Shown: piece by piece, positions 1 through 64,000 of the stretch | Layout: every line of letters starts with the position of its first letter | Position numbering within the stretch: position 1 is the first letter of the stretch | DNA from: Patescibacteria group bacterium | GTDB lineage: Bacteria > Patescibacteriota > Patescibacteriia > Patescibacteriales > UBA12465 | Reading direction: 5' to 3' | DNA length: 64,000 bases | NCBI GenBank assembly: GCA_041651355.1 | Contig: JBAZJK010000001.1 | Location: forward strand, 549,883-613,882 | Translations under genes and position numbers: made by a program | Notes under the pieces: generated by a model | The model's database searches: none | What the model was told of the DNA's origin: nothing | The model's input: the letters and a program-made list of their open reading frames with translations, nothing else

Positions 1-793
1 CAATCAAGATGGCTGAAGATTTTTCGATCTCAGCCATGGTGAAATCCTGGCTCATGACGGCACTGACATCATTTTGAGGATTGCCCTTAGTCAGTTGGGC
101 GCCCATCACCACATAACTTGCCCCCAAATCCAGAGCTTCCCGGACGCCGGTAGTCCGTTGCTGGTGGTCTGATAACATCCAGGAATCACGGATACCTGGG
201 ACGATGAAGCCGTAGGAAGCGGGTAGGTTGTTTTTCAAAATTCTCACTTCCTGCGGTGAACAGACAATCAAATCAAAGGGTTCATCCGGGTAAGTGCCCG
301 CATTTTTCTTCTGGTATTCAGATCGGATGTTGGCCAGGTCGTTAAAGATTTTTACCACCGGATGCATTCCAAACCGGCGCTGGCATTCATCAACACTCAT
401 ATCAGTCAGAGCGCTCACCATGGCGAGTTTAGTCGCCGGCAAAGCTTTGCGCAAAGCGATAATACCATCGACACTACATTGAGAGCTGACGGTCAGGATG
501 TCGGGCTGGAAGGCAGCATACTTCTTGGCATAATTTTCCAAAGTGGCAGAGACGTCGAAGACTTTAAGATCGAGGAACAGCCCGACCTCAGGTCCGATTT
601 CAATCCGCAACATTTCCTTGATTTTTGCGACTAAGGCTGGCCCGCCGCAATCATAGTTGTGTATGCCATCGTTGACTTTCACATAGGCCAGCATTTTATT
701 GATGCTTTTTTTAGAAACAGTTTCCCACATCCTCGCCAGTAGCTGGGTGGCATCAGGAATACCATCGAAAGGTAAAATTACTACTCTTCTCAT
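1..793 (-). CDS. OMP-decarboxylase-family (ribulose-phosphate-binding barrel) protein; N-terminal 264 codons only, C-terminus lies beyond the left window edge
   Basis: Absent from the ORF track because it runs off the edge. My translation from ATG 793-791 begins MRRVVILPFDGIPDATQLL. It contains FLDLKVFDVSATL (D-x-K-x-x-D as in the PyrF active site), VPGIRD and GASYVVMGAQLTKG, in the order seen in orotidine-5'-phosphate decarboxylases. The call rests on remembered motifs only. Confidence 0.45.
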   Translation of the reverse strand, partial: MRRVVILPFDGIPDATQLLARMWETVSKKSINKMLAYVKVNDGIHNYDCGGPALVAKIKEMLRIEIGPEVGLFLDLKVFDVSATLENYAKKYAAFQPDILTVSSQCSVDGIIALRKALPATKLAMVSALTDMSVDECQRRFGMHPVVKIFNDLANIRSEYQKKNAGTYPDEPFDLIVCSPQEVRILKNNLPASYGFIVPGIRDSWMLSDHQQRTTGVREALDLGASYVVMGAQLTKGNPQNDVSAVMSQDFTMAEIEKSSAILI

Positions 794-885
794 GATAATT
801 GATTTTTGGTTAATATTCGGTTTACTTAGGTTTTAATTTTCAAACAACTAATCAAAACATATTAAATTAACAGTCGAAAAAAGTC

Positions 886-916
886 AAACAAAAAAACCTC
901 TGTTTGAGGTTTTTTA
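886..916 (-). terminator. intrinsic terminator downstream of tspO
   Basis: Hairpin AACCTC (895-900) / GAGGTT (906-911) with a 5-nt loop. It is flanked by an A-run on the left and a T-run on the right, so it reads as hairpin plus U-run on either strand. It lies 31 nt after the tspO stop codon. Confidence 0.6.
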
Positions 917-946
917 TAAATTCCAGTTCAAAACAAAAATGTCGTG

Positions 947-1414
947 CTAATTTAGCTTCCAAATAGAATAGTTTAATATCGAGGCGAAACTAACCCACAA
1001 TAGATAAGGAATTAATAAATAGGAAGCTCGTTTATCTATTCGGTAAAAAAGACCGATTAATAATAATATAGAAAGCCAAAGAATAACTATTTCAAAGAAT
1101 GCTAGCATTGGATTATGCAATCCGAAAAATATAATTGACCACAGGGCGTTGAGTATTAGATGCGCAAAAAATATTATCAAGGAAATCTTAACTGACTTAA
1201 TATCGCCCCTCCTTTTCCAAATCAAATAAGACGCTATGCCCATTAAAACATAAAGCGTTACCCACATAGGTCCAAATATCCAATTTGGCGGGTTAAAGCT
1301 CGGCTTATCTAAAGTTGAATACCAGCCTGGTATGGCTGAGCTGGTAAAAACGGAACCGATTACGCCAGCTAGCTGGCTGATTAATATAAAGACTAAGGGT
1401 CGTAAAAATTTCAT
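947..1414 (-). CDS. tspO: TspO/MBR family tryptophan-rich sensory protein
   Basis: 155-aa ORF with five hydrophobic segments and many Trp/Tyr residues. The N-terminal block SAIPGWYSTLDKPSFNPPNWIFGPMWVTLYVLMG is typical of TspO. Confidence 0.85.
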   Translation of the reverse strand: MKFLRPLVFILISQLAGVIGSVFTSSAIPGWYSTLDKPSFNPPNWIFGPMWVTLYVLMGIASYLIWKRRGDIKSVKISLIIFFAHLILNALWSIIFFGLHNPMLAFFEIVILWLSILLLIGLFYRIDKRASYLLIPYLLWVSFASILNYSIWKLN

Positions 1415-1632
1415 AAATTTATTTTTAATAAATACAACCTAATTATACAACAAATTTAAAACTCCCGCACCACCTAACAAAAATCTTGTGTAATTCTATA
1501 TGCGCACCGCTTGTTGAATGATGTTAGGAATTTAATTTTTGATTATAATAGTCCAATTTATGTTAAAAGGGTTAAAAAATTCAAATAAAAATTTATCATA
1601 TATTATTACCATCTTTTGATTTTTAAGACAAG

Positions 1633-1682
1633 AAAAAAGCCACCGATTTTTACAAAGCTTTGCTTTATAAATCTCGGTGGCT
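1633..1682 (-). terminator. intrinsic terminator (minus strand only)
   Basis: On the minus strand AGCCACCGA (1682-1674) pairs with TCGGTGGCT (1646-1638), a 9-bp GC-rich stem extended by A-U pairs. It is followed by TTTTTT (1638-1633). The plus strand has no T-run after the hairpin. Confidence 0.75.
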
Positions 1683-1855
1683 ATAAAACCACCAGTTTTT
1701 TACAGTCGCTATTCTATGCTTTCTAGAGCATGTGCTTAAATCGTTAAAACGATAAACCAACCCGCCCCAATAGCCTAACTGTAGATGATGATAACCTTAA
1801 ACTTGCCACTTCTTACGAAGAGATGATGAATCCGGTCAGCTCTCCATCATTGTTA
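1633..1855 (-). ncRNA. candidate structured non-coding transcript or 5' leader of tspO (class unknown)
   Basis: It is bounded by a minus-strand promoter (1861-1890) and a strong intrinsic terminator (1633-1682). The longest ORF inside is 4 codons. It contains competing complementary segments; see findings. Confidence 0.35.
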
Positions 1856-1860
1856 ATTCA

Positions 1861-1890
1861 ATAATAACTCACCTTTTATATTCATGTCAA
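1861..1890 (-). promoter_or_regulatory. sigma70-like promoter, TTGACA-18-TATTAT
   Basis: Plus-strand tgtcaa at 1885-1890 and ataata at 1861-1866 read on the minus strand as TTGACA, an 18-nt spacer, then TATTAT. Confidence 0.5.
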
Positions 1891-1969
1891 TAAATTATTA
1901 TTTGAAAATTAAGCCAGAAAAAATAATTTATAATAAAAATAGACCCTTCGATCTATTTTTATATTTACG

Positions 1970-2040
1970 CACGGGATGAGGGAATCGAACCCCCGCCAAC
2001 GGTTTTGGAGACCGCCGTACTACCACTATACGAATCCCGC
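1970..2040 (-). tRNA. tRNA-Trp (anticodon CCA)
   Basis: The reverse complement folds as a cloverleaf. Acceptor GCGGGAT/ATCCCGT, D-arm GTAT-AGTGGTA-GTAC, anticodon arm GCGGT-CTCCAAA-ACCGT, T-arm GGGGG-TTCGATT-CCCTC, discriminator G. No CCA is encoded. Confidence 0.9.
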
Positions 2041-2064
2041 AAAATACTCTCCTAGAGGAGAGTA
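2041..2064 (-). terminator. hairpin plus short U-run between the desulforedoxin gene and tRNA-Trp
   Basis: TACTCTCC-TAGA-GGAGAGTA forms an 8-bp stem (2045-2064). On the minus strand it is followed by TTTT (2044-2041), which directly abuts the tRNA-Trp 5' end. Confidence 0.45.
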
Positions 2065-2087
2065 TAGCTGTCTGGCTACTCTCTTGT

Positions 2088-2219
2088 CTACTTCTCTTCT
2101 TCTTTCTTTAATTCCATGTCTTCACCACAGCAGATAAGGCGGCCGCCGCCATCCTTTTCAAATCTTACTTCATTGCCGCAAATCCGGCAAAAATATACTT
2201 TATCGACACGATTACTCAT
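2088..2219 (-). CDS. desulforedoxin (Dx-type rubredoxin-like mini-protein, 43 aa)
   Basis: It falls below the ORF-track length cutoff. My translation is MSNRVDKVYFCRICGNEVRFEKDGGGRLICCGEDMELKKEEEK. The C-x-x-C...GGG-x-L-x-CCGE-x-M pattern matches desulforedoxin and the N-terminal domain of desulfoferrodoxin. It sits 17 nt downstream of rubrerythrin on the same strand. Confidence 0.75.
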   Translation of the reverse strand: MSNRVDKVYFCRICGNEVRFEKDGGGRLICCGEDMELKKEEEK

Positions 2220-2236
2220 ATAATTATAATCTTAAA

Positions 2237-2767
2237 TTAATAATTTTCTGACAAAATTTCAAAATAGGCTTTAGGATGAGAACAGGCTGGGCAGGTCTCC
2301 GGTGCTTCCACGCCTTCATGGATATGCCCGCAATTATTACACTTCCACCTCTTGACCTCCGGACGCTTGAACACGAGACCATTCTCCACGTTTTCTAAGA
2401 GCTTTTGATAACGGGCGGCATGGGCCGCTTCCACTTCCCCGACTTCTTTGAAGAGACGGGCGATTTCAGTGTGTCCTTCCTCTAAAGCCTCTTTAGCCAT
2501 ACGAGGATACATCTCTGAAGTTTCATAGGTTTCACCAATGATAGCTGCTTTCAAGTCTTCTTTAACATCGTCACTGATATAGCCTAATTGTTTGGCCCAT
2601 AATTTAGCGTGCTCTTTCTCATTCAGGGCTGTTTCCGAAAAAATATTAGAAATCTGGACGTAGCCAGCCTTCTTGAAAACCGAAGCGAAATAATCATATT
2701 TATTCCGAGCCATTGATTCGCCGGCAAAAGCCTCTTCTAAATTTTTCTTGGTTTTTTCTCCTAACAT
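2237..2767 (-). CDS. rbr: rubrerythrin
   Basis: 176 aa. It has a ferritin-like di-iron domain (EKEHAKLW, EVEAAHAARY) and a C-terminal rubredoxin-like domain (WKCNNCGHIHEG...CPACSHPKAYFE). Confidence 0.9.
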   Translation of the reverse strand: MLGEKTKKNLEEAFAGESMARNKYDYFASVFKKAGYVQISNIFSETALNEKEHAKLWAKQLGYISDDVKEDLKAAIIGETYETSEMYPRMAKEALEEGHTEIARLFKEVGEVEAAHAARYQKLLENVENGLVFKRPEVKRWKCNNCGHIHEGVEAPETCPACSHPKAYFEILSENY

Positions 2768-2791
2768 AAATTTATATTCATTATTATTATT

Positions 2792-3913
2792 TTAAATTTT
2801 TATTTTTCTCTTATTTATCTTTCTCATCTCAGCCGCTAGTTGTTTAGCCTGTGTCTCCGGATATATATCCAAGTCCTTACGGTATTCCAATTCATAGATA
2901 TGCATAACGGTCACGGAGATGGCGATAATAAGCGGGCCTAAGACAACACCCCAGAAACCGAAGAGGATGACCCCACCCAAGATGGAGAAAAGGACAAAAA
3001 TCGGATTAACTTCCGCTTTATCCTTAATCATATAAGTCCGTACCACATTATCTACCGTACCGATTACGAACATGCCCCATAATAAGATGAAGATTCCCTG
3101 CCAGATATTGCCGGTAAGTAGATAATATACCCCCATCGGGACGTAAAAGAGCATTGAACCCAGATAAGGCAGAAGAGACAAAAGAGCAACTAAAATTCCA
3201 GCCAGGAGAAAAGGAAAACCGACAATAGCGAAACCGACAGCGCCGGCTATTCCCTGGACCAAGGCGGCAACGAAAGTGGAGACGAAAGTAGTATAGCTTA
3301 CCGCCCGGAACTTATGAAAGATCTCTAAATCATACTTATTGGGAAGCGGCGACCAATACATCACTTTCTCCAGCATCTTCTTGCCGTCAACGAAAAAGAA
3401 AAACATAGTAATCACAATCAGGACTAGGGACACCAAGAAACTGGAAGTCTTTTCCAGGATCATCGTCGCTCCGCTAATCAGCCAATTACTGGAATTCTTG
3501 ATCACGTCCAAGGCGATGGTCTGGAAAGTATCATTATTATACTTGCTCAGATTAATGTTCTTTAGGATGGTGTTTTGGAAAATTGGCCCTTGGGAAATAT
3601 CCTTCAAACTGTGAGTGCTGAAAAAATTAACTGCTTCCGAATAAGCATTGATAGATTTTTCGCCTGCATAAAGCATGATTCTCACCGTCGGCACGACGAT
3701 TACAAGCAGCAAGATGAAACACATGATAAGAGCCGCTAGATTCTTGCGTCCTTTAAGGCGACGAGTGAGGCCTTGATAGGGGGCATAGAAAATAGAAGCC
3801 AGGACAGCAGCAACAAAAATCTCAGTCAAAAAAGGACGAAAAAGAAAAAAACAAGCCACTGTTATAATCAAAACCAAAATTAACAGAAAAGGCTTGGTTA
3901 ATTTTTCAGACAT
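2792..3913 (-). CDS. AI-2E family transporter (PerM/UPF0118-type permease)
   Basis: 373 aa with about 8 TM segments. The conserved C-terminal half (ALLSLLPYLGSMLFYVP ... FGFWGVVLGPLIIAISV) resembles AI-2E/PerM family members. Confidence 0.75.
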   Translation of the reverse strand: MSEKLTKPFLLILVLIITVACFFLFRPFLTEIFVAAVLASIFYAPYQGLTRRLKGRKNLAALIMCFILLLVIVVPTVRIMLYAGEKSINAYSEAVNFFSTHSLKDISQGPIFQNTILKNINLSKYNNDTFQTIALDVIKNSSNWLISGATMILEKTSSFLVSLVLIVITMFFFFVDGKKMLEKVMYWSPLPNKYDLEIFHKFRAVSYTTFVSTFVAALVQGIAGAVGFAIVGFPFLLAGILVALLSLLPYLGSMLFYVPMGVYYLLTGNIWQGIFILLWGMFVIGTVDNVVRTYMIKDKAEVNPIFVLFSILGGVILFGFWGVVLGPLIIAISVTVMHIYELEYRKDLDIYPETQAKQLAAEMRKINKRKIKI

Positions 3914-3974
3914 AATTTAAATTTGTTCACCCGGCAAAACATGGGGTTCTTGCCGGACAAATTATTTAGTCTAT

Positions 3975-4130
3975 TTACTTAGTTTCTTTGTGTAAAGTGT
4001 GAGTCTTGCAAACCGGGCAATACTTCTTCATTTCCAATCTTTCTTTTAGGACTTTCTTGTTTTTCTTGGAAAAATAATTGATCGTCTTGCATTCCGTGCA
4101 CTCTAACTTGATCATGTTGTCTTGAGACAT
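3975..4130 (-). CDS. rpmG: 50S ribosomal protein L33
   Basis: It falls below the ORF-track cutoff. My translation is [51 protein letters not shown] (51 aa). It has the L33 pattern C-x-x-C...NY...KN...LE-x-KKYC-x-x-C-x-x-HT-x-HKE. Confidence 0.9.
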
Positions 4131-4261
4131 ATCTTTGAACTAAAGCCCAATTGTCCAGGAATCGGTCATTCAGGCATTTAAAAAAATAAATAAATTTTCT
4201 TTACTCTTGGTAATCTAACAATATAAAAAAACCCAAAAAAAGTCAAATCAAGGGCGGCTAA

Positions 4262-5128
4262 CTAAACTTGGCAAAAAGAGCAATAATGGGTGCCCCGGCC
4301 GGCTAGTTTTATCTTGCTGATTGGACGCCCGCAAGTTGGGCAAGGAGATAGGTGGCGGCCATAGACTCGCAGACGATGAGAAAAAGAACCTTTACGACCC
4401 TCCGAATCACGATAGCTATTAAAAGTAGTGCCTCTATCCTTAATCGCTTGAGCGATAATTTTATTAATCGCTGAATATAGCTTCTTCAGCTCCGGGGCGC
4501 TCAGGCTGTCAGCCCGACGCTTAGGGCTGATCTTAGCTAAGAACAAAGATTCGTCGACATAGATATTGCCTAAACCGGATACATTCTTCTGATTCAATAA
4601 AGCCGCTTTAATATTCGTCTTCTTGCTTTTTAAAGCTCCAGCTAAGCTCACTAGGGAAAAATCGGGATGCAGAGGTTCGGGGCCATAATTACGACGAATG
4701 AAATCATCCAGATCTCCAGCGCTAGCTAACTTGATATAGCCGAATTTTCTCAAATCGTTAAAAAAAAGTCGGCCATTATTTTTAAAATTAAAAATAACCC
4801 GAGTATGGCGATTGGGATATTTAGTCCCCTCCTCTTTGCTCAAACTGTGCCCGCCAGCTAGATGAGAGTGTTTATCTTGATAAATTAACTGCCCGGTCAT
4901 CTTTAAATGAACCAGGAGATATTCGCCTGATGGCTTCAGTTTGAAGAATAATAACTTAGCGCGCCGGCCAACTATATCAATACTCTGACTAGATAAGCGT
5001 TTATAAAAAACAGCGGGCGCTAAAGCGACCGTTTTCTGATTAAGGATTTCCACTGATTGTATCCGCAGGCCAACGAGCTTGCGCGCCAAATCGCCGCGGA
5101 TGGTTTCCACCTCCGGTAATTCCGGCAT
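4262..5128 (-). CDS. mutM: formamidopyrimidine-DNA glycosylase (Fpg/MutM)
   Basis: 288 aa. The N-terminus is MPELPEVETIRGDL (catalytic Pro2/Glu3). An H2TH region is present, and a C-terminal zinc finger reads CPTCGRPISKIKLAGRGTHYCSFCQ. Confidence 0.95.
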   Translation of the reverse strand: MPELPEVETIRGDLARKLVGLRIQSVEILNQKTVALAPAVFYKRLSSQSIDIVGRRAKLLFFKLKPSGEYLLVHLKMTGQLIYQDKHSHLAGGHSLSKEEGTKYPNRHTRVIFNFKNNGRLFFNDLRKFGYIKLASAGDLDDFIRRNYGPEPLHPDFSLVSLAGALKSKKTNIKAALLNQKNVSGLGNIYVDESLFLAKISPKRRADSLSAPELKKLYSAINKIIAQAIKDRGTTFNSYRDSEGRKGSFSHRLRVYGRHLSPCPTCGRPISKIKLAGRGTHYCSFCQV

Positions 5129-5322
5129 AAATTATTTGATTAGGACTATCCCGGTAATGATCAACCCGAGGGCTAAAAATTCTACTAAGAAAATCTTGAG
5201 AAAGCTAAGACCGAGTTTGTCCGGATTAAGTAAAGGCATATCATTAAGGTGGGGAGCCTGGTATGATTTGGGAACCTGGCTCGTTAATAATAGATATGTT
5301 GATATTATAGCTTTAGACAAAT

Positions 5323-5350
5323 AAAAAAGGAAGTCGTTGATAGACTTCCT
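5323..5350 (-). terminator. intrinsic terminator after the 177-aa membrane protein gene
   Basis: AGGAAGTC (5328-5335) pairs with GACTTCCT (5343-5350), an 8-bp stem with a 7-nt loop. The A-run at 5323-5328 gives a U-run on the minus strand. Confidence 0.65.
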
Positions 5351-5370
5351 TTGAACGAATTTGAAACGGT

Positions 5371-5904
5371 TTAAGCTTTTTTAAGTTTAGGAACTAAGCT
5401 AAAAATTCCTAAAATAACTATCAGACCGCATAAATAGAAGTACATATACGGAGACGATGACATTAAACTGTCTAAAATAAATTTTGCCAATGTCCCGAAG
5501 ACAAAAACAAATAGCAAGAGCCCGATGGCTAATTTTTTTGATTCCGACATTTTAATAAGTCCATAACATATAAGCATTATGGCACTTATGCACATTATTC
5601 CGATATTAGTAAAGGATGGAACCTTTATAAAAATCAGTAATACGAAAAACAGTGCTATCGATAATCCGGAAAAAATCAGAACTGAGGCTTTTGTTTGTCT
5701 TCTACTCTCCAGGAGTTGAGCCTTGGCTTCATACTTTAACTCGAGGCCATAATTGGTTTTTGCGCTTGCGTTTATTTTGTCCAGTGTTCTTTGGTAATCG
5801 GAAATTTCCTTTTCCGTTAATGGTTTTCTGTGCATGAACATTTCAACATAGACAATAACCGCAGCAACAAACCCGATAACCATAATACTAATAGTTGTTT
5901 CCAT
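5371..5904 (-). CDS. hypothetical membrane protein (4-5 TM segments)
   Basis: 177-aa ORF with an ATG start, hydrophobic segments and a central charged helix. No motif recognised. GC is low, about 32% by spot count on line 5461. Confidence 0.55.
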   Translation of the reverse strand: METTISIMVIGFVAAVIVYVEMFMHRKPLTEKEISDYQRTLDKINASAKTNYGLELKYEAKAQLLESRRQTKASVLIFSGLSIALFFVLLIFIKVPSFTNIGIMCISAIMLICYGLIKMSESKKLAIGLLLFVFVFGTLAKFILDSLMSSSPYMYFYLCGLIVILGIFSLVPKLKKA

Positions 5905-6323
5905 TTTTTACGTTTTTTAAGATTAAATTATTTGATTAATTACTAAATTCGCCTAAATTCAGACGAACTTGGTAATTAACCAAATTTAACCTTATTTGTA
6001 AACGAACTATTTTAATATTTATATAATAGCATAGTTTTAACAAAATGTCAATGGTTTGCCAGTTTACGACATAAAACCCAATAAAATCAAGCCGTTTATC
6101 ATATTATCCTGGATTATAACTCCGAAAAGCTAAAAATGTGGATAAGTCTATAAACAATTATGCCCGACTTTCAAAAATTACCCCGAATGGTGCAAGACTG
6201 ACTAAAAAAGCTAACAAAAATGACAAAATATAGAGTTTGGTCTTGCGTGCAAGATGGTGCAAATCGTTTCTGTATACTGATGTTATAAAGATTCTTTTCT
6301 TTTTATCTGGCTTCTCTATTAAC

Positions 6324-6394
6324 CAAGGAATAACTCTTTTTTTCTTTTCGGCGGATCCCCCGGAGGGGGAGCCGAAAAGAAAAAGTTATCCTTG
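6324..6394. repeat. about 70-nt imperfect palindrome with a GC-rich core, 55 nt upstream of the recombinase ATG
   Basis: Left arm CAAGGAATAACTCTTTTTTTCTTTTCGGC. Right arm GCCGAAAAGAAAAAGTTATCCTTG. Core TCCCCC-GGA-GGGGGA at 6356-6370. T-tracts precede and A-tracts follow on both strands, so it does not look like a terminator. Confidence 0.7.
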
Positions 6395-6448
6395 TTTAAA
6401 AGAACTTATAATTAGACAGGAATCTAGATAGCTAATCATTCAACCAAT

Positions 6449-7990
6449 ATGAAATATATCCTCTATGCTCGCAAGTCTTCTGAAGACAAGAGCAAACAAA
6501 TATTATCCCTAGAAAGCCAAGTCAATGAAATGAAAAAATTGGCTCATAGTTTAGGTTTGGAAATTGATAAAATATATACTGAATCTAAATCGGCTAAACT
6601 GCCAAATAATAGACCGCTCTTTGCGGAAATGCTGAAACTGTTAGAAAGTAATAATGAGTCCGAGGGCTATGGGATATTATGTTGGAAAATAGATAGACTT
6701 TCTCGTAATCCGATAGACAGCGGAAAAATTCAATGGCTATTACAACAGTCTAAAATAAAAGTGATTCAGACGAGCGATAAACAATATCTGCCGAGTGATA
6801 ATGTTTTGCTCTTAAATATTGAGGGCTCAATGGCTAATCAATATATTTTAGACTTAAGTAAAAATGTTAAACGAGGATTAAGGACTAAACTGGAAAAAGG
6901 CGGGTGGCCGTGTATAGCTCCGATAGGTTATCTCAATGACGGGAAAGGTAGTATTTTAGTTGATAGAAATAGAGCTCCTTATGTTAAACAAATATTTCAA
7001 ATGTATATTAGCGGTAATTATACGATTAAAGAAATTGCCGATAAAATATATCTGGCGGGACTAAAAAGCCGGGGCGGTACTAAATACCATAAATCGCAAA
7101 TATATACTTTGTTAAACAATAAATTCTATTACGGAATTATGACTTCTCATGGTGAAGAATATCAAGGAAATCATAAACCAATAATATCAAAGAGGCTATT
7201 TGAGGAAGCACAAGAAATGGCTCATAAAAAACAGCATATTAAAAAGAACCGCCTAGACTTTATTTTTAGGGGGTTAATGGTTTGCGCTCATTGCGGTTGC
7301 TTATATACTGCCTCTAAAAAGAGGGGCAAGCATATTTACTATTACTGTACTAATGGAAAAAATAAATGTGAGGAGCATAAGAGCTATCTGAAAGAAACCG
7401 ATGCCGTTAAAATGTTAGCTGATATTTTTGATAGATTAACTTTTCCTGAAGAAGTTATTAATTTAATGTATGAGGCGAGTCTAGATAAATTAAAACGGGA
7501 AGCGGAAAACGAGAATTATCTTAAAACTAAAAATGAGCTTTCAAGACAGCTCAAAATTAGAGAGGAACGCCAAGCCGAACTATTTAACCTCCTACTAGAT
7601 AAAGCCATTAGCAAGGACTATTTTGAGGCCAAGCGAAAGACAATAACCGAGGAGCTGAACTCGCTTAATGATGAATTAAAAACTTTAGAAAACAAAAATC
7701 AGCCACTAGCTAAAACTACTTTGGAACAAATGAAAAATGTCTTTTTAGCCCAACGGGCAATGAAAAATAAGTTTTTAGAAGCTAATTCAAATAAGAAAAG
7801 AGAAATAATAAAAAACATGCTTTGGAACGCCGAAGTCAAAGACGGAAAACTGACTAATATTAAATTTAAAGAGCCCTATTCTTTATTCGCAAAAGACCCC
7901 CAAAAAGGGAGTCTTGACTTAATGTGGGCCGAGTTGGATTCGAACCAACGAAGGCGCAAGGCCAGCAGATTTACAGTCTGCCCCAGTTGA
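6449..7990 (+). CDS. large serine recombinase (resolvase/invertase catalytic domain, recombinase domain, zinc ribbon, coiled coil)
   Basis: 513 aa. The N-terminus is YARKSSEDKSKQILSLESQ with WKIDRLSRNP (serine-recombinase catalytic motifs). The zinc ribbon reads CAHCGCLYTASKKRGKHIYYYCTNGKNKCEEH. A long C-terminal coiled coil follows. The last 22 codons (7925-7990) are antisense to tRNA-Tyr. Confidence 0.9.
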   Translation: MKYILYARKSSEDKSKQILSLESQVNEMKKLAHSLGLEIDKIYTESKSAKLPNNRPLFAEMLKLLESNNESEGYGILCWKIDRLSRNPIDSGKIQWLLQQSKIKVIQTSDKQYLPSDNVLLLNIEGSMANQYILDLSKNVKRGLRTKLEKGGWPCIAPIGYLNDGKGSILVDRNRAPYVKQIFQMYISGNYTIKEIADKIYLAGLKSRGGTKYHKSQIYTLLNNKFYYGIMTSHGEEYQGNHKPIISKRLFEEAQEMAHKKQHIKKNRLDFIFRGLMVCAHCGCLYTASKKRGKHIYYYCTNGKNKCEEHKSYLKETDAVKMLADIFDRLTFPEEVINLMYEASLDKLKREAENENYLKTKNELSRQLKIREERQAELFNLLLDKAISKDYFEAKRKTITEELNSLNDELKTLENKNQPLAKTTLEQMKNVFLAQRAMKNKFLEANSNKKREIIKNMLWNAEVKDGKLTNIKFKEPYSLFAKDPQKGSLDLMWAELDSNQRRRKASRFTVCPS

Positions 7991-8008
7991 CCGCTTTGGT
8001 ATCGACCC
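7925..8008 (-). tRNA. tRNA-Tyr (anticodon GTA), type II with long variable arm
   Basis: The reverse complement gives acceptor GGGTCGA/TCGGCCC, anticodon arm GCAGA-CTGTAAA-TCTGC, a long variable arm TGGCCTTGCGCCTTC, T-arm GTTGG-TTCGAAT-CCAAC and discriminator A. No CCA is encoded. Confidence 0.9.
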
Positions 8009-8101
8009 CTTTGAAAGACTGGTTCTATGATAAAAAAAATATCGATAAATGTCAAACTAAAAGAGCCACGGCTAGCGGCTCTTTATCAATTCAAGCTGAT
8101 A

Positions 8102-8473
8102 TTAAGTCACGCTGCCAAGCAGGAATCTAACTAAGGCATAAGAGCTGAATATTATTACCAAGCCGATTACCGCCCAAACTACTATATCTCTCCCCTTCTT
8201 AATCTTATCAGGACTCCCGCCAGAAGTCATCCAGGTGATGCCGCCAAAAATAAACATGACCAAGGCTAAGGAACCGACCACCCCTAGGACGGCGGTAATA
8301 ATCTTGCCGATTAACGCTTGGAAACTATTAGCACCAATCGGGTTATCGATGCAAGCACCATTACCGGCGGCACAGGGGGCAGGATTGGAATCAGTGTTAT
8401 TATCCTGGGCTAATACTAGAACTGGGCTCAAAAAAATGAAAAATGAAAGAAAAATAAAGAGATATTTCTTCAT
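8102..8473 (-). CDS. TrbC/VirB2-like type IV secretion pilin family protein
   Basis: 123 aa. It has a signal peptide (MKKYLFIFLSFFIFLSPVLVLAQ), a Cys pair, then two hydrophobic helices separated by a short polar loop (ALIGKIITAVLGVVGSLALVMFIFGGITWMTSGGSPDKIKKGRDIVVWAVIGLVIIFSSYAL). This layout is typical of VirB2/TrbC-like pilins abundant in CPR genomes. Confidence 0.6.
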   Translation of the reverse strand: MKKYLFIFLSFFIFLSPVLVLAQDNNTDSNPAPCAAGNGACIDNPIGANSFQALIGKIITAVLGVVGSLALVMFIFGGITWMTSGGSPDKIKKGRDIVVWAVIGLVIIFSSYALVRFLLGSVT

Positions 8474-8529
8474 GTGGTTAGAATTATTTTATACTCAACT
8501 TAACTAAAATATAGCATATTACGGGAAAT

Positions 8530-8565
8530 AAAAAAAGAGGCTGCCGTCTTTTGACTTCAGCCTCT
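8530..8565 (-). terminator. intrinsic terminator after the 260-aa ORF
   Basis: AGAGGCTG (8536-8543) pairs with CAGCCTCT (8558-8565). The A-run at 8530-8536 gives a U-run on the minus strand. Confidence 0.6.
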
Positions 8566-8590
8566 TTATGAACTAATCATTTCTTGGTTT

Positions 8591-9373
8591 TTAGTAAACC
8601 TTTAAAATAATCAGCTCATCAGATTGATTTTTAATTTTAAAGAAATTAGTGGAAGGCCACTGCGTGCCTTCCCAAGAGTCGACACTACTGCCATCCTTGT
8701 AGAAACAGGTGAAACTGGCATTCGGGTTACGGAACCCATAACGCTTTTTGCAGCCGATTTCTATCCAACCTGATGTTTCGCCTTTTTTGAGGCGAAGCTC
8801 ATAGGTGCCTGGTTCATGGAAGCCGGCGTAGCGCGAATGAGAAAATTCCTCGGCATTATGTTCCGGATTAGCAGGTTCGGGTGAGGATAACTTTTCTTCC
8901 CATCTTTCCTTGTCCCATTTTTCTTTAAACTCGACCTCCACTTTGGCTGCGCCCTCAACATCACCGGCAGCTAAACGCTTCCGGTATTCTTTGAGCATTT
9001 CTTCACCATGTTGGCCTTTATAGGCTTCCCAGGTAATATCGGTTTTCAGGCCAGTTGAGTCGGCCTGTTTAGCGATAAAGAAATCGGTTCTGGCCTTGAA
9101 CCAAGGCATTGACTTGTAAGTCATCGGCATCTGAGTCTGGATCAGAAAGACCACTACCACCGCTATAAGCGCGATGGTAATCATCTTGGCGAGGGTTTTG
9201 GTCCGCTCAAACTCTTTCAGTCGAGCTACAACATAAATTACCAGAAGGCCGGCAAATATCAGGCCGAATGACCAGCCGGTCAGAAAGCTGACCAAGAGAG
9301 CCACCAGGAAATCGATGGCTAAGAAAGCCACAATTCCTACTCCTTTACTACTATTACTATTATTTGTTGGCAT
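8591..9373 (-). CDS. hypothetical membrane protein (3 N-terminal TM segments plus C-terminal soluble domain)
   Basis: 260-aa ORF with an ATG start. No motif recognised. It is separated by 33 nt from the upstream 402-aa ORF on the same strand. Confidence 0.55.
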   Translation of the reverse strand: MPTNNSNSSKGVGIVAFLAIDFLVALLVSFLTGWSFGLIFAGLLVIYVVARLKEFERTKTLAKMITIALIAVVVVFLIQTQMPMTYKSMPWFKARTDFFIAKQADSTGLKTDITWEAYKGQHGEEMLKEYRKRLAAGDVEGAAKVEVEFKEKWDKERWEEKLSSPEPANPEHNAEEFSHSRYAGFHEPGTYELRLKKGETSGWIEIGCKKRYGFRNPNASFTCFYKDGSSVDSWEGTQWPSTNFFKIKNQSDELIILKVY

Positions 9374-9406
9374 GATTCTGAATTTTTTTTGTTTTTTACA
9401 ATTTAG

Positions 9407-10615
9407 TTAGAAAGCTCTCCGGAATATCGCCGGTACGATGTGGATGATAGCCTCAAAAAGAAGCTCTATCCCAATCATTTTGGTCCAACTGTTACCGCCA
9501 TGATCTTCATTATTGCCGCCACTGGTAGATACCTGAGCAGCCTGGGGACGACGGGCGACATTATAGGTGCCAACCCATTTAATCAGACGCTCAAAGGCCG
9601 GATCGCCAGCTCTAGCGTAATCCTTGTCTAACATGCGCTCAACGCCTTCCCTAACGCCTTCAGCTACTTCTTCCCTTAATGACAGGGGAGCGTAGACCAA
9701 GGTAATCAGGGTGACGATAATCGCCAGTTTCCACCAGATCTTATGTCCGGTGTTCTGGTGCTCCTTGGGAGGAATCTGATAGCTCTTGTCAACATCCTTT
9801 ACGATGTTGTTATAGAGCTGCTCTTGCTTAGAAAGCCCGGACTCGTTCCTGAAGGTGGTCGGGTTGATCAGAGGTTCACCTGGGCCAATGATGGCACAGA
9901 CGATCCAGAGAAGGACCGACAGAATTATCAGAATCAGGGCGCGGCCATTGTTAGTGCCTAACCACCAGGCTCCGGTATATTTCGGAACATTGTGAGGCGG
10001 AGCGGCCGGACGGCTTATTTTAAGCTGAGCGGCATCAGAAATTCCGCTGACCGTCGCTCTTAAAGGGAAGCTTTCCCCGGGAGCGAGAGTGCCCGGAACA
10101 TTAAACACGGCTTCGCCGCAGTTGTTTGTCTGTGCTTGGTGCTGTAAACCGCGGTACCAAATTGATACCGGGACAGCGATTCCCTGGCCCTGGTGTTTGA
10201 GCACCCGAATGTGCACCCGGAAATTTCCATACCCGTCGTGGTGGCGGGAAAGAATCATCCGGTCCGGATCGTTAGTATTAGCCTGGCCTGAAGCGATGGC
10301 CGGAATCGTAACTGTTATCTCGGCTTCTTCAGCATAACCGGCCAAACAGAAGCGAAAAATAAATATTTGTTCAGTATTGGCCTGATTGCCATTCCTGGTA
10401 AGGATACAGACTCCATACTGGTCTGTCGTCAGATTTTCAATGATTGTAAGCCCTCTCTTCACGAGAACGGGCTGATTGGTCATAGCAATGCCATTGTCAG
10501 ATACTTGGCATTCCACCTGGAGGTGGAAAGTGCCATTCTGTAAGCTTACATCCGGTCTCAGGCGGATAACCCTGCTTTGGCGCGGCTGGCGCTGATTTTC
10601 TTGTTGAGTTGCCAT
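9407..10615 (-). CDS. hypothetical protein with an N-terminal beta-rich (Ig-like?) region, two TM segments and a C-terminal amphipathic tail
   Basis: 402-aa ORF with an ATG start, preceded by a TTGACA-17-TATAAT promoter. GC is markedly higher, 33-34 of 60 on lines 10141 and 9541. No motif recognised. Confidence 0.55.
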   Translation of the reverse strand: MATQQENQRQPRQSRVIRLRPDVSLQNGTFHLQVECQVSDNGIAMTNQPVLVKRGLTIIENLTTDQYGVCILTRNGNQANTEQIFIFRFCLAGYAEEAEITVTIPAIASGQANTNDPDRMILSRHHDGYGNFRVHIRVLKHQGQGIAVPVSIWYRGLQHQAQTNNCGEAVFNVPGTLAPGESFPLRATVSGISDAAQLKISRPAAPPHNVPKYTGAWWLGTNNGRALILIILSVLLWIVCAIIGPGEPLINPTTFRNESGLSKQEQLYNNIVKDVDKSYQIPPKEHQNTGHKIWWKLAIIVTLITLVYAPLSLREEVAEGVREGVERMLDKDYARAGDPAFERLIKWVGTYNVARRPQAAQVSTSGGNNEDHGGNSWTKMIGIELLFEAIIHIVPAIFRRAF

Positions 10616-10705
10616 TTTTTATTTCTCCTATATTTGTTTTTTATTGATTTAATTGTCAAAGAGCAGTTTTTGCCAGACACGCCAACTACTCATTTATTAG
10701 CTATA

Positions 10706-10734
10706 ATTATAGCATATTTATCATTTTCTGTCAA
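10706..10734 (-). promoter_or_regulatory. sigma70-like promoter TTGACA-17-TATAAT for the 402-aa/260-aa gene pair
   Basis: Plus-strand tgtcaa at 10729-10734 and attata at 10706-10711, which is a perfect consensus on the minus strand with a 17-nt spacer. Confidence 0.6.
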
Positions 10735-10833
10735 TATTATAAACCAACCAACAAAATAACCGAGATAACTATTTAATTTATGATAATATTTGGCTAATAT
10801 TAATCAATAAATTTTAATAAACCGTACAATCTA

Positions 10834-10862
10834 TTGACAGCTTACCGATATTTTGATTTAAT
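10834..10862 (+). promoter_or_regulatory. sigma70-like promoter TTGACA-17-TTTAAT for the 145-aa ORF
   Basis: TTGACA at 10834-10839 and TTTAAT at 10857-10862, about 50 nt upstream of ATG 10914. Confidence 0.45.
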
Positions 10863-10913
10863 GAGACCACTCTCTTTACAAATTAGCAACCCAAAAAATA
10901 AAAAAGGATCACC

Positions 10914-11351
10914 ATGGTAAAAAAAAGAAAAAGATCACAAACGGCTAAGCCGAGCCTGAAAGTCGTGCTTTTCTCTAACTATCATTTTGCGGACCCTTGG
11001 TTCCTGAATGAGTTCCGGCCTCAGCTAGAGAAAGAACGCCAAGGACCGGTCGAAATGATTTGCTTCCATGATTACCTAAATGGTAATTGTGAAGAATTCT
11101 ACCGCGAAACTTCAGGCGCCAGCCTATTACTCACTGGCCGAGAAAATTTTGACTGGCAACGCGATGATTATCTCAGCCGCCTGCAAGCCGAAGAAGAATT
11201 GTACACCCTGGTAGCCGAGGCCAAAAGACGCAACCCAAACCTCTTGGTCATGTCGGTCACCAAAGATTACCGGGCCCCGGTTGACAAGATTGCGGAAAGC
11301 ATCAACGCCTGGGACGATCCCCTGGTCATACAGGCCATCAGAGAACTTTAA
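10914..11351 (+). CDS. hypothetical protein (145 aa, soluble)
   Basis: ORF with an ATG start, its own promoter and a strong terminator. No motif recognised. GC is high like the neighbouring ORFans. Confidence 0.55.
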   Translation: MVKKRKRSQTAKPSLKVVLFSNYHFADPWFLNEFRPQLEKERQGPVEMICFHDYLNGNCEEFYRETSGASLLLTGRENFDWQRDDYLSRLQAEEELYTLVAEAKRRNPNLLVMSVTKDYRAPVDKIAESINAWDDPLVIQAIREL

Positions 11352-11356
11352 GAGCC

Positions 11357-11386
11357 AGCCTGGCAAACACCTGCCAGGCTTTTTTA
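11357..11386 (+). terminator. intrinsic terminator
   Basis: AGCCTGGCA (11357-11365) pairs with TGCCAGGCT (11372-11380), a 9-bp stem with a 6-nt loop, followed by TTTTT. Confidence 0.8.
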
Positions 11387-11390
11387 AAAC

Positions 11391-11412
11391 AAAAAAAACG
11401 ATCCGAAGATCG
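11391..11412 (-). terminator. intrinsic terminator after tRNA-Thr(GGT)
   Basis: On the minus strand CGATC-TTCG-GATCG is followed by TTTTTTTT (plus-strand A-run 11391-11398). Confidence 0.65.
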
Positions 11413-11424
11413 ATTTAATGAATG

Positions 11425-11497
11425 AGCCGTTGCGCGGGCTTGAACCGCGGACCTTCTCCTTACCATGGAGATGCTCTACCAACTGAGCTACAACGGC
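11425..11497 (-). tRNA. tRNA-Thr (anticodon GGT)
   Basis: The reverse complement is GCCGTTGTAGCTCAGTTGGTAGAGCATCTCCATGGTAAGGAGAAGGTCCGCGGTTCAAGCCCGCGCAACGGCT. It has a canonical cloverleaf with anticodon loop ATGGTAA. Confidence 0.9.
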
Positions 11498-11506
11498 AAT
11501 GATGGA

Positions 11507-12292
11507 TTACAAATTTTCAATCTTTTCTTTCCAAGCGGCCAACTTATTATTTTCCGGATTAACCGCTTCCAATTTATTCCAGGCTTCCTGGGCTGAATTT
11601 TTATCTTTTTTCATTATACTTAATTCTAAAAGTAAATCAAGATAGCGAGGATTATTTGGAACCAGCTCTAAGGCTTCACGGATATAATCAAGGGCGGCGT
11701 CTAGATCGGGCAAGACCTGATTGATTTCAGCTAAACGGAAATTTATCTCCGGTTTTTCATTTTTCGCCTTGAGGCTGAGGGCGAGTTTCAAGGCATATTC
11801 GAAGGTTTGCTTGGCTTCGTGATACTTCTTGCTGGAAAAATACACATCGCCCAATTCGATAAAAGCGGCCAGATTCTGGTTATCAAGACGGATGACTTCG
11901 ATCAATTTGTTTTCTGCCTCACTAAAGTTTTCTTCTTTGAAATCAACTTCTGCCCGGGATAGGAGTTCTTGTAAACGCGCCTGCTTTTCCGGCCAGCTTA
12001 ACTTCTGGCTGCGCCGATGATGTTCAGCTAAATTTTTAAGGCGCGCATATAAATTCTCGAAAACTCTCAAATGCTTATCTAAAAATTTCTTGATCTTAAT
12101 AAAAAATTTCCCAAAATGGGCTAAATCTCTTTCCAGTCTTGCTTTCATAATCTTCTCCTTGAATTCATTCTCCTTCTGTCCCGGGATATTATCCACATCT
12201 AGTATCGCTAAGGCCGGAAACTTCTTTAAGACTATAGAGAGGACGATGAGCAAGCAGACAATTATTAAAATAACAGAAATTATAGTTGGCAT
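11507..12292 (-). CDS. TPR-repeat protein with N-terminal membrane anchor
   Basis: 261 aa. It has an N-terminal TM segment (IISVILIIVCLLIVLSIVL) followed by helical repeats with the TPR-like A/Y/L periodicity (EAKQTFEYALKLA, ALDYIREALELVPNNPRY). Confidence 0.7.
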   Translation of the reverse strand: MPTIISVILIIVCLLIVLSIVLKKFPALAILDVDNIPGQKENEFKEKIMKARLERDLAHFGKFFIKIKKFLDKHLRVFENLYARLKNLAEHHRRSQKLSWPEKQARLQELLSRAEVDFKEENFSEAENKLIEVIRLDNQNLAAFIELGDVYFSSKKYHEAKQTFEYALKLALSLKAKNEKPEINFRLAEINQVLPDLDAALDYIREALELVPNNPRYLDLLLELSIMKKDKNSAQEAWNKLEAVNPENNKLAAWKEKIENL

Positions 12293-12999
12293 ATTTTATA
12301 AAACTCCGAAGCTTTCAAACTGGCACCGCCGACTAAGAAACCGTCAACATCCTTAGCACCCTTAAATTCTGGACCGTTTTTAGCATTCAGGCTGCCGCCA
12401 TAGATAACTTTTATCTCCTTTTTCAAGATTTGTCTAGCTTCTGATTTAATCAAGCTATGAACCTCGGAAGCTTCGATGGCTGTCGCGTTTCGGCCACTAC
12501 CGATAGCCCAAACTGGTTCATAGGCGATAATTAAAGGCTTAGAAAGGCCTTTTAGGGCCCGCTTAACCTGATATTTAACTATCTCTAAAGTCTTGCCTTC
12601 GCAACGCTCTTGAGCGCTTTCGCCAACGCATAAGATAACCTGGAGACCGACCGCTTGAGCCTCTTTTAATTTTTGGTTGATAAGAACATTATCTTCCTTA
12701 AAATACCCTCGTCTTTCACTATGTCCGATAATCACGTACTTAACTCCAAGCTTTTTTAGGTTAGCGGGTGAAACGGCTCCAGTATAGGCTCCTAGTTTAG
12801 CCGGAGCACAATCTTGAGCGCCCAAACTCAGTCTACCACCCTTTAAAATGCTGGCTATCGCCGGTAGAGACAGAAAATCCGGGCAGACAATAACTTGACC
12901 AGAAAAATTTTTAAGATATTTCCCATACTCTCGAGCCAGCTTAATGCTAGCCTCGTAAGTAAGGTTCATTTTCCAATTGGCGATAAAGATCTTAGCCAT
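12280..12999 (-). CDS. tpiA: triosephosphate isomerase
   Basis: 239 aa. Motifs ANWKMN, IIGHSERR, AYEPVWAIGSG and YGGS are present. Confidence 0.95.
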   Translation of the reverse strand: MAKIFIANWKMNLTYEASIKLAREYGKYLKNFSGQVIVCPDFLSLPAIASILKGGRLSLGAQDCAPAKLGAYTGAVSPANLKKLGVKYVIIGHSERRGYFKEDNVLINQKLKEAQAVGLQVILCVGESAQERCEGKTLEIVKYQVKRALKGLSKPLIIAYEPVWAIGSGRNATAIEASEVHSLIKSEARQILKKEIKVIYGGSLNAKNGPEFKGAKDVDGFLVGGASLKASEFYKICQL

Positions 13000-13012
13000 A
13001 TTTAATTTAAAA

Positions 13013-13945
13013 TTATAGATTACCTTTATTAGCTTGTGCCCAGGAAATAGTCTCTTTGATCCCCTCCTTTAAATCAACTTTTGCCTGCCAAGATAGGACA
13101 CTTTTTGCTCGAGAGGGATCTAAACAACTACGACGCTGTTCTCCCGGGCGTCCAGGTTGGTCTAATTTCATAAACGGCTTCCCCGTGGCTTCTTCTATTT
13201 CTCTGATAACCTCTAGAAGGTTTACCTCTCGGCCCAAGCCGATATTTAACGCTTCACGGCAGTCATTATCCTTCGCCAACATTAAGGCTGCGACTACGTC
13301 GGATATAAAGACAAAATCCCGTGTCTGCCCGCCATCGCCATATAGAAGACTGGATTTTCCTAGAACGGCATTAGCGATAAAAATGGAAATTACCCCGGCC
13401 TCCCCGCCTTTATATTGACGCGGCCCATAAACATTAGCGAAGCGCAAAATCGCATAATTCTGATTAAAAACCTGATAATAATAGTTAAGGTACTTTTCAA
13501 AGGTCAGCTTATGAATGCCATATGGTGAAATCGGCTCGGCTAAAGCGATTTCTGGCGTCGGGATTATAGCCCCTTCTCCATAAATAGCGCCGCCAGTCGA
13601 AGAAAAGATAATCTTCTTTACCTTGAGGCGCGCGCAATTCATCAAAACGTTCAAGGCTCCTAAGACGTTAATATCATTATCTAAACGGGGGTCAGCAACT
13701 GATTTAGCGACCTCGATCTGGGCCGCTAGATGGTAAACAAAATCGGGCTTTTCTTCATCAAATATTTCAGCAATCTCTTCAGAGCGGATATCAGCTTGAT
13801 AAAATTTAGCGAGCGGATTAAGGTATTCCTTCTTTCCACTAGTTAAATTATCAATAACGACCACGTCATTACCAGACGCTACTAAGGCATCGACCAGATT
13901 TGACCCGATAAAACCGGCGCCGCCGGTGACGATTATTTTTGTCAT
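13013..13945 (-). CDS. NAD-dependent epimerase/dehydratase (UDP-glucose 4-epimerase-like SDR)
   Basis: It has the Rossmann motif VTGGAGFIGSN and the catalytic Y-x-x-x-K (YGIHK). The ORF-track start is a TTG at 13972. The in-frame ATG at 13945 (MTKIIVTGGAGFIG) gives the usual N-terminus. Confidence 0.85.
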   Translation of the reverse strand: MTKIIVTGGAGFIGSNLVDALVASGNDVVVIDNLTSGKKEYLNPLAKFYQADIRSEEIAEIFDEEKPDFVYHLAAQIEVAKSVADPRLDNDINVLGALNVLMNCARLKVKKIIFSSTGGAIYGEGAIIPTPEIALAEPISPYGIHKLTFEKYLNYYYQVFNQNYAILRFANVYGPRQYKGGEAGVISIFIANAVLGKSSLLYGDGGQTRDFVFISDVVAALMLAKDNDCREALNIGLGREVNLLEVIREIEEATGKPFMKLDQPGRPGEQRRSCLDPSRAKSVLSWQAKVDLKEGIKETISWAQANKGNL

Positions 13946-14013
13946 ATTGATTATAATATCATGATTTTCCAAGAAATTAAAGGAGGCTAATTAAGAGCTC
14001 TATTTATTATATA

Positions 14014-14042
14014 TAAAGAAAAATAGCCTTTTACGGCTATTT
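14014..14042 (-). terminator. intrinsic terminator after the giant ORF
   Basis: AAATAGCC (14021-14028) pairs with GGCTATTT (14035-14042). The plus-strand A-rich run at 14014-14021 gives a U-run on the minus strand. Confidence 0.7.
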
Positions 14043-14063
14043 CCCTGTTATTTACTATATAGA

Positions 14064-17000
14064 TTATTCCCCTCCGCTCCCCCCCATCCAGCCGAAAGTC
14101 TGTTCGATGTTCTTGAGAATGACCTGGAAGACTGATTCTTTCTGACGGGGAGTGAGGACAGTATAGGTCTTAGATCTAGTTTTTTGTCCATTAGAATCAG
14201 TGCTTTCGACCTGGAACTGGTATATTTCTCCGGGCAGGAAGTCGGTCATGATTACTAGGTGATGGCGGGTATAGCCGGCATCAACTGGAGATTCTGAGGG
14301 CCAGTAGTTATCATCCTTGCTGGTGCCTTGGCGGTAATAGACTTTGGATGTTGAGAGCTTAGTAGTGTCCCAGGAGATGATTGTCTGGACTTGGAGGCTA
14401 TTGCCAGCCGCCAAGGCTGAGCTAGTCTTGACCTGTTCGATCAAGAATGGCAACTCTTTGTTGACGGTAGAAAAGGCTTCAATGGTTTGGGAAATGATTT
14501 TCCCAGAATTATCCCGACCGAAGAGGTCGATCTTATAGAAAACCCCCGGTTCTAGACTATCGATTGTCATTTCATGGATAGAGGTTAATTTGCCGTCGCT
14601 TACTATCCTGGCTTCATCATAAGACAAAGTATTATTGCGATAAGGTGTTACTCGCACAGAAGTATCAGTCGGCAAAGAACTAGACCATTTAAAAGAGGCG
14701 GATTCATCATTTAATCTATCGGCCACATAGTTATCGACTTTAGCCGCTTTAGACAGCGTGGTAAAGGTTGAAGGGCTAACATTTAAACTAGAACCGATAA
14801 CCGTCGCTCCTTTAAGCTGATAATTATAGGTTGTCGCTGATTTTAAGCCCACGAGAATAACTTGGTGATCTGTCGAATATACATCGGGATTGCCGATTAC
14901 CTGAGCCCGGCTAACATCATTCAAAGATACTCCGACCTCAGAATAATTAACCAAGGAACTAGTCTTTTTGTTGGTCTCCCAAGAGATGATTGCCATGTCT
15001 TCCCAGGTCTTCACGGTCGGACCGGACACGACTTCTGGCGCTGGCGCTAAACCAGCCAACTCCTTAATGCTATTTTGTTGTTCGATCAAGCTTGATTCCA
15101 AAATGGATAAAGAAACGTTCTGCGCCGCTTGTTTGATAAAATCAAAGGTACGACGCAAAATCTCCGCAAAATTGCTATCATTAGCCACCTGATCGCCAGA
15201 TTTGTTCTCATCCAGCTCTAATTCGCTCGCACTGAAAGTCGGGGTAGTAAAAGTCCCGGTCTTAGCTTCGGAAATATTGCCAGACATATCAGCTGAAGTA
15301 ACGCGGTAATAGTAAGAAGTATTAGGAAAGAGATTGGGCAAGGAAAGAGAATGGCTCGTTACTCCGTCCCGGCTAGCCGAGGTGAAGCCATAGGAATCAG
15401 ATACGCCGAACTCTACCATACTATCTGCCGTTTCATCAGTCGACCAAGAAATCTTCGCCCGATTAGCTGTCAGGTCGCTAATCTTCAAAGCGCTGATTAT
15501 AGGCGGCACCCGATCATTCTTATCAATCACAGTCGCACCGCCGCCCACGTAGACGGTCGTACTAGTAGCCCCAGCTACCAAAGTATCCTGGGTGGTAAAA
15601 CTAAACTCCGAACTGCTAGTCGCATTGCCGTTGCTATCTTTGGAAGTCACCTGGAAATAATATTTTGTCTTCACGCTTAGATTACTTAGAACAACCGAAT
15701 GGCTATAGTTATAGAGAGCGTTAGTCGAAGATGCTGTGTAAGTAGCCACGGCCGTACCATAATCCACCAAAGAATCGGCTCCTTCATCAGTCGTCCAGGT
15801 AATCAAGGCGGAAGTATCAGCCACTTGTTCGGCCTGGACGCTGGTGATTACTGGTGCCGTTACATCCGTATGATCCTCAGTCGTAAAGGTATAGTTATCT
15901 GAAGTCGTCAAATTATTGCCAGCATCTGTACTCTTGAGACGGAAATTATATAAGGTGCCCTTAGTTAACCCGGTCAGCTTAAAGGAATGGCTCGTATTCA
16001 AATTATCATTTGAGACGCTGCTGCCATACTCTAAATCGGACCCGTATTCAAGGCTCGAAGTGGCAGCTTCGTTAGTAGTCCAAGAAATCCTGATCGAGGT
16101 CTCGCTTTTCTCACTGAGACCAGCCTCTGGATCAAAGGTGATGATTGGTGGGGTCACATCAGTATTATCCAGGGTAGTAAAAGAATAGCTATCGGAGGTG
16201 GTGGCATTACCGTTGGCATCAGTGCTCTTGAGGCGGAAATTATACAGAGTACCTTTAGTCAGGCTGGTTAATTCAAAATTATGATCAATATTGGAATTTC
16301 CATTGCTCGCTGTCAGATTATAGCTATCATCTTCGCTATATTCCACGCTAGAAGTTGCATATTCACTGGTCGTCCAATGGATGCGGATGGAGTTTTCTGT
16401 CTTAGCAGTCAAATCGCTCTCTATATTGAAGCTGATAGTCGGAGCCGTACGGTCAGTATAATCCGGAGTAGAAAAACTATATTGAGGCGAAGTGGTCGGA
16501 TTGCCGTTAACATCAGTACTCTTGAGGCGGAAATTATATAAGGTGCCCTTGCTTAGACTCGTTAGCTCGAAGCTATGGTCAGTATTCAGGTTTGAGTTAG
16601 TTTGGCTGCTAGAATAACTTTCGTCCGTACTGTATTCGATGGTCGAAGTAGCTAGTTCACTGGTCAGCCAAGAGATACGAGCTGAAGTCTCTGTCTTATC
16701 AGTAATATCGCTTTCCTGATTGAAGCTTATCGTTGGAGGCACAATATCGGAAGTGGTGGTGAAGGTATAATAAACGACTTCACCATCGATAATATTCTTG
16801 TCTTCCGCCACCCCAGATTTAACGTAATAATAATAGGTCGTCCCGTTGCTTAATCCAGTTAAATTCACTGAATGAGCGGTACTATTGTCACCCAAACTAA
16901 AGCTGGCCGGGCTAGAAAAATCGGGATTTAAGGAATAATAAACCCGAGAATCACCTTGGCTGCTCGTATCCCAAGTGACGGTAGCGCCATCATTACGGAT

Positions 17001-20000
17001 ATTTATTGACTGGACATTAGAAATCACCGGACCAGCCAAAACGGTAAACGACATCCCTAGACCGCCAGTCGCAGTATTAGTATTTGGATCAGCTGAAGAT
17101 ACTTGGATATAATACTCCACCCCCGCTTCCAAATTATTCAAAAAGACCGAATGCTTACCTAAACGGCTGGCGGTATCCATCATAGAGGAGACGCCGACAT
17201 TGGGAGCGTCTGTGAAATCTCCAGAATCATTGGTTATATAGCTAACCGTAGAATTGGAGGGTTCGTCGGTTTCCCAGGTAATTAAAGCTGATTGGGCGGT
17301 AACTTCAGAAATAACAACATTACTGATAACCGGTGGCGTCAAATCAGTCCCGCCTTGACCATCCGGACGATCGCTAATGATATCGGAATAGAAAGAAATA
17401 TTACCGGCATCATCCTCGGCTGTCACCCGATAATAATAGACAGTATTAGTATCTAAATTAGCGTCTAAGACGAAATTGGTGGAACGATCAGTCTGAGGAG
17501 GGGGTAATAAAGAGAAATTTTCTCCATCGGTCGAACGATAGATATTATATTGTTTGAATCCCAAAGGTGGCTCAGGTACCCGGCCCCAAGCGATGAATTC
17601 CCGCCATTCTTCGGTTTCCGTGTTTGAGACATCTTGATATAAGATGTTGGGCGGTTTAGTTGGTAAGACAACCGCATGGGTGCCATTATTAGAAATATTT
17701 CCGTATTTATCTTTGATCTGATAATAGACAGTCGGGGATTCATTGGTAAAGGTCCATACTTTAGTAGCAGAGTAAGCAATCCACTGGCCAGAATCAGCGT
17801 TAACGCCGTCGGCCGCTAAATCACTGCGATTAGACAGCTTCATCTGCATATTATCCAAGGAATCATCACTTACGCTAATCGTAATATCGTTCTCTGCATC
17901 GCTCCGCGCATCCAAAACAAAAGAATCAACTACTGGATTTACTGTATCCAAAGTAAAGGCGTTAGATTCGGAGGTAGAAATATTATTAGCGCCCTCATTA
18001 TCATTAGCCTTAACCCTAATCTTAGCATCGGTTAAATAATGATTGTTATGATCAACTTTCGGATCCCAAGTTAAAGTATAGGTAGTGTAGTCTTCCATCT
18101 CAACATCTTTGTTATCAGTCGCTCCAGCCGAGAGGGTGGTACAGCTTGTCCAGGAGCTGCCATCCCAATATTCAAAAGAGGGGGTGATTTCCCAGGGGGT
18201 ATTGCTACCAGCTGAAGCATCTGGGTCACGAACATCATAGGAAATATTCACCTTTCCATCACTGCCTTGAGAAGCGGTGATATTTTGGATTTCGGGCGAA
18301 GCATTAACCACATATTTAATTTCCACTCCTGATACAGTTGGAGTCAGATCTCCAGCAGAAGCCAGAGTAATCTTATATTGCCAAAAACGGTCATCACCTC
18401 CAGATTTCAACTCGCTCGGCAGAGCGCTAAGCGGACAATAGACTACGCCTTCGGCTTCGCTGCAGTTAGTGCTAGCATCCGTAAAATCATACCAAGCCGC
18501 CCCTGCTAAACCCCCTTGGCTGGAAGCTGTCCGGATAGAAAACGTAACGCCGGTGCCTGAAGGTAAAGTGGCATCTTCGGTAAAACCAATCGATCCCATA
18601 ACATTGGTCGCATCGGTAGTATCGTAGGGGGAAGAAATTAATGATTGAGAGCCTGGATAGAGGCTATAATTTATAGTAATATCGTCAAGAGTCGAAGAGA
18701 ACACCCCGTCGGACGTGCTTAAATTAACCCGATACTGGATGAATTGATGTGAACCTAAGGTGCTAATATCTCCGCCGCTAGCCACTCCGGTTTGCCAAGC
18801 CGTCCAGCTACCATCGCTAGTGTTTGCACTATCACCCGCTCGGATATCAATAGTAATATTTGAATTTGATTTAAGGGTGGTGGTGTAGGTTAAGGTGGAA
18901 AAACTCTGAGCTTTAGAACCAAGGTTAATCGGTCCAGACGTATAAGTTCCAGCGGCATCGTAAACGGTAGAAGCTAGATTGAGTTTGGAAACTCCGGAAG
19001 AATTAGCGAACCACATCGAATTAGAAACCGGGTCGAAGGCAATCCCCTTTTTATTGACTGATCCATAATATGTGGCTAAGCCTCCGCCAGCAGGGTTGAC
19101 CCTGACTATCGTGCCTCCATAATACCAATCGGTAAACCAAACCGTATTGGTTAGGGGGTCAAATTCCACACCAATATCATAAAAAATGCTGATGCCGATC
19201 TGGACATAAGTGCCATCCGTCACATTGACTTTCTTGGCTTTACCGGAGTTATATTCAGCTGTCCAGATAGAATTAGTTAAAGAATCAAAGGCGATACCGC
19301 CGTAGGAGCCGAAGGCTAAAGTTAAGGTTACACTCCTGGTCGCAGTATCTATTTTATAGAGAGCGCCAACGCTTGAAACCCAAACGGAGTTAGTATATGA
19401 ATCGAAAGCAATATAAGAAGTACCCGAACCAACGGTGGCCGTCCCCAAGGAAGCTCCGTCTGAGGCGCGCAATTGAGTAACTACCCCGCTGGAAACCACC
19501 CAAATTGAATTAGTTGAAGAGTCAAACACTGCCCTTTGCGGTGAAGCCGCCACAGTCGAAGTACTAATAATAGCACCGGTTGTCGGATTTATTTTAGAAA
19601 CATTATTAGAACCGGCATTAACCACCCAAATTGAATTAGTCGAGGGATCGAAGGTCACGCCCAGAGGGTTGGTGCCCACGGGATAAGTGCCAATCGTCGC
19701 ACCAGTAAAAGGATTCATCTTAGTGACGTTATTCGATCCATAATTGGTAACCCAGAGAGAATTAGTTAAAGTATCAGCAGCAATGCCGTTGGAATTAGTG
19801 CCAGTAGAGTATGGGCCTGAAATATAACCGCTTAAGACGGTTATTTTCGTAATTGCAGTTCCGCTCCCTGAAATCCAAACCGAATTCGTCAAGGGTTCAA
19901 AAGTAACAGCCGTTTGGTTAGTCGTAGGCACTCCGATATAATCTCTGATCGCCCCCGTCTCCACATTTACTTTTATAACCGAAGTGATACGCTGCAAGCC

Positions 20001-21362
20001 TATCCAAACCGAATTAGTTACAGGATCGAATGCAATAGCCTCTCCGCCGCTGTTTCCGCCGGTTGAATAGGTGGCGGTAATAGAACCGTCACTAGCCTTT
20101 ACCTTGGCCACCGTATCATTCCAATTAACCACCCAGATTGAATTAGTATAAGAGTCAAAGGCCACGCCTCGAGGAGTAAAACCTAAAGAATAGGTGCCGG
20201 TAACCGAGCCATCGGATGCCAAAATCTTTGAAACACTACCCGAATTGTAATTAGTCACCCACACAGAATTTGTCGAAGAATCAAAAGCTAAACGCCGAGG
20301 GCCGGTGGCCACCGTCGAGGTTCCAATAATACCGCCCGTCTCCGAATTAATCTTGGTGACATTAGCTGAACCGCCATTGGCCACCCAGATAGAATTAGTT
20401 GAAGGATCAAATTCGACATCAGCCGGTGCGGAGCCAGCCGTATAAGAACCGATCAGAGATCCATCTTCTGAATTTATTTTTTTGACCGTGTTATTACTAC
20501 TGTTAACCACCCAAATCGAGTTAGTGTGAGAATCAAAAGCAACACCACTCCCGGGGAAATTATAGGTGCCAATTACTACCCCGGTAGCCGGATTAATCTT
20601 AGAAACTCCGCCGGAGTTTAAAACCCAGATAGAATTAGTATGGGAATCATAGGCGCTTAAACCTAAAGAAGAATTAACAGTGTAGTCATTACGAGCATTG
20701 GTATAAGTCGTCGTATTCGTCAGCTCCACACTAGCGCTATTCCCTGTTCCTGAAACGGTGCTTGAAGCAAAATTAGATCCAGCCAGATTGAAACCGGTTG
20801 TGGAGGCGGTATTATCGGTTTGAGTCGTCGAAGCGACGGCTGTCGTCATTTGCAGAGCGGTCCCGCCATTTACTATCTCAAGATTAGCATCTTTGGATTC
20901 ATATTTATTCCAATTAGATTGATCCCCGGGATGCGTAGCTAAATTAGCGCTTTGACCGCCGCCCCAGTTCACTTGATTAAAGGTATATGTGGCCGCCAAA
21001 GTAGTATGGCTGCGAAAATTGGAGACAACTAAAACTACGATCAAAATAAGAGCTAGGGTTTGCTGGCGCCAAGCTTCTTTCCGATACATCTTAAGCAGAC
21101 GGCGCTGGGCAGGAGAAAGAGAAAGATAATTTGTTTTTTTATATTTTTTAAATCTAGAATTTAATTTCAAGAATATTCTTTTCCCTTCCTTTATTAAAAT
21201 ATAGGAATAATCATCTGCCCATCTAAACATCTTTACCATAAGCATCCATAATCTGGTAATATTAATTGCTTTACCCTTAAATAAAACACTCCCCTGTCTC
21301 CATCGAGCTCCAGAGGTCTTAATCCTTGAACTTCTATTTTTTTTATATTTCTTATTAATCAT
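14064..21362 (-). CDS. giant cell-surface protein: N-terminal anchor, about 20 YVTN-type beta-propeller blades, multiple FN3-like modules
   Basis: 2,432 aa from ATG 21362, which lies 4 nt after the upstream permease stop. The track's maximal ORF starts at TTG 21389. Another in-frame ATG at 21089 sits just before the only N-terminal hydrophobic segment (LALILIVVLVVSNF). About 20 repeats of roughly 42 aa share the core D(S/P)xTNS(I/V)WVxN. Further on come roughly 95-100-aa modules of the form ..I.W.T.E.A.S.VEY......Y.......H...L..L...T.Y.F...S.D..GN, which is FN3-like. Confidence 0.85.
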   Translation of the reverse strand: MINKKYKKNRSSRIKTSGARWRQGSVLFKGKAINITRLWMLMVKMFRWADDYSYILIKEGKRIFLKLNSRFKKYKKTNYLSLSPAQRRLLKMYRKEAWRQQTLALILIVVLVVSNFRSHTTLAATYTFNQVNWGGGQSANLATHPGDQSNWNKYESKDANLEIVNGGTALQMTTAVASTTQTDNTASTTGFNLAGSNFASSTVSGTGNSASVELTNTTTYTNARNDYTVNSSLGLSAYDSHTNSIWVLNSGGVSKINPATGVVIGTYNFPGSGVAFDSHTNSIWVVNSSNNTVKKINSEDGSLIGSYTAGSAPADVEFDPSTNSIWVANGGSANVTKINSETGGIIGTSTVATGPRRLAFDSSTNSVWVTNYNSGSVSKILASDGSVTGTYSLGFTPRGVAFDSYTNSIWVVNWNDTVAKVKASDGSITATYSTGGNSGGEAIAFDPVTNSVWIGLQRITSVIKVNVETGAIRDYIGVPTTNQTAVTFEPLTNSVWISGSGTAITKITVLSGYISGPYSTGTNSNGIAADTLTNSLWVTNYGSNNVTKMNPFTGATIGTYPVGTNPLGVTFDPSTNSIWVVNAGSNNVSKINPTTGAIISTSTVAASPQRAVFDSSTNSIWVVSSGVVTQLRASDGASLGTATVGSGTSYIAFDSYTNSVWVSSVGALYKIDTATRSVTLTLAFGSYGGIAFDSLTNSIWTAEYNSGKAKKVNVTDGTYVQIGISIFYDIGVEFDPLTNTVWFTDWYYGGTIVRVNPAGGGLATYYGSVNKKGIAFDPVSNSMWFANSSGVSKLNLASTVYDAAGTYTSGPINLGSKAQSFSTLTYTTTLKSNSNITIDIRAGDSANTSDGSWTAWQTGVASGGDISTLGSHQFIQYRVNLSTSDGVFSSTLDDITINYSLYPGSQSLISSPYDTTDATNVMGSIGFTEDATLPSGTGVTFSIRTASSQGGLAGAAWYDFTDASTNCSEAEGVVYCPLSALPSELKSGGDDRFWQYKITLASAGDLTPTVSGVEIKYVVNASPEIQNITASQGSDGKVNISYDVRDPDASAGSNTPWEITPSFEYWDGSSWTSCTTLSAGATDNKDVEMEDYTTYTLTWDPKVDHNNHYLTDAKIRVKANDNEGANNISTSESNAFTLDTVNPVVDSFVLDARSDAENDITISVSDDSLDNMQMKLSNRSDLAADGVNADSGQWIAYSATKVWTFTNESPTVYYQIKDKYGNISNNGTHAVVLPTKPPNILYQDVSNTETEEWREFIAWGRVPEPPLGFKQYNIYRSTDGENFSLLPPPQTDRSTNFVLDANLDTNTVYYYRVTAEDDAGNISFYSDIISDRPDGQGGTDLTPPVISNVVISEVTAQSALITWETDEPSNSTVSYITNDSGDFTDAPNVGVSSMMDTASRLGKHSVFLNNLEAGVEYYIQVSSADPNTNTATGGLGMSFTVLAGPVISNVQSINIRNDGATVTWDTSSQGDSRVYYSLNPDFSSPASFSLGDNSTAHSVNLTGLSNGTTYYYYVKSGVAEDKNIIDGEVVYYTFTTTSDIVPPTISFNQESDITDKTETSARISWLTSELATSTIEYSTDESYSSSQTNSNLNTDHSFELTSLSKGTLYNFRLKSTDVNGNPTTSPQYSFSTPDYTDRTAPTISFNIESDLTAKTENSIRIHWTTSEYATSSVEYSEDDSYNLTASNGNSNIDHNFELTSLTKGTLYNFRLKSTDANGNATTSDSYSFTTLDNTDVTPPIITFDPEAGLSEKSETSIRISWTTNEAATSSLEYGSDLEYGSSVSNDNLNTSHSFKLTGLTKGTLYNFRLKSTDAGNNLTTSDNYTFTTEDHTDVTAPVITSVQAEQVADTSALITWTTDEGADSLVDYGTAVATYTASSTNALYNYSHSVVLSNLSVKTKYYFQVTSKDSNGNATSSSEFSFTTQDTLVAGATSTTVYVGGGATVIDKNDRVPPIISALKISDLTANRAKISWSTDETADSMVEFGVSDSYGFTSASRDGVTSHSLSLPNLFPNTSYYYRVTSADMSGNISEAKTGTFTTPTFSASELELDENKSGDQVANDSNFAEILRRTFDFIKQAAQNVSLSILESSLIEQQNSIKELAGLAPAPEVVSGPTVKTWEDMAIISWETNKKTSSLVNYSEVGVSLNDVSRAQVIGNPDVYSTDHQVILVGLKSATTYNYQLKGATVIGSSLNVSPSTFTTLSKAAKVDNYVADRLNDESASFKWSSSLPTDTSVRVTPYRNNTLSYDEARIVSDGKLTSIHEMTIDSLEPGVFYKIDLFGRDNSGKIISQTIEAFSTVNKELPFLIEQVKTSSALAAGNSLQVQTIISWDTTKLSTSKVYYRQGTSKDDNYWPSESPVDAGYTRHHLVIMTDFLPGEIYQFQVESTDSNGQKTRSKTYTVLTPRQKESVFQVILKNIEQTFGWMGGSGGE
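15865..16755 (-). repeat. three tandem roughly 297-nt coding repeats (FN3-like modules) inside the giant ORF
   Basis: Unit boundaries fall at about 16160 and 16458. A near-identical core cttgag(a/g)cggaaattata(t/c)a.(g/a)gt(g/a)cc occurs at about 15938, 16227 and 16519. The protein units are PPTISFNQESD...KGTLYNFRLKSTDVNGN, APTISFNIESD...KGTLYNFRLKSTDANGN and PPIITFDPEAG...KGTLYNFRLKSTDAGNN. Confidence 0.8.
18990..20700 (-). repeat. array of roughly 125-nt coding repeats (YVTN propeller blades) inside the giant ORF
   Basis: A recurring plus-strand core cc(a/c)a(a/g)at(t/a)gaattagt appears at about 19499, 19625, 19751, 19871, 20010, 20133, 20262, 20389, 20512 and 20630. It corresponds to the TNSIWV blade signature. 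Confidence 0.8.
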
Positions 21363-21366
21363 GTCT

Positions 21367-22557
21367 TTACTTATACCGCAAAGCTTCAAGAGGATTTAAT
21401 TTAGCGGCCCGGCGGGAAGGATATAGGCCAGTCAAGAAACCGGTTAGGGTAGAAAAACCGATGATGAATAAGACAAACCAGGCTGGACTATAGAATAAAT
21501 CGAGAGCTTGGCCGCCAAAATTCTTTGCTAAGATATTAATAACTATATTAAAAAGCTTACCGCTGACAAAACCTATAAAAACGCCGGAAATACCACCCAA
21601 AAACCCCATAATCACCGATTCCATCAAGAATAATTTAGCAACATCGATATTGCTAACACCGATAGCCCGCATGATCCCGATTTCTTGAGTCCTCTCTAAT
21701 AAAGTAATTGTCATCGTGTTAAACATACCAATAGCGGAAACAATCAAGGCAATCAAGCCAAAAATACCTAGGACGATCTGGATAACTCGGAAGATCTTCT
21801 TTGTCTGATCAATCGTATCAGAAACCGAAGATGCCAAAAAACCTTGCTTGATTATTACCTCCCGCACCGGGTTCAACTGTTCGCCATCTTCGACCCTGAC
21901 TTTAAGACTAGAATAAGCCGGCAAATTTATATCTCCTAAGGTAAGGAGCGGCACATAGAAAAAACTGGTATTATCATCATCGATAACGCCAACGACTTTA
22001 TATTCAACATTAGGGCTGACAATATTCACCTCCCCTTGCCCGCCTTCTGGAACAAATAAGTTAAGACTGACTGTCTGGCCAATCATATCTGACGCCTGGC
22101 TGAAATTAAAAATCTTAGCGCTAGCTGATGACACGATGACTTCCGGGGCATCGCTAGCTGAAAATTCTTTACCCGCCCCTAAATTCAAACCGCTCAAACG
22201 GAAAAAGGGCTTATCAACCACGAAAGCCAAGGCATCGGTCGTTTCATTACCATAGGAAATCTGACCCGACATATCGAGGGCCGGGCTAGTTTCGGCCACT
22301 CCCGGCAAGGCGTTAATCGCCGCTAAATGTTCTTTATCTAAAGAAATTAGTTCTGAAGCCGGTGATATGTCTAAAGTTAATAAGGCATCGGTAGTCGTTA
22401 TTTTATCCAAAATTATGTTTTGCAAGCCATAGCCCAAAGAAACTAAAAACAAAACCGCGCCGATGCCAACTCCCAAACCTAAAACAGTCAAAGCCGTCCG
22501 GCTAGTATTAGTACGGAAACTACGAATCGATAGAGTGACTAAATCTTGTATTTTCAT
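21367..22557 (-). CDS. ABC transporter permease, FtsX/MacB type (4 TM segments, large extracytoplasmic domain)
   Basis: 396 aa from ATG 22557, which is 1 nt after the upstream ATPase stop. The track start is a TTG at 22575. TM1 is followed by an extracytoplasmic domain of about 230 aa. The FtsX C-terminal block follows (TITLLERTQEIGIMRAIGVSN ... LYPSRRAAKLNPLEALRYK). Confidence 0.85.
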   Translation of the reverse strand: MKIQDLVTLSIRSFRTNTSRTALTVLGLGVGIGAVLFLVSLGYGLQNIILDKITTTDALLTLDISPASELISLDKEHLAAINALPGVAETSPALDMSGQISYGNETTDALAFVVDKPFFRLSGLNLGAGKEFSASDAPEVIVSSASAKIFNFSQASDMIGQTVSLNLFVPEGGQGEVNIVSPNVEYKVVGVIDDDNTSFFYVPLLTLGDINLPAYSSLKVRVEDGEQLNPVREVIIKQGFLASSVSDTIDQTKKIFRVIQIVLGIFGLIALIVSAIGMFNTMTITLLERTQEIGIMRAIGVSNIDVAKLFLMESVIMGFLGGISGVFIGFVSGKLFNIVINILAKNFGGQALDLFYSPAWFVLFIIGFSTLTGFLTGLYPSRRAAKLNPLEALRYK

Positions 22558-22558
22558 A

Positions 22559-23926
22559 TTATCCTTTATGGCCAATTAACCAAACCTCTAATCGTTTAGC
22601 TAACTTGCTAGCTAAACGATTGGCTAAACCAGCTCCGCCTTTGCGTAAAGGCTCATGAAATAAGACAAATAATTCTTTGCGGCTGATCTCACCTCGGATA
22701 CGCGCTAAAATAGCTTGGTCTATCACTTTCAAACTTTCAAAATTCTTAAGTTTGATATCAAGTTCGTCAAAGATGGAGCGGCGGATTATCACCTCTTCCC
22801 GATCTTCTTCCGTCATCACTTTTTCTGTCCGTTCATGGCTAGAATCAACTTCAGGCAAAGCTTCGCTAGCCTTCAATTCAAGGGCTAGGGATTGTAAATG
22901 TTGAGCAATCTTGACCGCCGTCCGTTTATCCAAACCTAAACCGCCCTCATCGGGGTTAATATCTAAAAATTCCTGTACTGACTTAAAATTATCTTGCTTA
23001 TAAAGAGAAGCCTCTACCTTCTCCCGGAATAAATCAAAATCATCAGCTGACAAGCCAGCTAAGGCCAAGGTCGCCATGTTCTTCGCCTGAAAAGACCGGA
23101 TCAAGAAGCCGGGCTGATGGGATTTGAATTTAGAATAATGATGGGACAAGAAATCTAATTCTTTAGCATGGGTGCTGGTAGCAAAATTATCCTGGACAGT
23201 TACTTTGTCTTTTATATCTCGATTAACTTTCGTATCGACCAAGCGTCCGTCCTTGATAAAAAATACCCGATGAGCGATATCCAGATAAGTCGGGTCATGA
23301 GTAACTAGGATTACCGTCTTACCTAGACGGATATTGATATCTTTAAAAAGCTCTATAACCTCGGCCGCCGACTTCGAATCAAGGTTACCTAAAGGTTCGT
23401 CAGCTAAAAGTATATTCGGGTTGTTGATTACAGCCCGGCAGATAGCCACTCTCTGCTGTTGTCCGCCTGATAACTCGCTGGGTAATTTATTTGCCTGCTT
23501 GTTAACTCCGAAACGAGTCAGTAATTCCATGGCTCTTTCTTTTCTTTCTTTAGGATTTACTCCGGCAGAAATGAGAGGCAAAGCTACGTTCTGCAAGACG
23601 CTGAGGGTAGGTATAAGGTGGTAGGCCTGAAAGACCATGCCGATCGTATCACGATGATATCTCTCTTTATCGCGACGGGATAAGTCTTTGATATCCTCAC
23701 CATTAACCGATAGTTTGCCCTGGAAACTCTCTAAATTAGCGATAGAATAAAGCAAAGTGGATTTACCACATCCAGATGGACCAAAAAAGATAATAAACTC
23801 GCCCTCATAAATCGAGAGGTTGATATTATCTAATGATTTGACTTCATTGCTCTGGCCAGGAAAATAGGTAACAGACAAAGAAGAAGCAATTATTTGCTCT
23901 TTGATTGTAGTCTTGGTGCTAGGCAT
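22559..23926 (-). CDS. ABC transporter ATP-binding protein (MacB/LolD-like) with a roughly 220-aa C-terminal extension
   Basis: Walker A GPSGCGKST, signature LSGGQQQR, Walker B LLADEP and H-loop VTHD all lie within the first 235 aa or so. Residues from about 236 to 455 are helical and acidic, with no motif I recognise. Confidence 0.85.
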   Translation of the reverse strand: MPSTKTTIKEQIIASSLSVTYFPGQSNEVKSLDNINLSIYEGEFIIFFGPSGCGKSTLLYSIANLESFQGKLSVNGEDIKDLSRRDKERYHRDTIGMVFQAYHLIPTLSVLQNVALPLISAGVNPKERKERAMELLTRFGVNKQANKLPSELSGGQQQRVAICRAVINNPNILLADEPLGNLDSKSAAEVIELFKDINIRLGKTVILVTHDPTYLDIAHRVFFIKDGRLVDTKVNRDIKDKVTVQDNFATSTHAKELDFLSHHYSKFKSHQPGFLIRSFQAKNMATLALAGLSADDFDLFREKVEASLYKQDNFKSVQEFLDINPDEGGLGLDKRTAVKIAQHLQSLALELKASEALPEVDSSHERTEKVMTEEDREEVIIRRSIFDELDIKLKNFESLKVIDQAILARIRGEISRKELFVLFHEPLRKGGAGLANRLASKLAKRLEVWLIGHKG

Positions 23927-24002
23927 GGGGCACGCAGCTTAATTAAAATACCTAAAAATATCTGATTATATTAAATAAAAAAAGTATACTGAGTACACCT
24001 AG

Positions 24003-24031
24003 ATTATAACATTTTTTTTATTAGCGGCCAA
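24003..24031 (-). promoter_or_regulatory. sigma70-like promoter TTGGCC-17-TATAAT for the ABC/FtsX/giant-protein unit
   Basis: Plus-strand ggccaa at 24026-24031 and attata at 24003-24008 with a 17-nt spacer, about 75 nt upstream of ATG 23926. Confidence 0.5.
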
Positions 24032-24071
24032 GCTTTTTTAAGACAAAAAGTGGATAACTTACCACTCTTTT

Positions 24072-25313
24072 CTATTCCACCCTCAAGGCTGCTACCGGAT
24101 CAAGCTCAGCCGCCTTGCGAGCGGGCCGATAGCCGAACAGGAAGCCGCAAATCAGGGAGAATAAAAAGGATACTATAATTCCCTGCCAAGGAAAAACGCT
24201 CTGCCAATTAAGTTCAAAGCTTCGAGCCACCCAGGCGAGAACGTAAGAAGCGATAACGCCGAAGATAACCCCTAATAACCAACCCCAGATAGTGATAAGT
24301 AAAGATTCAATTAAAAACTGCCAAGTGATATCCGGCCGAGTAGCGCCAACGGCTTTTCTCAGGCCGATTTCTGAAGTTCTTTCAGTAACAGTGACATACA
24401 TTATGTTCATAATCCCGACTCCGCCGACTAAAAGAGAAATCAAGACGATCGCTAAAAGCAAATAGGTGACGGCGTTAGTTACCGTCCCCAAAGTATCAAG
24501 CATCTCTGCCATTGTGGAAACGCGAAAATCCTCCTTATCAGGATCGCTGATATCATGACGCTCACGCAGAATAGCCTTAATTTCTTCTGCGGTTTCATCG
24601 GCTCGATCAACATCGTTAAGTTGATGCATGAAATACATAGCATAATCGATGCCCAGAAGCCGTTTATGCAAAGTGCTGATTGGAATATAGACTATATTGT
24701 CAAAATCTAAAAACCCGGCGCCACCGCCCTGAGGAGCCAAGACTCCCACTACCTGGAATTTTTTATTTCCAATTTTAACAAAACGTCCTAGCGCTTCTTG
24801 CCCGGAAAACAGGTCTTCGGCTAGACTGGCGCCTAAAACCGCTACCAAGGCTTGGCCTCGTTCGTCTTCTGGACTAAAAAAATCTCCAGTAGCCGCTTTG
24901 GTTTTGGAATCAATCCTGATATAGGGTTCACTGACACCGAAAATAAAGACTCTTTTCCCCTCTGCTCCGTAACTTACCTTCTGCTGCCCCAAGGAAGCAG
25001 CGTAACTCTCCCGTACATTATCGAGGTTATTGATCGCTTCCATGTCCGACAGCTTTAAAGTCGTTACCTCAGCATTGCCCGCGATATTCTTTCCCGGCGC
25101 CTTAGTTTCAGTTTGGATGATATTGGTGCCATAAGACTCAATCTCGCCGGATATCAAACGGCTGATACCGCTGCCAGCGGAAAAGACGACTATAATAGCC
25201 GCCGCGCCGATAACCACTCCCAAAACTGTCAAGCTGGTACGCAAAAAATTGCGACGCAGGGAGTGCCAAGCGAGAAAGGCGGCCGTGATAATAACATTTT
25301 TCCTCTTATTCAT
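24072..25313 (-). CDS. ABC transporter permease, FtsX/MacB type (paralog 2)
   Basis: 413 aa. It has an N-terminal TM segment, a MacB-like periplasmic domain and an FtsX block (VTVTERTSEIGLRKAVGATRPDI ... YRPARKAAELDPVAALRVE). Its start overlaps the upstream permease stop by 8 nt. Confidence 0.85.
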   Translation of the reverse strand: MNKRKNVIITAAFLAWHSLRRNFLRTSLTVLGVVIGAAAIIVVFSAGSGISRLISGEIESYGTNIIQTETKAPGKNIAGNAEVTTLKLSDMEAINNLDNVRESYAASLGQQKVSYGAEGKRVFIFGVSEPYIRIDSKTKAATGDFFSPEDERGQALVAVLGASLAEDLFSGQEALGRFVKIGNKKFQVVGVLAPQGGGAGFLDFDNIVYIPISTLHKRLLGIDYAMYFMHQLNDVDRADETAEEIKAILRERHDISDPDKEDFRVSTMAEMLDTLGTVTNAVTYLLLAIVLISLLVGGVGIMNIMYVTVTERTSEIGLRKAVGATRPDITWQFLIESLLITIWGWLLGVIFGVIASYVLAWVARSFELNWQSVFPWQGIIVSFLFSLICGFLFGYRPARKAAELDPVAALRVE

Positions 25314-26553
25314 AACGCAAAGCTTCGGTCGGGCTCAAACGGCTAGCCCGCTTAGCTGGATAATAGCCAAAAACAACTCCGATTAAAGTCGAAAGACCAA
25401 TAGCTAGAATGACTGAAGGCAAGGAAATTACAAAATCCCAACGATAGCCGAGAGAGCGAACAATAATCGCTGTCAGATAAGAGATAAAACTACCGGCAAA
25501 CAAGCCGATCAATCCTCCTATCATGGTTAAAGAAATCGATTCGAATAAAAATTGGCTCAAAACCTGACGACTAGTCGCCCCGATCGCCTTCCTTAACCCG
25601 ATCTCCCGAGTCCTCTCGGTCACGCTCACTAACATGATATTCATAATGCCAATACCTCCGACCAAGAGCGAAATAGCCGCCATCGCCGCCAGGAAATATC
25701 TCAAAGCATTAGTGATACCAGTCACCATATCCAGGGCCTCCTGAAAGCTACGCACGGAAAAATCATCATCTTCGGGATTATCAATATCGTGCCTCTCCCT
25801 CAAAGTCTGCTTGATTGCCTCCATGTTTTCCGCGATATTATCGGGATTATTAATCTTAACCTTGATAGCGCTTAGATAATTAACCCCGGCTAATTCTTTT
25901 TGAGCAAACAGGAGCGGCATAATGACTAGATTATCATAATTCTGAAAGCCGACCATGCCTCTTTTTTTCATTACCCCGATAACTGATACTGTTTGATTGC
26001 TAACCTTCATTTTCTGCCCGATCGGATCATTACCGCCGAACAGCTCATCGGCCACCGCACTACCGATAACGGCCAAACGTAAATTTGAGGTCATTTCCTC
26101 CGAACTTAGGAAACGGCCCGATGAAATCTCTCCGCCCTCAACTGCAAAATAATCTCCAGACACTCCTTGAGCGCTAACGTCGAAAGTCTGATCTCGCCAA
26201 GAAACAACCGCATTATTCTGGTAATAAGAAGCCACTGCCTTAGCATCAGGCACATTCTTAGGGTCAAGAAAAGCCTCAGCGTCCGCGCTGGTCAAAGTCG
26301 TTACTTTAACTCCGAAAACCGAAGCTGGCGGACCTTTAGAATCAGACTGGCCAGGCAAGACGCCGATGAGATCGCCGCCAAAACCTTCAAGCTGTCCCAA
26401 AATCAAAGACTGAGCGCCAGCGCCTAAGGAAATTATTAGAATTACTGCCCCGACGCCAATGATTATCCCGAGCATCGTTAAAAAACTCCGGGTCTTATTG
26501 CTTAGTAAGGCCCGGAAAACAAGACGCAAAAGTTGGCGAAAATTCTCAAGCAT
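25306..26553 (-). CDS. ABC transporter permease, FtsX/MacB type (paralog 1)
   Basis: 415 aa with the same architecture (VSVTERTREIGLRKAIGATSRQV ... YYPAKRASRLSPTEALRYE). Its start lies 2 nt after the ATPase stop. Confidence 0.85.
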   Translation of the reverse strand: MLENFRQLLRLVFRALLSNKTRSFLTMLGIIIGVGAVILIISLGAGAQSLILGQLEGFGGDLIGVLPGQSDSKGPPASVFGVKVTTLTSADAEAFLDPKNVPDAKAVASYYQNNAVVSWRDQTFDVSAQGVSGDYFAVEGGEISSGRFLSSEEMTSNLRLAVIGSAVADELFGGNDPIGQKMKVSNQTVSVIGVMKKRGMVGFQNYDNLVIMPLLFAQKELAGVNYLSAIKVKINNPDNIAENMEAIKQTLRERHDIDNPEDDDFSVRSFQEALDMVTGITNALRYFLAAMAAISLLVGGIGIMNIMLVSVTERTREIGLRKAIGATSRQVLSQFLFESISLTMIGGLIGLFAGSFISYLTAIIVRSLGYRWDFVISLPSVILAIGLSTLIGVVFGYYPAKRASRLSPTEALRYE

Positions 26554-26555
26554 AG

Positions 26556-27278
26556 TTATTTCAACAACTGGCCTTCGCGGGCATAACGGCGATGCTTGAC
26601 TATATCATCGCTGGCAACCAAGCCATCGCGGATACTAATTATCCTCTCCGCGTGTTCGGCGGTAAAGGTCTCATGAGTCACCAAGATAATTGTCTTACCT
26701 TCCTTATTAAGCTCTTGGAGTATCCGCATCACCTGGACACCAGATTTTGAATCAAGATTACCGGTCGGTTCATCGGCAAAAATAACTGAGGGTTCATTCA
26801 CTAAAGCACGGGCAATCGCCACTCTCTGTTTTTCACCGCCAGAAATTTGGTTGGTATAATAGTGTAAGCGATGGCTTAAGCCGACGCTATCTAAAACCCG
26901 GGTCGCTCTTTCATCCATGTCTTGCTTATTATGAGAATAAATCAGGGGCAATTTGACGTTTTCTAAGACGCTAGTACGGGGCAAAAGATTAAAGGCTTGA
27001 AATACGAAGCCTATCTCTTTGTTCCTTAAACGAGCTAAATCATCGTCGCTTAAACTATTAATATTATGGCCAGCGAATCGATATAAACCACCGCTAGGTC
27101 TCTCTAAGAGGCCTAAAATATGCATTAAAGTTGACTTACCTGAACCTGACGGACCCATAATAGCGACGAATTCCCCTTCTTTCACTTGAAAATTAATACC
27201 TTTTAACACCTGGGTAGCCAGTTCCTCCTCGCCATAAGTCTTAATCAGATTGTGAATTTCTAATAGAATCTTAGTCAT
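26556..27278 (-). CDS. ABC transporter ATP-binding protein (MacB/LolD-like)
   Basis: 240 aa. Walker [10 protein letters not shown], signature [15 protein letters not shown], Walker [12 protein letters not shown] and H-loop LVTHE are present. Confidence 0.9.
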
Positions 27279-27280
27279 AA

Positions 27281-29218
27281 TTATTTACCGTTCTTTACAA
27301 AAGTTATAACCAAGTCATCGGCCATTAAGCCGCTAGTTACTTCGATCATACCTTCATCGCCCCTTAGCCCGGTCGTGACTTCAACCTCGCTAAGGTCCTT
27401 GCCTTTAAGCAAGCGGATAATTTTTTTGCCGTCCTTTTCAATGATAGCGCGTGCCGGCACTTGCATTACTTGGGCACGACTATCGGTCGTAATCACTATA
27501 TTAGCCGTCATGCCGGCTTTGAGATCCAAATTCTTGGCGGCAATCTGATTCATGGACTCGGCTAAATTAGCGAAATCTATCTTCACCTTATAATACACAA
27601 CATCTTGAACTAAAGTCTGGGCCGGTTCAATGAAACTGACCACGCCCTTGAGGATGAAATCGTCAGGAAAAGCATCTAAAGTAATATCGACTGGATCGCC
27701 GACTTTAACCTTACTGATATTCGACTCAGCGATATCAACTTCGACGTTAAAGCTATTGTTAACCAAGATGACTATCATCGGCTTGCCAGCCGGGCTGAAT
27801 TGCTCACCGACTTCATAATTAACAGCCGTAACCACGCCTTCTACTGGGGCAGTCAGGATCGCATCTTTTAATTGCTGTTCTATGCCAGCCAGATTTGCAG
27901 CTGCTTGGCTGACCTGCGCCTGGGCTAAGGCGATATCTTGAGCTCTGGCGGGAGCAATTGTGCTATTAAGCTGAGCTAAAGCCAGGGCAACGCTTTTTTG
28001 AGCGCTGTCTAAACGAGCCTGAGCGGCTGAAATCTGCTGAGCACCGCTAAGATTCAGGGAGCTAAGATTATTCCTAGCGGCTAAGACGGCATTATTAAGA
28101 CTACTCTCAGCTTGACGCAAATTCTCTTCAGCACTAGCTACAGAAGTATTCTTATTTAAAATCGCATTATGAAAACCCTGGGTAGCAGACTCTAAAGCCG
28201 TACTCGCCGTGTTAATCGTCGTCGACTGCGTACTGATTATAGTCTTGTAATTATCTAAATCCGTTTGGGTGAAATTAATATAGGTAATACTGGCTTCAAG
28301 CATGGCGTAGGCATAATCTAAAGCTTTATCAGTCTGTAATAAAAGAGCCTTGACTTTAACTGAAGCATCTTCGACCGAAGCTTCGCTGCCATTATTTTTA
28401 GCTAAAGTGGCGGCCGCTTCGGCTGGAGACACTAAAGATAGAGCCAACTGTCTCTCGTTTTTCGTCTGCCATAACAAGGAGATGTCTTTAACGCCTAAAA
28501 CTGTGGCGGCGTCATCATCTTCTAAAATAGTATTAATCTTATCTAAAGCTATCTTAGCGCTTAATATCTTGTCATTAATCGTCAGAATGGCAGAATCATA
28601 AGCGTTAGCAACATTTTTTTCGCCCGTCTGTTTAGCATTCTTAAGGGCGGTTTCTGCACTAGCGACTGCTTGTTCTGAAGGTGTTAAAGTGCCAGGATCA
28701 CGCGACTCTAAATCAGACAAAGCTTTGGCAGCCTGACGTAAACTTTCATCTACACTCGCTTTAACACGATCTAAATCGATTCTAGCTGAATTTGCACTTG
28801 TTTGGGCCTGACTTAAAGTGGAACGGCTGATGGAAACAGTCTCTTGGCTAGCTCCGGCTAAGATCTTGGATAAAGAGGCCTCGGCAATCTTAAGGCCGGC
28901 TTCAGCCTCTGATTTCCTAACTAGCAAGGAACTATTATCCAAGGCTGCTAACTCGGCGCCAGCCGCCACTTTATCACCAACTTTTACTTTCACCGACTGG
29001 ACTCGGCCAGTAGCCAAAAAATTCAAGGCTAATTCTTTAACCGGCTTTAAGGTTCCGGTTTCACTAACCGTCTGTAACAACGGCCCAACCTGGACTTCAG
29101 TAGTTGAATAGGATACTGCTTGGCTACGGCTTTTCAACCATAAGGATAGGATGACGACAGAAAAGAAAATCACCGCTATAATAATCAACCAACGTTTTGC
29201 CTTTTTTTTGAAAATCAT
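27281..29218 (-). CDS. membrane-fusion / periplasmic-adaptor family protein (HlyD/MacA-like) with a greatly extended helical insertion
   Basis: 645 aa. It has an N-terminal TM segment. The lipoyl-like half-motifs GRVQSVKVKVGDKVAAGAELAALD and ILTAPVEGVVTAVNYEVGEQ are separated by about 358 aa of Ala/Ser/Leu/Gln-rich helical sequence (aa ~98-455). C-terminal beta-barrel and membrane-proximal regions follow. Confidence 0.8.
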   Translation of the reverse strand: MIFKKKAKRWLIIIAVIFFSVVILSLWLKSRSQAVSYSTTEVQVGPLLQTVSETGTLKPVKELALNFLATGRVQSVKVKVGDKVAAGAELAALDNSSLLVRKSEAEAGLKIAEASLSKILAGASQETVSISRSTLSQAQTSANSARIDLDRVKASVDESLRQAAKALSDLESRDPGTLTPSEQAVASAETALKNAKQTGEKNVANAYDSAILTINDKILSAKIALDKINTILEDDDAATVLGVKDISLLWQTKNERQLALSLVSPAEAAATLAKNNGSEASVEDASVKVKALLLQTDKALDYAYAMLEASITYINFTQTDLDNYKTIISTQSTTINTASTALESATQGFHNAILNKNTSVASAEENLRQAESSLNNAVLAARNNLSSLNLSGAQQISAAQARLDSAQKSVALALAQLNSTIAPARAQDIALAQAQVSQAAANLAGIEQQLKDAILTAPVEGVVTAVNYEVGEQFSPAGKPMIVILVNNSFNVEVDIAESNISKVKVGDPVDITLDAFPDDFILKGVVSFIEPAQTLVQDVVYYKVKIDFANLAESMNQIAAKNLDLKAGMTANIVITTDSRAQVMQVPARAIIEKDGKKIIRLLKGKDLSEVEVTTGLRGDEGMIEVTSGLMADDLVITFVKNGK

Positions 29219-29426
29219 AATATTGACTTAATAACAAAAAATTATCTCAAGGATGCGAGACTTAAAAAAACAATAATATTATATTTAATTAACTTATTTT
29301 TAAAGTAAAAACAAGCAATATTTATATATTACCACGAATTTTATGAAAGAGCTATGACTGCTTAGATTGCCAGATTTATTGGCTTAAAAGGGCTTTTTTT
29401 AGAGCTAAGAGCGGATTGGCCAATCC

Positions 29427-29455
29427 TTGCCAAACAGGCCCTGATTTGCTAAAAT
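29427..29455 (+). promoter_or_regulatory. sigma70-like promoter TTGCCA-17-TAAAAT upstream of gyrB
   Basis: TTGCCA at 29427-29432 and TAAAAT at 29450-29455, about 78 nt before ATG 29533. Confidence 0.4.
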
Positions 29456-29532
29456 ATAATAAGAAAATATAATGTTTTAAAATTAAAATTTAGCTAAAAA
29501 TACCCCTGATAATCGGGAATTTTTTGTTTTAA

Positions 29533-31584
29533 ATGTCTATGGCAACCAAAGAAAAAAAGGAGCTAAAAAAAACAAATAACTACGGCGCCGACGCTATTAC
29601 CGTCTTAGAAGGTCTTGATCCAGTCAGAAAGAGACCAGGCATGTATATCGGATCAACTTCAGCTGCTGGTCTCCATCACCTGATCTGGGAAGTAGTTGAT
29701 AATTCAATTGATGAAGCTATGGCGGGCTATGGCGATACGATCGATGTTTCCCTGCTGGAAAACGGAATGGTTTCCGTAGTCGATAACGGTCGGGGCATTC
29801 CAGTAGAAAAACATAAGACAACTGGCGTATCTGCTTTAGAGACGGTTTTAACCAAGCTCCATGCCGGCGGTAAATTCGGCGGGGGCGGCTATAAAGTATC
29901 CGGAGGTTTGCACGGCGTCGGCGTATCAGTCGTCAATGCTTTAAGCGAATATTTAAAAGCAGAAGTCCATCGTGATGGCAAACTTTGGATGCAAGAATAT
30001 AAAACTGGCAAGCCCCTAAAACCAGCCAAAGTGATCGGCACTACTAAAAAAACCGGCACCACCATAACCTTTAAAGCTGACCCGACTATTTTTACCGAAT
30101 TAGAATTCAGCTGGGGCAAGATCCTGGATCGCTTACGACAACAGACGTACCTGACTAAAGGCATCACGATCAACGTCTTCGATCGCCGTCCGGGGCATCG
30201 GCCTAAAAAATATAGCTTCTACTTCGAAGGCGGCATCAAGTCTTATATCAAAGCCTTAAACCGTAATAAATCCGTTAAAAATGAAACGATTTTTTATTTT
30301 GAAAAAGAAATAGACAGTAATAAGGTTGAAATCGCCCTGCAATACAACGACGAATACAACGAAACCGTCTTAGCTTTTGCTAATAATATCCACAACCCAG
30401 AAGGCGGGACTCACTTGGTCGGTTTCCGCACCGCCTTAACCAGAGTTCTTAACTCTTATGCTAGAAACCATAACCTAATTAAGGAAAAGCAGGAAAACCT
30501 GACCGGCGAAGATGTTCGTGAAGGCTTGACCGCTATTGTCAGCGTAAAACTTCCTGATCCTCAATTTGAAGGACAGACAAAGGGTAAACTAGGTAACGCT
30601 GAAATGAAAACTTATGTCGAACAGGCTACCGGAGAAATGTTCAACACCTTCTTAGAGGAACACCCCAAAGAAGCGGAAGCGATCATCGGCAAATGTGTCC
30701 TGTCAGCCCAGGCCAGGCTAGCCGCCCGGACTGCCAGAGCGACCATCCTTAGAAAAGGCGCCCTTGAAGGTATGACCCTGCCGGGCAAACTGGCGGATTG
30801 CTCTAGCCGACACCCTGAGGAATGCGAACTCTATATCGTAGAGGGGGATTCTGCCGGCGGTTCAGCTAAACAAGGCCGAAACCGCAAATTCCAAGCCATT
30901 CTTCCCTTACGCGGCAAGATACTTAACGTTGAACGAGCCCGCTTAGATAAAATGTTAGCTAATAATGAAATTAAAAATCTGGTTATCGCCCTAGGCACCA
31001 ACATCGATGACCAGCTAGATATCGAAAAACTGCGCTATCACCGCATCATTATTATGACTGATGCTGATGTCGATGGCGCCCATATCCGTACCCTGCTTCT
31101 TACCCTCTTCTTCCGTCATTTCGGCGCCCTGGTAAATGCCGGCCATTTGTATATTGCCCAGCCGCCTCTATACCAAGTAAAAAAGAACAATCAAATAAAA
31201 TACGCCTACAGCGATGAAGAGAAAAACAAAATAATCGAAGACTGGGGTGGACAGGTCGGAGAAATAGAAGAGGTGAACGAAGATGATGAGGGTGAATTCA
31301 TTAGTGCTGAAGATAAGGTGACAGATGGCAAAAAAGCTAAAACTGACGAAAAGAAAAAAAGCAGCCGCATCTCTATCCAGCGCTATAAGGGTTTAGGTGA
31401 AATGAACCCGGAACAGCTCTGGGAAACAACTATGAATCCAGAAACTAGGATTGTTAAGCAAGTCAGCATCGAAGATGCCGCCAGGGCTGACCAAATTTTC
31501 GATATGCTGATGGGTGATAACGTCGCTCCCCGCAAAAATTTCATTACGACCCACGCCAAAAAAGTAGAAAATTTGGATATTTAA
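29533..31584 (+). CDS. gyrB: DNA gyrase subunit B
   Basis: 683 aa. GHKL ATPase motifs are GLHHLIWEVVDNSIDEA, DNGRGIP and LHGVG. Toprim motifs are EGDSAGG, PLRGKILNVE and IMTDADVDGAHI. The C-terminal QRYKGLGEMNPEQLWETTM is present. Confidence 0.97.
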   Translation: MSMATKEKKELKKTNNYGADAITVLEGLDPVRKRPGMYIGSTSAAGLHHLIWEVVDNSIDEAMAGYGDTIDVSLLENGMVSVVDNGRGIPVEKHKTTGVSALETVLTKLHAGGKFGGGGYKVSGGLHGVGVSVVNALSEYLKAEVHRDGKLWMQEYKTGKPLKPAKVIGTTKKTGTTITFKADPTIFTELEFSWGKILDRLRQQTYLTKGITINVFDRRPGHRPKKYSFYFEGGIKSYIKALNRNKSVKNETIFYFEKEIDSNKVEIALQYNDEYNETVLAFANNIHNPEGGTHLVGFRTALTRVLNSYARNHNLIKEKQENLTGEDVREGLTAIVSVKLPDPQFEGQTKGKLGNAEMKTYVEQATGEMFNTFLEEHPKEAEAIIGKCVLSAQARLAARTARATILRKGALEGMTLPGKLADCSSRHPEECELYIVEGDSAGGSAKQGRNRKFQAILPLRGKILNVERARLDKMLANNEIKNLVIALGTNIDDQLDIEKLRYHRIIIMTDADVDGAHIRTLLLTLFFRHFGALVNAGHLYIAQPPLYQVKKNNQIKYAYSDEEKNKIIEDWGGQVGEIEEVNEDDEGEFISAEDKVTDGKKAKTDEKKKSSRISIQRYKGLGEMNPEQLWETTMNPETRIVKQVSIEDAARADQIFDMLMGDNVAPRKNFITTHAKKVENLDI

Positions 31585-31594
31585 ATCCTTTAAT

Positions 31595-32026
31595 ATGTAT
31601 ATTTACATCGCCGTCCCCTTAATAGCTTTCGCCATCGCCCAAACCACTAAAGTGCTCCTGAAATCACGCCACCAAAAACTAAATCTTAGGAACCTTTTCG
31701 CTTATTCTGATATGCCTTCCGGCCACACGGCTATCGTCAGCGGACTAGCCATGATTATTGCTCTTAAAGAAGGCTTGGGTTCCCCGTTATTCGCTCTTAG
31801 CTTCGTCTTTGCCAGCGTGGTGATTACTGACGCTGTCGGCCTCAGAACCTACTTAGGGCAACACGGTAAAACCTTAAATGTTCTAGTCAAAGACTTGAAA
31901 GAAGATGAATTCCTAGACCGGAGCTATCCAAAACAACTCGAGCACATCGGGCACACCCCTCTGCAGGTAATCATCGGCGGGCTGATTGGCATCATTGTCG
32001 CCTTGTTAGCCTATCTAATATTTTAA
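31595..32026 (+). CDS. divergent PAP2 family membrane protein (DUF212/YuiD-like)
   Basis: 143 aa. The motifs SDMPSGHTAIVSGLA ... ITDAVGLRTYLGQHGKTLN ... LEHIGHTPLQVIIGGLIG match the acid-phosphatase/vanadium-peroxidase-related DUF212 pattern. Confidence 0.8.
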   Translation: MYIYIAVPLIAFAIAQTTKVLLKSRHQKLNLRNLFAYSDMPSGHTAIVSGLAMIIALKEGLGSPLFALSFVFASVVITDAVGLRTYLGQHGKTLNVLVKDLKEDEFLDRSYPKQLEHIGHTPLQVIIGGLIGIIVALLAYLIF

Positions 32027-32039
32027 AGAAGACACCAAT

Positions 32040-32067
32040 AAAAAATCAGGCTCAGGCCTGTTTTTTT
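32040..32067. terminator. bidirectional intrinsic terminator between convergent genes
   Basis: CAGGC (32047-32051) pairs with GCCTG (32056-32060) across loop TCAG. An A-run lies on the left and T7 on the right. Confidence 0.55.
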
Positions 32068-32081
32068 GTGGGGATAGAATT

Positions 32082-32978
32082 TCAAACTAAGCTTTGACTG
32101 CCCATTCCTTCGGGCTTAGCCAGATTCATTATCCTGATTACGGTCGGAGCAACATCGCTGAGCGAACCTAGAGGCTCGAGCAAACTAAGATCGTTGTTTA
32201 AGACATCCTGTCGTCCAATTGTCTTGCCTTTGAATTCTGGTCCTATGACTAAAAATGGCACCGGATTATCAGTAATCTCCTTATCTACTAAATCTATTTT
32301 TAAATCAATCATCCTTTCAGCGTTGCCATGGGCGCTGGTGAGCAAAACGGTGCCGCCAGCATCCAAAACAGCCTTACTTATCCGATCAATAGTCTTATCA
32401 AGGAGAGGTAATATTCTAAGAATCGCCTCCTTATCACCTAAGCTGGCCAGAAGATCTAAATTAGCCAGGTTGAGCAAGATAAAATCATAGGCCTGTGATT
32501 TTATTTTTTTTAAAGCCAAGCTAGATAATTCTTTCAGGGATAACTCTGGCTTTTCGGAATAATCACCAGCTACCGAAGAGATGATAAATTGTTCCTCGCC
32601 TGATAAGAGCTGGGCATTCTTGCCTTTAAAAAAATAGGTAGCTAAAGCGAATTTTTCACTTTCAGCAATATAGGCTTGCCTTAAGCCGGCGGCGGAGATT
32701 ATTTTTGGCAAAGTTTCTATCTCGTCATAAGGCGCTTCCAAGCTAAAGGCCGGACGGCCACTGCCTAGGCTTAAGTAACTCAAAGCTGGATTCTTGAAAG
32801 TGGTCTGCAAAGCAGCTACCGGATATTCAGCTATCAAGCGATTAAGATTAGGGCATAGGCTTAAATCAATCGCATTAGCCGGACTTTGGGGCGCTAGCCC
32901 CCAACCATCAAGCAATAAAAGAAGAACCGGGCGCGAACCGGCTAATCTCTCCTTACCATCTTTAACTGTTTTGACCAT
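32082..32978 (-). CDS. alkaline-phosphatase-superfamily protein related to cofactor-independent phosphoglycerate mutase (phosphatase domain only)
   Basis: 298 aa. The N-terminus PVLLLLLDGWGL resembles iPGM. The central GLRQAYIAESEKFALATYFF, the segment DFILLNLANLDLLASLG, LLTSAHGNAE and the C-terminal LSDVAPTVIRIMNLAKPEGMGSQSL also resemble iPGM. The phosphotransferase domain of about 230 aa found in 510-aa bacterial iPGMs is absent. Confidence 0.55.
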   Translation of the reverse strand: MVKTVKDGKERLAGSRPVLLLLLDGWGLAPQSPANAIDLSLCPNLNRLIAEYPVAALQTTFKNPALSYLSLGSGRPAFSLEAPYDEIETLPKIISAAGLRQAYIAESEKFALATYFFKGKNAQLLSGEEQFIISSVAGDYSEKPELSLKELSSLALKKIKSQAYDFILLNLANLDLLASLGDKEAILRILPLLDKTIDRISKAVLDAGGTVLLTSAHGNAERMIDLKIDLVDKEITDNPVPFLVIGPEFKGKTIGRQDVLNNDLSLLEPLGSLSDVAPTVIRIMNLAKPEGMGSQSLV

Positions 32979-32998
32979 GAAATTAAATAATAAGAAAT

Positions 32999-34300
32999 TT
33001 AAGATAGCATGATATCCTCTATCTCCATCAAGCGATTATATTTAGCTATCCTCTCTCCACGAGACAAGGACCCGGCCTTCAAATAATCCGCACCAACAGC
33101 GACCGCCAGATCGACAATGAAGTCATCGTTGGTTTCACCGCTACGATGGGAAACGATTACCTTATAGTTATGGCGCTGGGCAAGCTTAACGCAAGCCATA
33201 GTTTCGCTCAAAGTTCCTATCTGATTCGGCTTGATAATGATGGAATTAGCAGCTTTAGCTTGCAGCCCCTGACGCAAACGATTAGGGTTGGTGGCAAACA
33301 AATCATCACCGACAATCATCAACTTATCCCCCAGCTCGGCTGTTAACTCTGTCCAAGCGCCCCACTCTTCCTCATCTAGTCCATCCTCGAGGTATATGAT
33401 GGGAAATTTTTTCAACCATTCATTATATAAACCGATCAGATTGTCATTAGAAAATAGGGCGTTATCTAAACGGAAAACATACTTCTTCTGATTCTTATCA
33501 AATAAGACCGAAGAACCAATGTCTAGGCCGAGATTGATATCCCTTCCTGGCTCATAGCCGGCTTCGATAATTGCCGCCATAATCAGTTCCAGAGCTTGGA
33601 TACTAGAATCAATATCCGGAGAATAACCTCCCTCTAAACCAACCGCCGTGCTATAGCCCGATTCCTTGAGTATCCGACCTAAAGTGTGGAAGACTTCAGC
33701 ACCAGCTTGGATCAAGCGCTTGAGCGGGCGACCACCCTGGCTATTCTTAGCGCTTTGATAAAAAGTAGATTGAGCGCTAGGGATAACCATAAACTCCTGA
33801 AAATCTAAGCCGGTATCGGCATGGGCACCGCCATTAAAAATATTAAACAAAGGCAAAGGCAAGCGCTTAGGATTAGAAAAATTAAAAGTTCTCGCTAAGT
33901 AAGTATATAATTCTTCGCCGCTATCTAGGGCGGCCGCTCGAGCCGTCGCGAGCGACACGGCTAAAATCGCATTCGCCCCCAAATTCTTCTTAGTCTCGCT
34001 ACCGTCTAAACTAATCATCAGCTTATCAATCGTCTCAGCTTGGTCGACCTTCAAACCGATAAGCTTAGGTGCAATAACTTCGTTAAGCTTAGCAACAGCT
34101 TTGAGGACGCCTCTTCCCTGGAAACGGTTCTTTTCTTCATCACGCAAATCGTTAGCCTCGAAGCTTGAAGTAGAGGTGCCGCAAGGCACGGCTGCTTTAG
34201 CGCTGAGGCCGTTGCTCAGGGTAACTTTGGCTTCAAGCGTCGGTTCTCCTTTCGAGTTCAGAATTTCACGAGCAATGATGCTTTTTATTTTAGAACTCAT
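32999..34300 (-). CDS. eno: enolase
   Basis: 433 aa. Motifs include SKGEPTLEAKV, NGGAHAD, EDGLDEEEW, GDDLFATN, IKPNQIGTLSET and SHRSGETND. Confidence 0.97.
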   Translation of the reverse strand: MSSKIKSIIAREILNSKGEPTLEAKVTLSNGLSAKAAVPCGTSTSSFEANDLRDEEKNRFQGRGVLKAVAKLNEVIAPKLIGLKVDQAETIDKLMISLDGSETKKNLGANAILAVSLATARAAALDSGEELYTYLARTFNFSNPKRLPLPLFNIFNGGAHADTGLDFQEFMVIPSAQSTFYQSAKNSQGGRPLKRLIQAGAEVFHTLGRILKESGYSTAVGLEGGYSPDIDSSIQALELIMAAIIEAGYEPGRDINLGLDIGSSVLFDKNQKKYVFRLDNALFSNDNLIGLYNEWLKKFPIIYLEDGLDEEEWGAWTELTAELGDKLMIVGDDLFATNPNRLRQGLQAKAANSIIIKPNQIGTLSETMACVKLAQRHNYKVIVSHRSGETNDDFIVDLAVAVGADYLKAGSLSRGERIAKYNRLMEIEDIMLS

Positions 34301-34310
34301 AGTATAAAAA

Positions 34311-35483
34311 TTAAATGATTTTTTCTAAACCGGGCATTTTATCTCCTCCTAGATAAGCCAGCATTGCACCGCCAGCGGTCGACACCCAATCAACATAATC
34401 TTCCATCTTGCTCATTTTCAAAGCTTCTACCGTCTCACCGCCACCAACCAAGCCATAGGCGCTGCCCTTAGCTCGAGCGGCGACCAAACGAGCTAGACTT
34501 AGAGTCCCTTGGCGGAATCCAGGCGTCTCGAATTTTCCCATAGGGCCATTCCAGACGATTGTCCGGGCCTGTTTGAGATAAGCGGCAAACAGCGCGATAC
34601 TATCAGGGCCAATATCCAAAATCGCCTCCTTAGGCTTGATGTCGCCCAAGATCTGGGCTCGCGGCGAAGCTGTCTGCGAAGCAACCACGATATCTATCGG
34701 TAGAATTATCTTCTTATCCACTTTTCCACCCTTAAAAAATTGCTTGATTTCTTTATCCACGCCACTCTCACAGATAGACCGGCCGATTTTAATTTTTTGA
34801 AACTGAAAAAAGTTATTAGCTAATCCTCCTCCCAAAATAATTTGATCGGCTATCTTATAAAAACGGCTAATGAGCGGCAGCTTGGTGCTTATCTTAGATC
34901 CGCCTAGAACTAAAACCAAAGGATGCTTTGGCTTTAAAGCCTTATTTAAATTAGTGACTTCCTTCTCTAAAAGCAAACCAGCGTAGCTAGGCAAATACTT
35001 CTTAATCGCACTAACCGATGCTTGAGCGCGGTGAGAGACCGCAAAAGCATCATTCACATATAAATCCATCCCACGACTCAGGCGCTTAGCGAAAACCGGG
35101 TTATTATCAAGCTCACCTTTATCAAAACGCAGATTTTCTAAAAAAATTAAATTGCCCGGAGCTAGATCTCTAAGAGCTTTATCCACCAAGGGACCAAACA
35201 GAGCCGGAACGAATTTTACCGGCTTAGATAATAGCTTCTGCAAACGTTTAGCGATTACTTGGGTGGAATATTCAGGCTGTTTCTTTCCCTTTGGCTCACC
35301 CCAATGGGTGGCGACGACCAGTTTACATTTCCTTTCTAATAAAAAATTAATAGTTTCTAAACCAGCGATTATCTTATAATCCTCGCTGATCCGACGGCCA
35401 CGACGCGGCACATTAAAATCAACCCGCAGCCAGACTGTCTTATTTTTCAGGTTCTTTAACTTCCTTAAAGATTTAATAGCCAT
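34311..35483 (-). CDS. pgk: phosphoglycerate kinase
   Basis: 390 aa. Motifs include RVDFNVP, THWGEPKG, NLRFDKGE, VNDAFAVSHRA, WNGPMGKFE and STAGGA. Confidence 0.97.
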   Translation of the reverse strand: MAIKSLRKLKNLKNKTVWLRVDFNVPRRGRRISEDYKIIAGLETINFLLERKCKLVVATHWGEPKGKKQPEYSTQVIAKRLQKLLSKPVKFVPALFGPLVDKALRDLAPGNLIFLENLRFDKGELDNNPVFAKRLSRGMDLYVNDAFAVSHRAQASVSAIKKYLPSYAGLLLEKEVTNLNKALKPKHPLVLVLGGSKISTKLPLISRFYKIADQIILGGGLANNFFQFQKIKIGRSICESGVDKEIKQFFKGGKVDKKIILPIDIVVASQTASPRAQILGDIKPKEAILDIGPDSIALFAAYLKQARTIVWNGPMGKFETPGFRQGTLSLARLVAARAKGSAYGLVGGGETVEALKMSKMEDYVDWVSTAGGAMLAYLGGDKMPGLEKII

Positions 35484-35485
35484 AA

Positions 35486-36616
35486 TTATTTTCTTTCACC
35501 CAATTTAATATCAACATCCTGATCTTGTCCGTCCCGTCTATAACTCAAAGTAATCACGTCGCCTGCCTTGTGCTCAGCTAGAGCTTCACTAAGGCCGAAA
35601 CCGCCGCGCAATTCTTGGCCTTCAAGGCGGAGAATGATATCACCGCTCTTCAAGCCGGATTTAGCTGCCGGAGATTCCGGATCGAATATTAAGCCCTTCT
35701 CGTTCGGATATACTAAGGCGCCATAATTTATAGAATTAGCGCTAAGCTTGATCCGATCTAAATCCAAATAATACAAGCCTAGATAAGGAGCTCGGCTAGC
35801 CTTATCTTTCATCAAGCGCTGCCAACCAAGATCCAAATTACCCGCCAAGATCAATTCTTTATTATCATCGCTCAGAGCGACTAAGTCTCCCCCCAAATTG
35901 AAAACAAAAGCTTTTTTAAAATCATTACTCAGAGCATCAGCTAAGACTAGGCGCTCGGCACTCTGATCGCTGCTCCTGACCAGATTAGGCCAAACCTTAT
36001 CAACCAAGAATGTAGGCATAACCGCCCCCTTGGGACTGATTAGCAACAGACTCTGCCCCATTTGGAGAGACCGAGTATCCAACAGCTTCCGTACCGGCAA
36101 ATTACTGGCTGCTTGCAAATGGACAAAGATCCAGGGCTCGGCTTTTTCATAGATAAGCTGGTCTAACTTATATTCCTTCTTATCATAAGTCACCGCTACG
36201 AAAGCCGGCAAATTAGCCTCACTTAAATCTAATTTCTCCAAATCAGTTTGCGAAGCATTAAGAACCAGCCAACCATCGCTAGAGAGGATAAAGCCGGTAG
36301 CCAAGCTTTGGTCTAAATCATAATAAGCCAGCTTCTTGCTCTTGCTATTGTCGGGCAAGCGCTTAAAAATTCCGACGAAGCTAGCCTGGGCGGCATTATA
36401 TGTCTCCAACACTTTTAGGTCTTGATTAACGACGACCTTCTTGGCATCACTGATAATCAAATTAGGATTGTTGAAGGAGTTTAAATCTACTTCCTGATTG
36501 GGCAGATTAGAACGGCTATACTGCGATGACACAAAACCGGCTGCTGCGCCTGCCCCCATCGCTAAAATTACCATTAACAATAACCACCCATACAAATCTT
36601 TCTTTTTTTGAAACAT
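35486..36616 (-). CDS. membrane-anchored HtrA/DegP-like protein with PDZ domain but no recognisable catalytic triad
   Basis: 376 aa with an N-terminal TM segment. ATGFILSSDGWLVLNAS aligns to the GSGFII..DGYIVTNNHV block with the His missing. LADALSNDFKKAFVFNLGGDLVAL aligns to TDAAINPGNSGGPLVN with the Ser missing. The C-terminal PDZ reads SPAAKSGLKSGDIILRLEGQEL. Confidence 0.5.
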   Translation of the reverse strand: MFQKKKDLYGWLLLMVILAMGAGAAAGFVSSQYSRSNLPNQEVDLNSFNNPNLIISDAKKVVVNQDLKVLETYNAAQASFVGIFKRLPDNSKSKKLAYYDLDQSLATGFILSSDGWLVLNASQTDLEKLDLSEANLPAFVAVTYDKKEYKLDQLIYEKAEPWIFVHLQAASNLPVRKLLDTRSLQMGQSLLLISPKGAVMPTFLVDKVWPNLVRSSDQSAERLVLADALSNDFKKAFVFNLGGDLVALSDDNKELILAGNLDLGWQRLMKDKASRAPYLGLYYLDLDRIKLSANSINYGALVYPNEKGLIFDPESPAAKSGLKSGDIILRLEGQELRGGFGLSEALAEHKAGDVITLSYRRDGQDQDVDIKLGERK

Positions 36617-36631
36617 AATCTTATTGTTTAT

Positions 36632-37393
36632 CTAAAACCAGCGGGCACTCAAGATAAGGACTACGAACACGACCGAACTGAAAATCAAGTAAAACTTAAT
36701 CTTAGCCTTATCTAAATTAGAGCCCAGATAAAGACGGGCACAATTAAGCAAAATATAATAGACTAAAACGACTATCAAAGCTAAGAGTTGATAAGTAAAC
36801 GGCCAAAAGAACAGGACAGCAATCGTCTCTATCAATAATAGATTGACGATCACAAACAGATTGAGATTCTCCTTTATATTCAGCTGACAAATCTGCCAAT
36901 TATGGTAAACGACTAAAACGACAGCTAAGCAACTCAGAAAAAACAAGCTCCAGGTGGACCAGCTGACAAAAACCTGCAGGCTATAGATATTAAAGATAGA
37001 AGAAAATATTATTATCAGCCCGGCGCTTAAGGAAAAATTCGGCAAACGGTCGATCTGCTTCAAATCGTTCTTCACCCAAAAATTATATAATAATTTCAGA
37101 TAACGGCTTAGGAACAATATCAAAAAAGCGAAGATTATCTGGATAAGCCAGCGATTAACCAAGATGGTCGCGCTAAAAGATAAAGACGCAAAAAACAGTA
37201 AGGGCAAAAGGGCGTGTATCATCCACTTTTTGCCCAAGGAACTGCGTCGGGAAAAATACCTAATAACAAACACTAACCATATCAAAGCGAGGATCTCGAA
37301 AACAAACAAGAGCTTAGGCCAAAACATGAACGACTCTAAACAGACGAGTAAAACCAAGGGGCTGAGTAATAGAAACAATCTTGAACTTTTCAT
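36632..37393 (-). CDS. hypothetical polytopic membrane protein (about 8 TM segments)
   Basis: 253-aa ORF with an ATG start, very hydrophobic. It sits 5 nt downstream of the beta-propeller gene stop. No motif recognised. Confidence 0.55.
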   Translation of the reverse strand: MKSSRLFLLLSPLVLLVCLESFMFWPKLLFVFEILALIWLVFVIRYFSRRSSLGKKWMIHALLPLLFFASLSFSATILVNRWLIQIIFAFLILFLSRYLKLLYNFWVKNDLKQIDRLPNFSLSAGLIIIFSSIFNIYSLQVFVSWSTWSLFFLSCLAVVLVVYHNWQICQLNIKENLNLFVIVNLLLIETIAVLFFWPFTYQLLALIVVLVYYILLNCARLYLGSNLDKAKIKFYLIFSSVVFVVLILSARWF

Positions 37394-37398
37394 AAAAA

Positions 37399-39687
37399 CT
37401 AATTAGAAACGGCCGCCGAGCCACTTATCCCTCCGGCGGCTGGGGTAGATAGGGGCATAGGAACTGCCGGGCCAGGAGAGCTTGATAACTCTATCTTCTT
37501 CACTAAAGGTAAAGGTTCGGTTCCAGTAGCGGCCACCAGGCTATTTACCATAATGAACTTATTGGAGAAAGTATATAAGTCATTATTGATATATAAAGCC
37601 CGCTTGACAGAATTATCATAATAATTGAATCCTCCCCAGTAATCAGATTGATTATACTGGCCGCCGTCAGAATGGTCAATCCGGCCTTTCAATTCGAACT
37701 TATCATTATTTATATTGAAAACCAAGGCGCCACTGAAATTCAGCTTAGACGGCGCTCCGGCCAGTTCTTCTCTGAGGGAAATCGGAATCGATAATAAATT
37801 CTTGGATTTAGAAAATAGGAAGGCTTTATGATCAGATAAAGCGATGGAATCACTGAACTGGTTGCCGATGATATAACTACTACTTTCCTTGGGCTTAGTT
37901 AAATCAGTAAAATCGAACAGTGATAATTTTACGCCCTTTATTTTGACATTACCGCTAGCATCTTCTTCAGTCTCACGACCTAAACCGATAATCTTATTAC
38001 CATTCTCATCATAAGGGTGAATATAGCTAGAGAAACCTGGAATCTTCAGGGCGGCTAAGATTTTAGGATCTTCCGGTTTGCTTAGGTCAATCACATAGAT
38101 CGGGTCAGTCTGCCTAAAGGTAACGACGTAAGCGCGATCACCCATGAAACGGGCGGCATAAATCCTCTCCGTCGTACCGAGGTTTTCTAGACCGCTAACC
38201 ACTTTCAGATTCTCATCCAATACATAGACATTGCTATATGATTGCTGCTGCTCTTCGCTTTGAAAATTTGACCAGCTGCGGTTCTTGGTGGTGGCTAAGC
38301 GGAAATAGCCTTTATTCTCGTCCATGGAAAATTGGTTTAAAACCTGGCCATTGACCTGACCCATAGCTTTATATTCCAGCTTGTTACCGCTAACAGCAAT
38401 CTTGTAGATGAAAGTCTGTTCTAATTGGCGGGCCAAGTCGATATATTTTTGTTTCATCCTAGTCTGCCAGTTATCATCGAAGGTCTTAGCTTCTTCCGTG
38501 CCTAAAGAGTTGATAAACACATCAATAATCTGGGCGACCTTTGACTTTTTTTCAGCGGCGTTAAGGATAAAATTCTCGGTGGCTTCGATTTTAGCGACCC
38601 GATCCTTATCCTCCTGACTAAGACGGTCATAAATAAGTTCCCGTTTCACATCTTGCTGTAAGCCATATTCATCCAGATACTTCGTATAGGTGATATAGAT
38701 ATTATTATTGGAAACATAAATATTCTGCGTCCCATTAAGAAGATAGGTCTGGCCGCTGATTGCTTCGTTATTGTCATTAATGTTAACGGCGGTTACGGAA
38801 GTAAAATTATAAGAATCGTAAGGGATATTAAAATAATAGACATCCGGGGAATAGCAACGATTACCACTAATGTCGCATTTTTCCGGAATTACCTGCCCCT
38901 TATCCAAAACTCTCGGCAAGAGGGGTTCGCCGGCATCATAATAAGAATAATTATCAGTAATGAAATACAAATAGTCGCCAATCAAGCGGGAGCTCACATA
39001 AGATCCTTCAAATTCCAGGTCCCTGACCAAAGCCGGGTTTTTCCTGTCTTTTAAGTCAAACACTTTTAAGAAGGCATAGGGATTACGACGACGGAAACTA
39101 TCATAGATTTTGGCAGTATATATCTGATCATCAGCCCCGAAAACCACTAAACGGTCGCCAGTAACATAGAGGTCCTGGGGACGAGACTTGAAAGTTATCT
39201 TGCTAATCACCTGCGCTTCACTGGCTGGCTGTGCTTTAATGATATAAAGGTCGTTATAGACTAAAGCGTAAAGATAATTGCCGTCACTTTTGATAATGTC
39301 GCCTTCATCTACTCCGGCCACCTGAATATTAGTAGTGGAATAATCCGAGCCGGCTACGGGAGCGCTGGAAAGAGCAACATCGGTCGCGACGGCGTTAGTC
39401 GGAGCCATGGTCTTGACCATCATCTCGGCTCCTCGGCCGTACATCAAAGACGCACCGGCACCTCCGGGGTTAGCGCTCAGAAATTTTTTCAAGTCGTCGA
39501 GGTTGTTGAATTTTTTAACCGTAAAAGACTGGTCTTCGCCCGGGTTGTTATCAACCGGATTTTCCACCTGATTAGCCGGTTCATTACTGACGGGCGCAGC
39601 TTTCTTAAAAGGGTTCCAAGAGCAAGCGCTTAAAATAATCAAGAGGAAAAATAGTAGTCCGGCCAAAGGCCAATTTTTTTTGAACAT
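37399..39687 (-). CDS. beta-propeller domain lipoprotein (COG4880 / Beta_propel family)
   Basis: 762 aa. The signal peptide has a lipobox (LLIILSAC). The segment STTNIQVAGVDEGDIIKSDGNYLYAL and the later YAARFMGDRAYVVTFRQTDPIYVIDLS..P are characteristic of the secreted C-terminal beta-propeller family. Confidence 0.7.
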   Translation of the reverse strand: MFKKNWPLAGLLFFLLIILSACSWNPFKKAAPVSNEPANQVENPVDNNPGEDQSFTVKKFNNLDDLKKFLSANPGGAGASLMYGRGAEMMVKTMAPTNAVATDVALSSAPVAGSDYSTTNIQVAGVDEGDIIKSDGNYLYALVYNDLYIIKAQPASEAQVISKITFKSRPQDLYVTGDRLVVFGADDQIYTAKIYDSFRRRNPYAFLKVFDLKDRKNPALVRDLEFEGSYVSSRLIGDYLYFITDNYSYYDAGEPLLPRVLDKGQVIPEKCDISGNRCYSPDVYYFNIPYDSYNFTSVTAVNINDNNEAISGQTYLLNGTQNIYVSNNNIYITYTKYLDEYGLQQDVKRELIYDRLSQEDKDRVAKIEATENFILNAAEKKSKVAQIIDVFINSLGTEEAKTFDDNWQTRMKQKYIDLARQLEQTFIYKIAVSGNKLEYKAMGQVNGQVLNQFSMDENKGYFRLATTKNRSWSNFQSEEQQQSYSNVYVLDENLKVVSGLENLGTTERIYAARFMGDRAYVVTFRQTDPIYVIDLSKPEDPKILAALKIPGFSSYIHPYDENGNKIIGLGRETEEDASGNVKIKGVKLSLFDFTDLTKPKESSSYIIGNQFSDSIALSDHKAFLFSKSKNLLSIPISLREELAGAPSKLNFSGALVFNINNDKFELKGRIDHSDGGQYNQSDYWGGFNYYDNSVKRALYINNDLYTFSNKFIMVNSLVAATGTEPLPLVKKIELSSSPGPAVPMPLSTPAAGGISGSAAVSN

Positions 39688-39825
39688 ATATTGAATATAA
39701 AAGCCAAAAAGAACGGCTGAGCCGCTGGCTATGACATATTTATGCTATTTACAGTATATCATTTATCATCTGCGACCGCAATTTTAAATACGATCTTAAA
39801 ATCACAAAAAGCGGCTTAAGCAACC

Positions 39826-40431
39826 CTAATAGATTTGCACCTCCGTGCCCGTCGCGATCCGATCAAACAAATATTCAGCCGGACCGATTCCCAGGCGGAT
39901 ACAACCATGCGAGACTGGTTTGCCTAAATGATCACTGCCCTCACGATAAGAGTCGGGCCAGATGGGTAGTTCATGAATGCCGAACTCTCCTTTATTTAAG
40001 CCCAACCAAAAAGGCATCCATAGGCCATATTTCTTAGACCAAGCTTTTTTATACTTATTAAGTATCTTGAACTTCCCTTTCGGAGTATCCATTCCTGGCT
40101 TGCCACTAGAAATAATGAAACTCTTCAACTCTACTTCTTTAACTAAATAGAAAAGCTTTTGCTTCTTCAAATTGATCGCTAGCCTTTGCGGCAGCTTGAG
40201 TTTAGCACTTGATAAAGGGTCGTAAGCCCAATCAACTTCCAGACCATCCTTAAAACCATCTCCGTCAGTATCCGGACTATTGATATCCGTGCCGAATTTT
40301 ATCTCTAGCTCATCATCTAAACCGTCTTGATCAGAGTCAAGGGCCGCCAAGGCGGTCAAAGGAAAAAAAACCATTAACAATAATAGGCTGATGATGATAT
40401 GCCTATTTCTTTTTTGTTGATTTGAAAGCAT
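39826..40431 (-). CDS. L,D-transpeptidase (YkuD domain) with N-terminal Asp-rich calcium-binding-type repeats
   Basis: The catalytic motif is SHGCIRL. The N-terminus has DSDQDGLDDELE and DTDGDGFKDGLE (thrombospondin type-3-like). The ATG at 40431 is preferred over the track's GTG at 40437. The gene overlaps the upstream gene's 3' end. Confidence 0.85.
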   Translation of the reverse strand: MLSNQQKRNRHIIISLLLLMVFFPLTALAALDSDQDGLDDELEIKFGTDINSPDTDGDGFKDGLEVDWAYDPLSSAKLKLPQRLAINLKKQKLFYLVKEVELKSFIISSGKPGMDTPKGKFKILNKYKKAWSKKYGLWMPFWLGLNKGEFGIHELPIWPDSYREGSDHLGKPVSHGCIRLGIGPAEYLFDRIATGTEVQIY

Positions 40432-41986
40432 ATTCACAACCGCAAAATTTTTGGCGATAGAAACCTAAACTTTTAGCTAAATCCTGGGAACGGCGATAAA
40501 TATCTTGGACGGGCCAATCCCTATCTAAAAACTCCAAGCCATGCTTGGCGGCAATTTCTAAAGCAGCTTGGCGGATAAAGGCCTGGTTCTTGAAAGGACT
40601 AAAAGCCAAAGTAGTAGCAAAAACCTTGAAGCCCTTGGTTTTGGCCAAGATCGCTGTTCTTTCTAAACGATCGCTCAAACATAGTTCACAACGCTTAGCT
40701 CCTTCGGTTTCAGTCTCTAAACCCCGCACTCGGTCTCGCCAGGCTTCGTGAGCATATGGTTCGACAATCAGCGGCCAATTATTCCGAGCGGCTAATTCTT
40801 TGACATAAGACAAGCGTTTATCAAATTCTTCCTGAGAAAGAAGGTTGGGGTTATAGAAATATAAGGTTAAATCATATTGGGGTGCCAAGATCTCCTGGCT
40901 AGGATAAGCGCCACAAGGAGCGCAACAGATATGGAGCAGGAGACCTTCATGATCCGGCTTAGCTGGCAGTTTCTTCAATCTGGAAAAAGAGATAATAATC
41001 AGCATCATCAAGACGAGCAGGACAACCAAAGCTAAAAACTTTCCTTGGCTTTGGAGAAATAGGGCACTTAGCCCGAACAACAAAGAAAAAGAATAGAAAA
41101 CTACGACAGTCTGTTTTTGACTTAAGCCTAAGCTGAGTAAACGATGATGCAAGTGCTCCCGATCGGCCGATTTGAAGGGATTCTGCCTTTTAGCTAAACG
41201 GCGAATAATAGTCCAGACTAAATCTAAGACCGGCAATCCCATAACCAGCAAAGCGATGGCGATCTTCCCGCCAGAAATAATCGCCAACACGCCTAAGATA
41301 TAGCCAAGCAACAAAGAACCACCTTCACCCAAGAATATCTTGGCCGGATTAAAGTTAAGCACTAAAAAGCCAAGGCAAACCGCCGATAATATCAAAGCGG
41401 CCAAAGCAATATCCGGCTGATAATAACGAGTGGTCAGGGTAAAAAGAAAAATCACTAAGCCGCCGATAGCGCTCAAGCCTCCCACCAAGCCATCTAATCC
41501 ATCCAGGAGCTTAGTGGTATACATCATCCCCATCAGCCAGAGGAAAATCAAAACTGGGCTGGCCAAGGCCCAAGAAGATAAAAATATCCAGCCTCCGAAA
41601 GGGTTACTGATCTTTTCAATGTTGACTCCGCCGATAATCAGGATCAAGACTGCTAAAATCGGAAAGATTATCTGCCATTTAGGCGGCAGATTGTATTTAT
41701 CATCTAGGATCCCACCGATAATCAGAATGAGGGCGCCAGCGAAAAATCCCAGCCAAGGCTGATACGATAAGCCACCGCTAAGCAGTTCCGAACGCACTAG
41801 TAGTAATGTCAAAAAATAAGCGATGAATATCGCTACTCCACCCAAAAGAGGGGTGGCTAGTTTGTGGACCTTGCGCGCTCCGTCAGGCTGATCAATGATA
41901 TTGAATTTCAAGGCAATTTTCCTTACCAAAATCGTTAAGACCCAAGATAGGATAAAAGCGAAAATAGCCGGCCAAAAATAATCCAT
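40403..41986 (-). CDS. fusion ORF: polyprenyl-phosphate N-acetylhexosamine-1-phosphate transferase (GT4, MraY/WecA-like) plus C-terminal epoxyqueuosine reductase QueH (DUF208)
   Basis: 527 aa. Residues 1 to about 340 form a 10-11 TM segment GT4-like region (DDKYNLPPKWQ, LDGLDGLVGG, IFLGEGGSLLLGY). Residues 348-527 are QueH-like (LLLHICCAPCG ... YNPN ... RCELCLSDRLERTA ... TTLAFSPFK ... YRQKFCGCEY). An in-frame TTG at 40978 could alternatively start a separate queH. Confidence 0.65.
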   Translation of the reverse strand: MDYFWPAIFAFILSWVLTILVRKIALKFNIIDQPDGARKVHKLATPLLGGVAIFIAYFLTLLLVRSELLSGGLSYQPWLGFFAGALILIIGGILDDKYNLPPKWQIIFPILAVLILIIGGVNIEKISNPFGGWIFLSSWALASPVLIFLWLMGMMYTTKLLDGLDGLVGGLSAIGGLVIFLFTLTTRYYQPDIALAALILSAVCLGFLVLNFNPAKIFLGEGGSLLLGYILGVLAIISGGKIAIALLVMGLPVLDLVWTIIRRLAKRQNPFKSADREHLHHRLLSLGLSQKQTVVVFYSFSLLFGLSALFLQSQGKFLALVVLLVLMMLIIISFSRLKKLPAKPDHEGLLLHICCAPCGAYPSQEILAPQYDLTLYFYNPNLLSQEEFDKRLSYVKELAARNNWPLIVEPYAHEAWRDRVRGLETETEGAKRCELCLSDRLERTAILAKTKGFKVFATTLAFSPFKNQAFIRQAALEIAAKHGLEFLDRDWPVQDIYRRSQDLAKSLGFYRQKFCGCEYAFKSTKKK

Positions 41987-42367
41987 AAATATTTGACTCT
42001 ATTTAAAAAATCTGATAACTTATAAGCATTAATCGCAAAAAATAGTATTAACCTAAAAAATCAGAAGCATGACTGAACCGGAAGATGTAAAGAAGGGCTT
42101 AGCTGCCATCCAGATTACAAACAATCTGGAAGCCATCAACAGGAAACTGGAACAAGAAAGGAAGAAAACCTCCCCTGATCCTGACCGGATCAAAAAATTT
42201 AACTTCCAACTTTCCTGTTGCCGAAAAGGCTTGCTCAGAAAAACTTAAACCCTGGCTAAATCGGGCCATATCGCTACCACCCGACAAATCCAGGCGCGAT
42301 TAAAAAAATGAAAGGCATGAATATATAATCAAACAATTGATTTTATACTTGTGCCTTTCTTTTCGTT

Positions 42368-45064
42368 TTAGAGAGCAGGGGCTTTTTCAATCTCTACCTC
42401 GCCTCGTCCATTAATCAAGACGGCGTCACGCCTTTTCAGTTCGCCGTTGATAATCTTAACCGCGACCACATCTTCGATCCGCTCCTGGAGGAGACGGCGT
42501 AAGGGCCGGGCGCCGAATTTAGGATCATAACCTAATTTCGATAAGATTAAAACCCCCTCCCTGTCAGCCTTCAAATCTATCCCCTGCCCCTCCAGATTCT
42601 TCTTGAATTTCTTGAGCATCAACTTAGTGATAGCAAAGACATTATCTTCACTTAAAGGCTTAAAGACGATAATGCCGTCAAAACGATTAATCAATTCCGG
42701 CCGCATCACCTTATTCAACTCATTATCGATCAGATTCTGCTTAATTACAGAAATATCCGCTTTTTCTTTAATGGCTTGCTGGATATACAAAGCCCCCACG
42801 TTCGAGGTGGCGATAATGATAGATTCAGAGAAACTAATCGTTCTCCCCTGGCCATCGGTCAGACGGCCATCATCCAACATTTGCAAAAACAGGTTTAAGA
42901 TATCTGGATGCGCTTTCTCCACTTCGTCTAAGAGGACGAGGGCGAAGGGTTTCTTCCTCACCGCTTCCGTCAAATAACCGGTAATGCCGTTAACATCACC
43001 GATCATCTTCCTGACGCTATCGGCATACTGATATTCGCTCATGTCGAGCCGAATCATATAAGCTTCGTTGCCGAAATATACTTCTGAAACCGTCTTAGCT
43101 AATTCCGTCTTACCCACGCCGGTCGGACCCAAGAAAAGGAAGCTGGCAATCGGACGCTGGCTATCGCGCAGCTCGGCGCGAGCGCGGCGCAAAGCATTGG
43201 ACACTGCTTCCACAGCCTCTTCCTGACCGATCATCCTTTTATGCAGGCTCTCTTCCAACTGCAACAATTTCTGGCCTTCACTAGCGCTAATCTTATTAGC
43301 TGGGATGCCGGTCATCTCAGCGATCGCTTGGGCCACCTCTTCACGAGTACAAATCGAACGTTCCGGATCTTCCTTGGCGGCCTTAGCGGCATTGGAAGCA
43401 GCGGCTTGTAGTAAGTCTATAGCTTTAACTGGCAGGAAACGATCATGGAGATAGCGGTGGGACATATCCACGGCTGCCTCAATCGCGTCATAAGCAAAAA
43501 AGATGCCATATTTATTTTCAAACCAGGCTACCTTGCTCTCCACTATCTGAATCGCCTGGTCGGCCAATGGTTCCTTCACTCCGATCGTGCTCAGGGCTTG
43601 GCCTAAAGATCTATTCTCAATATGCTTGCTATAATTTTCCGTAGTCGCGGTCGCGATACAAAAAACATTCTGCCTCTGCACGGCTTCAGCCAAAACCTCC
43701 GAGAGGTCGAGACTACCCTCGCCGCCATCGCTGATGCCGACCAGATTTTCGATATTGGAAATATATAGGATGATATTGCCGGCCCGATTAACTTCATTGA
43801 TGGCTGTCAGCAGCCTCTCTTGAGCTTGGGTCGGAGACGAGCCGCTAACTAAAGCCGGCGAATCTATTTCCACGAGACGTTTATCTTTTAAAAACTTGGG
43901 CACATCTTCCTGGACCATAAGCTGGGCAACGCCGTCGACGATCGCTTTCTTGCCGACACCGGGCTGACCGACCAAAAGGACGCCATTATGCCCGCTAGCA
44001 AAAGCCTCAAAGATCGCTTCGATCTCTTTTTTCCGCCCGACACAAATTTCTAAACGTCCATATTTAGCAGCTAAAGTCAGGTCATGAGAAAAGTGATCTA
44101 AGGTGGGAGTGGCGACGGCCGTATAAGAACGGTTCATGCCAGAACCGGGCTTGAGCGCCGCCATCTTGCGGAACTTACGGTAGCTATCGATTAGCTGCTG
44201 GTTAACCCGGAACCAAGTGATAACATTAGCAATTTTGCTATGGTTTATTTCTAAATCAAATAATATTTCCGCCAGCATCTCATCCTTCTGATCGCAGAAC
44301 ATGAGCAAGGAAAGGACGTCGATACTGGGTAACTTCAAGCTATGCGCTTCGATAAATGATAATATCAAAGCTTCCTGCAAAGCTGGGGCTACCCGGCAAT
44401 CCGCGCTTTCTTTTAAACTAGGGTCCACTAAATGCTTCTCAACTTTCTCTACTAGCTTTTTCGCATCGACCTTAAGGCGGATAAAGACATTTTGGACATC
44501 TTTGTTCTTTAACAGAACCCGAAATAGGTGAATTGCCCTGACTTCCGGCTGGCCGAAACGGCTAGCTAAAGCATAGGCTTCCTGTAGAGCCAAGCGGCTA
44601 TCCTCGTTTAAAGCCTGGGCGACGTTATATTTATCGCTGGCATCAGTTAGCGGCTTAGGATTATCAAGCAATTCCTTAAAATATTTATAATTTATCTTCT
44701 TAGTCTTAGCTCGACGCTCGCTCCGCCGGTAGATTAAAAATAAATCAAACCACAGAGACAGCAAGAAAAATAGAACCAAGACGTGCTGTTCGCGCCAAAA
44801 AAGCAACAGCCTTTGCCAGGAATTTATTAAATGGGCGCCATATTGGTAGAACCAAAGGACCAAGCTGATCCAACCAAAGACGGCGATAGCATAGCTGATA
44901 CCATTAACCAGGCGATCTAAGCGGTTCTTAGATTTTTGCAAAGCGGCCATGAGCGGCTTCAGATTTAATTCACAATATAAAAATAAGCCGGACCACCAGC
45001 GACCATAGGCTTTAAACTGGAGAGAATCGACAAACTGTTCATTTTTATCTTTAGACTCGGCCAT
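42368..45064 (-). CDS. membrane-anchored Clp/Hsp100-family AAA+ ATPase with degenerate first nucleotide-binding domain
   Basis: 898 aa from ATG 45064, which lies 2 nt after the upstream ORF stop. The track start is a TTG at 45121. Two N-terminal TM segments are ISYAIAVFGWISLVLWFYQY and VLVLFFLLSLWFDLFLIY, followed by Clp_N-like repeats. D1 has GQPGVGKK (Walker A T to K), ILYISNIE in place of ILFIDELH, and SLGQALS in place of ALERRFQ. D2 is intact: GPTGVGKT, LVLLDEVEKAHP, IIATSN, GARPLRR. Confidence 0.8.
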   Translation of the reverse strand: MAESKDKNEQFVDSLQFKAYGRWWSGLFLYCELNLKPLMAALQKSKNRLDRLVNGISYAIAVFGWISLVLWFYQYGAHLINSWQRLLLFWREQHVLVLFFLLSLWFDLFLIYRRSERRAKTKKINYKYFKELLDNPKPLTDASDKYNVAQALNEDSRLALQEAYALASRFGQPEVRAIHLFRVLLKNKDVQNVFIRLKVDAKKLVEKVEKHLVDPSLKESADCRVAPALQEALILSFIEAHSLKLPSIDVLSLLMFCDQKDEMLAEILFDLEINHSKIANVITWFRVNQQLIDSYRKFRKMAALKPGSGMNRSYTAVATPTLDHFSHDLTLAAKYGRLEICVGRKKEIEAIFEAFASGHNGVLLVGQPGVGKKAIVDGVAQLMVQEDVPKFLKDKRLVEIDSPALVSGSSPTQAQERLLTAINEVNRAGNIILYISNIENLVGISDGGEGSLDLSEVLAEAVQRQNVFCIATATTENYSKHIENRSLGQALSTIGVKEPLADQAIQIVESKVAWFENKYGIFFAYDAIEAAVDMSHRYLHDRFLPVKAIDLLQAAASNAAKAAKEDPERSICTREEVAQAIAEMTGIPANKISASEGQKLLQLEESLHKRMIGQEEAVEAVSNALRRARAELRDSQRPIASFLFLGPTGVGKTELAKTVSEVYFGNEAYMIRLDMSEYQYADSVRKMIGDVNGITGYLTEAVRKKPFALVLLDEVEKAHPDILNLFLQMLDDGRLTDGQGRTISFSESIIIATSNVGALYIQQAIKEKADISVIKQNLIDNELNKVMRPELINRFDGIIVFKPLSEDNVFAITKLMLKKFKKNLEGQGIDLKADREGVLILSKLGYDPKFGARPLRRLLQERIEDVVAVKIINGELKRRDAVLINGRGEVEIEKAPAL

Positions 45065-45066
45065 AA

Positions 45067-45432
45067 TTATAAGAATTGCAAAATGATAGCGACTAAGAGT
45101 CCGACGGGAAATAGCAACCAAACAGCTAGCGCCAGCACGCCGATAACTAAGACGACCAGCATAGCTAGCCCGCGGTAAATTATCTGGATCAAGCGGATGA
45201 TAAAGCTGATCATGCGACCGGCGAAATCATGCTGGCCGTACATCGGCACAAAAATGTTCTTGACCCAAACCAAAAAACCCAAGGCGGCTTCTTGGTTATG
45301 CCAAAATTCGAGAACCTTCTTGGCAAAACGCCAAAAACCAAGCGTGTACCACCACAGAGGAAAATACAAAAACTCCCAGACCACCTGCAGGGAAACTTTG
45401 GCGCCGTAAGTCAAAAAATTGTGCTTAAACAT
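45067..45432 (-). CDS. hypothetical small membrane protein (121 aa, 3-4 TM segments) translationally coupled to the Clp paralog
   Basis: ORF with an ATG start. Its stop is 2 nt before the ATG of the downstream Clp-like gene. It is Trp/Phe-rich and hydrophobic. No motif recognised. Confidence 0.55.
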   Translation of the reverse strand: MFKHNFLTYGAKVSLQVVWEFLYFPLWWYTLGFWRFAKKVLEFWHNQEAALGFLVWVKNIFVPMYGQHDFAGRMISFIIRLIQIIYRGLAMLVVLVIGVLALAVWLLFPVGLLVAIILQFL

Positions 45433-45462
45433 GAGAACTCGATAATTAATCTAGCTAAATTT

Positions 45463-45471
45463 ATTATACCA
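45463..45471 (-). promoter_or_regulatory. extended -10 element (TGGTATAAT) upstream of the 121-aa ORF
   Basis: Plus-strand attatacca at 45463-45471 reads TGGTATAAT on the minus strand, about 30 nt upstream of ATG 45432. Confidence 0.35.
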
Positions 45472-45504
45472 TAAAATAAAAAAACCGACAGCTTGAAAAC
45501 CGGA

Positions 45505-45533
45505 TTGACAAGCTCTGCGAGCTATATTATATT
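45505..45533 (+). promoter_or_regulatory. sigma70-like promoter TTGACA-17-TATATT for clpB
   Basis: TTGACA at 45505-45510 and TATATT at 45528-45533, immediately upstream of the CIRCE element. Confidence 0.6.
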
Positions 45534-45537
45534 TAAT

Positions 45538-45564
45538 TTAGCACTCAAAGCGAAAGAGTGCTAA
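45538..45564 (+). promoter_or_regulatory. CIRCE operator (HrcA binding site)
   Basis: TTAGCACTC-AAAGCGAAA-GAGTGCTAA is a perfect match to the CIRCE consensus TTAGCACTC-N9-GAGTGCTAA. It lies 5 nt after the -10 and 35 nt before the clpB ATG. Confidence 0.85.
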
Positions 45565-45598
45565 AAACTAAGCGAATAATATCTATAAAAATATCAAT

Positions 45599-48235
45599 AT
45601 GTTTAATAAATTTACCGATAAATCACAAGAGGCGATTATCAACGCCCAAGCAATCGCTCATGAAAACGGCCAAGCCAACATTGAGGCTCTCCATATTCTT
45701 CTTTCCCTCTTGGGCCAGAACGAAAGCATCGTTCGTTCAATCCTAGAAAAGATGAAAATCGATCCGGAAATGATTGAACGCTATGCCGCCGAGGAAATAA
45801 AGAAACTACCTCGCACTAACACCCCGAAGAATCCCGGCCCCATCCAGACCGTTTCCGGAACTAACGAGACTGCCTTCATCTTAGAACGGTCTCAAAAAGA
45901 GGCTGACGGCTTAGGCGATGAGTTCATCTCGACCGAACACATCTTTTTAGCCCTGATCGGTATTCCCTCTAATGCCCAGAATATCTTGTTAAGATTCAAG
46001 GTCGCCTATGAAACGGTTAAGACTATCTTAAACGAACTTCGCGGCGGCCAGACTATCACCGATCCTTTTCCGGAAAACAAGTTCAAAGTCTTGGAAAAAT
46101 ATACTACCAACCTGACCGAACTGGCGCGCCAAGAAAAACTTGACCCGGTCATCGGGCGCGACACGGAAATCCGCCGCATCATGCAAGTTCTCTTGCGCCG
46201 CACCAAGAACAACCCGGTACTGATCGGCGAAGCTGGAACCGGCAAGACCGCCATCGTTGAGGGCTTAGCACAGAGAATCGTGGCTGGTGATGTGCCAGAA
46301 AATTTAAAAAACAAAGAAATAGTCAGTCTAGACTTAGGGGCGATGGTCGCCGGAGCTAAATTCCGCGGCGAGTTCGAGGATCGCCTGAAGGCCGTACTTA
46401 AAGAAGTTAAAAACCAGAACGGGCGCATCATACTTTTCATCGACGAATTGCATACTTTAATCGGGGCTGGCGCTTCCGAAGGCTCAATGGACGCATCCAA
46501 CATGCTTAAACCAGCCTTAGCACGTGGCGATCTCCGGACTATCGGCGCCACTACAACCAAGGAATACCAAAAATATATCGAGCGCGACGCGGCCCTAGAA
46601 AGACGCTTCCAGCCAATTTACGTATCCGAACCGAGCTTAGAGGATACGATCGATATGCTGCGCGGCTTAAAAGAGAAATATGAAGTCCATCATGGCGTCA
46701 GGATTACAGACAACGCCTTGATCGCCGCAGCTAAATTATCCCAAAGATATATTTCCGACCGCTTTCTGCCGGATAAAGCGGTTGATTTGATCGATGAAGC
46801 AACCTCTTCCCTGCGTATGGAGATAGATTCCATGCCTGATGAACTCGACCAGATCAAAAGAAAGATCAAACAGCTAGAGATTAACAAAGCCGGGCTTATC
46901 AGCCAAGAAAATAAATCCCCCAAACTTCGTGCCATCAACGCCGAACTGGCCAAGCTGAAAGAACAGGCGAGCCAGTTGGAATTGCATTGGAACAACGAAA
47001 AAAATATCATTTCCCAGATTAGAAACTCCAAGAAAGAAATTGATGACTTGAAGATTAAGGCGGAAATAATCCAGCGCCAGGGAGCTGATTTAACTGAAGT
47101 GGCTAAGATAAGATACGGTTTGATTCCTGAATTAGAACAGACCATAAAGATCCAGCAAGCTGAACTCCTGAAAATACAGAAAAAAGGACAAAGGATCCTA
47201 AAGGAAGAAGTAGATGAAGAAGACATCGCCAAGGTAGTAGCGCGCTGGACCGGAGTGCCGGTCAATAAGATGCTGGAAAACGAAATCAAAAAACTCAGTC
47301 AGGCTGAGCAAGAGTTAAGCCAGGAAGTTATCGGCCAAGATGAAGCGATCAAGGCGGTCGCTAATGCCCTGCGTCGTTCCCGCGCTGGAATCAGTGAAGA
47401 AAAAAAACCGATCGGTTCATTCATGTTCATCGGCCCTAGTGGTGTCGGCAAGACTGAACTAGCTAAGACTCTGGCTAAATTCATGTTCAACAACGAAAAC
47501 GCTTTAATCCGCCTAGATATGAGCGAATTCATGGAAAAGCACAGCGTCTCAAAATTGATCGGTTCACCTCCGGGCTACATCGGCCATGACGAAGGCGGAC
47601 AATTAACCGACAAGATAAGGCGTCACCCCTACAGCGTCATCCTCTTCGATGAGATTGAAAAAGCTCATCCCGATACTTTTAATATCCTGCTTCAAATATT
47701 GGATGACGGCCGACTGACGGATTCTAAAGGCCGTGTCGTCAACTTCAAAAACACCATCATCATCATGACTTCCAATTTAGGCAATGAGGTCATCAAACAA
47801 TATTCCATCGGTTTTAGCGACCACTCGGACCAAGAAAGGAGCCAGACTATCAGAACCGAAGAAATGAAAGAAAAAATAGACAAGATACTTAAAGAAAATT
47901 TCAAATTAGAATTCTTGAACCGGATCGATGAAATCGTGCTTTTCAAGAGCTTGAGCTCGGATGCCTTAGAAAGGATTGTTGATCTAGAACTAAGCAAGGT
48001 GGAGGCGCGCTTGAACTTGAAAAACATCCAGCTTAAAATCGGCGCTAAAGTAAAAAAATTACTAGCCGAGAAAGGCTATGATATCAGCTACGGTGCCCGA
48101 CCTCTAAAAAGAGTTATCCAAAGCCTGATTTTAGACGAACTGGCCCTAGAAATAATCGAGGGCAAGATCAATGCTGGCGATAAAGTAAGGATTGACCTGG
48201 GTGAACGGGAAAAAATTTCTCTGAAGGTGGCATAA
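45599..48235 (+). CDS. clpB: chaperone ClpB (Hsp100 disaggregase)
   Basis: 878 aa. D1 has [18 protein letters not shown] and [15 protein letters not shown] long coiled-coil M-domain follows. D2 has [28 protein letters not shown] and YGARPLKR. Confidence 0.97.
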
Positions 48236-48247
48236 AAATCCGATTCA

Positions 48248-48281
48248 TAAAAACCCTGTTTTCTCAGAAACAGGGTTTTTG
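48248..48281. terminator. strong bidirectional intrinsic terminator
   Basis: AAACCCTGTTT (48251-48261) pairs with AAACAGGGTTT (48268-48278), an 11-bp stem with a 6-nt loop. A-run and T-run flank it. It lies between convergent clpB and the 150-aa ORF. Confidence 0.85.
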
Positions 48282-48300
48282 TAATTCTTGCCGCTAGGCT

Positions 48301-48753
48301 TTATTCATAATGATCAATGATAACCATGATTGCCAAAGAAACGAGAAGCAGGTTAGTAGCCGCTAAAGCGATAAGCTTAAAGCGATTAATTCCGCTAGAA
48401 TATTTGAGCTCCCTGAAATAAGCATCCTCCAGAACGAAGTGGTTGAAAAGTCTGCACACCAGGGCGCCGGCCACGAGAGTACTGATATACAGCCAGGGCC
48501 AGGCGATCATAGGAGACCCAATGAACCAATTCACGAAATCTAGACCGCTGAAAGATATCACCGGTAGCAGGGTCGGAATGAGTACTAAGCGGTAAGCTTT
48601 GTCCCCGTCATATTCAAAAAATAAGACTAGACAAAACAAAAGCAAATTTATTATCCAGAAGGCAGCGGCGCTGAAAACCCAGCGGGTCAGAAGGAAAAAC
48701 AAGATGATCAAGCAAAAATCAGCAACTAAGGAAAAAGCGATTAATCTTTTCAT
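48301..48753 (-). CDS. hypothetical membrane protein (150 aa, 4-5 TM segments)
   Basis: Hydrophobic ORF with an ATG start. No motif recognised. Confidence 0.5.
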   Translation of the reverse strand: MKRLIAFSLVADFCLIILFFLLTRWVFSAAAFWIINLLLFCLVLFFEYDGDKAYRLVLIPTLLPVISFSGLDFVNWFIGSPMIAWPWLYISTLVAGALVCRLFNHFVLEDAYFRELKYSSGINRFKLIALAATNLLLVSLAIMVIIDHYE

Positions 48754-48840
48754 GGTATATAGTTTTTTATTGATAATACGAATTTAAAAAGAACCAGGTA
48801 ATAAATAATTTAACCATTATCATTGTCGATTGTCAATACT

Positions 48841-48869
48841 TTGTCTTAAAACCACAAATATATTATAAT
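48841..48869 (+). promoter_or_regulatory. sigma70-like promoter TTGTCT-17-TATAAT
   Basis: TTGTCT at 48841-48846 and TATAAT at 48864-48869. The -10 overlaps the first ATG (48868) of the track ORF, which argues that translation starts at the second ATG (48892). Confidence 0.5.
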
Positions 48870-48891
48870 GAAGGGAGTAAATAAAATAATT

Positions 48892-50361
48892 ATGAAATAT
48901 CAAAAATCCATCATCTTGGCTATTTTGTTTGTTGGCTTATGGGGATTAAGTGCCCAGGCCCAAGGAGTGATTGACCCTAATTTCAATCCTAATTACATCA
49001 TTTCAGACGAAGACCTATACCAATACAACAGCCTAAGCCTAGAAGAAATCCAAAACTTCCTTAGGAACAAGGGGAGCTACTTAGCTAATTACCAGACTTT
49101 AAATACCCACGGAACCCTGAAATCAGCGGCGGAAATAATCTATGATGCTGCTAATAATAACTTTGATTGCAGCGGCGTCGCCCTGAGCGATAGTCCGACC
49201 GAGGCAGAAAAATCTTTGAAATGCCGACACATCACCACGATTAACCCTAAATTCTTATTAGTACTGCTGCAGAAAGAAGCCAGCTTAATCGAAGACCCTA
49301 GCCCCAGCCAATCCCGGCTCGACTGGGCGACTGGTTATGGCTGCCCCGATAGCCTGGCCTGCAACCCTTATTACAAGGGCTTCGGCAAGCAAGTTAACAG
49401 TGCTTCGCTCCAATTCCTAGCCTACATGAATGAACCGCAAAATTATTCTTACAAAGCCGGACAGACCTACATCTTCAAAAATAATTACGGCAGCATTTCC
49501 AGCGATCCGGTAACGGTCACCCCCAGCAACCGGGCAACAGCTGCTTTATACAATTATACCCCGCACGTTTTCAACGGCAATTACAATTTTTATAAGATCT
49601 GGCAAAGATATTTCCCGACCAAAATCCAGCGCTACCCCGACGGTTCGCTGCTTCAGGTCAAAGGCGATAATAGCGTCTTCTTAATTGAAGGCGGAAAGAA
49701 ACGCCCATTCGCTGGCAAAGCCGTCCTCCTTTCTCAATTCAATCTTAACCAGATTATCACGGTCGACCTAGGGACTTTAGACAGCTACGCCTCCGGCACC
49801 CCGATTAAATTTCCTAACTACTCCCTGGTAAAATCACCTAAGAATAATGTCTATCTTCTAGTGGGCAAAGAGAAAAGAGGCATCGTCAGTTGGCCGGTCT
49901 TTAAGAAAATAGGTTTCAACCCGGCAGAGATAATCGATGCGACCACGGAGGAATTAGCGGCCTACCAAGATGGTCCGAACATTACTGCCACTTCCACCTA
50001 TCCCTTAGGAGCTCTACTGCAAGACACTAAAACTGGTGGCATTTATTTCGCGGAAAATGGAAACAAGGCGCCTATCTTAGATAAACAGATAATCGACTTA
50101 AAATTCAAAGGCAAAAAAATCATCAAAACCAACGATAAAGAATTAAAGAACTACAAGACGATCGACCCGATCCTTTTAGACGACGGCGCTCTGGTCAAAT
50201 CTAATTCCAACGAAACGGTCTATCTTATCTCTAATGGACAGAAAAGGCCTTTCGCCAGTCTCGAAGCTTTGAAACAGCTGGGTTATAAAGTGGAAAATAT
50301 CCTAAACATTTCTCCCCAACTTCTCTATCATTACCCACTGGGCAGTCTAATTAACAGTTAA
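48892..50361 (+). CDS. secreted repeat protein (hypothetical)
   Basis: The signal peptide is MKYQKSIILAILFVGLWGLSAQA. The C-terminal half has four degenerate repeats of about 60 aa of the form (V/I)Y(L/F)(I/L)..G.KR.(F/I)....(L/F)...G(Y/F). The maximal ORF starts at 48868. Confidence 0.6.
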   Translation: MKYQKSIILAILFVGLWGLSAQAQGVIDPNFNPNYIISDEDLYQYNSLSLEEIQNFLRNKGSYLANYQTLNTHGTLKSAAEIIYDAANNNFDCSGVALSDSPTEAEKSLKCRHITTINPKFLLVLLQKEASLIEDPSPSQSRLDWATGYGCPDSLACNPYYKGFGKQVNSASLQFLAYMNEPQNYSYKAGQTYIFKNNYGSISSDPVTVTPSNRATAALYNYTPHVFNGNYNFYKIWQRYFPTKIQRYPDGSLLQVKGDNSVFLIEGGKKRPFAGKAVLLSQFNLNQIITVDLGTLDSYASGTPIKFPNYSLVKSPKNNVYLLVGKEKRGIVSWPVFKKIGFNPAEIIDATTEELAAYQDGPNITATSTYPLGALLQDTKTGGIYFAENGNKAPILDKQIIDLKFKGKKIIKTNDKELKNYKTIDPILLDDGALVKSNSNETVYLISNGQKRPFASLEALKQLGYKVENILNISPQLLYHYPLGSLINS

Positions 50362-50365
50362 AATT

Positions 50366-51160
50366 ATGCCGATCGTCAAAGCTGCTCTCCTGCCCCATTC
50401 CCCTTTACTTATACCGGAAATAGGAAAAAGTAACCAAAGCCTATTACAAAAAACCAGGGATGCTTATCAGGAAATCATTGCTGATTGCCAAGAAAAAGAA
50501 GTTGACACCATCGTCATCCTGTCACCGCATGGTCCGATCCAAGATAATTTCTTTACGATTAACATCGCCCCTGATTTTTCCTTAGACTTAAGCCAATTCG
50601 GTTATTTGAATAATAAAAAAATCCCAGGTGATACGGCTTTGGCCTATCATCTTAAGCAGACCCTCAAGCAGGATTTTCCCATCCAACAAATTACTGTCAA
50701 CCCGACTGATTACGGTAGCGCCATCCCCCTGCACCTCTTTCAAGCCGCTATCCCTAAATTAAAGACTATAATCATCTATCACTCCCGCTTAGATTTGGAA
50801 ACTCACCACCGTTTCGGTTTGCTCTTGGGTGGATTCTTGCAGACCCAAGCTAATAATATAGCCGTCATCGCTTCGGGCGACCTTTCCCACCGCCTCAAAA
50901 AAAGCTCCCCGGCCGGTTATTCACCCAAAGGAGCTAAATTCGATAACAAAATAATCGAATACCTAAACGACCCAGAGAATGGACGGGATAATCTGCTCAA
51001 AATTGATGCGAACCTAAGCAAGGATGCCGGAGAGTGCGGCCTGAAAGCGATTGTCATCTTAACTGGCCTTTTGGAAAATTTCCCGCATGAAGCCAAGGTG
51101 CTAGCCTACCAGACCGATTTCGGTATCGGCTACCTAAGCATGGACTTCTTACTAAAATGA
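50366..51160 (+). CDS. class III extradiol dioxygenase (LigB/MEMO-like) family protein
   Basis: 264 aa. AALLPHSPLLIPEIG, ILSPHGP and ASGDLSHRL resemble the metal-binding His motifs of the LigB superfamily. The call is from memory. Confidence 0.5.
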   Translation: MPIVKAALLPHSPLLIPEIGKSNQSLLQKTRDAYQEIIADCQEKEVDTIVILSPHGPIQDNFFTINIAPDFSLDLSQFGYLNNKKIPGDTALAYHLKQTLKQDFPIQQITVNPTDYGSAIPLHLFQAAIPKLKTIIIYHSRLDLETHHRFGLLLGGFLQTQANNIAVIASGDLSHRLKKSSPAGYSPKGAKFDNKIIEYLNDPENGRDNLLKIDANLSKDAGECGLKAIVILTGLLENFPHEAKVLAYQTDFGIGYLSMDFLLK

Positions 51161-51161
51161 T

Positions 51162-51416
51162 ATGTCCGATTTTAATTCATTCCAAGACATCCTGAAAAAT
51201 AAAAAAAATATCAAAGCGCCCGCCTATCCCTGGCAAGACCTAGCCTTGAGGATCATCAAAGAATTAGGCATTCCTAACTTCAAACGCTCAGCCGTTTTCA
51301 AGGTTTGCAAAGACAAGTCGCCCCATATCATCGAAAAAGCCCTGATTGACACTAAGGAATTATGCCAGAGCGGGCAAAAATGGAAATACTTCTTTAAAAT
51401 TATCGATCAAGAATAA
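51162..51416 (+). CDS. hypothetical protein (84 aa)
   Basis: ORF with an ATG start 1 nt after the preceding stop. It is basic. No motif recognised. Confidence 0.5.
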   Translation: MSDFNSFQDILKNKKNIKAPAYPWQDLALRIIKELGIPNFKRSAVFKVCKDKSPHIIEKALIDTKELCQSGQKWKYFFKIIDQE

Positions 51417-51429
51417 AAATTAATCATCT

Positions 51430-51900
51430 ATGGCCAAAGTCCTAAAAATAATAACCCACCCCAACCCCATACTTCGAAAAAAATCCGCCGAGATTTCTTT
51501 ATCAAAAATTAAAGATCCGGAAATACAAAAACTCTTGCTAGATATGGAAAAAACCATGATCGTAAAAGATGGCGCCGGCCTAGCCGCCCCGCAAATCGGA
51601 AAAAACATCAGACTAATCGTTATCGCCCACAATGGAAAGAATCTTTTCCTGATTAACCCGAAGATCACCCGTCGTTCTTGGGCTCAGGAAATAGGCGAAG
51701 AAGGCTGCTTATCAGTCTTAGGTCCTCAGGGAGAAATAATCTATGGACCAGTCAAGCGACACAAGAAAGTCAGCTGTCTCTATTTTGATAGCCAGGGGCA
51801 GAAACAAAAACTCCAGGCTGAAAATCTCTTAGCCCGGGTCATCCAGCACGAAACAGACCATCTAGACGGCGTTCTCTTTATCGACCGCTTAGAAAAATAG
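51430..51900 (+). CDS. def: peptide deformylase
   Basis: 156 aa. The motifs are GAGLAAPQIG, EGCLS and QHETDHLDG. Confidence 0.95.
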   Translation: MAKVLKIITHPNPILRKKSAEISLSKIKDPEIQKLLLDMEKTMIVKDGAGLAAPQIGKNIRLIVIAHNGKNLFLINPKITRRSWAQEIGEEGCLSVLGPQGEIIYGPVKRHKKVSCLYFDSQGQKQKLQAENLLARVIQHETDHLDGVLFIDRLEK

Positions 51901-51913
51901 TATTCTGCTTTTC

Positions 51914-51941
51914 AAAAAAGGCCGCCAGCAGGCGGTCTTTT
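51914..51941. terminator. bidirectional intrinsic terminator between def and the DedA gene
   Basis: GGCCGCC (51920-51926) pairs with GGCGGTC (51931-51937) across loop AGCA. A6 lies on the left and TTTT on the right. Confidence 0.7.
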
Positions 51942-51947
51942 ATCAGG

Positions 51948-64000: not shown

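Follow-up and report, generated by a model that had tools for sequence, protein, structure and literature searches.

A conserved membrane-anchored Hsp100 paralog from Patescibacteria with a degenerate first ATPase ring and a small membrane partner

We describe a gene pair from a member of the Patescibacteria that encodes a small membrane protein and a membrane-anchored paralog of the Clp/Hsp100 ATPases. The window that we analyzed is a stretch of 64,000 nucleotides from contig JBAZJK010000001.1. The overall anatomy of the paralog (an N-terminal membrane anchor, a dead D1 ring, a D2 ring whose motifs are complete, a small partner, and neither a ClpP-docking loop nor an M-domain) held across at least 190 orthologs. 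Judging from this conservation, the paralog is a selected design and not the product of decay, and none of the refuting conditions that had been named beforehand came true. Our preferred reading, which we hold tentatively and consider somewhat short of probable, is that the pair forms a Patescibacteria-specific, membrane-integrated Hsp100 machine that derives from a ClpB-like ancestor and remodels membrane or envelope proteins. The pair and the N-terminal part of the paralog are laid out as follows (window coordinates):

45067..45432, minus strand: small membrane partner, 121 amino acids (from the list of open reading frames, homologs, and an AlphaFold2 model)
42368..45064, minus strand: membrane-anchored Clp/Hsp100 paralog, 898 amino acids (open reading frame, Pfam and NCBIfam profiles, AlphaFold2 model with pLDDT 85.1)
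44975..45034, minus strand: N-terminal three-stranded sheet, residues 11–30 (AlphaFold2 strands 11–14, 19–24, and 27–30)
44729..44911, minus strand: membrane hairpin, with TM1 at ~52–74, an 18-residue outer loop, and TM2 at ~93–112 (hydropathy, AlphaFold2, K+R flanks)
44156..44623, minus strand: Clp_N-type N-domain, residues 148–303 (Pfam Clp_N, alignment with the N-domain of ClpB; helical, pLDDT ~90)

As the first-pass annotation of this DNA had stated, the 121-residue reading frame ends just before the paralog: its TAA stop codon is followed, after 2 nt, by the ATG (45064) of the 898-residue frame, which ends at 42368 on the minus strand. An alternative TTG start at 45121 would give a protein of 917 amino acids, but the N-termini of the orthologs align with the ATG instead. 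Translation of the two genes is coupled. Conservation of the pair had been set beforehand as a test, and the pair is indeed conserved: the small gene is directly 5' of the Clp gene in 79/79 testable loci from GTDB species, mostly 1–12 nt away, and the same upstream placement recurs in five contexts of greater divergence (L081, L083, L088, L089, and L091). Genes for the partner occur in at least 569 species representatives. It is missing upstream of all five orthologs that lack D2 (L085, L086, L087, L092, and L093); the partner is co-inherited with D2, in that orthologs with D2 have it and those without D2 do not.

The partner had been described as a polytopic membrane protein. Its membrane helices are supported, with hydrophobic stretches at residues 13–35 and 86–118, but the AlphaFold2 model (pLDDT 93.7) consists of two long helices (6–51 and 70–120), which form a helical hairpin and are not clearly polytopic. 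The middle of the protein is rich in K and R and contains the conserved motifs YFPxWWYxxG and WxKNIFVPMYGQxDxxGRxISF. No Pfam domain was found in the partner (115 homologs checked), and a fold search of the PDB with the model gave no match.

The database protein that is identical to the 898-residue paralog (P0001) comes from a Patescibacteria MAG. The names of these paralogs in the databases are generic ("ATP-dependent Clp protease ATP-binding subunit"), and none of the family members is from a cultivated organism. A full-text search of the literature for such membrane-anchored Clp proteins found nothing on point, which is consistent with the earlier remark that membrane-tethered proteins similar to ClpB or ClpC are uncharacterized. 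In Pfam, the paralog matches AAA_2 (171 bits), ClpB_D2-small (69 bits), AAA_lid_9 (58.6 bits), and, weakly, Clp_N (PF02861; 22.0 bits versus a cutoff of 20.7). Its NCBIfam scores are far below the cutoffs for ClpB (TIGR03346; 568 versus 1232) and ClpA (TIGR02639; 485 versus 993). The best fold matches of the AlphaFold2 model are ClpC and ClpB, with ClpC the best overall.

The two transmembrane segments proposed in the first pass are supported by hydropathy, by AlphaFold2 helices at residues 37–81 and 95–120, and by flanks that are rich in K and R (on average, 9.3 K+R before TM1, 2.1 in the loop, and 6.8 after TM2). The predicted topology is N-in/C-in, which places the AAA+ body in the cytoplasm, held against the membrane's inner surface. 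The Clp_N-like region that had been noticed after these segments is backed by the weak Pfam match and by the alignment with the N-domain of ClpB. Ahead of the anchor, the three-stranded sheet is a cysteine-less remnant of a DnaJ-type zinc ribbon, as judged from the AlphaFold2 strands and from alignments with distant relatives that bear the ribbon (CxxCxGxG ... CxxCxG). In DnaJ, the CxxCxGxG zinc centers have an established role in binding non-native proteins; by analogy, the ribbon of the distant members hints at a similar role.

The two ATPase modules and their functional motifs are:

43355..44047, minus strand: D1 pseudo-ATPase module, residues 340–570 (alignment and family-wide survey)
43946–43969, minus strand: D1 Walker A, GQPGVGKK, residues 366–373
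43814–43846, minus strand: position of the lost D1 pore loop
43748–43771, minus strand: D1 Walker B, ILYISNIE, residues 432–439
43589–43609, minus strand: D1 arginine-finger region, SLGQALS, residues 486–492
42386..43267, minus strand: D2 motor module and D2-small domain, residues 600–893 (Pfam, alignments, and survey)
43106–43129, minus strand: D2 Walker A, GPTGVGKT
42974–43000, minus strand: D2 pore loop, GDVNGITGY, shortened and without tyrosine
42908–42937, minus strand: D2 Walker B, VLLDEVEKAH

Every motif string that was quoted in the first pass, in D1 and in D2, was found, and the D1 pore loop KYRGEFE is replaced by SS-PTQAQE as well. The Walker B glutamate or the arginine finger (RR) is retained in 0/190 orthologs, so the loss is family-wide and not specific to this strain. 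Because it has neither residue, we predict that D1 is incapable of ATP hydrolysis. In the window, D1 reads GKK in Walker A and SN in Walker B, where the less degenerate family consensus has GK[S/T] and DN, and D1 of this strain may even be unable to bind nucleotide. (Nucleotide binding by D1 usually supports the assembly of Hsp100 proteins.) The fold and the lid are kept, as shown by the match to AAA_lid_9, and the large domain of D1 is 72% identical among 115 orthologs. Since D1 is strongly conserved although it is catalytically dead, it most likely serves the structure or the assembly of the complex as a ring. The D1 module carries no inserted M-domain: about 118 alignment columns that hold the M-domain of the neighboring ClpB are missing, in agreement with the first pass.

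D2 had been called fully canonical, which is right for its catalytic motifs but not for its pore loop. Besides both Walker motifs, the protein in the window has ATSN, LINRFDG, and GARPLRR. Across the 190 orthologs that we surveyed, Walker A and Walker B of D2 are present in every one. All five D2 motifs were tabulated in 119 database orthologs, and none of these lacks sensor-1 (TSN), the arginine finger (NRFDG), or sensor-2 (GARP[LM]RR); the arginine finger and sensor-2 are also found in 71/71 locus sequences. D2 is 85% identical among 115 orthologs. With every catalytic motif present, D2 is predicted to be the sole possible motor of the paralog. In the pore loop, the window has NGIT, and the family consensus DGTL, in place of PGYV, and five residues are deleted; the loop is five residues shorter in 190/190 orthologs, and an aromatic pore-loop residue, whether in D1 or in D2, is found in 0/190.

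D2 is closest to the D2 of E. coli ClpB (315 bits, versus 281 for ClpC). Between TSN and NRFD it aligns with E. coli ClpB residue for residue, save for two single-residue gaps in the ClpB sequence, and it does not have the insertion of about 11 residues that ClpC carries after sensor-1. Because this insertion is missing, there is no IGF/LGF loop for docking ClpP, and no [ILV]G[FL] tripeptide occurs between TSN and NRFD. The alignments to ClpB and ClpC thus confirm another of the original observations.

Not every ortholog retains the motor. There are positional orthologs without D2 (the same ones that lack the small partner) and one ortholog at the same locus with a dead D2, which implies that part of the function does not need ATP hydrolysis.

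The neighboring genes and sites are:

45599..48235, plus strand: canonical clpB, 878 amino acids, with an M-domain, divergent from the pair (TIGR03346, 1194 bits)
45538–45564, strand not applicable: CIRCE element, TTAGCACTC-N9-GAGTGCTAA, perfect (promoter scan)
40403..41986, minus strand: WecA/TagO-like polyprenyl-phosphate GlcNAc-1-phosphate transferase (GT4) fused to QueH (Pfam Glycos_transf_4 and QueH)

A normal, CIRCE-regulated clpB had been reported beside the pair, and both the profile score and the perfect CIRCE bear this out. With a canonical ClpB encoded next door, the paralog is not the housekeeping ClpB. The clpB promoter is TTGACA-17-TATATT (TTGACA at 45505, and TATATT ending at 45533), with CIRCE directly 3' of it. 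CIRCE is inside the promoter of clpB and not that of the pair; it lies ~70 nt upstream of the probable -10 box of the partner-Clp operon (TGGTATAAT, 45471–45463 on the minus strand, read by eye and not from the scan). Divergent, CIRCE-controlled clpB is upstream of the pair in 52 of the 59 related loci with enough flanking sequence; in 40 of them, it is the immediate neighbor. At other loci, we found dnaK ... dnaJ-lepB upstream of one D2-less ortholog (L093) and, by our reading, the 3' end of a dnaJ-like reading frame (a 35-residue tail) upstream of another (L087). The arrangement with clpB and the one with dnaK or dnaJ link the family independently to proteostasis genes.

On the downstream side, the GT4 gene is the most deeply conserved neighbor of the paralog. 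It scores 137.7 bits against the NCBIfam model for wecA and 66.6 bits against mraY. It is present in 70/70 Falkowbacteria-like loci, at L081, L083, L089, and L091, and after four of the five D2-less orthologs (L086, L087, L092, and L093); it is missing at L088, where the pair is present, and at L085, which has a D2-less form. GT4 keeps 57–60% identity between lineages whose Clp-like proteins are down to ~27%. In the window, it lies 382 nt from the Clp gene, with a terminator-like hairpin in between. Other envelope genes near the pair encode YkuD and a beta-propeller lipoprotein, and in other lineages the Clp locus is beside mraZ-rsmH-ftsL or MltG/YceG. At L088, genes for T4SS-pilin-like proteins adjoin the pair. 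The conserved GT4 neighbor allows a dedicated role in envelope biogenesis. More generally, the gene order, with a small membrane gene always before the paralog and a cell-wall sugar transferase usually after it, suggests an unstudied machine for the upkeep of membrane or envelope proteins.

Among the known systems, the paralog is most readily compared to ClpB/Hsp104. It has the same domain order (Clp_N, D1, D2, and D2-small), its D2 is nearest to that of ClpB, it has no ClpP loop, and its gene adjoins clpB or, in other lineages, dnaK/dnaJ. Unlike ClpB/Hsp104, it carries a membrane anchor and comes with an obligatory small partner in the membrane. The M-domain, and with it any route for coupling to DnaK, is missing, D1 has lost catalysis, neither ring keeps its pore tyrosines, and the protein falls short of the equivalog score of TIGR03346. 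In terms of the class I Hsp100 proteins, it has Clp_N and a complete D2 and lacks a competent D1 and aromatic pore loops. With ClpA it shares a compact D1-D2 junction (a single alignment stretch over positions 7–732 of the 734 in TIGR02639), with ClpC the overall fold, and with ClpE and ClpX the N-terminal zinc ribbon, which is found in distant relatives of the paralog. In contrast to ClpA, ClpC, and ClpE, it has no IGF/LGF loop, its D1 is dead, it is membrane-anchored, and it scores well below the ClpA cutoff.

Other likenesses are to membrane-associated ATPases. Torsin ATPases with LAP1/LULL1 are relatives of the Hsp100 D2 that lack aromatic pore loops, are sited at membranes, and need membrane proteins as cofactors (PMC5425593, PMC7175109). 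The paralog would likewise be an AAA+ protein without aromatic pore loops at a membrane, and its putative cofactor dependence amounts to the co-inheritance of the partner with D2. But torsins are single-ring proteins of the ER lumen without an arginine finger of their own (the cofactor supplies it), whereas D2 of the paralog keeps NRFDG and is joined to a full pseudo-D1 and Clp_N. An Hsp100 within a membrane complex is also known from Plasmodium, where HSP101 belongs to PTEX (PMC7355975); HSP101 is soluble, with two active rings and an M-domain, and docks onto the EXP2 pore by its D2 face to push substrates outward, while the paralog is anchored at its N-terminus. By analogy with an established system (review, PMC9265785), the paralog resembles Pex1/Pex6 with Pex15/PEX26 in being a double-ring AAA protein with an inactive D1, a motor D2, and a small membrane partner. 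Pex1/Pex6 differ in belonging to the classical AAA clade instead of Hsp100, in forming heterohexamers, in keeping the aromatic residues of the D2 pore loop, and in being tethered by a separate tail-anchored protein; here, the ATPase is itself anchored. FtsH and Msp1/ATAD1 also have an N-terminal anchor that presents the entry face of the AAA+ module to the membrane, but in these proteins the AAA module is a lone classical ring whose pore loops are aromatic, and FtsH carries a protease domain in addition. The paralog shares only the anchor with FtsH: it has no classical single AAA module and no match to Peptidase_M41 in Pfam. Compared to Msp1/ATAD1, it has two Hsp100-type modules.

The first-pass annotation had proposed an extractase similar to FtsH or Msp1. 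A membrane-anchored protein with a single motif-complete ring and a partner stands, but FtsH- or Msp1-style threading is weakened by the pore loops, the D2-less forms, and the GT4 neighbor. Hsp100 proteins thread from D1 to D2. A classical processive extractase would pull membrane proteins in this direction through the channel, like FtsH, Msp1/ATAD1, or Pex1/Pex6; the anchor turns the entry face to the membrane, so threading would run away from it, and Pex1/Pex6 likewise combine a dead D1 with an active D2 and are tethered by a small membrane protein. To our knowledge, all characterized threading motors of the Hsp100, FtsH, and Msp1 types use an aromatic pore-loop residue, which all 190 orthologs lack, along with five residues of the D2 loop. 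Also, the paralog has neither a protease domain nor a ClpP loop by which extracted substrates could be cleared, and some orthologs have no D2 at all. We therefore find this explanation quite doubtful. Another candidate is a motor for export or for recycling envelope structures, as with HSP101 on the PTEX pore or the sheath-recycling ClpV. In principle, 12 anchor helices and the partner helices could form a membrane conduit coaxial with the AAA+ pore, and the T4SS-pilin-like genes at L088 would fit. However, with an N-terminal anchor, the canonical movement from D1 to D2 leads off the membrane, the neighborhood has no conserved secretion genes, and the pore loops are lost, which makes such a motor very improbable.

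A different role is suggested by GT4. Instead of being a general quality-control unfoldase, the paralog could be dedicated to the WecA/TagO-like phosphoglycosyl transferase, as its regulator or as a scaffold for its assembly; this is unlikely in our view, but deserves serious consideration. The zinc ribbon, TM hairpin, Clp_N, and pseudo-D1 would bind the polytopic GT4 or the lipid-carrier pathway, and D2 and the small partner, where present, would add an ATP-gated switch. The depth of conservation of GT4, its higher identity than the Clp-like proteins, the lost pore loops, and the D2-less forms all fit. On the other hand, L088 and L085 lack GT4, the hairpin and the 382-nt gap intervene in the window, and the block X-GT4-L21-recR-ybaB-dnaB may persist merely through slow genome rearrangement. 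The high conservation of D2, with all its catalytic motifs, argues for mechanical work, and the literature search yielded no precedent for a scaffold. Finally, the extra degeneracy of D1 in the window could point to a decaying pseudogene or an annotation artifact, and the PADLOC models for DolB and PDC-M37B match the D2 region (104–113 bits), as if the pair were a mobile anti-phage defense system. Yet the 898-residue frame is intact, and hundreds of orthologs have the same design under purifying selection. The PADLOC matches cover only the generic AAA_2 domain, the small partner had no match in PADLOC, and the locus has a constant place among core genes (clpB, dcw genes, L21, recR, and dnaB). 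Conservation and synteny effectively refute these readings, which we regard as barely credible.

We return to the membrane-integrated Hsp100 machine. On this reading, the paralog is a remodeler with one motor ring, independent of ClpP and DnaK, that likely acts in the proteostasis or assembly of the membrane or envelope. It would form a hexamer with the face of the N-domain and D1 toward the membrane, and the 121-residue protein would join it as a stoichiometric membrane subunit, either cooperating with the D2 motor or controlling it. ATP would be spent on remodeling or dislodging membrane or envelope proteins, or on aiding their assembly, without proteolysis and without DnaK; the prime candidate client would be the adjacent WecA/TagO-type transferase or the surrounding envelope machinery. 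Because the pore-loop tyrosines, the best predictor of an unfoldase, are gone from both rings, there may be no processive threading, and substrate engagement would be non-canonical, via short polar loops, Clp_N, the zinc-ribbon remnant, or the membrane subunits.

We also speculate, as a rather unlikely extension, that this is a class of Hsp100 proteins that does not thread polypeptides at all, and that D2-driven switching assembles, gates, or recycles a lipid-carrier phosphoglycosyl transferase or an envelope-synthesis complex. If so, the Patescibacteria would have a lineage-specific motor for envelope biogenesis with no counterpart in model bacteria.

The first-pass annotation described two closely paired genes. 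Indeed, just 2 nt separate the TAA stop codon of the small membrane protein (the partner) from the ATG of the Clp/Hsp100 protein (the Clp paralog). An alternative upstream TTG would give a Clp paralog of 917 amino acids; in an alignment, the ATG matches the N-termini of the orthologs. The Clp paralog is identical to one database protein, from a metagenome-assembled genome named "Patescibacteria group bacterium." The pair and its parts are:

45067-45432, minus strand: partner, 121 amino acids, ending in TAA
45064 (ATG) to 42368 (end), minus strand: Clp paralog, 898 amino acids
Clp paralog, residues 11-30: three-stranded sheet in the AlphaFold2 model
Clp paralog, residues 52-74 and 93-112: hydrophobic segments, each held within one of two long helices in the AlphaFold2 model
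Clp paralog, after the helix pair: Clp_N domain, then the two ATPase rings, D1 and D2 (AlphaFold2)

By fold, the Clp paralog belongs to the Clp/Hsp100 superfamily: the top Foldseek matches of its AlphaFold2 model (pLDDT 85.1) are ClpC and ClpB, and Pfam identifies AAA_2, ClpB_D2-small, and AAA_lid_9, with a marginal match to Clp_N. Its NCBIfam scores are far under the cut-offs for ClpB (568 vs. 1232) and ClpA (485 vs. 993), as well as those for ClpV, ClpK, and ClpG. It is 37% identical to the product of the neighboring clpB, and when we aligned the two proteins, we recovered all of the motif strings that had been quoted from the sequence. About 118 columns of this alignment are lost from the Clp paralog, which confirms that the M-domain is missing. 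The best alignment of D2 is to the D2 of E. coli's ClpB (315 bits, as compared to 281 bits for ClpC), and, in keeping with what had been noted, it does not have the additional residues in which ClpC bears its ClpP-docking loop. The Clp paralog is outside of ClpB (no M-domain and a score below the cut-off) and outside of ClpA/C/E (no ClpP loop).

The two transmembrane segments predicted near the N-terminus also held up, as the hydrophobic stretches lie within the modeled helices and the charges fit a hairpin. Mean Lys+Arg in the anchor is 9.3 before TM1 and 6.8 after TM2, but only 2.1 in the 18-residue loop between them, which implies an N-in/C-in hairpin with the ATPase in the cytoplasm. Overall, the Clp paralog is a membrane-tethered, cytoplasmic, ClpB-derived protein with two modules, and it has neither an interface for ClpP nor an M-domain for DnaK.

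To find orthologs, we used the N-terminal 577 residues as the query, which returned 519 proteins. The best 120 of these are nearly all 885-921 amino acids long, are 49-63% identical, and all come from Patescibacteria (Falkowbacteria and relatives). Their database names go no further than "ATP-dependent Clp protease ATP-binding subunit/ClpC"; this label is generic and probably wrong. Many of the GTDB records with related loci (L002, L004, L005, and many others, and L076) are titled "uncultured Gammaproteobacteria bacterium," and one "Planctomycetota," despite a Patescibacteria-type locus. Because of the gene content, these titles are almost certainly placeholder labels or mislabeled bins. When we searched 1.84 billion representatives with a profile built from residues 1-150, just 57 proteins matched, so the anchor module is narrowly distributed.

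We surveyed the ATPase motifs in 190 sequences: 119 database homologs and 71 from GTDB species representatives (70 loci and the window). All five D2 motifs were tabulated in the 119, and the arginine finger and sensor-2 in the remaining 71 as well.

Motifs of D1 and D2 in the surveyed orthologs
D1 Walker A, final residue: variable, mostly S or T; a minority, the window protein among them, has K, R, N, or E
D1 Walker B Asp: variable, mostly D, otherwise A, N, S, K, P, E, or R
D1 Walker B Glu: 0/190 (Asn in 183, Asp in 7)
D1 arginine-finger pair: present in none
D1 pore loop: lost in all
D2 Walker A and Walker B: 190/190
D2 sensor-1 TSN, arginine finger NRFDG, and sensor-2 GARP[LM]RR: every sequence tabulated

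The degeneracy of D1 is not peculiar to the window protein, as none of the 190 orthologs has a catalytic D1. Mean pairwise identity among the orthologs is 85% for D2, 72% for the large domain of D1, 57% for Clp_N, and 50% for the membrane hairpin. Judging from the motifs and this conservation, D1 is a selected pseudo-ATPase, a trait of the family rather than decay, and D2 is the sole module that can hydrolyze ATP.

D2 had been described as fully canonical. This is correct for its catalytic motifs, which are complete, but not for its pore loop. HMMER pairs PGYV, from the pore loop of ClpB, with NGIT in the window protein and with DGTL in the family consensus, and a 5-residue deletion follows. 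The tyrosine that the family does keep aligns with that of GGY-LTEAV in ClpB, which is not the pore tyrosine. We found an aromatic residue in the D2 pore loop of 0/190 orthologs. In D1, KFRGEFE of the neighboring ClpB is replaced by SS-PTQAQE. To our knowledge, a pore tyrosine grips the substrate in every characterized Hsp100; given the losses in both loops, neither ring of these proteins has one.

The partner has 115 homologs in the database, each of about 115-130 amino acids, and none of them has a Pfam domain. Two motifs, YFPxWWYxxG and WxKNIFVPMYGQxDxxGRxISF, are strikingly conserved. AlphaFold2 predicts (pLDDT 93.7) two long helices, at residues 6-51 and 70-120, with the conserved loop joining them. 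The hydrophobic stretches are residues 13-35 and 86-118, and the middle of the protein, which is rich in lysine and arginine, is probably in the cytoplasm. Foldseek against the PDB found nothing with E < 3, Pfam gave only noise for 64 members, and neither NCBIfam nor PADLOC matched. We considered whether the partner might be a duplicate of the Clp anchor, but a profile-profile comparison showed no similarity. We also dropped the idea that a conserved aspartate in TM2 (D107) tracks the partner, as it is missing from several lineages with the partner and is present in one protein that lacks D2.

Using back-translated motifs, we found the partner in at least 569 loci of GTDB species representatives. 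Of the best 80, 79 have a Clp paralog directly after it on the same strand, usually after 1-12 nt or with a slight overlap; in the 80th, the contig stops 150 nt past the partner gene. The pairing also holds in L081, L083, L088, L089, and L091, five contexts that are more divergent. The conservation of the pair is clear, and the partner, a small membrane protein, is obligatory and translationally coupled to the Clp paralog.

Upstream of the pair is a divergent, normal clpB with a CIRCE element, as had been noted:

45599-48235: divergent clpB, canonical (TIGR03346, 1194 bits)
45538-45564: perfect CIRCE, directly after the clpB promoter (TTGACA-17-TATATT)

CIRCE control of the pair itself is unsupported: the operator is within the clpB promoter, and the likely -10 box of the pair comes about 70 nt downstream of it. 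Co-regulation of clpB and the pair through CIRCE is possible. Among the 59 related loci with enough flanking sequence, 52 have a divergent clpB (directly adjacent in 40), and 24 have a CIRCE-like element. This arrangement is typical of the Falkowbacteria-like subclade. Beyond clpB are a hydrophobic protein of 150 amino acids (48301-48753, minus strand) and a protein of 497 amino acids whose hydrophobic N-terminal segment resembles a signal sequence or anchor (48868-50361, plus strand), neither with a match in Pfam. Elsewhere, the window encodes a giant ORF of 2441 amino acids with a TTG start (14064-21389, minus strand).

Downstream of the Clp paralog, all 70 loci encode a phosphoglycosyl transferase of family GT4, usually followed by a YkuD L,D-transpeptidase and a beta-propeller lipoprotein. 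GT4 scores 111-138 bits for wecA and 57-67 bits for mraY (cut-off 192), and it contains DRxHLHHRL, which we take to be a WecA-type motif. It is closer to WecA/TagO than to MraY and is under the cut-off of both models. One related locus, L081 (positions 1808-11263 of a Magasanikbacteria-like contig), has a dcw cluster whose genes are rearranged. A Mur ligase gene and ftsI are upstream of mraZ, from which the order runs mraZ-rsmH-ftsL-[partner-Clp-GT4]-L21-recR-ybaB-dnaB, so that the triad fills the usual slot from ftsI to mraY. This context raised the idea that GT4 is a true MraY, which its mraY scores do not support. The triad outlasts changes in its surroundings in L081, L083, L089, and L091 (where MltG/YceG follows it), and L088 has the pair without GT4.

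In the window, GT4 is the first part (residues 1-340) of an ORF of 527 amino acids (40403-41986, minus strand) that ends with the epoxyqueuosine reductase QueH (residues 349-521). Across the related loci, the two are fused (~520-540 amino acids) or separate (~350 and ~190). The joining of an envelope enzyme to a tRNA-modification enzyme is an odd pairing. In most loci, GT4 starts 4 nt past the stop codon of the Clp paralog; the window has a gap of 382 nt, with a convergent ORF of 59 amino acids (MTEPEDVKKGLAAIQITNNLEAINRKLEQERKK...; 42069-42248, plus strand) and terminator-like hairpins (42197-42158). Several related loci have a minus-strand ORF of 100-124 amino acids in this gap, apparently charged and helical (cluster 5).

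Divergent members of the family have a DnaJ-type zinc ribbon (CxxCxGxG ... CxxCxG) at the N-terminus, aligned exactly with the cysteine-less sheet of the window protein. Some proteins of 583-631 amino acids have the zinc ribbon, the hairpin, Clp_N, and a dead D1, and end at the D1/D2 linker (P0259, P0260, P0262, P0268, P0271, P0284, and P0287; loci L085-L087, L092, and L093). They share the genomic slot X-GT4-L21-recR-ybaB-dnaB, so they are positional orthologs. Among five of these that we examined, none has the partner upstream and four have GT4 downstream. Upstream of one is dnaK ... dnaJ-lepB (L093), and upstream of another is a 35-residue ORF tail that we read as the end of dnaJ (L087). 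These D2-less proteins look like membrane-anchored pseudo-ATPase scaffolds. Another ortholog, P0258 (L089/L090, 5001-7736), is full-length with a degenerate D2 (LLNEFE for Walker B, no arginine finger, and GVNLLRT for sensor-2), and it keeps both the upstream partner and the downstream GT4. The partner correlates with the D2 module, while the anchor-Clp_N-pseudo-D1 module correlates with GT4. Full-length, D2-dead, and D2-less proteins form a natural series of variants on a conserved and unusual architecture.

We can only infer the function of the Clp paralog. It might form a hexamer with its N/D1 face directed at the membrane, with D1 as an assembly ring and the partner as a membrane subunit or a regulator of the motor. 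We tentatively favor a role for this tethered hexamer and its partner in the proteostasis or assembly of the membrane or envelope, given the independent linkages to clpB and to dnaK/dnaJ and the constant linkage to envelope genes. A narrower reading, that the protein is a regulator or scaffold dedicated to GT4, would fit the D2-less forms and the deeper conservation of the GT4 linkage, and we give it a lesser chance.

The original proposal was an extractase that threads its substrates, in the manner of FtsH or Msp1/ATAD1. The geometry is attractive and resembles Pex1/6, but the loss of the pore-loop aromatics undermines it, and we consider it improbable. It is also unlikely that these proteins are export motors, pseudogenes (the dead D1 is shared across the family), or defense genes (PADLOC matches are confined to the generic D2 domain). 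In its dead D1, motor D2, and small membrane partner, the Clp paralog resembles Pex1/Pex6-Pex15. It also resembles Torsin-LAP1, in which an ATPase akin to Hsp100 D2 has no aromatic residues in its pore loops and relies on membrane cofactors. Of known systems, it probably most resembles these two in function.

As far as we know, D1 is catalytic and the pore loops are aromatic in all characterized class I Hsp100 proteins, and the Clp paralog has neither feature. In full-text literature searches for membrane-anchored Hsp100 proteins or for Clp proteins of CPR bacteria, nothing described a protein of this type, which agrees with the earlier claim that it is uncharacterized. The usual textbook case of a soluble threading motor is an Hsp100 protein. 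If our interpretation is correct, then a widely conserved, membrane-embedded branch with one active ring, no pore tyrosines, and its own membrane subunit would widen the repertoire of this fold, and it would be a bacterial counterpart of the eukaryotic membrane AAA systems Pex1/6-Pex15 and Torsin-LAP1. The orthologs without D2 and the partner are a natural experiment that separates a scaffold role from a motor role. Patescibacteria have minimal genomes, and this protein of ~900 amino acids is retained in at least several hundred species, beside clpB, dnaK/dnaJ, and cell-envelope genes, so it is likely to be important for their physiology.
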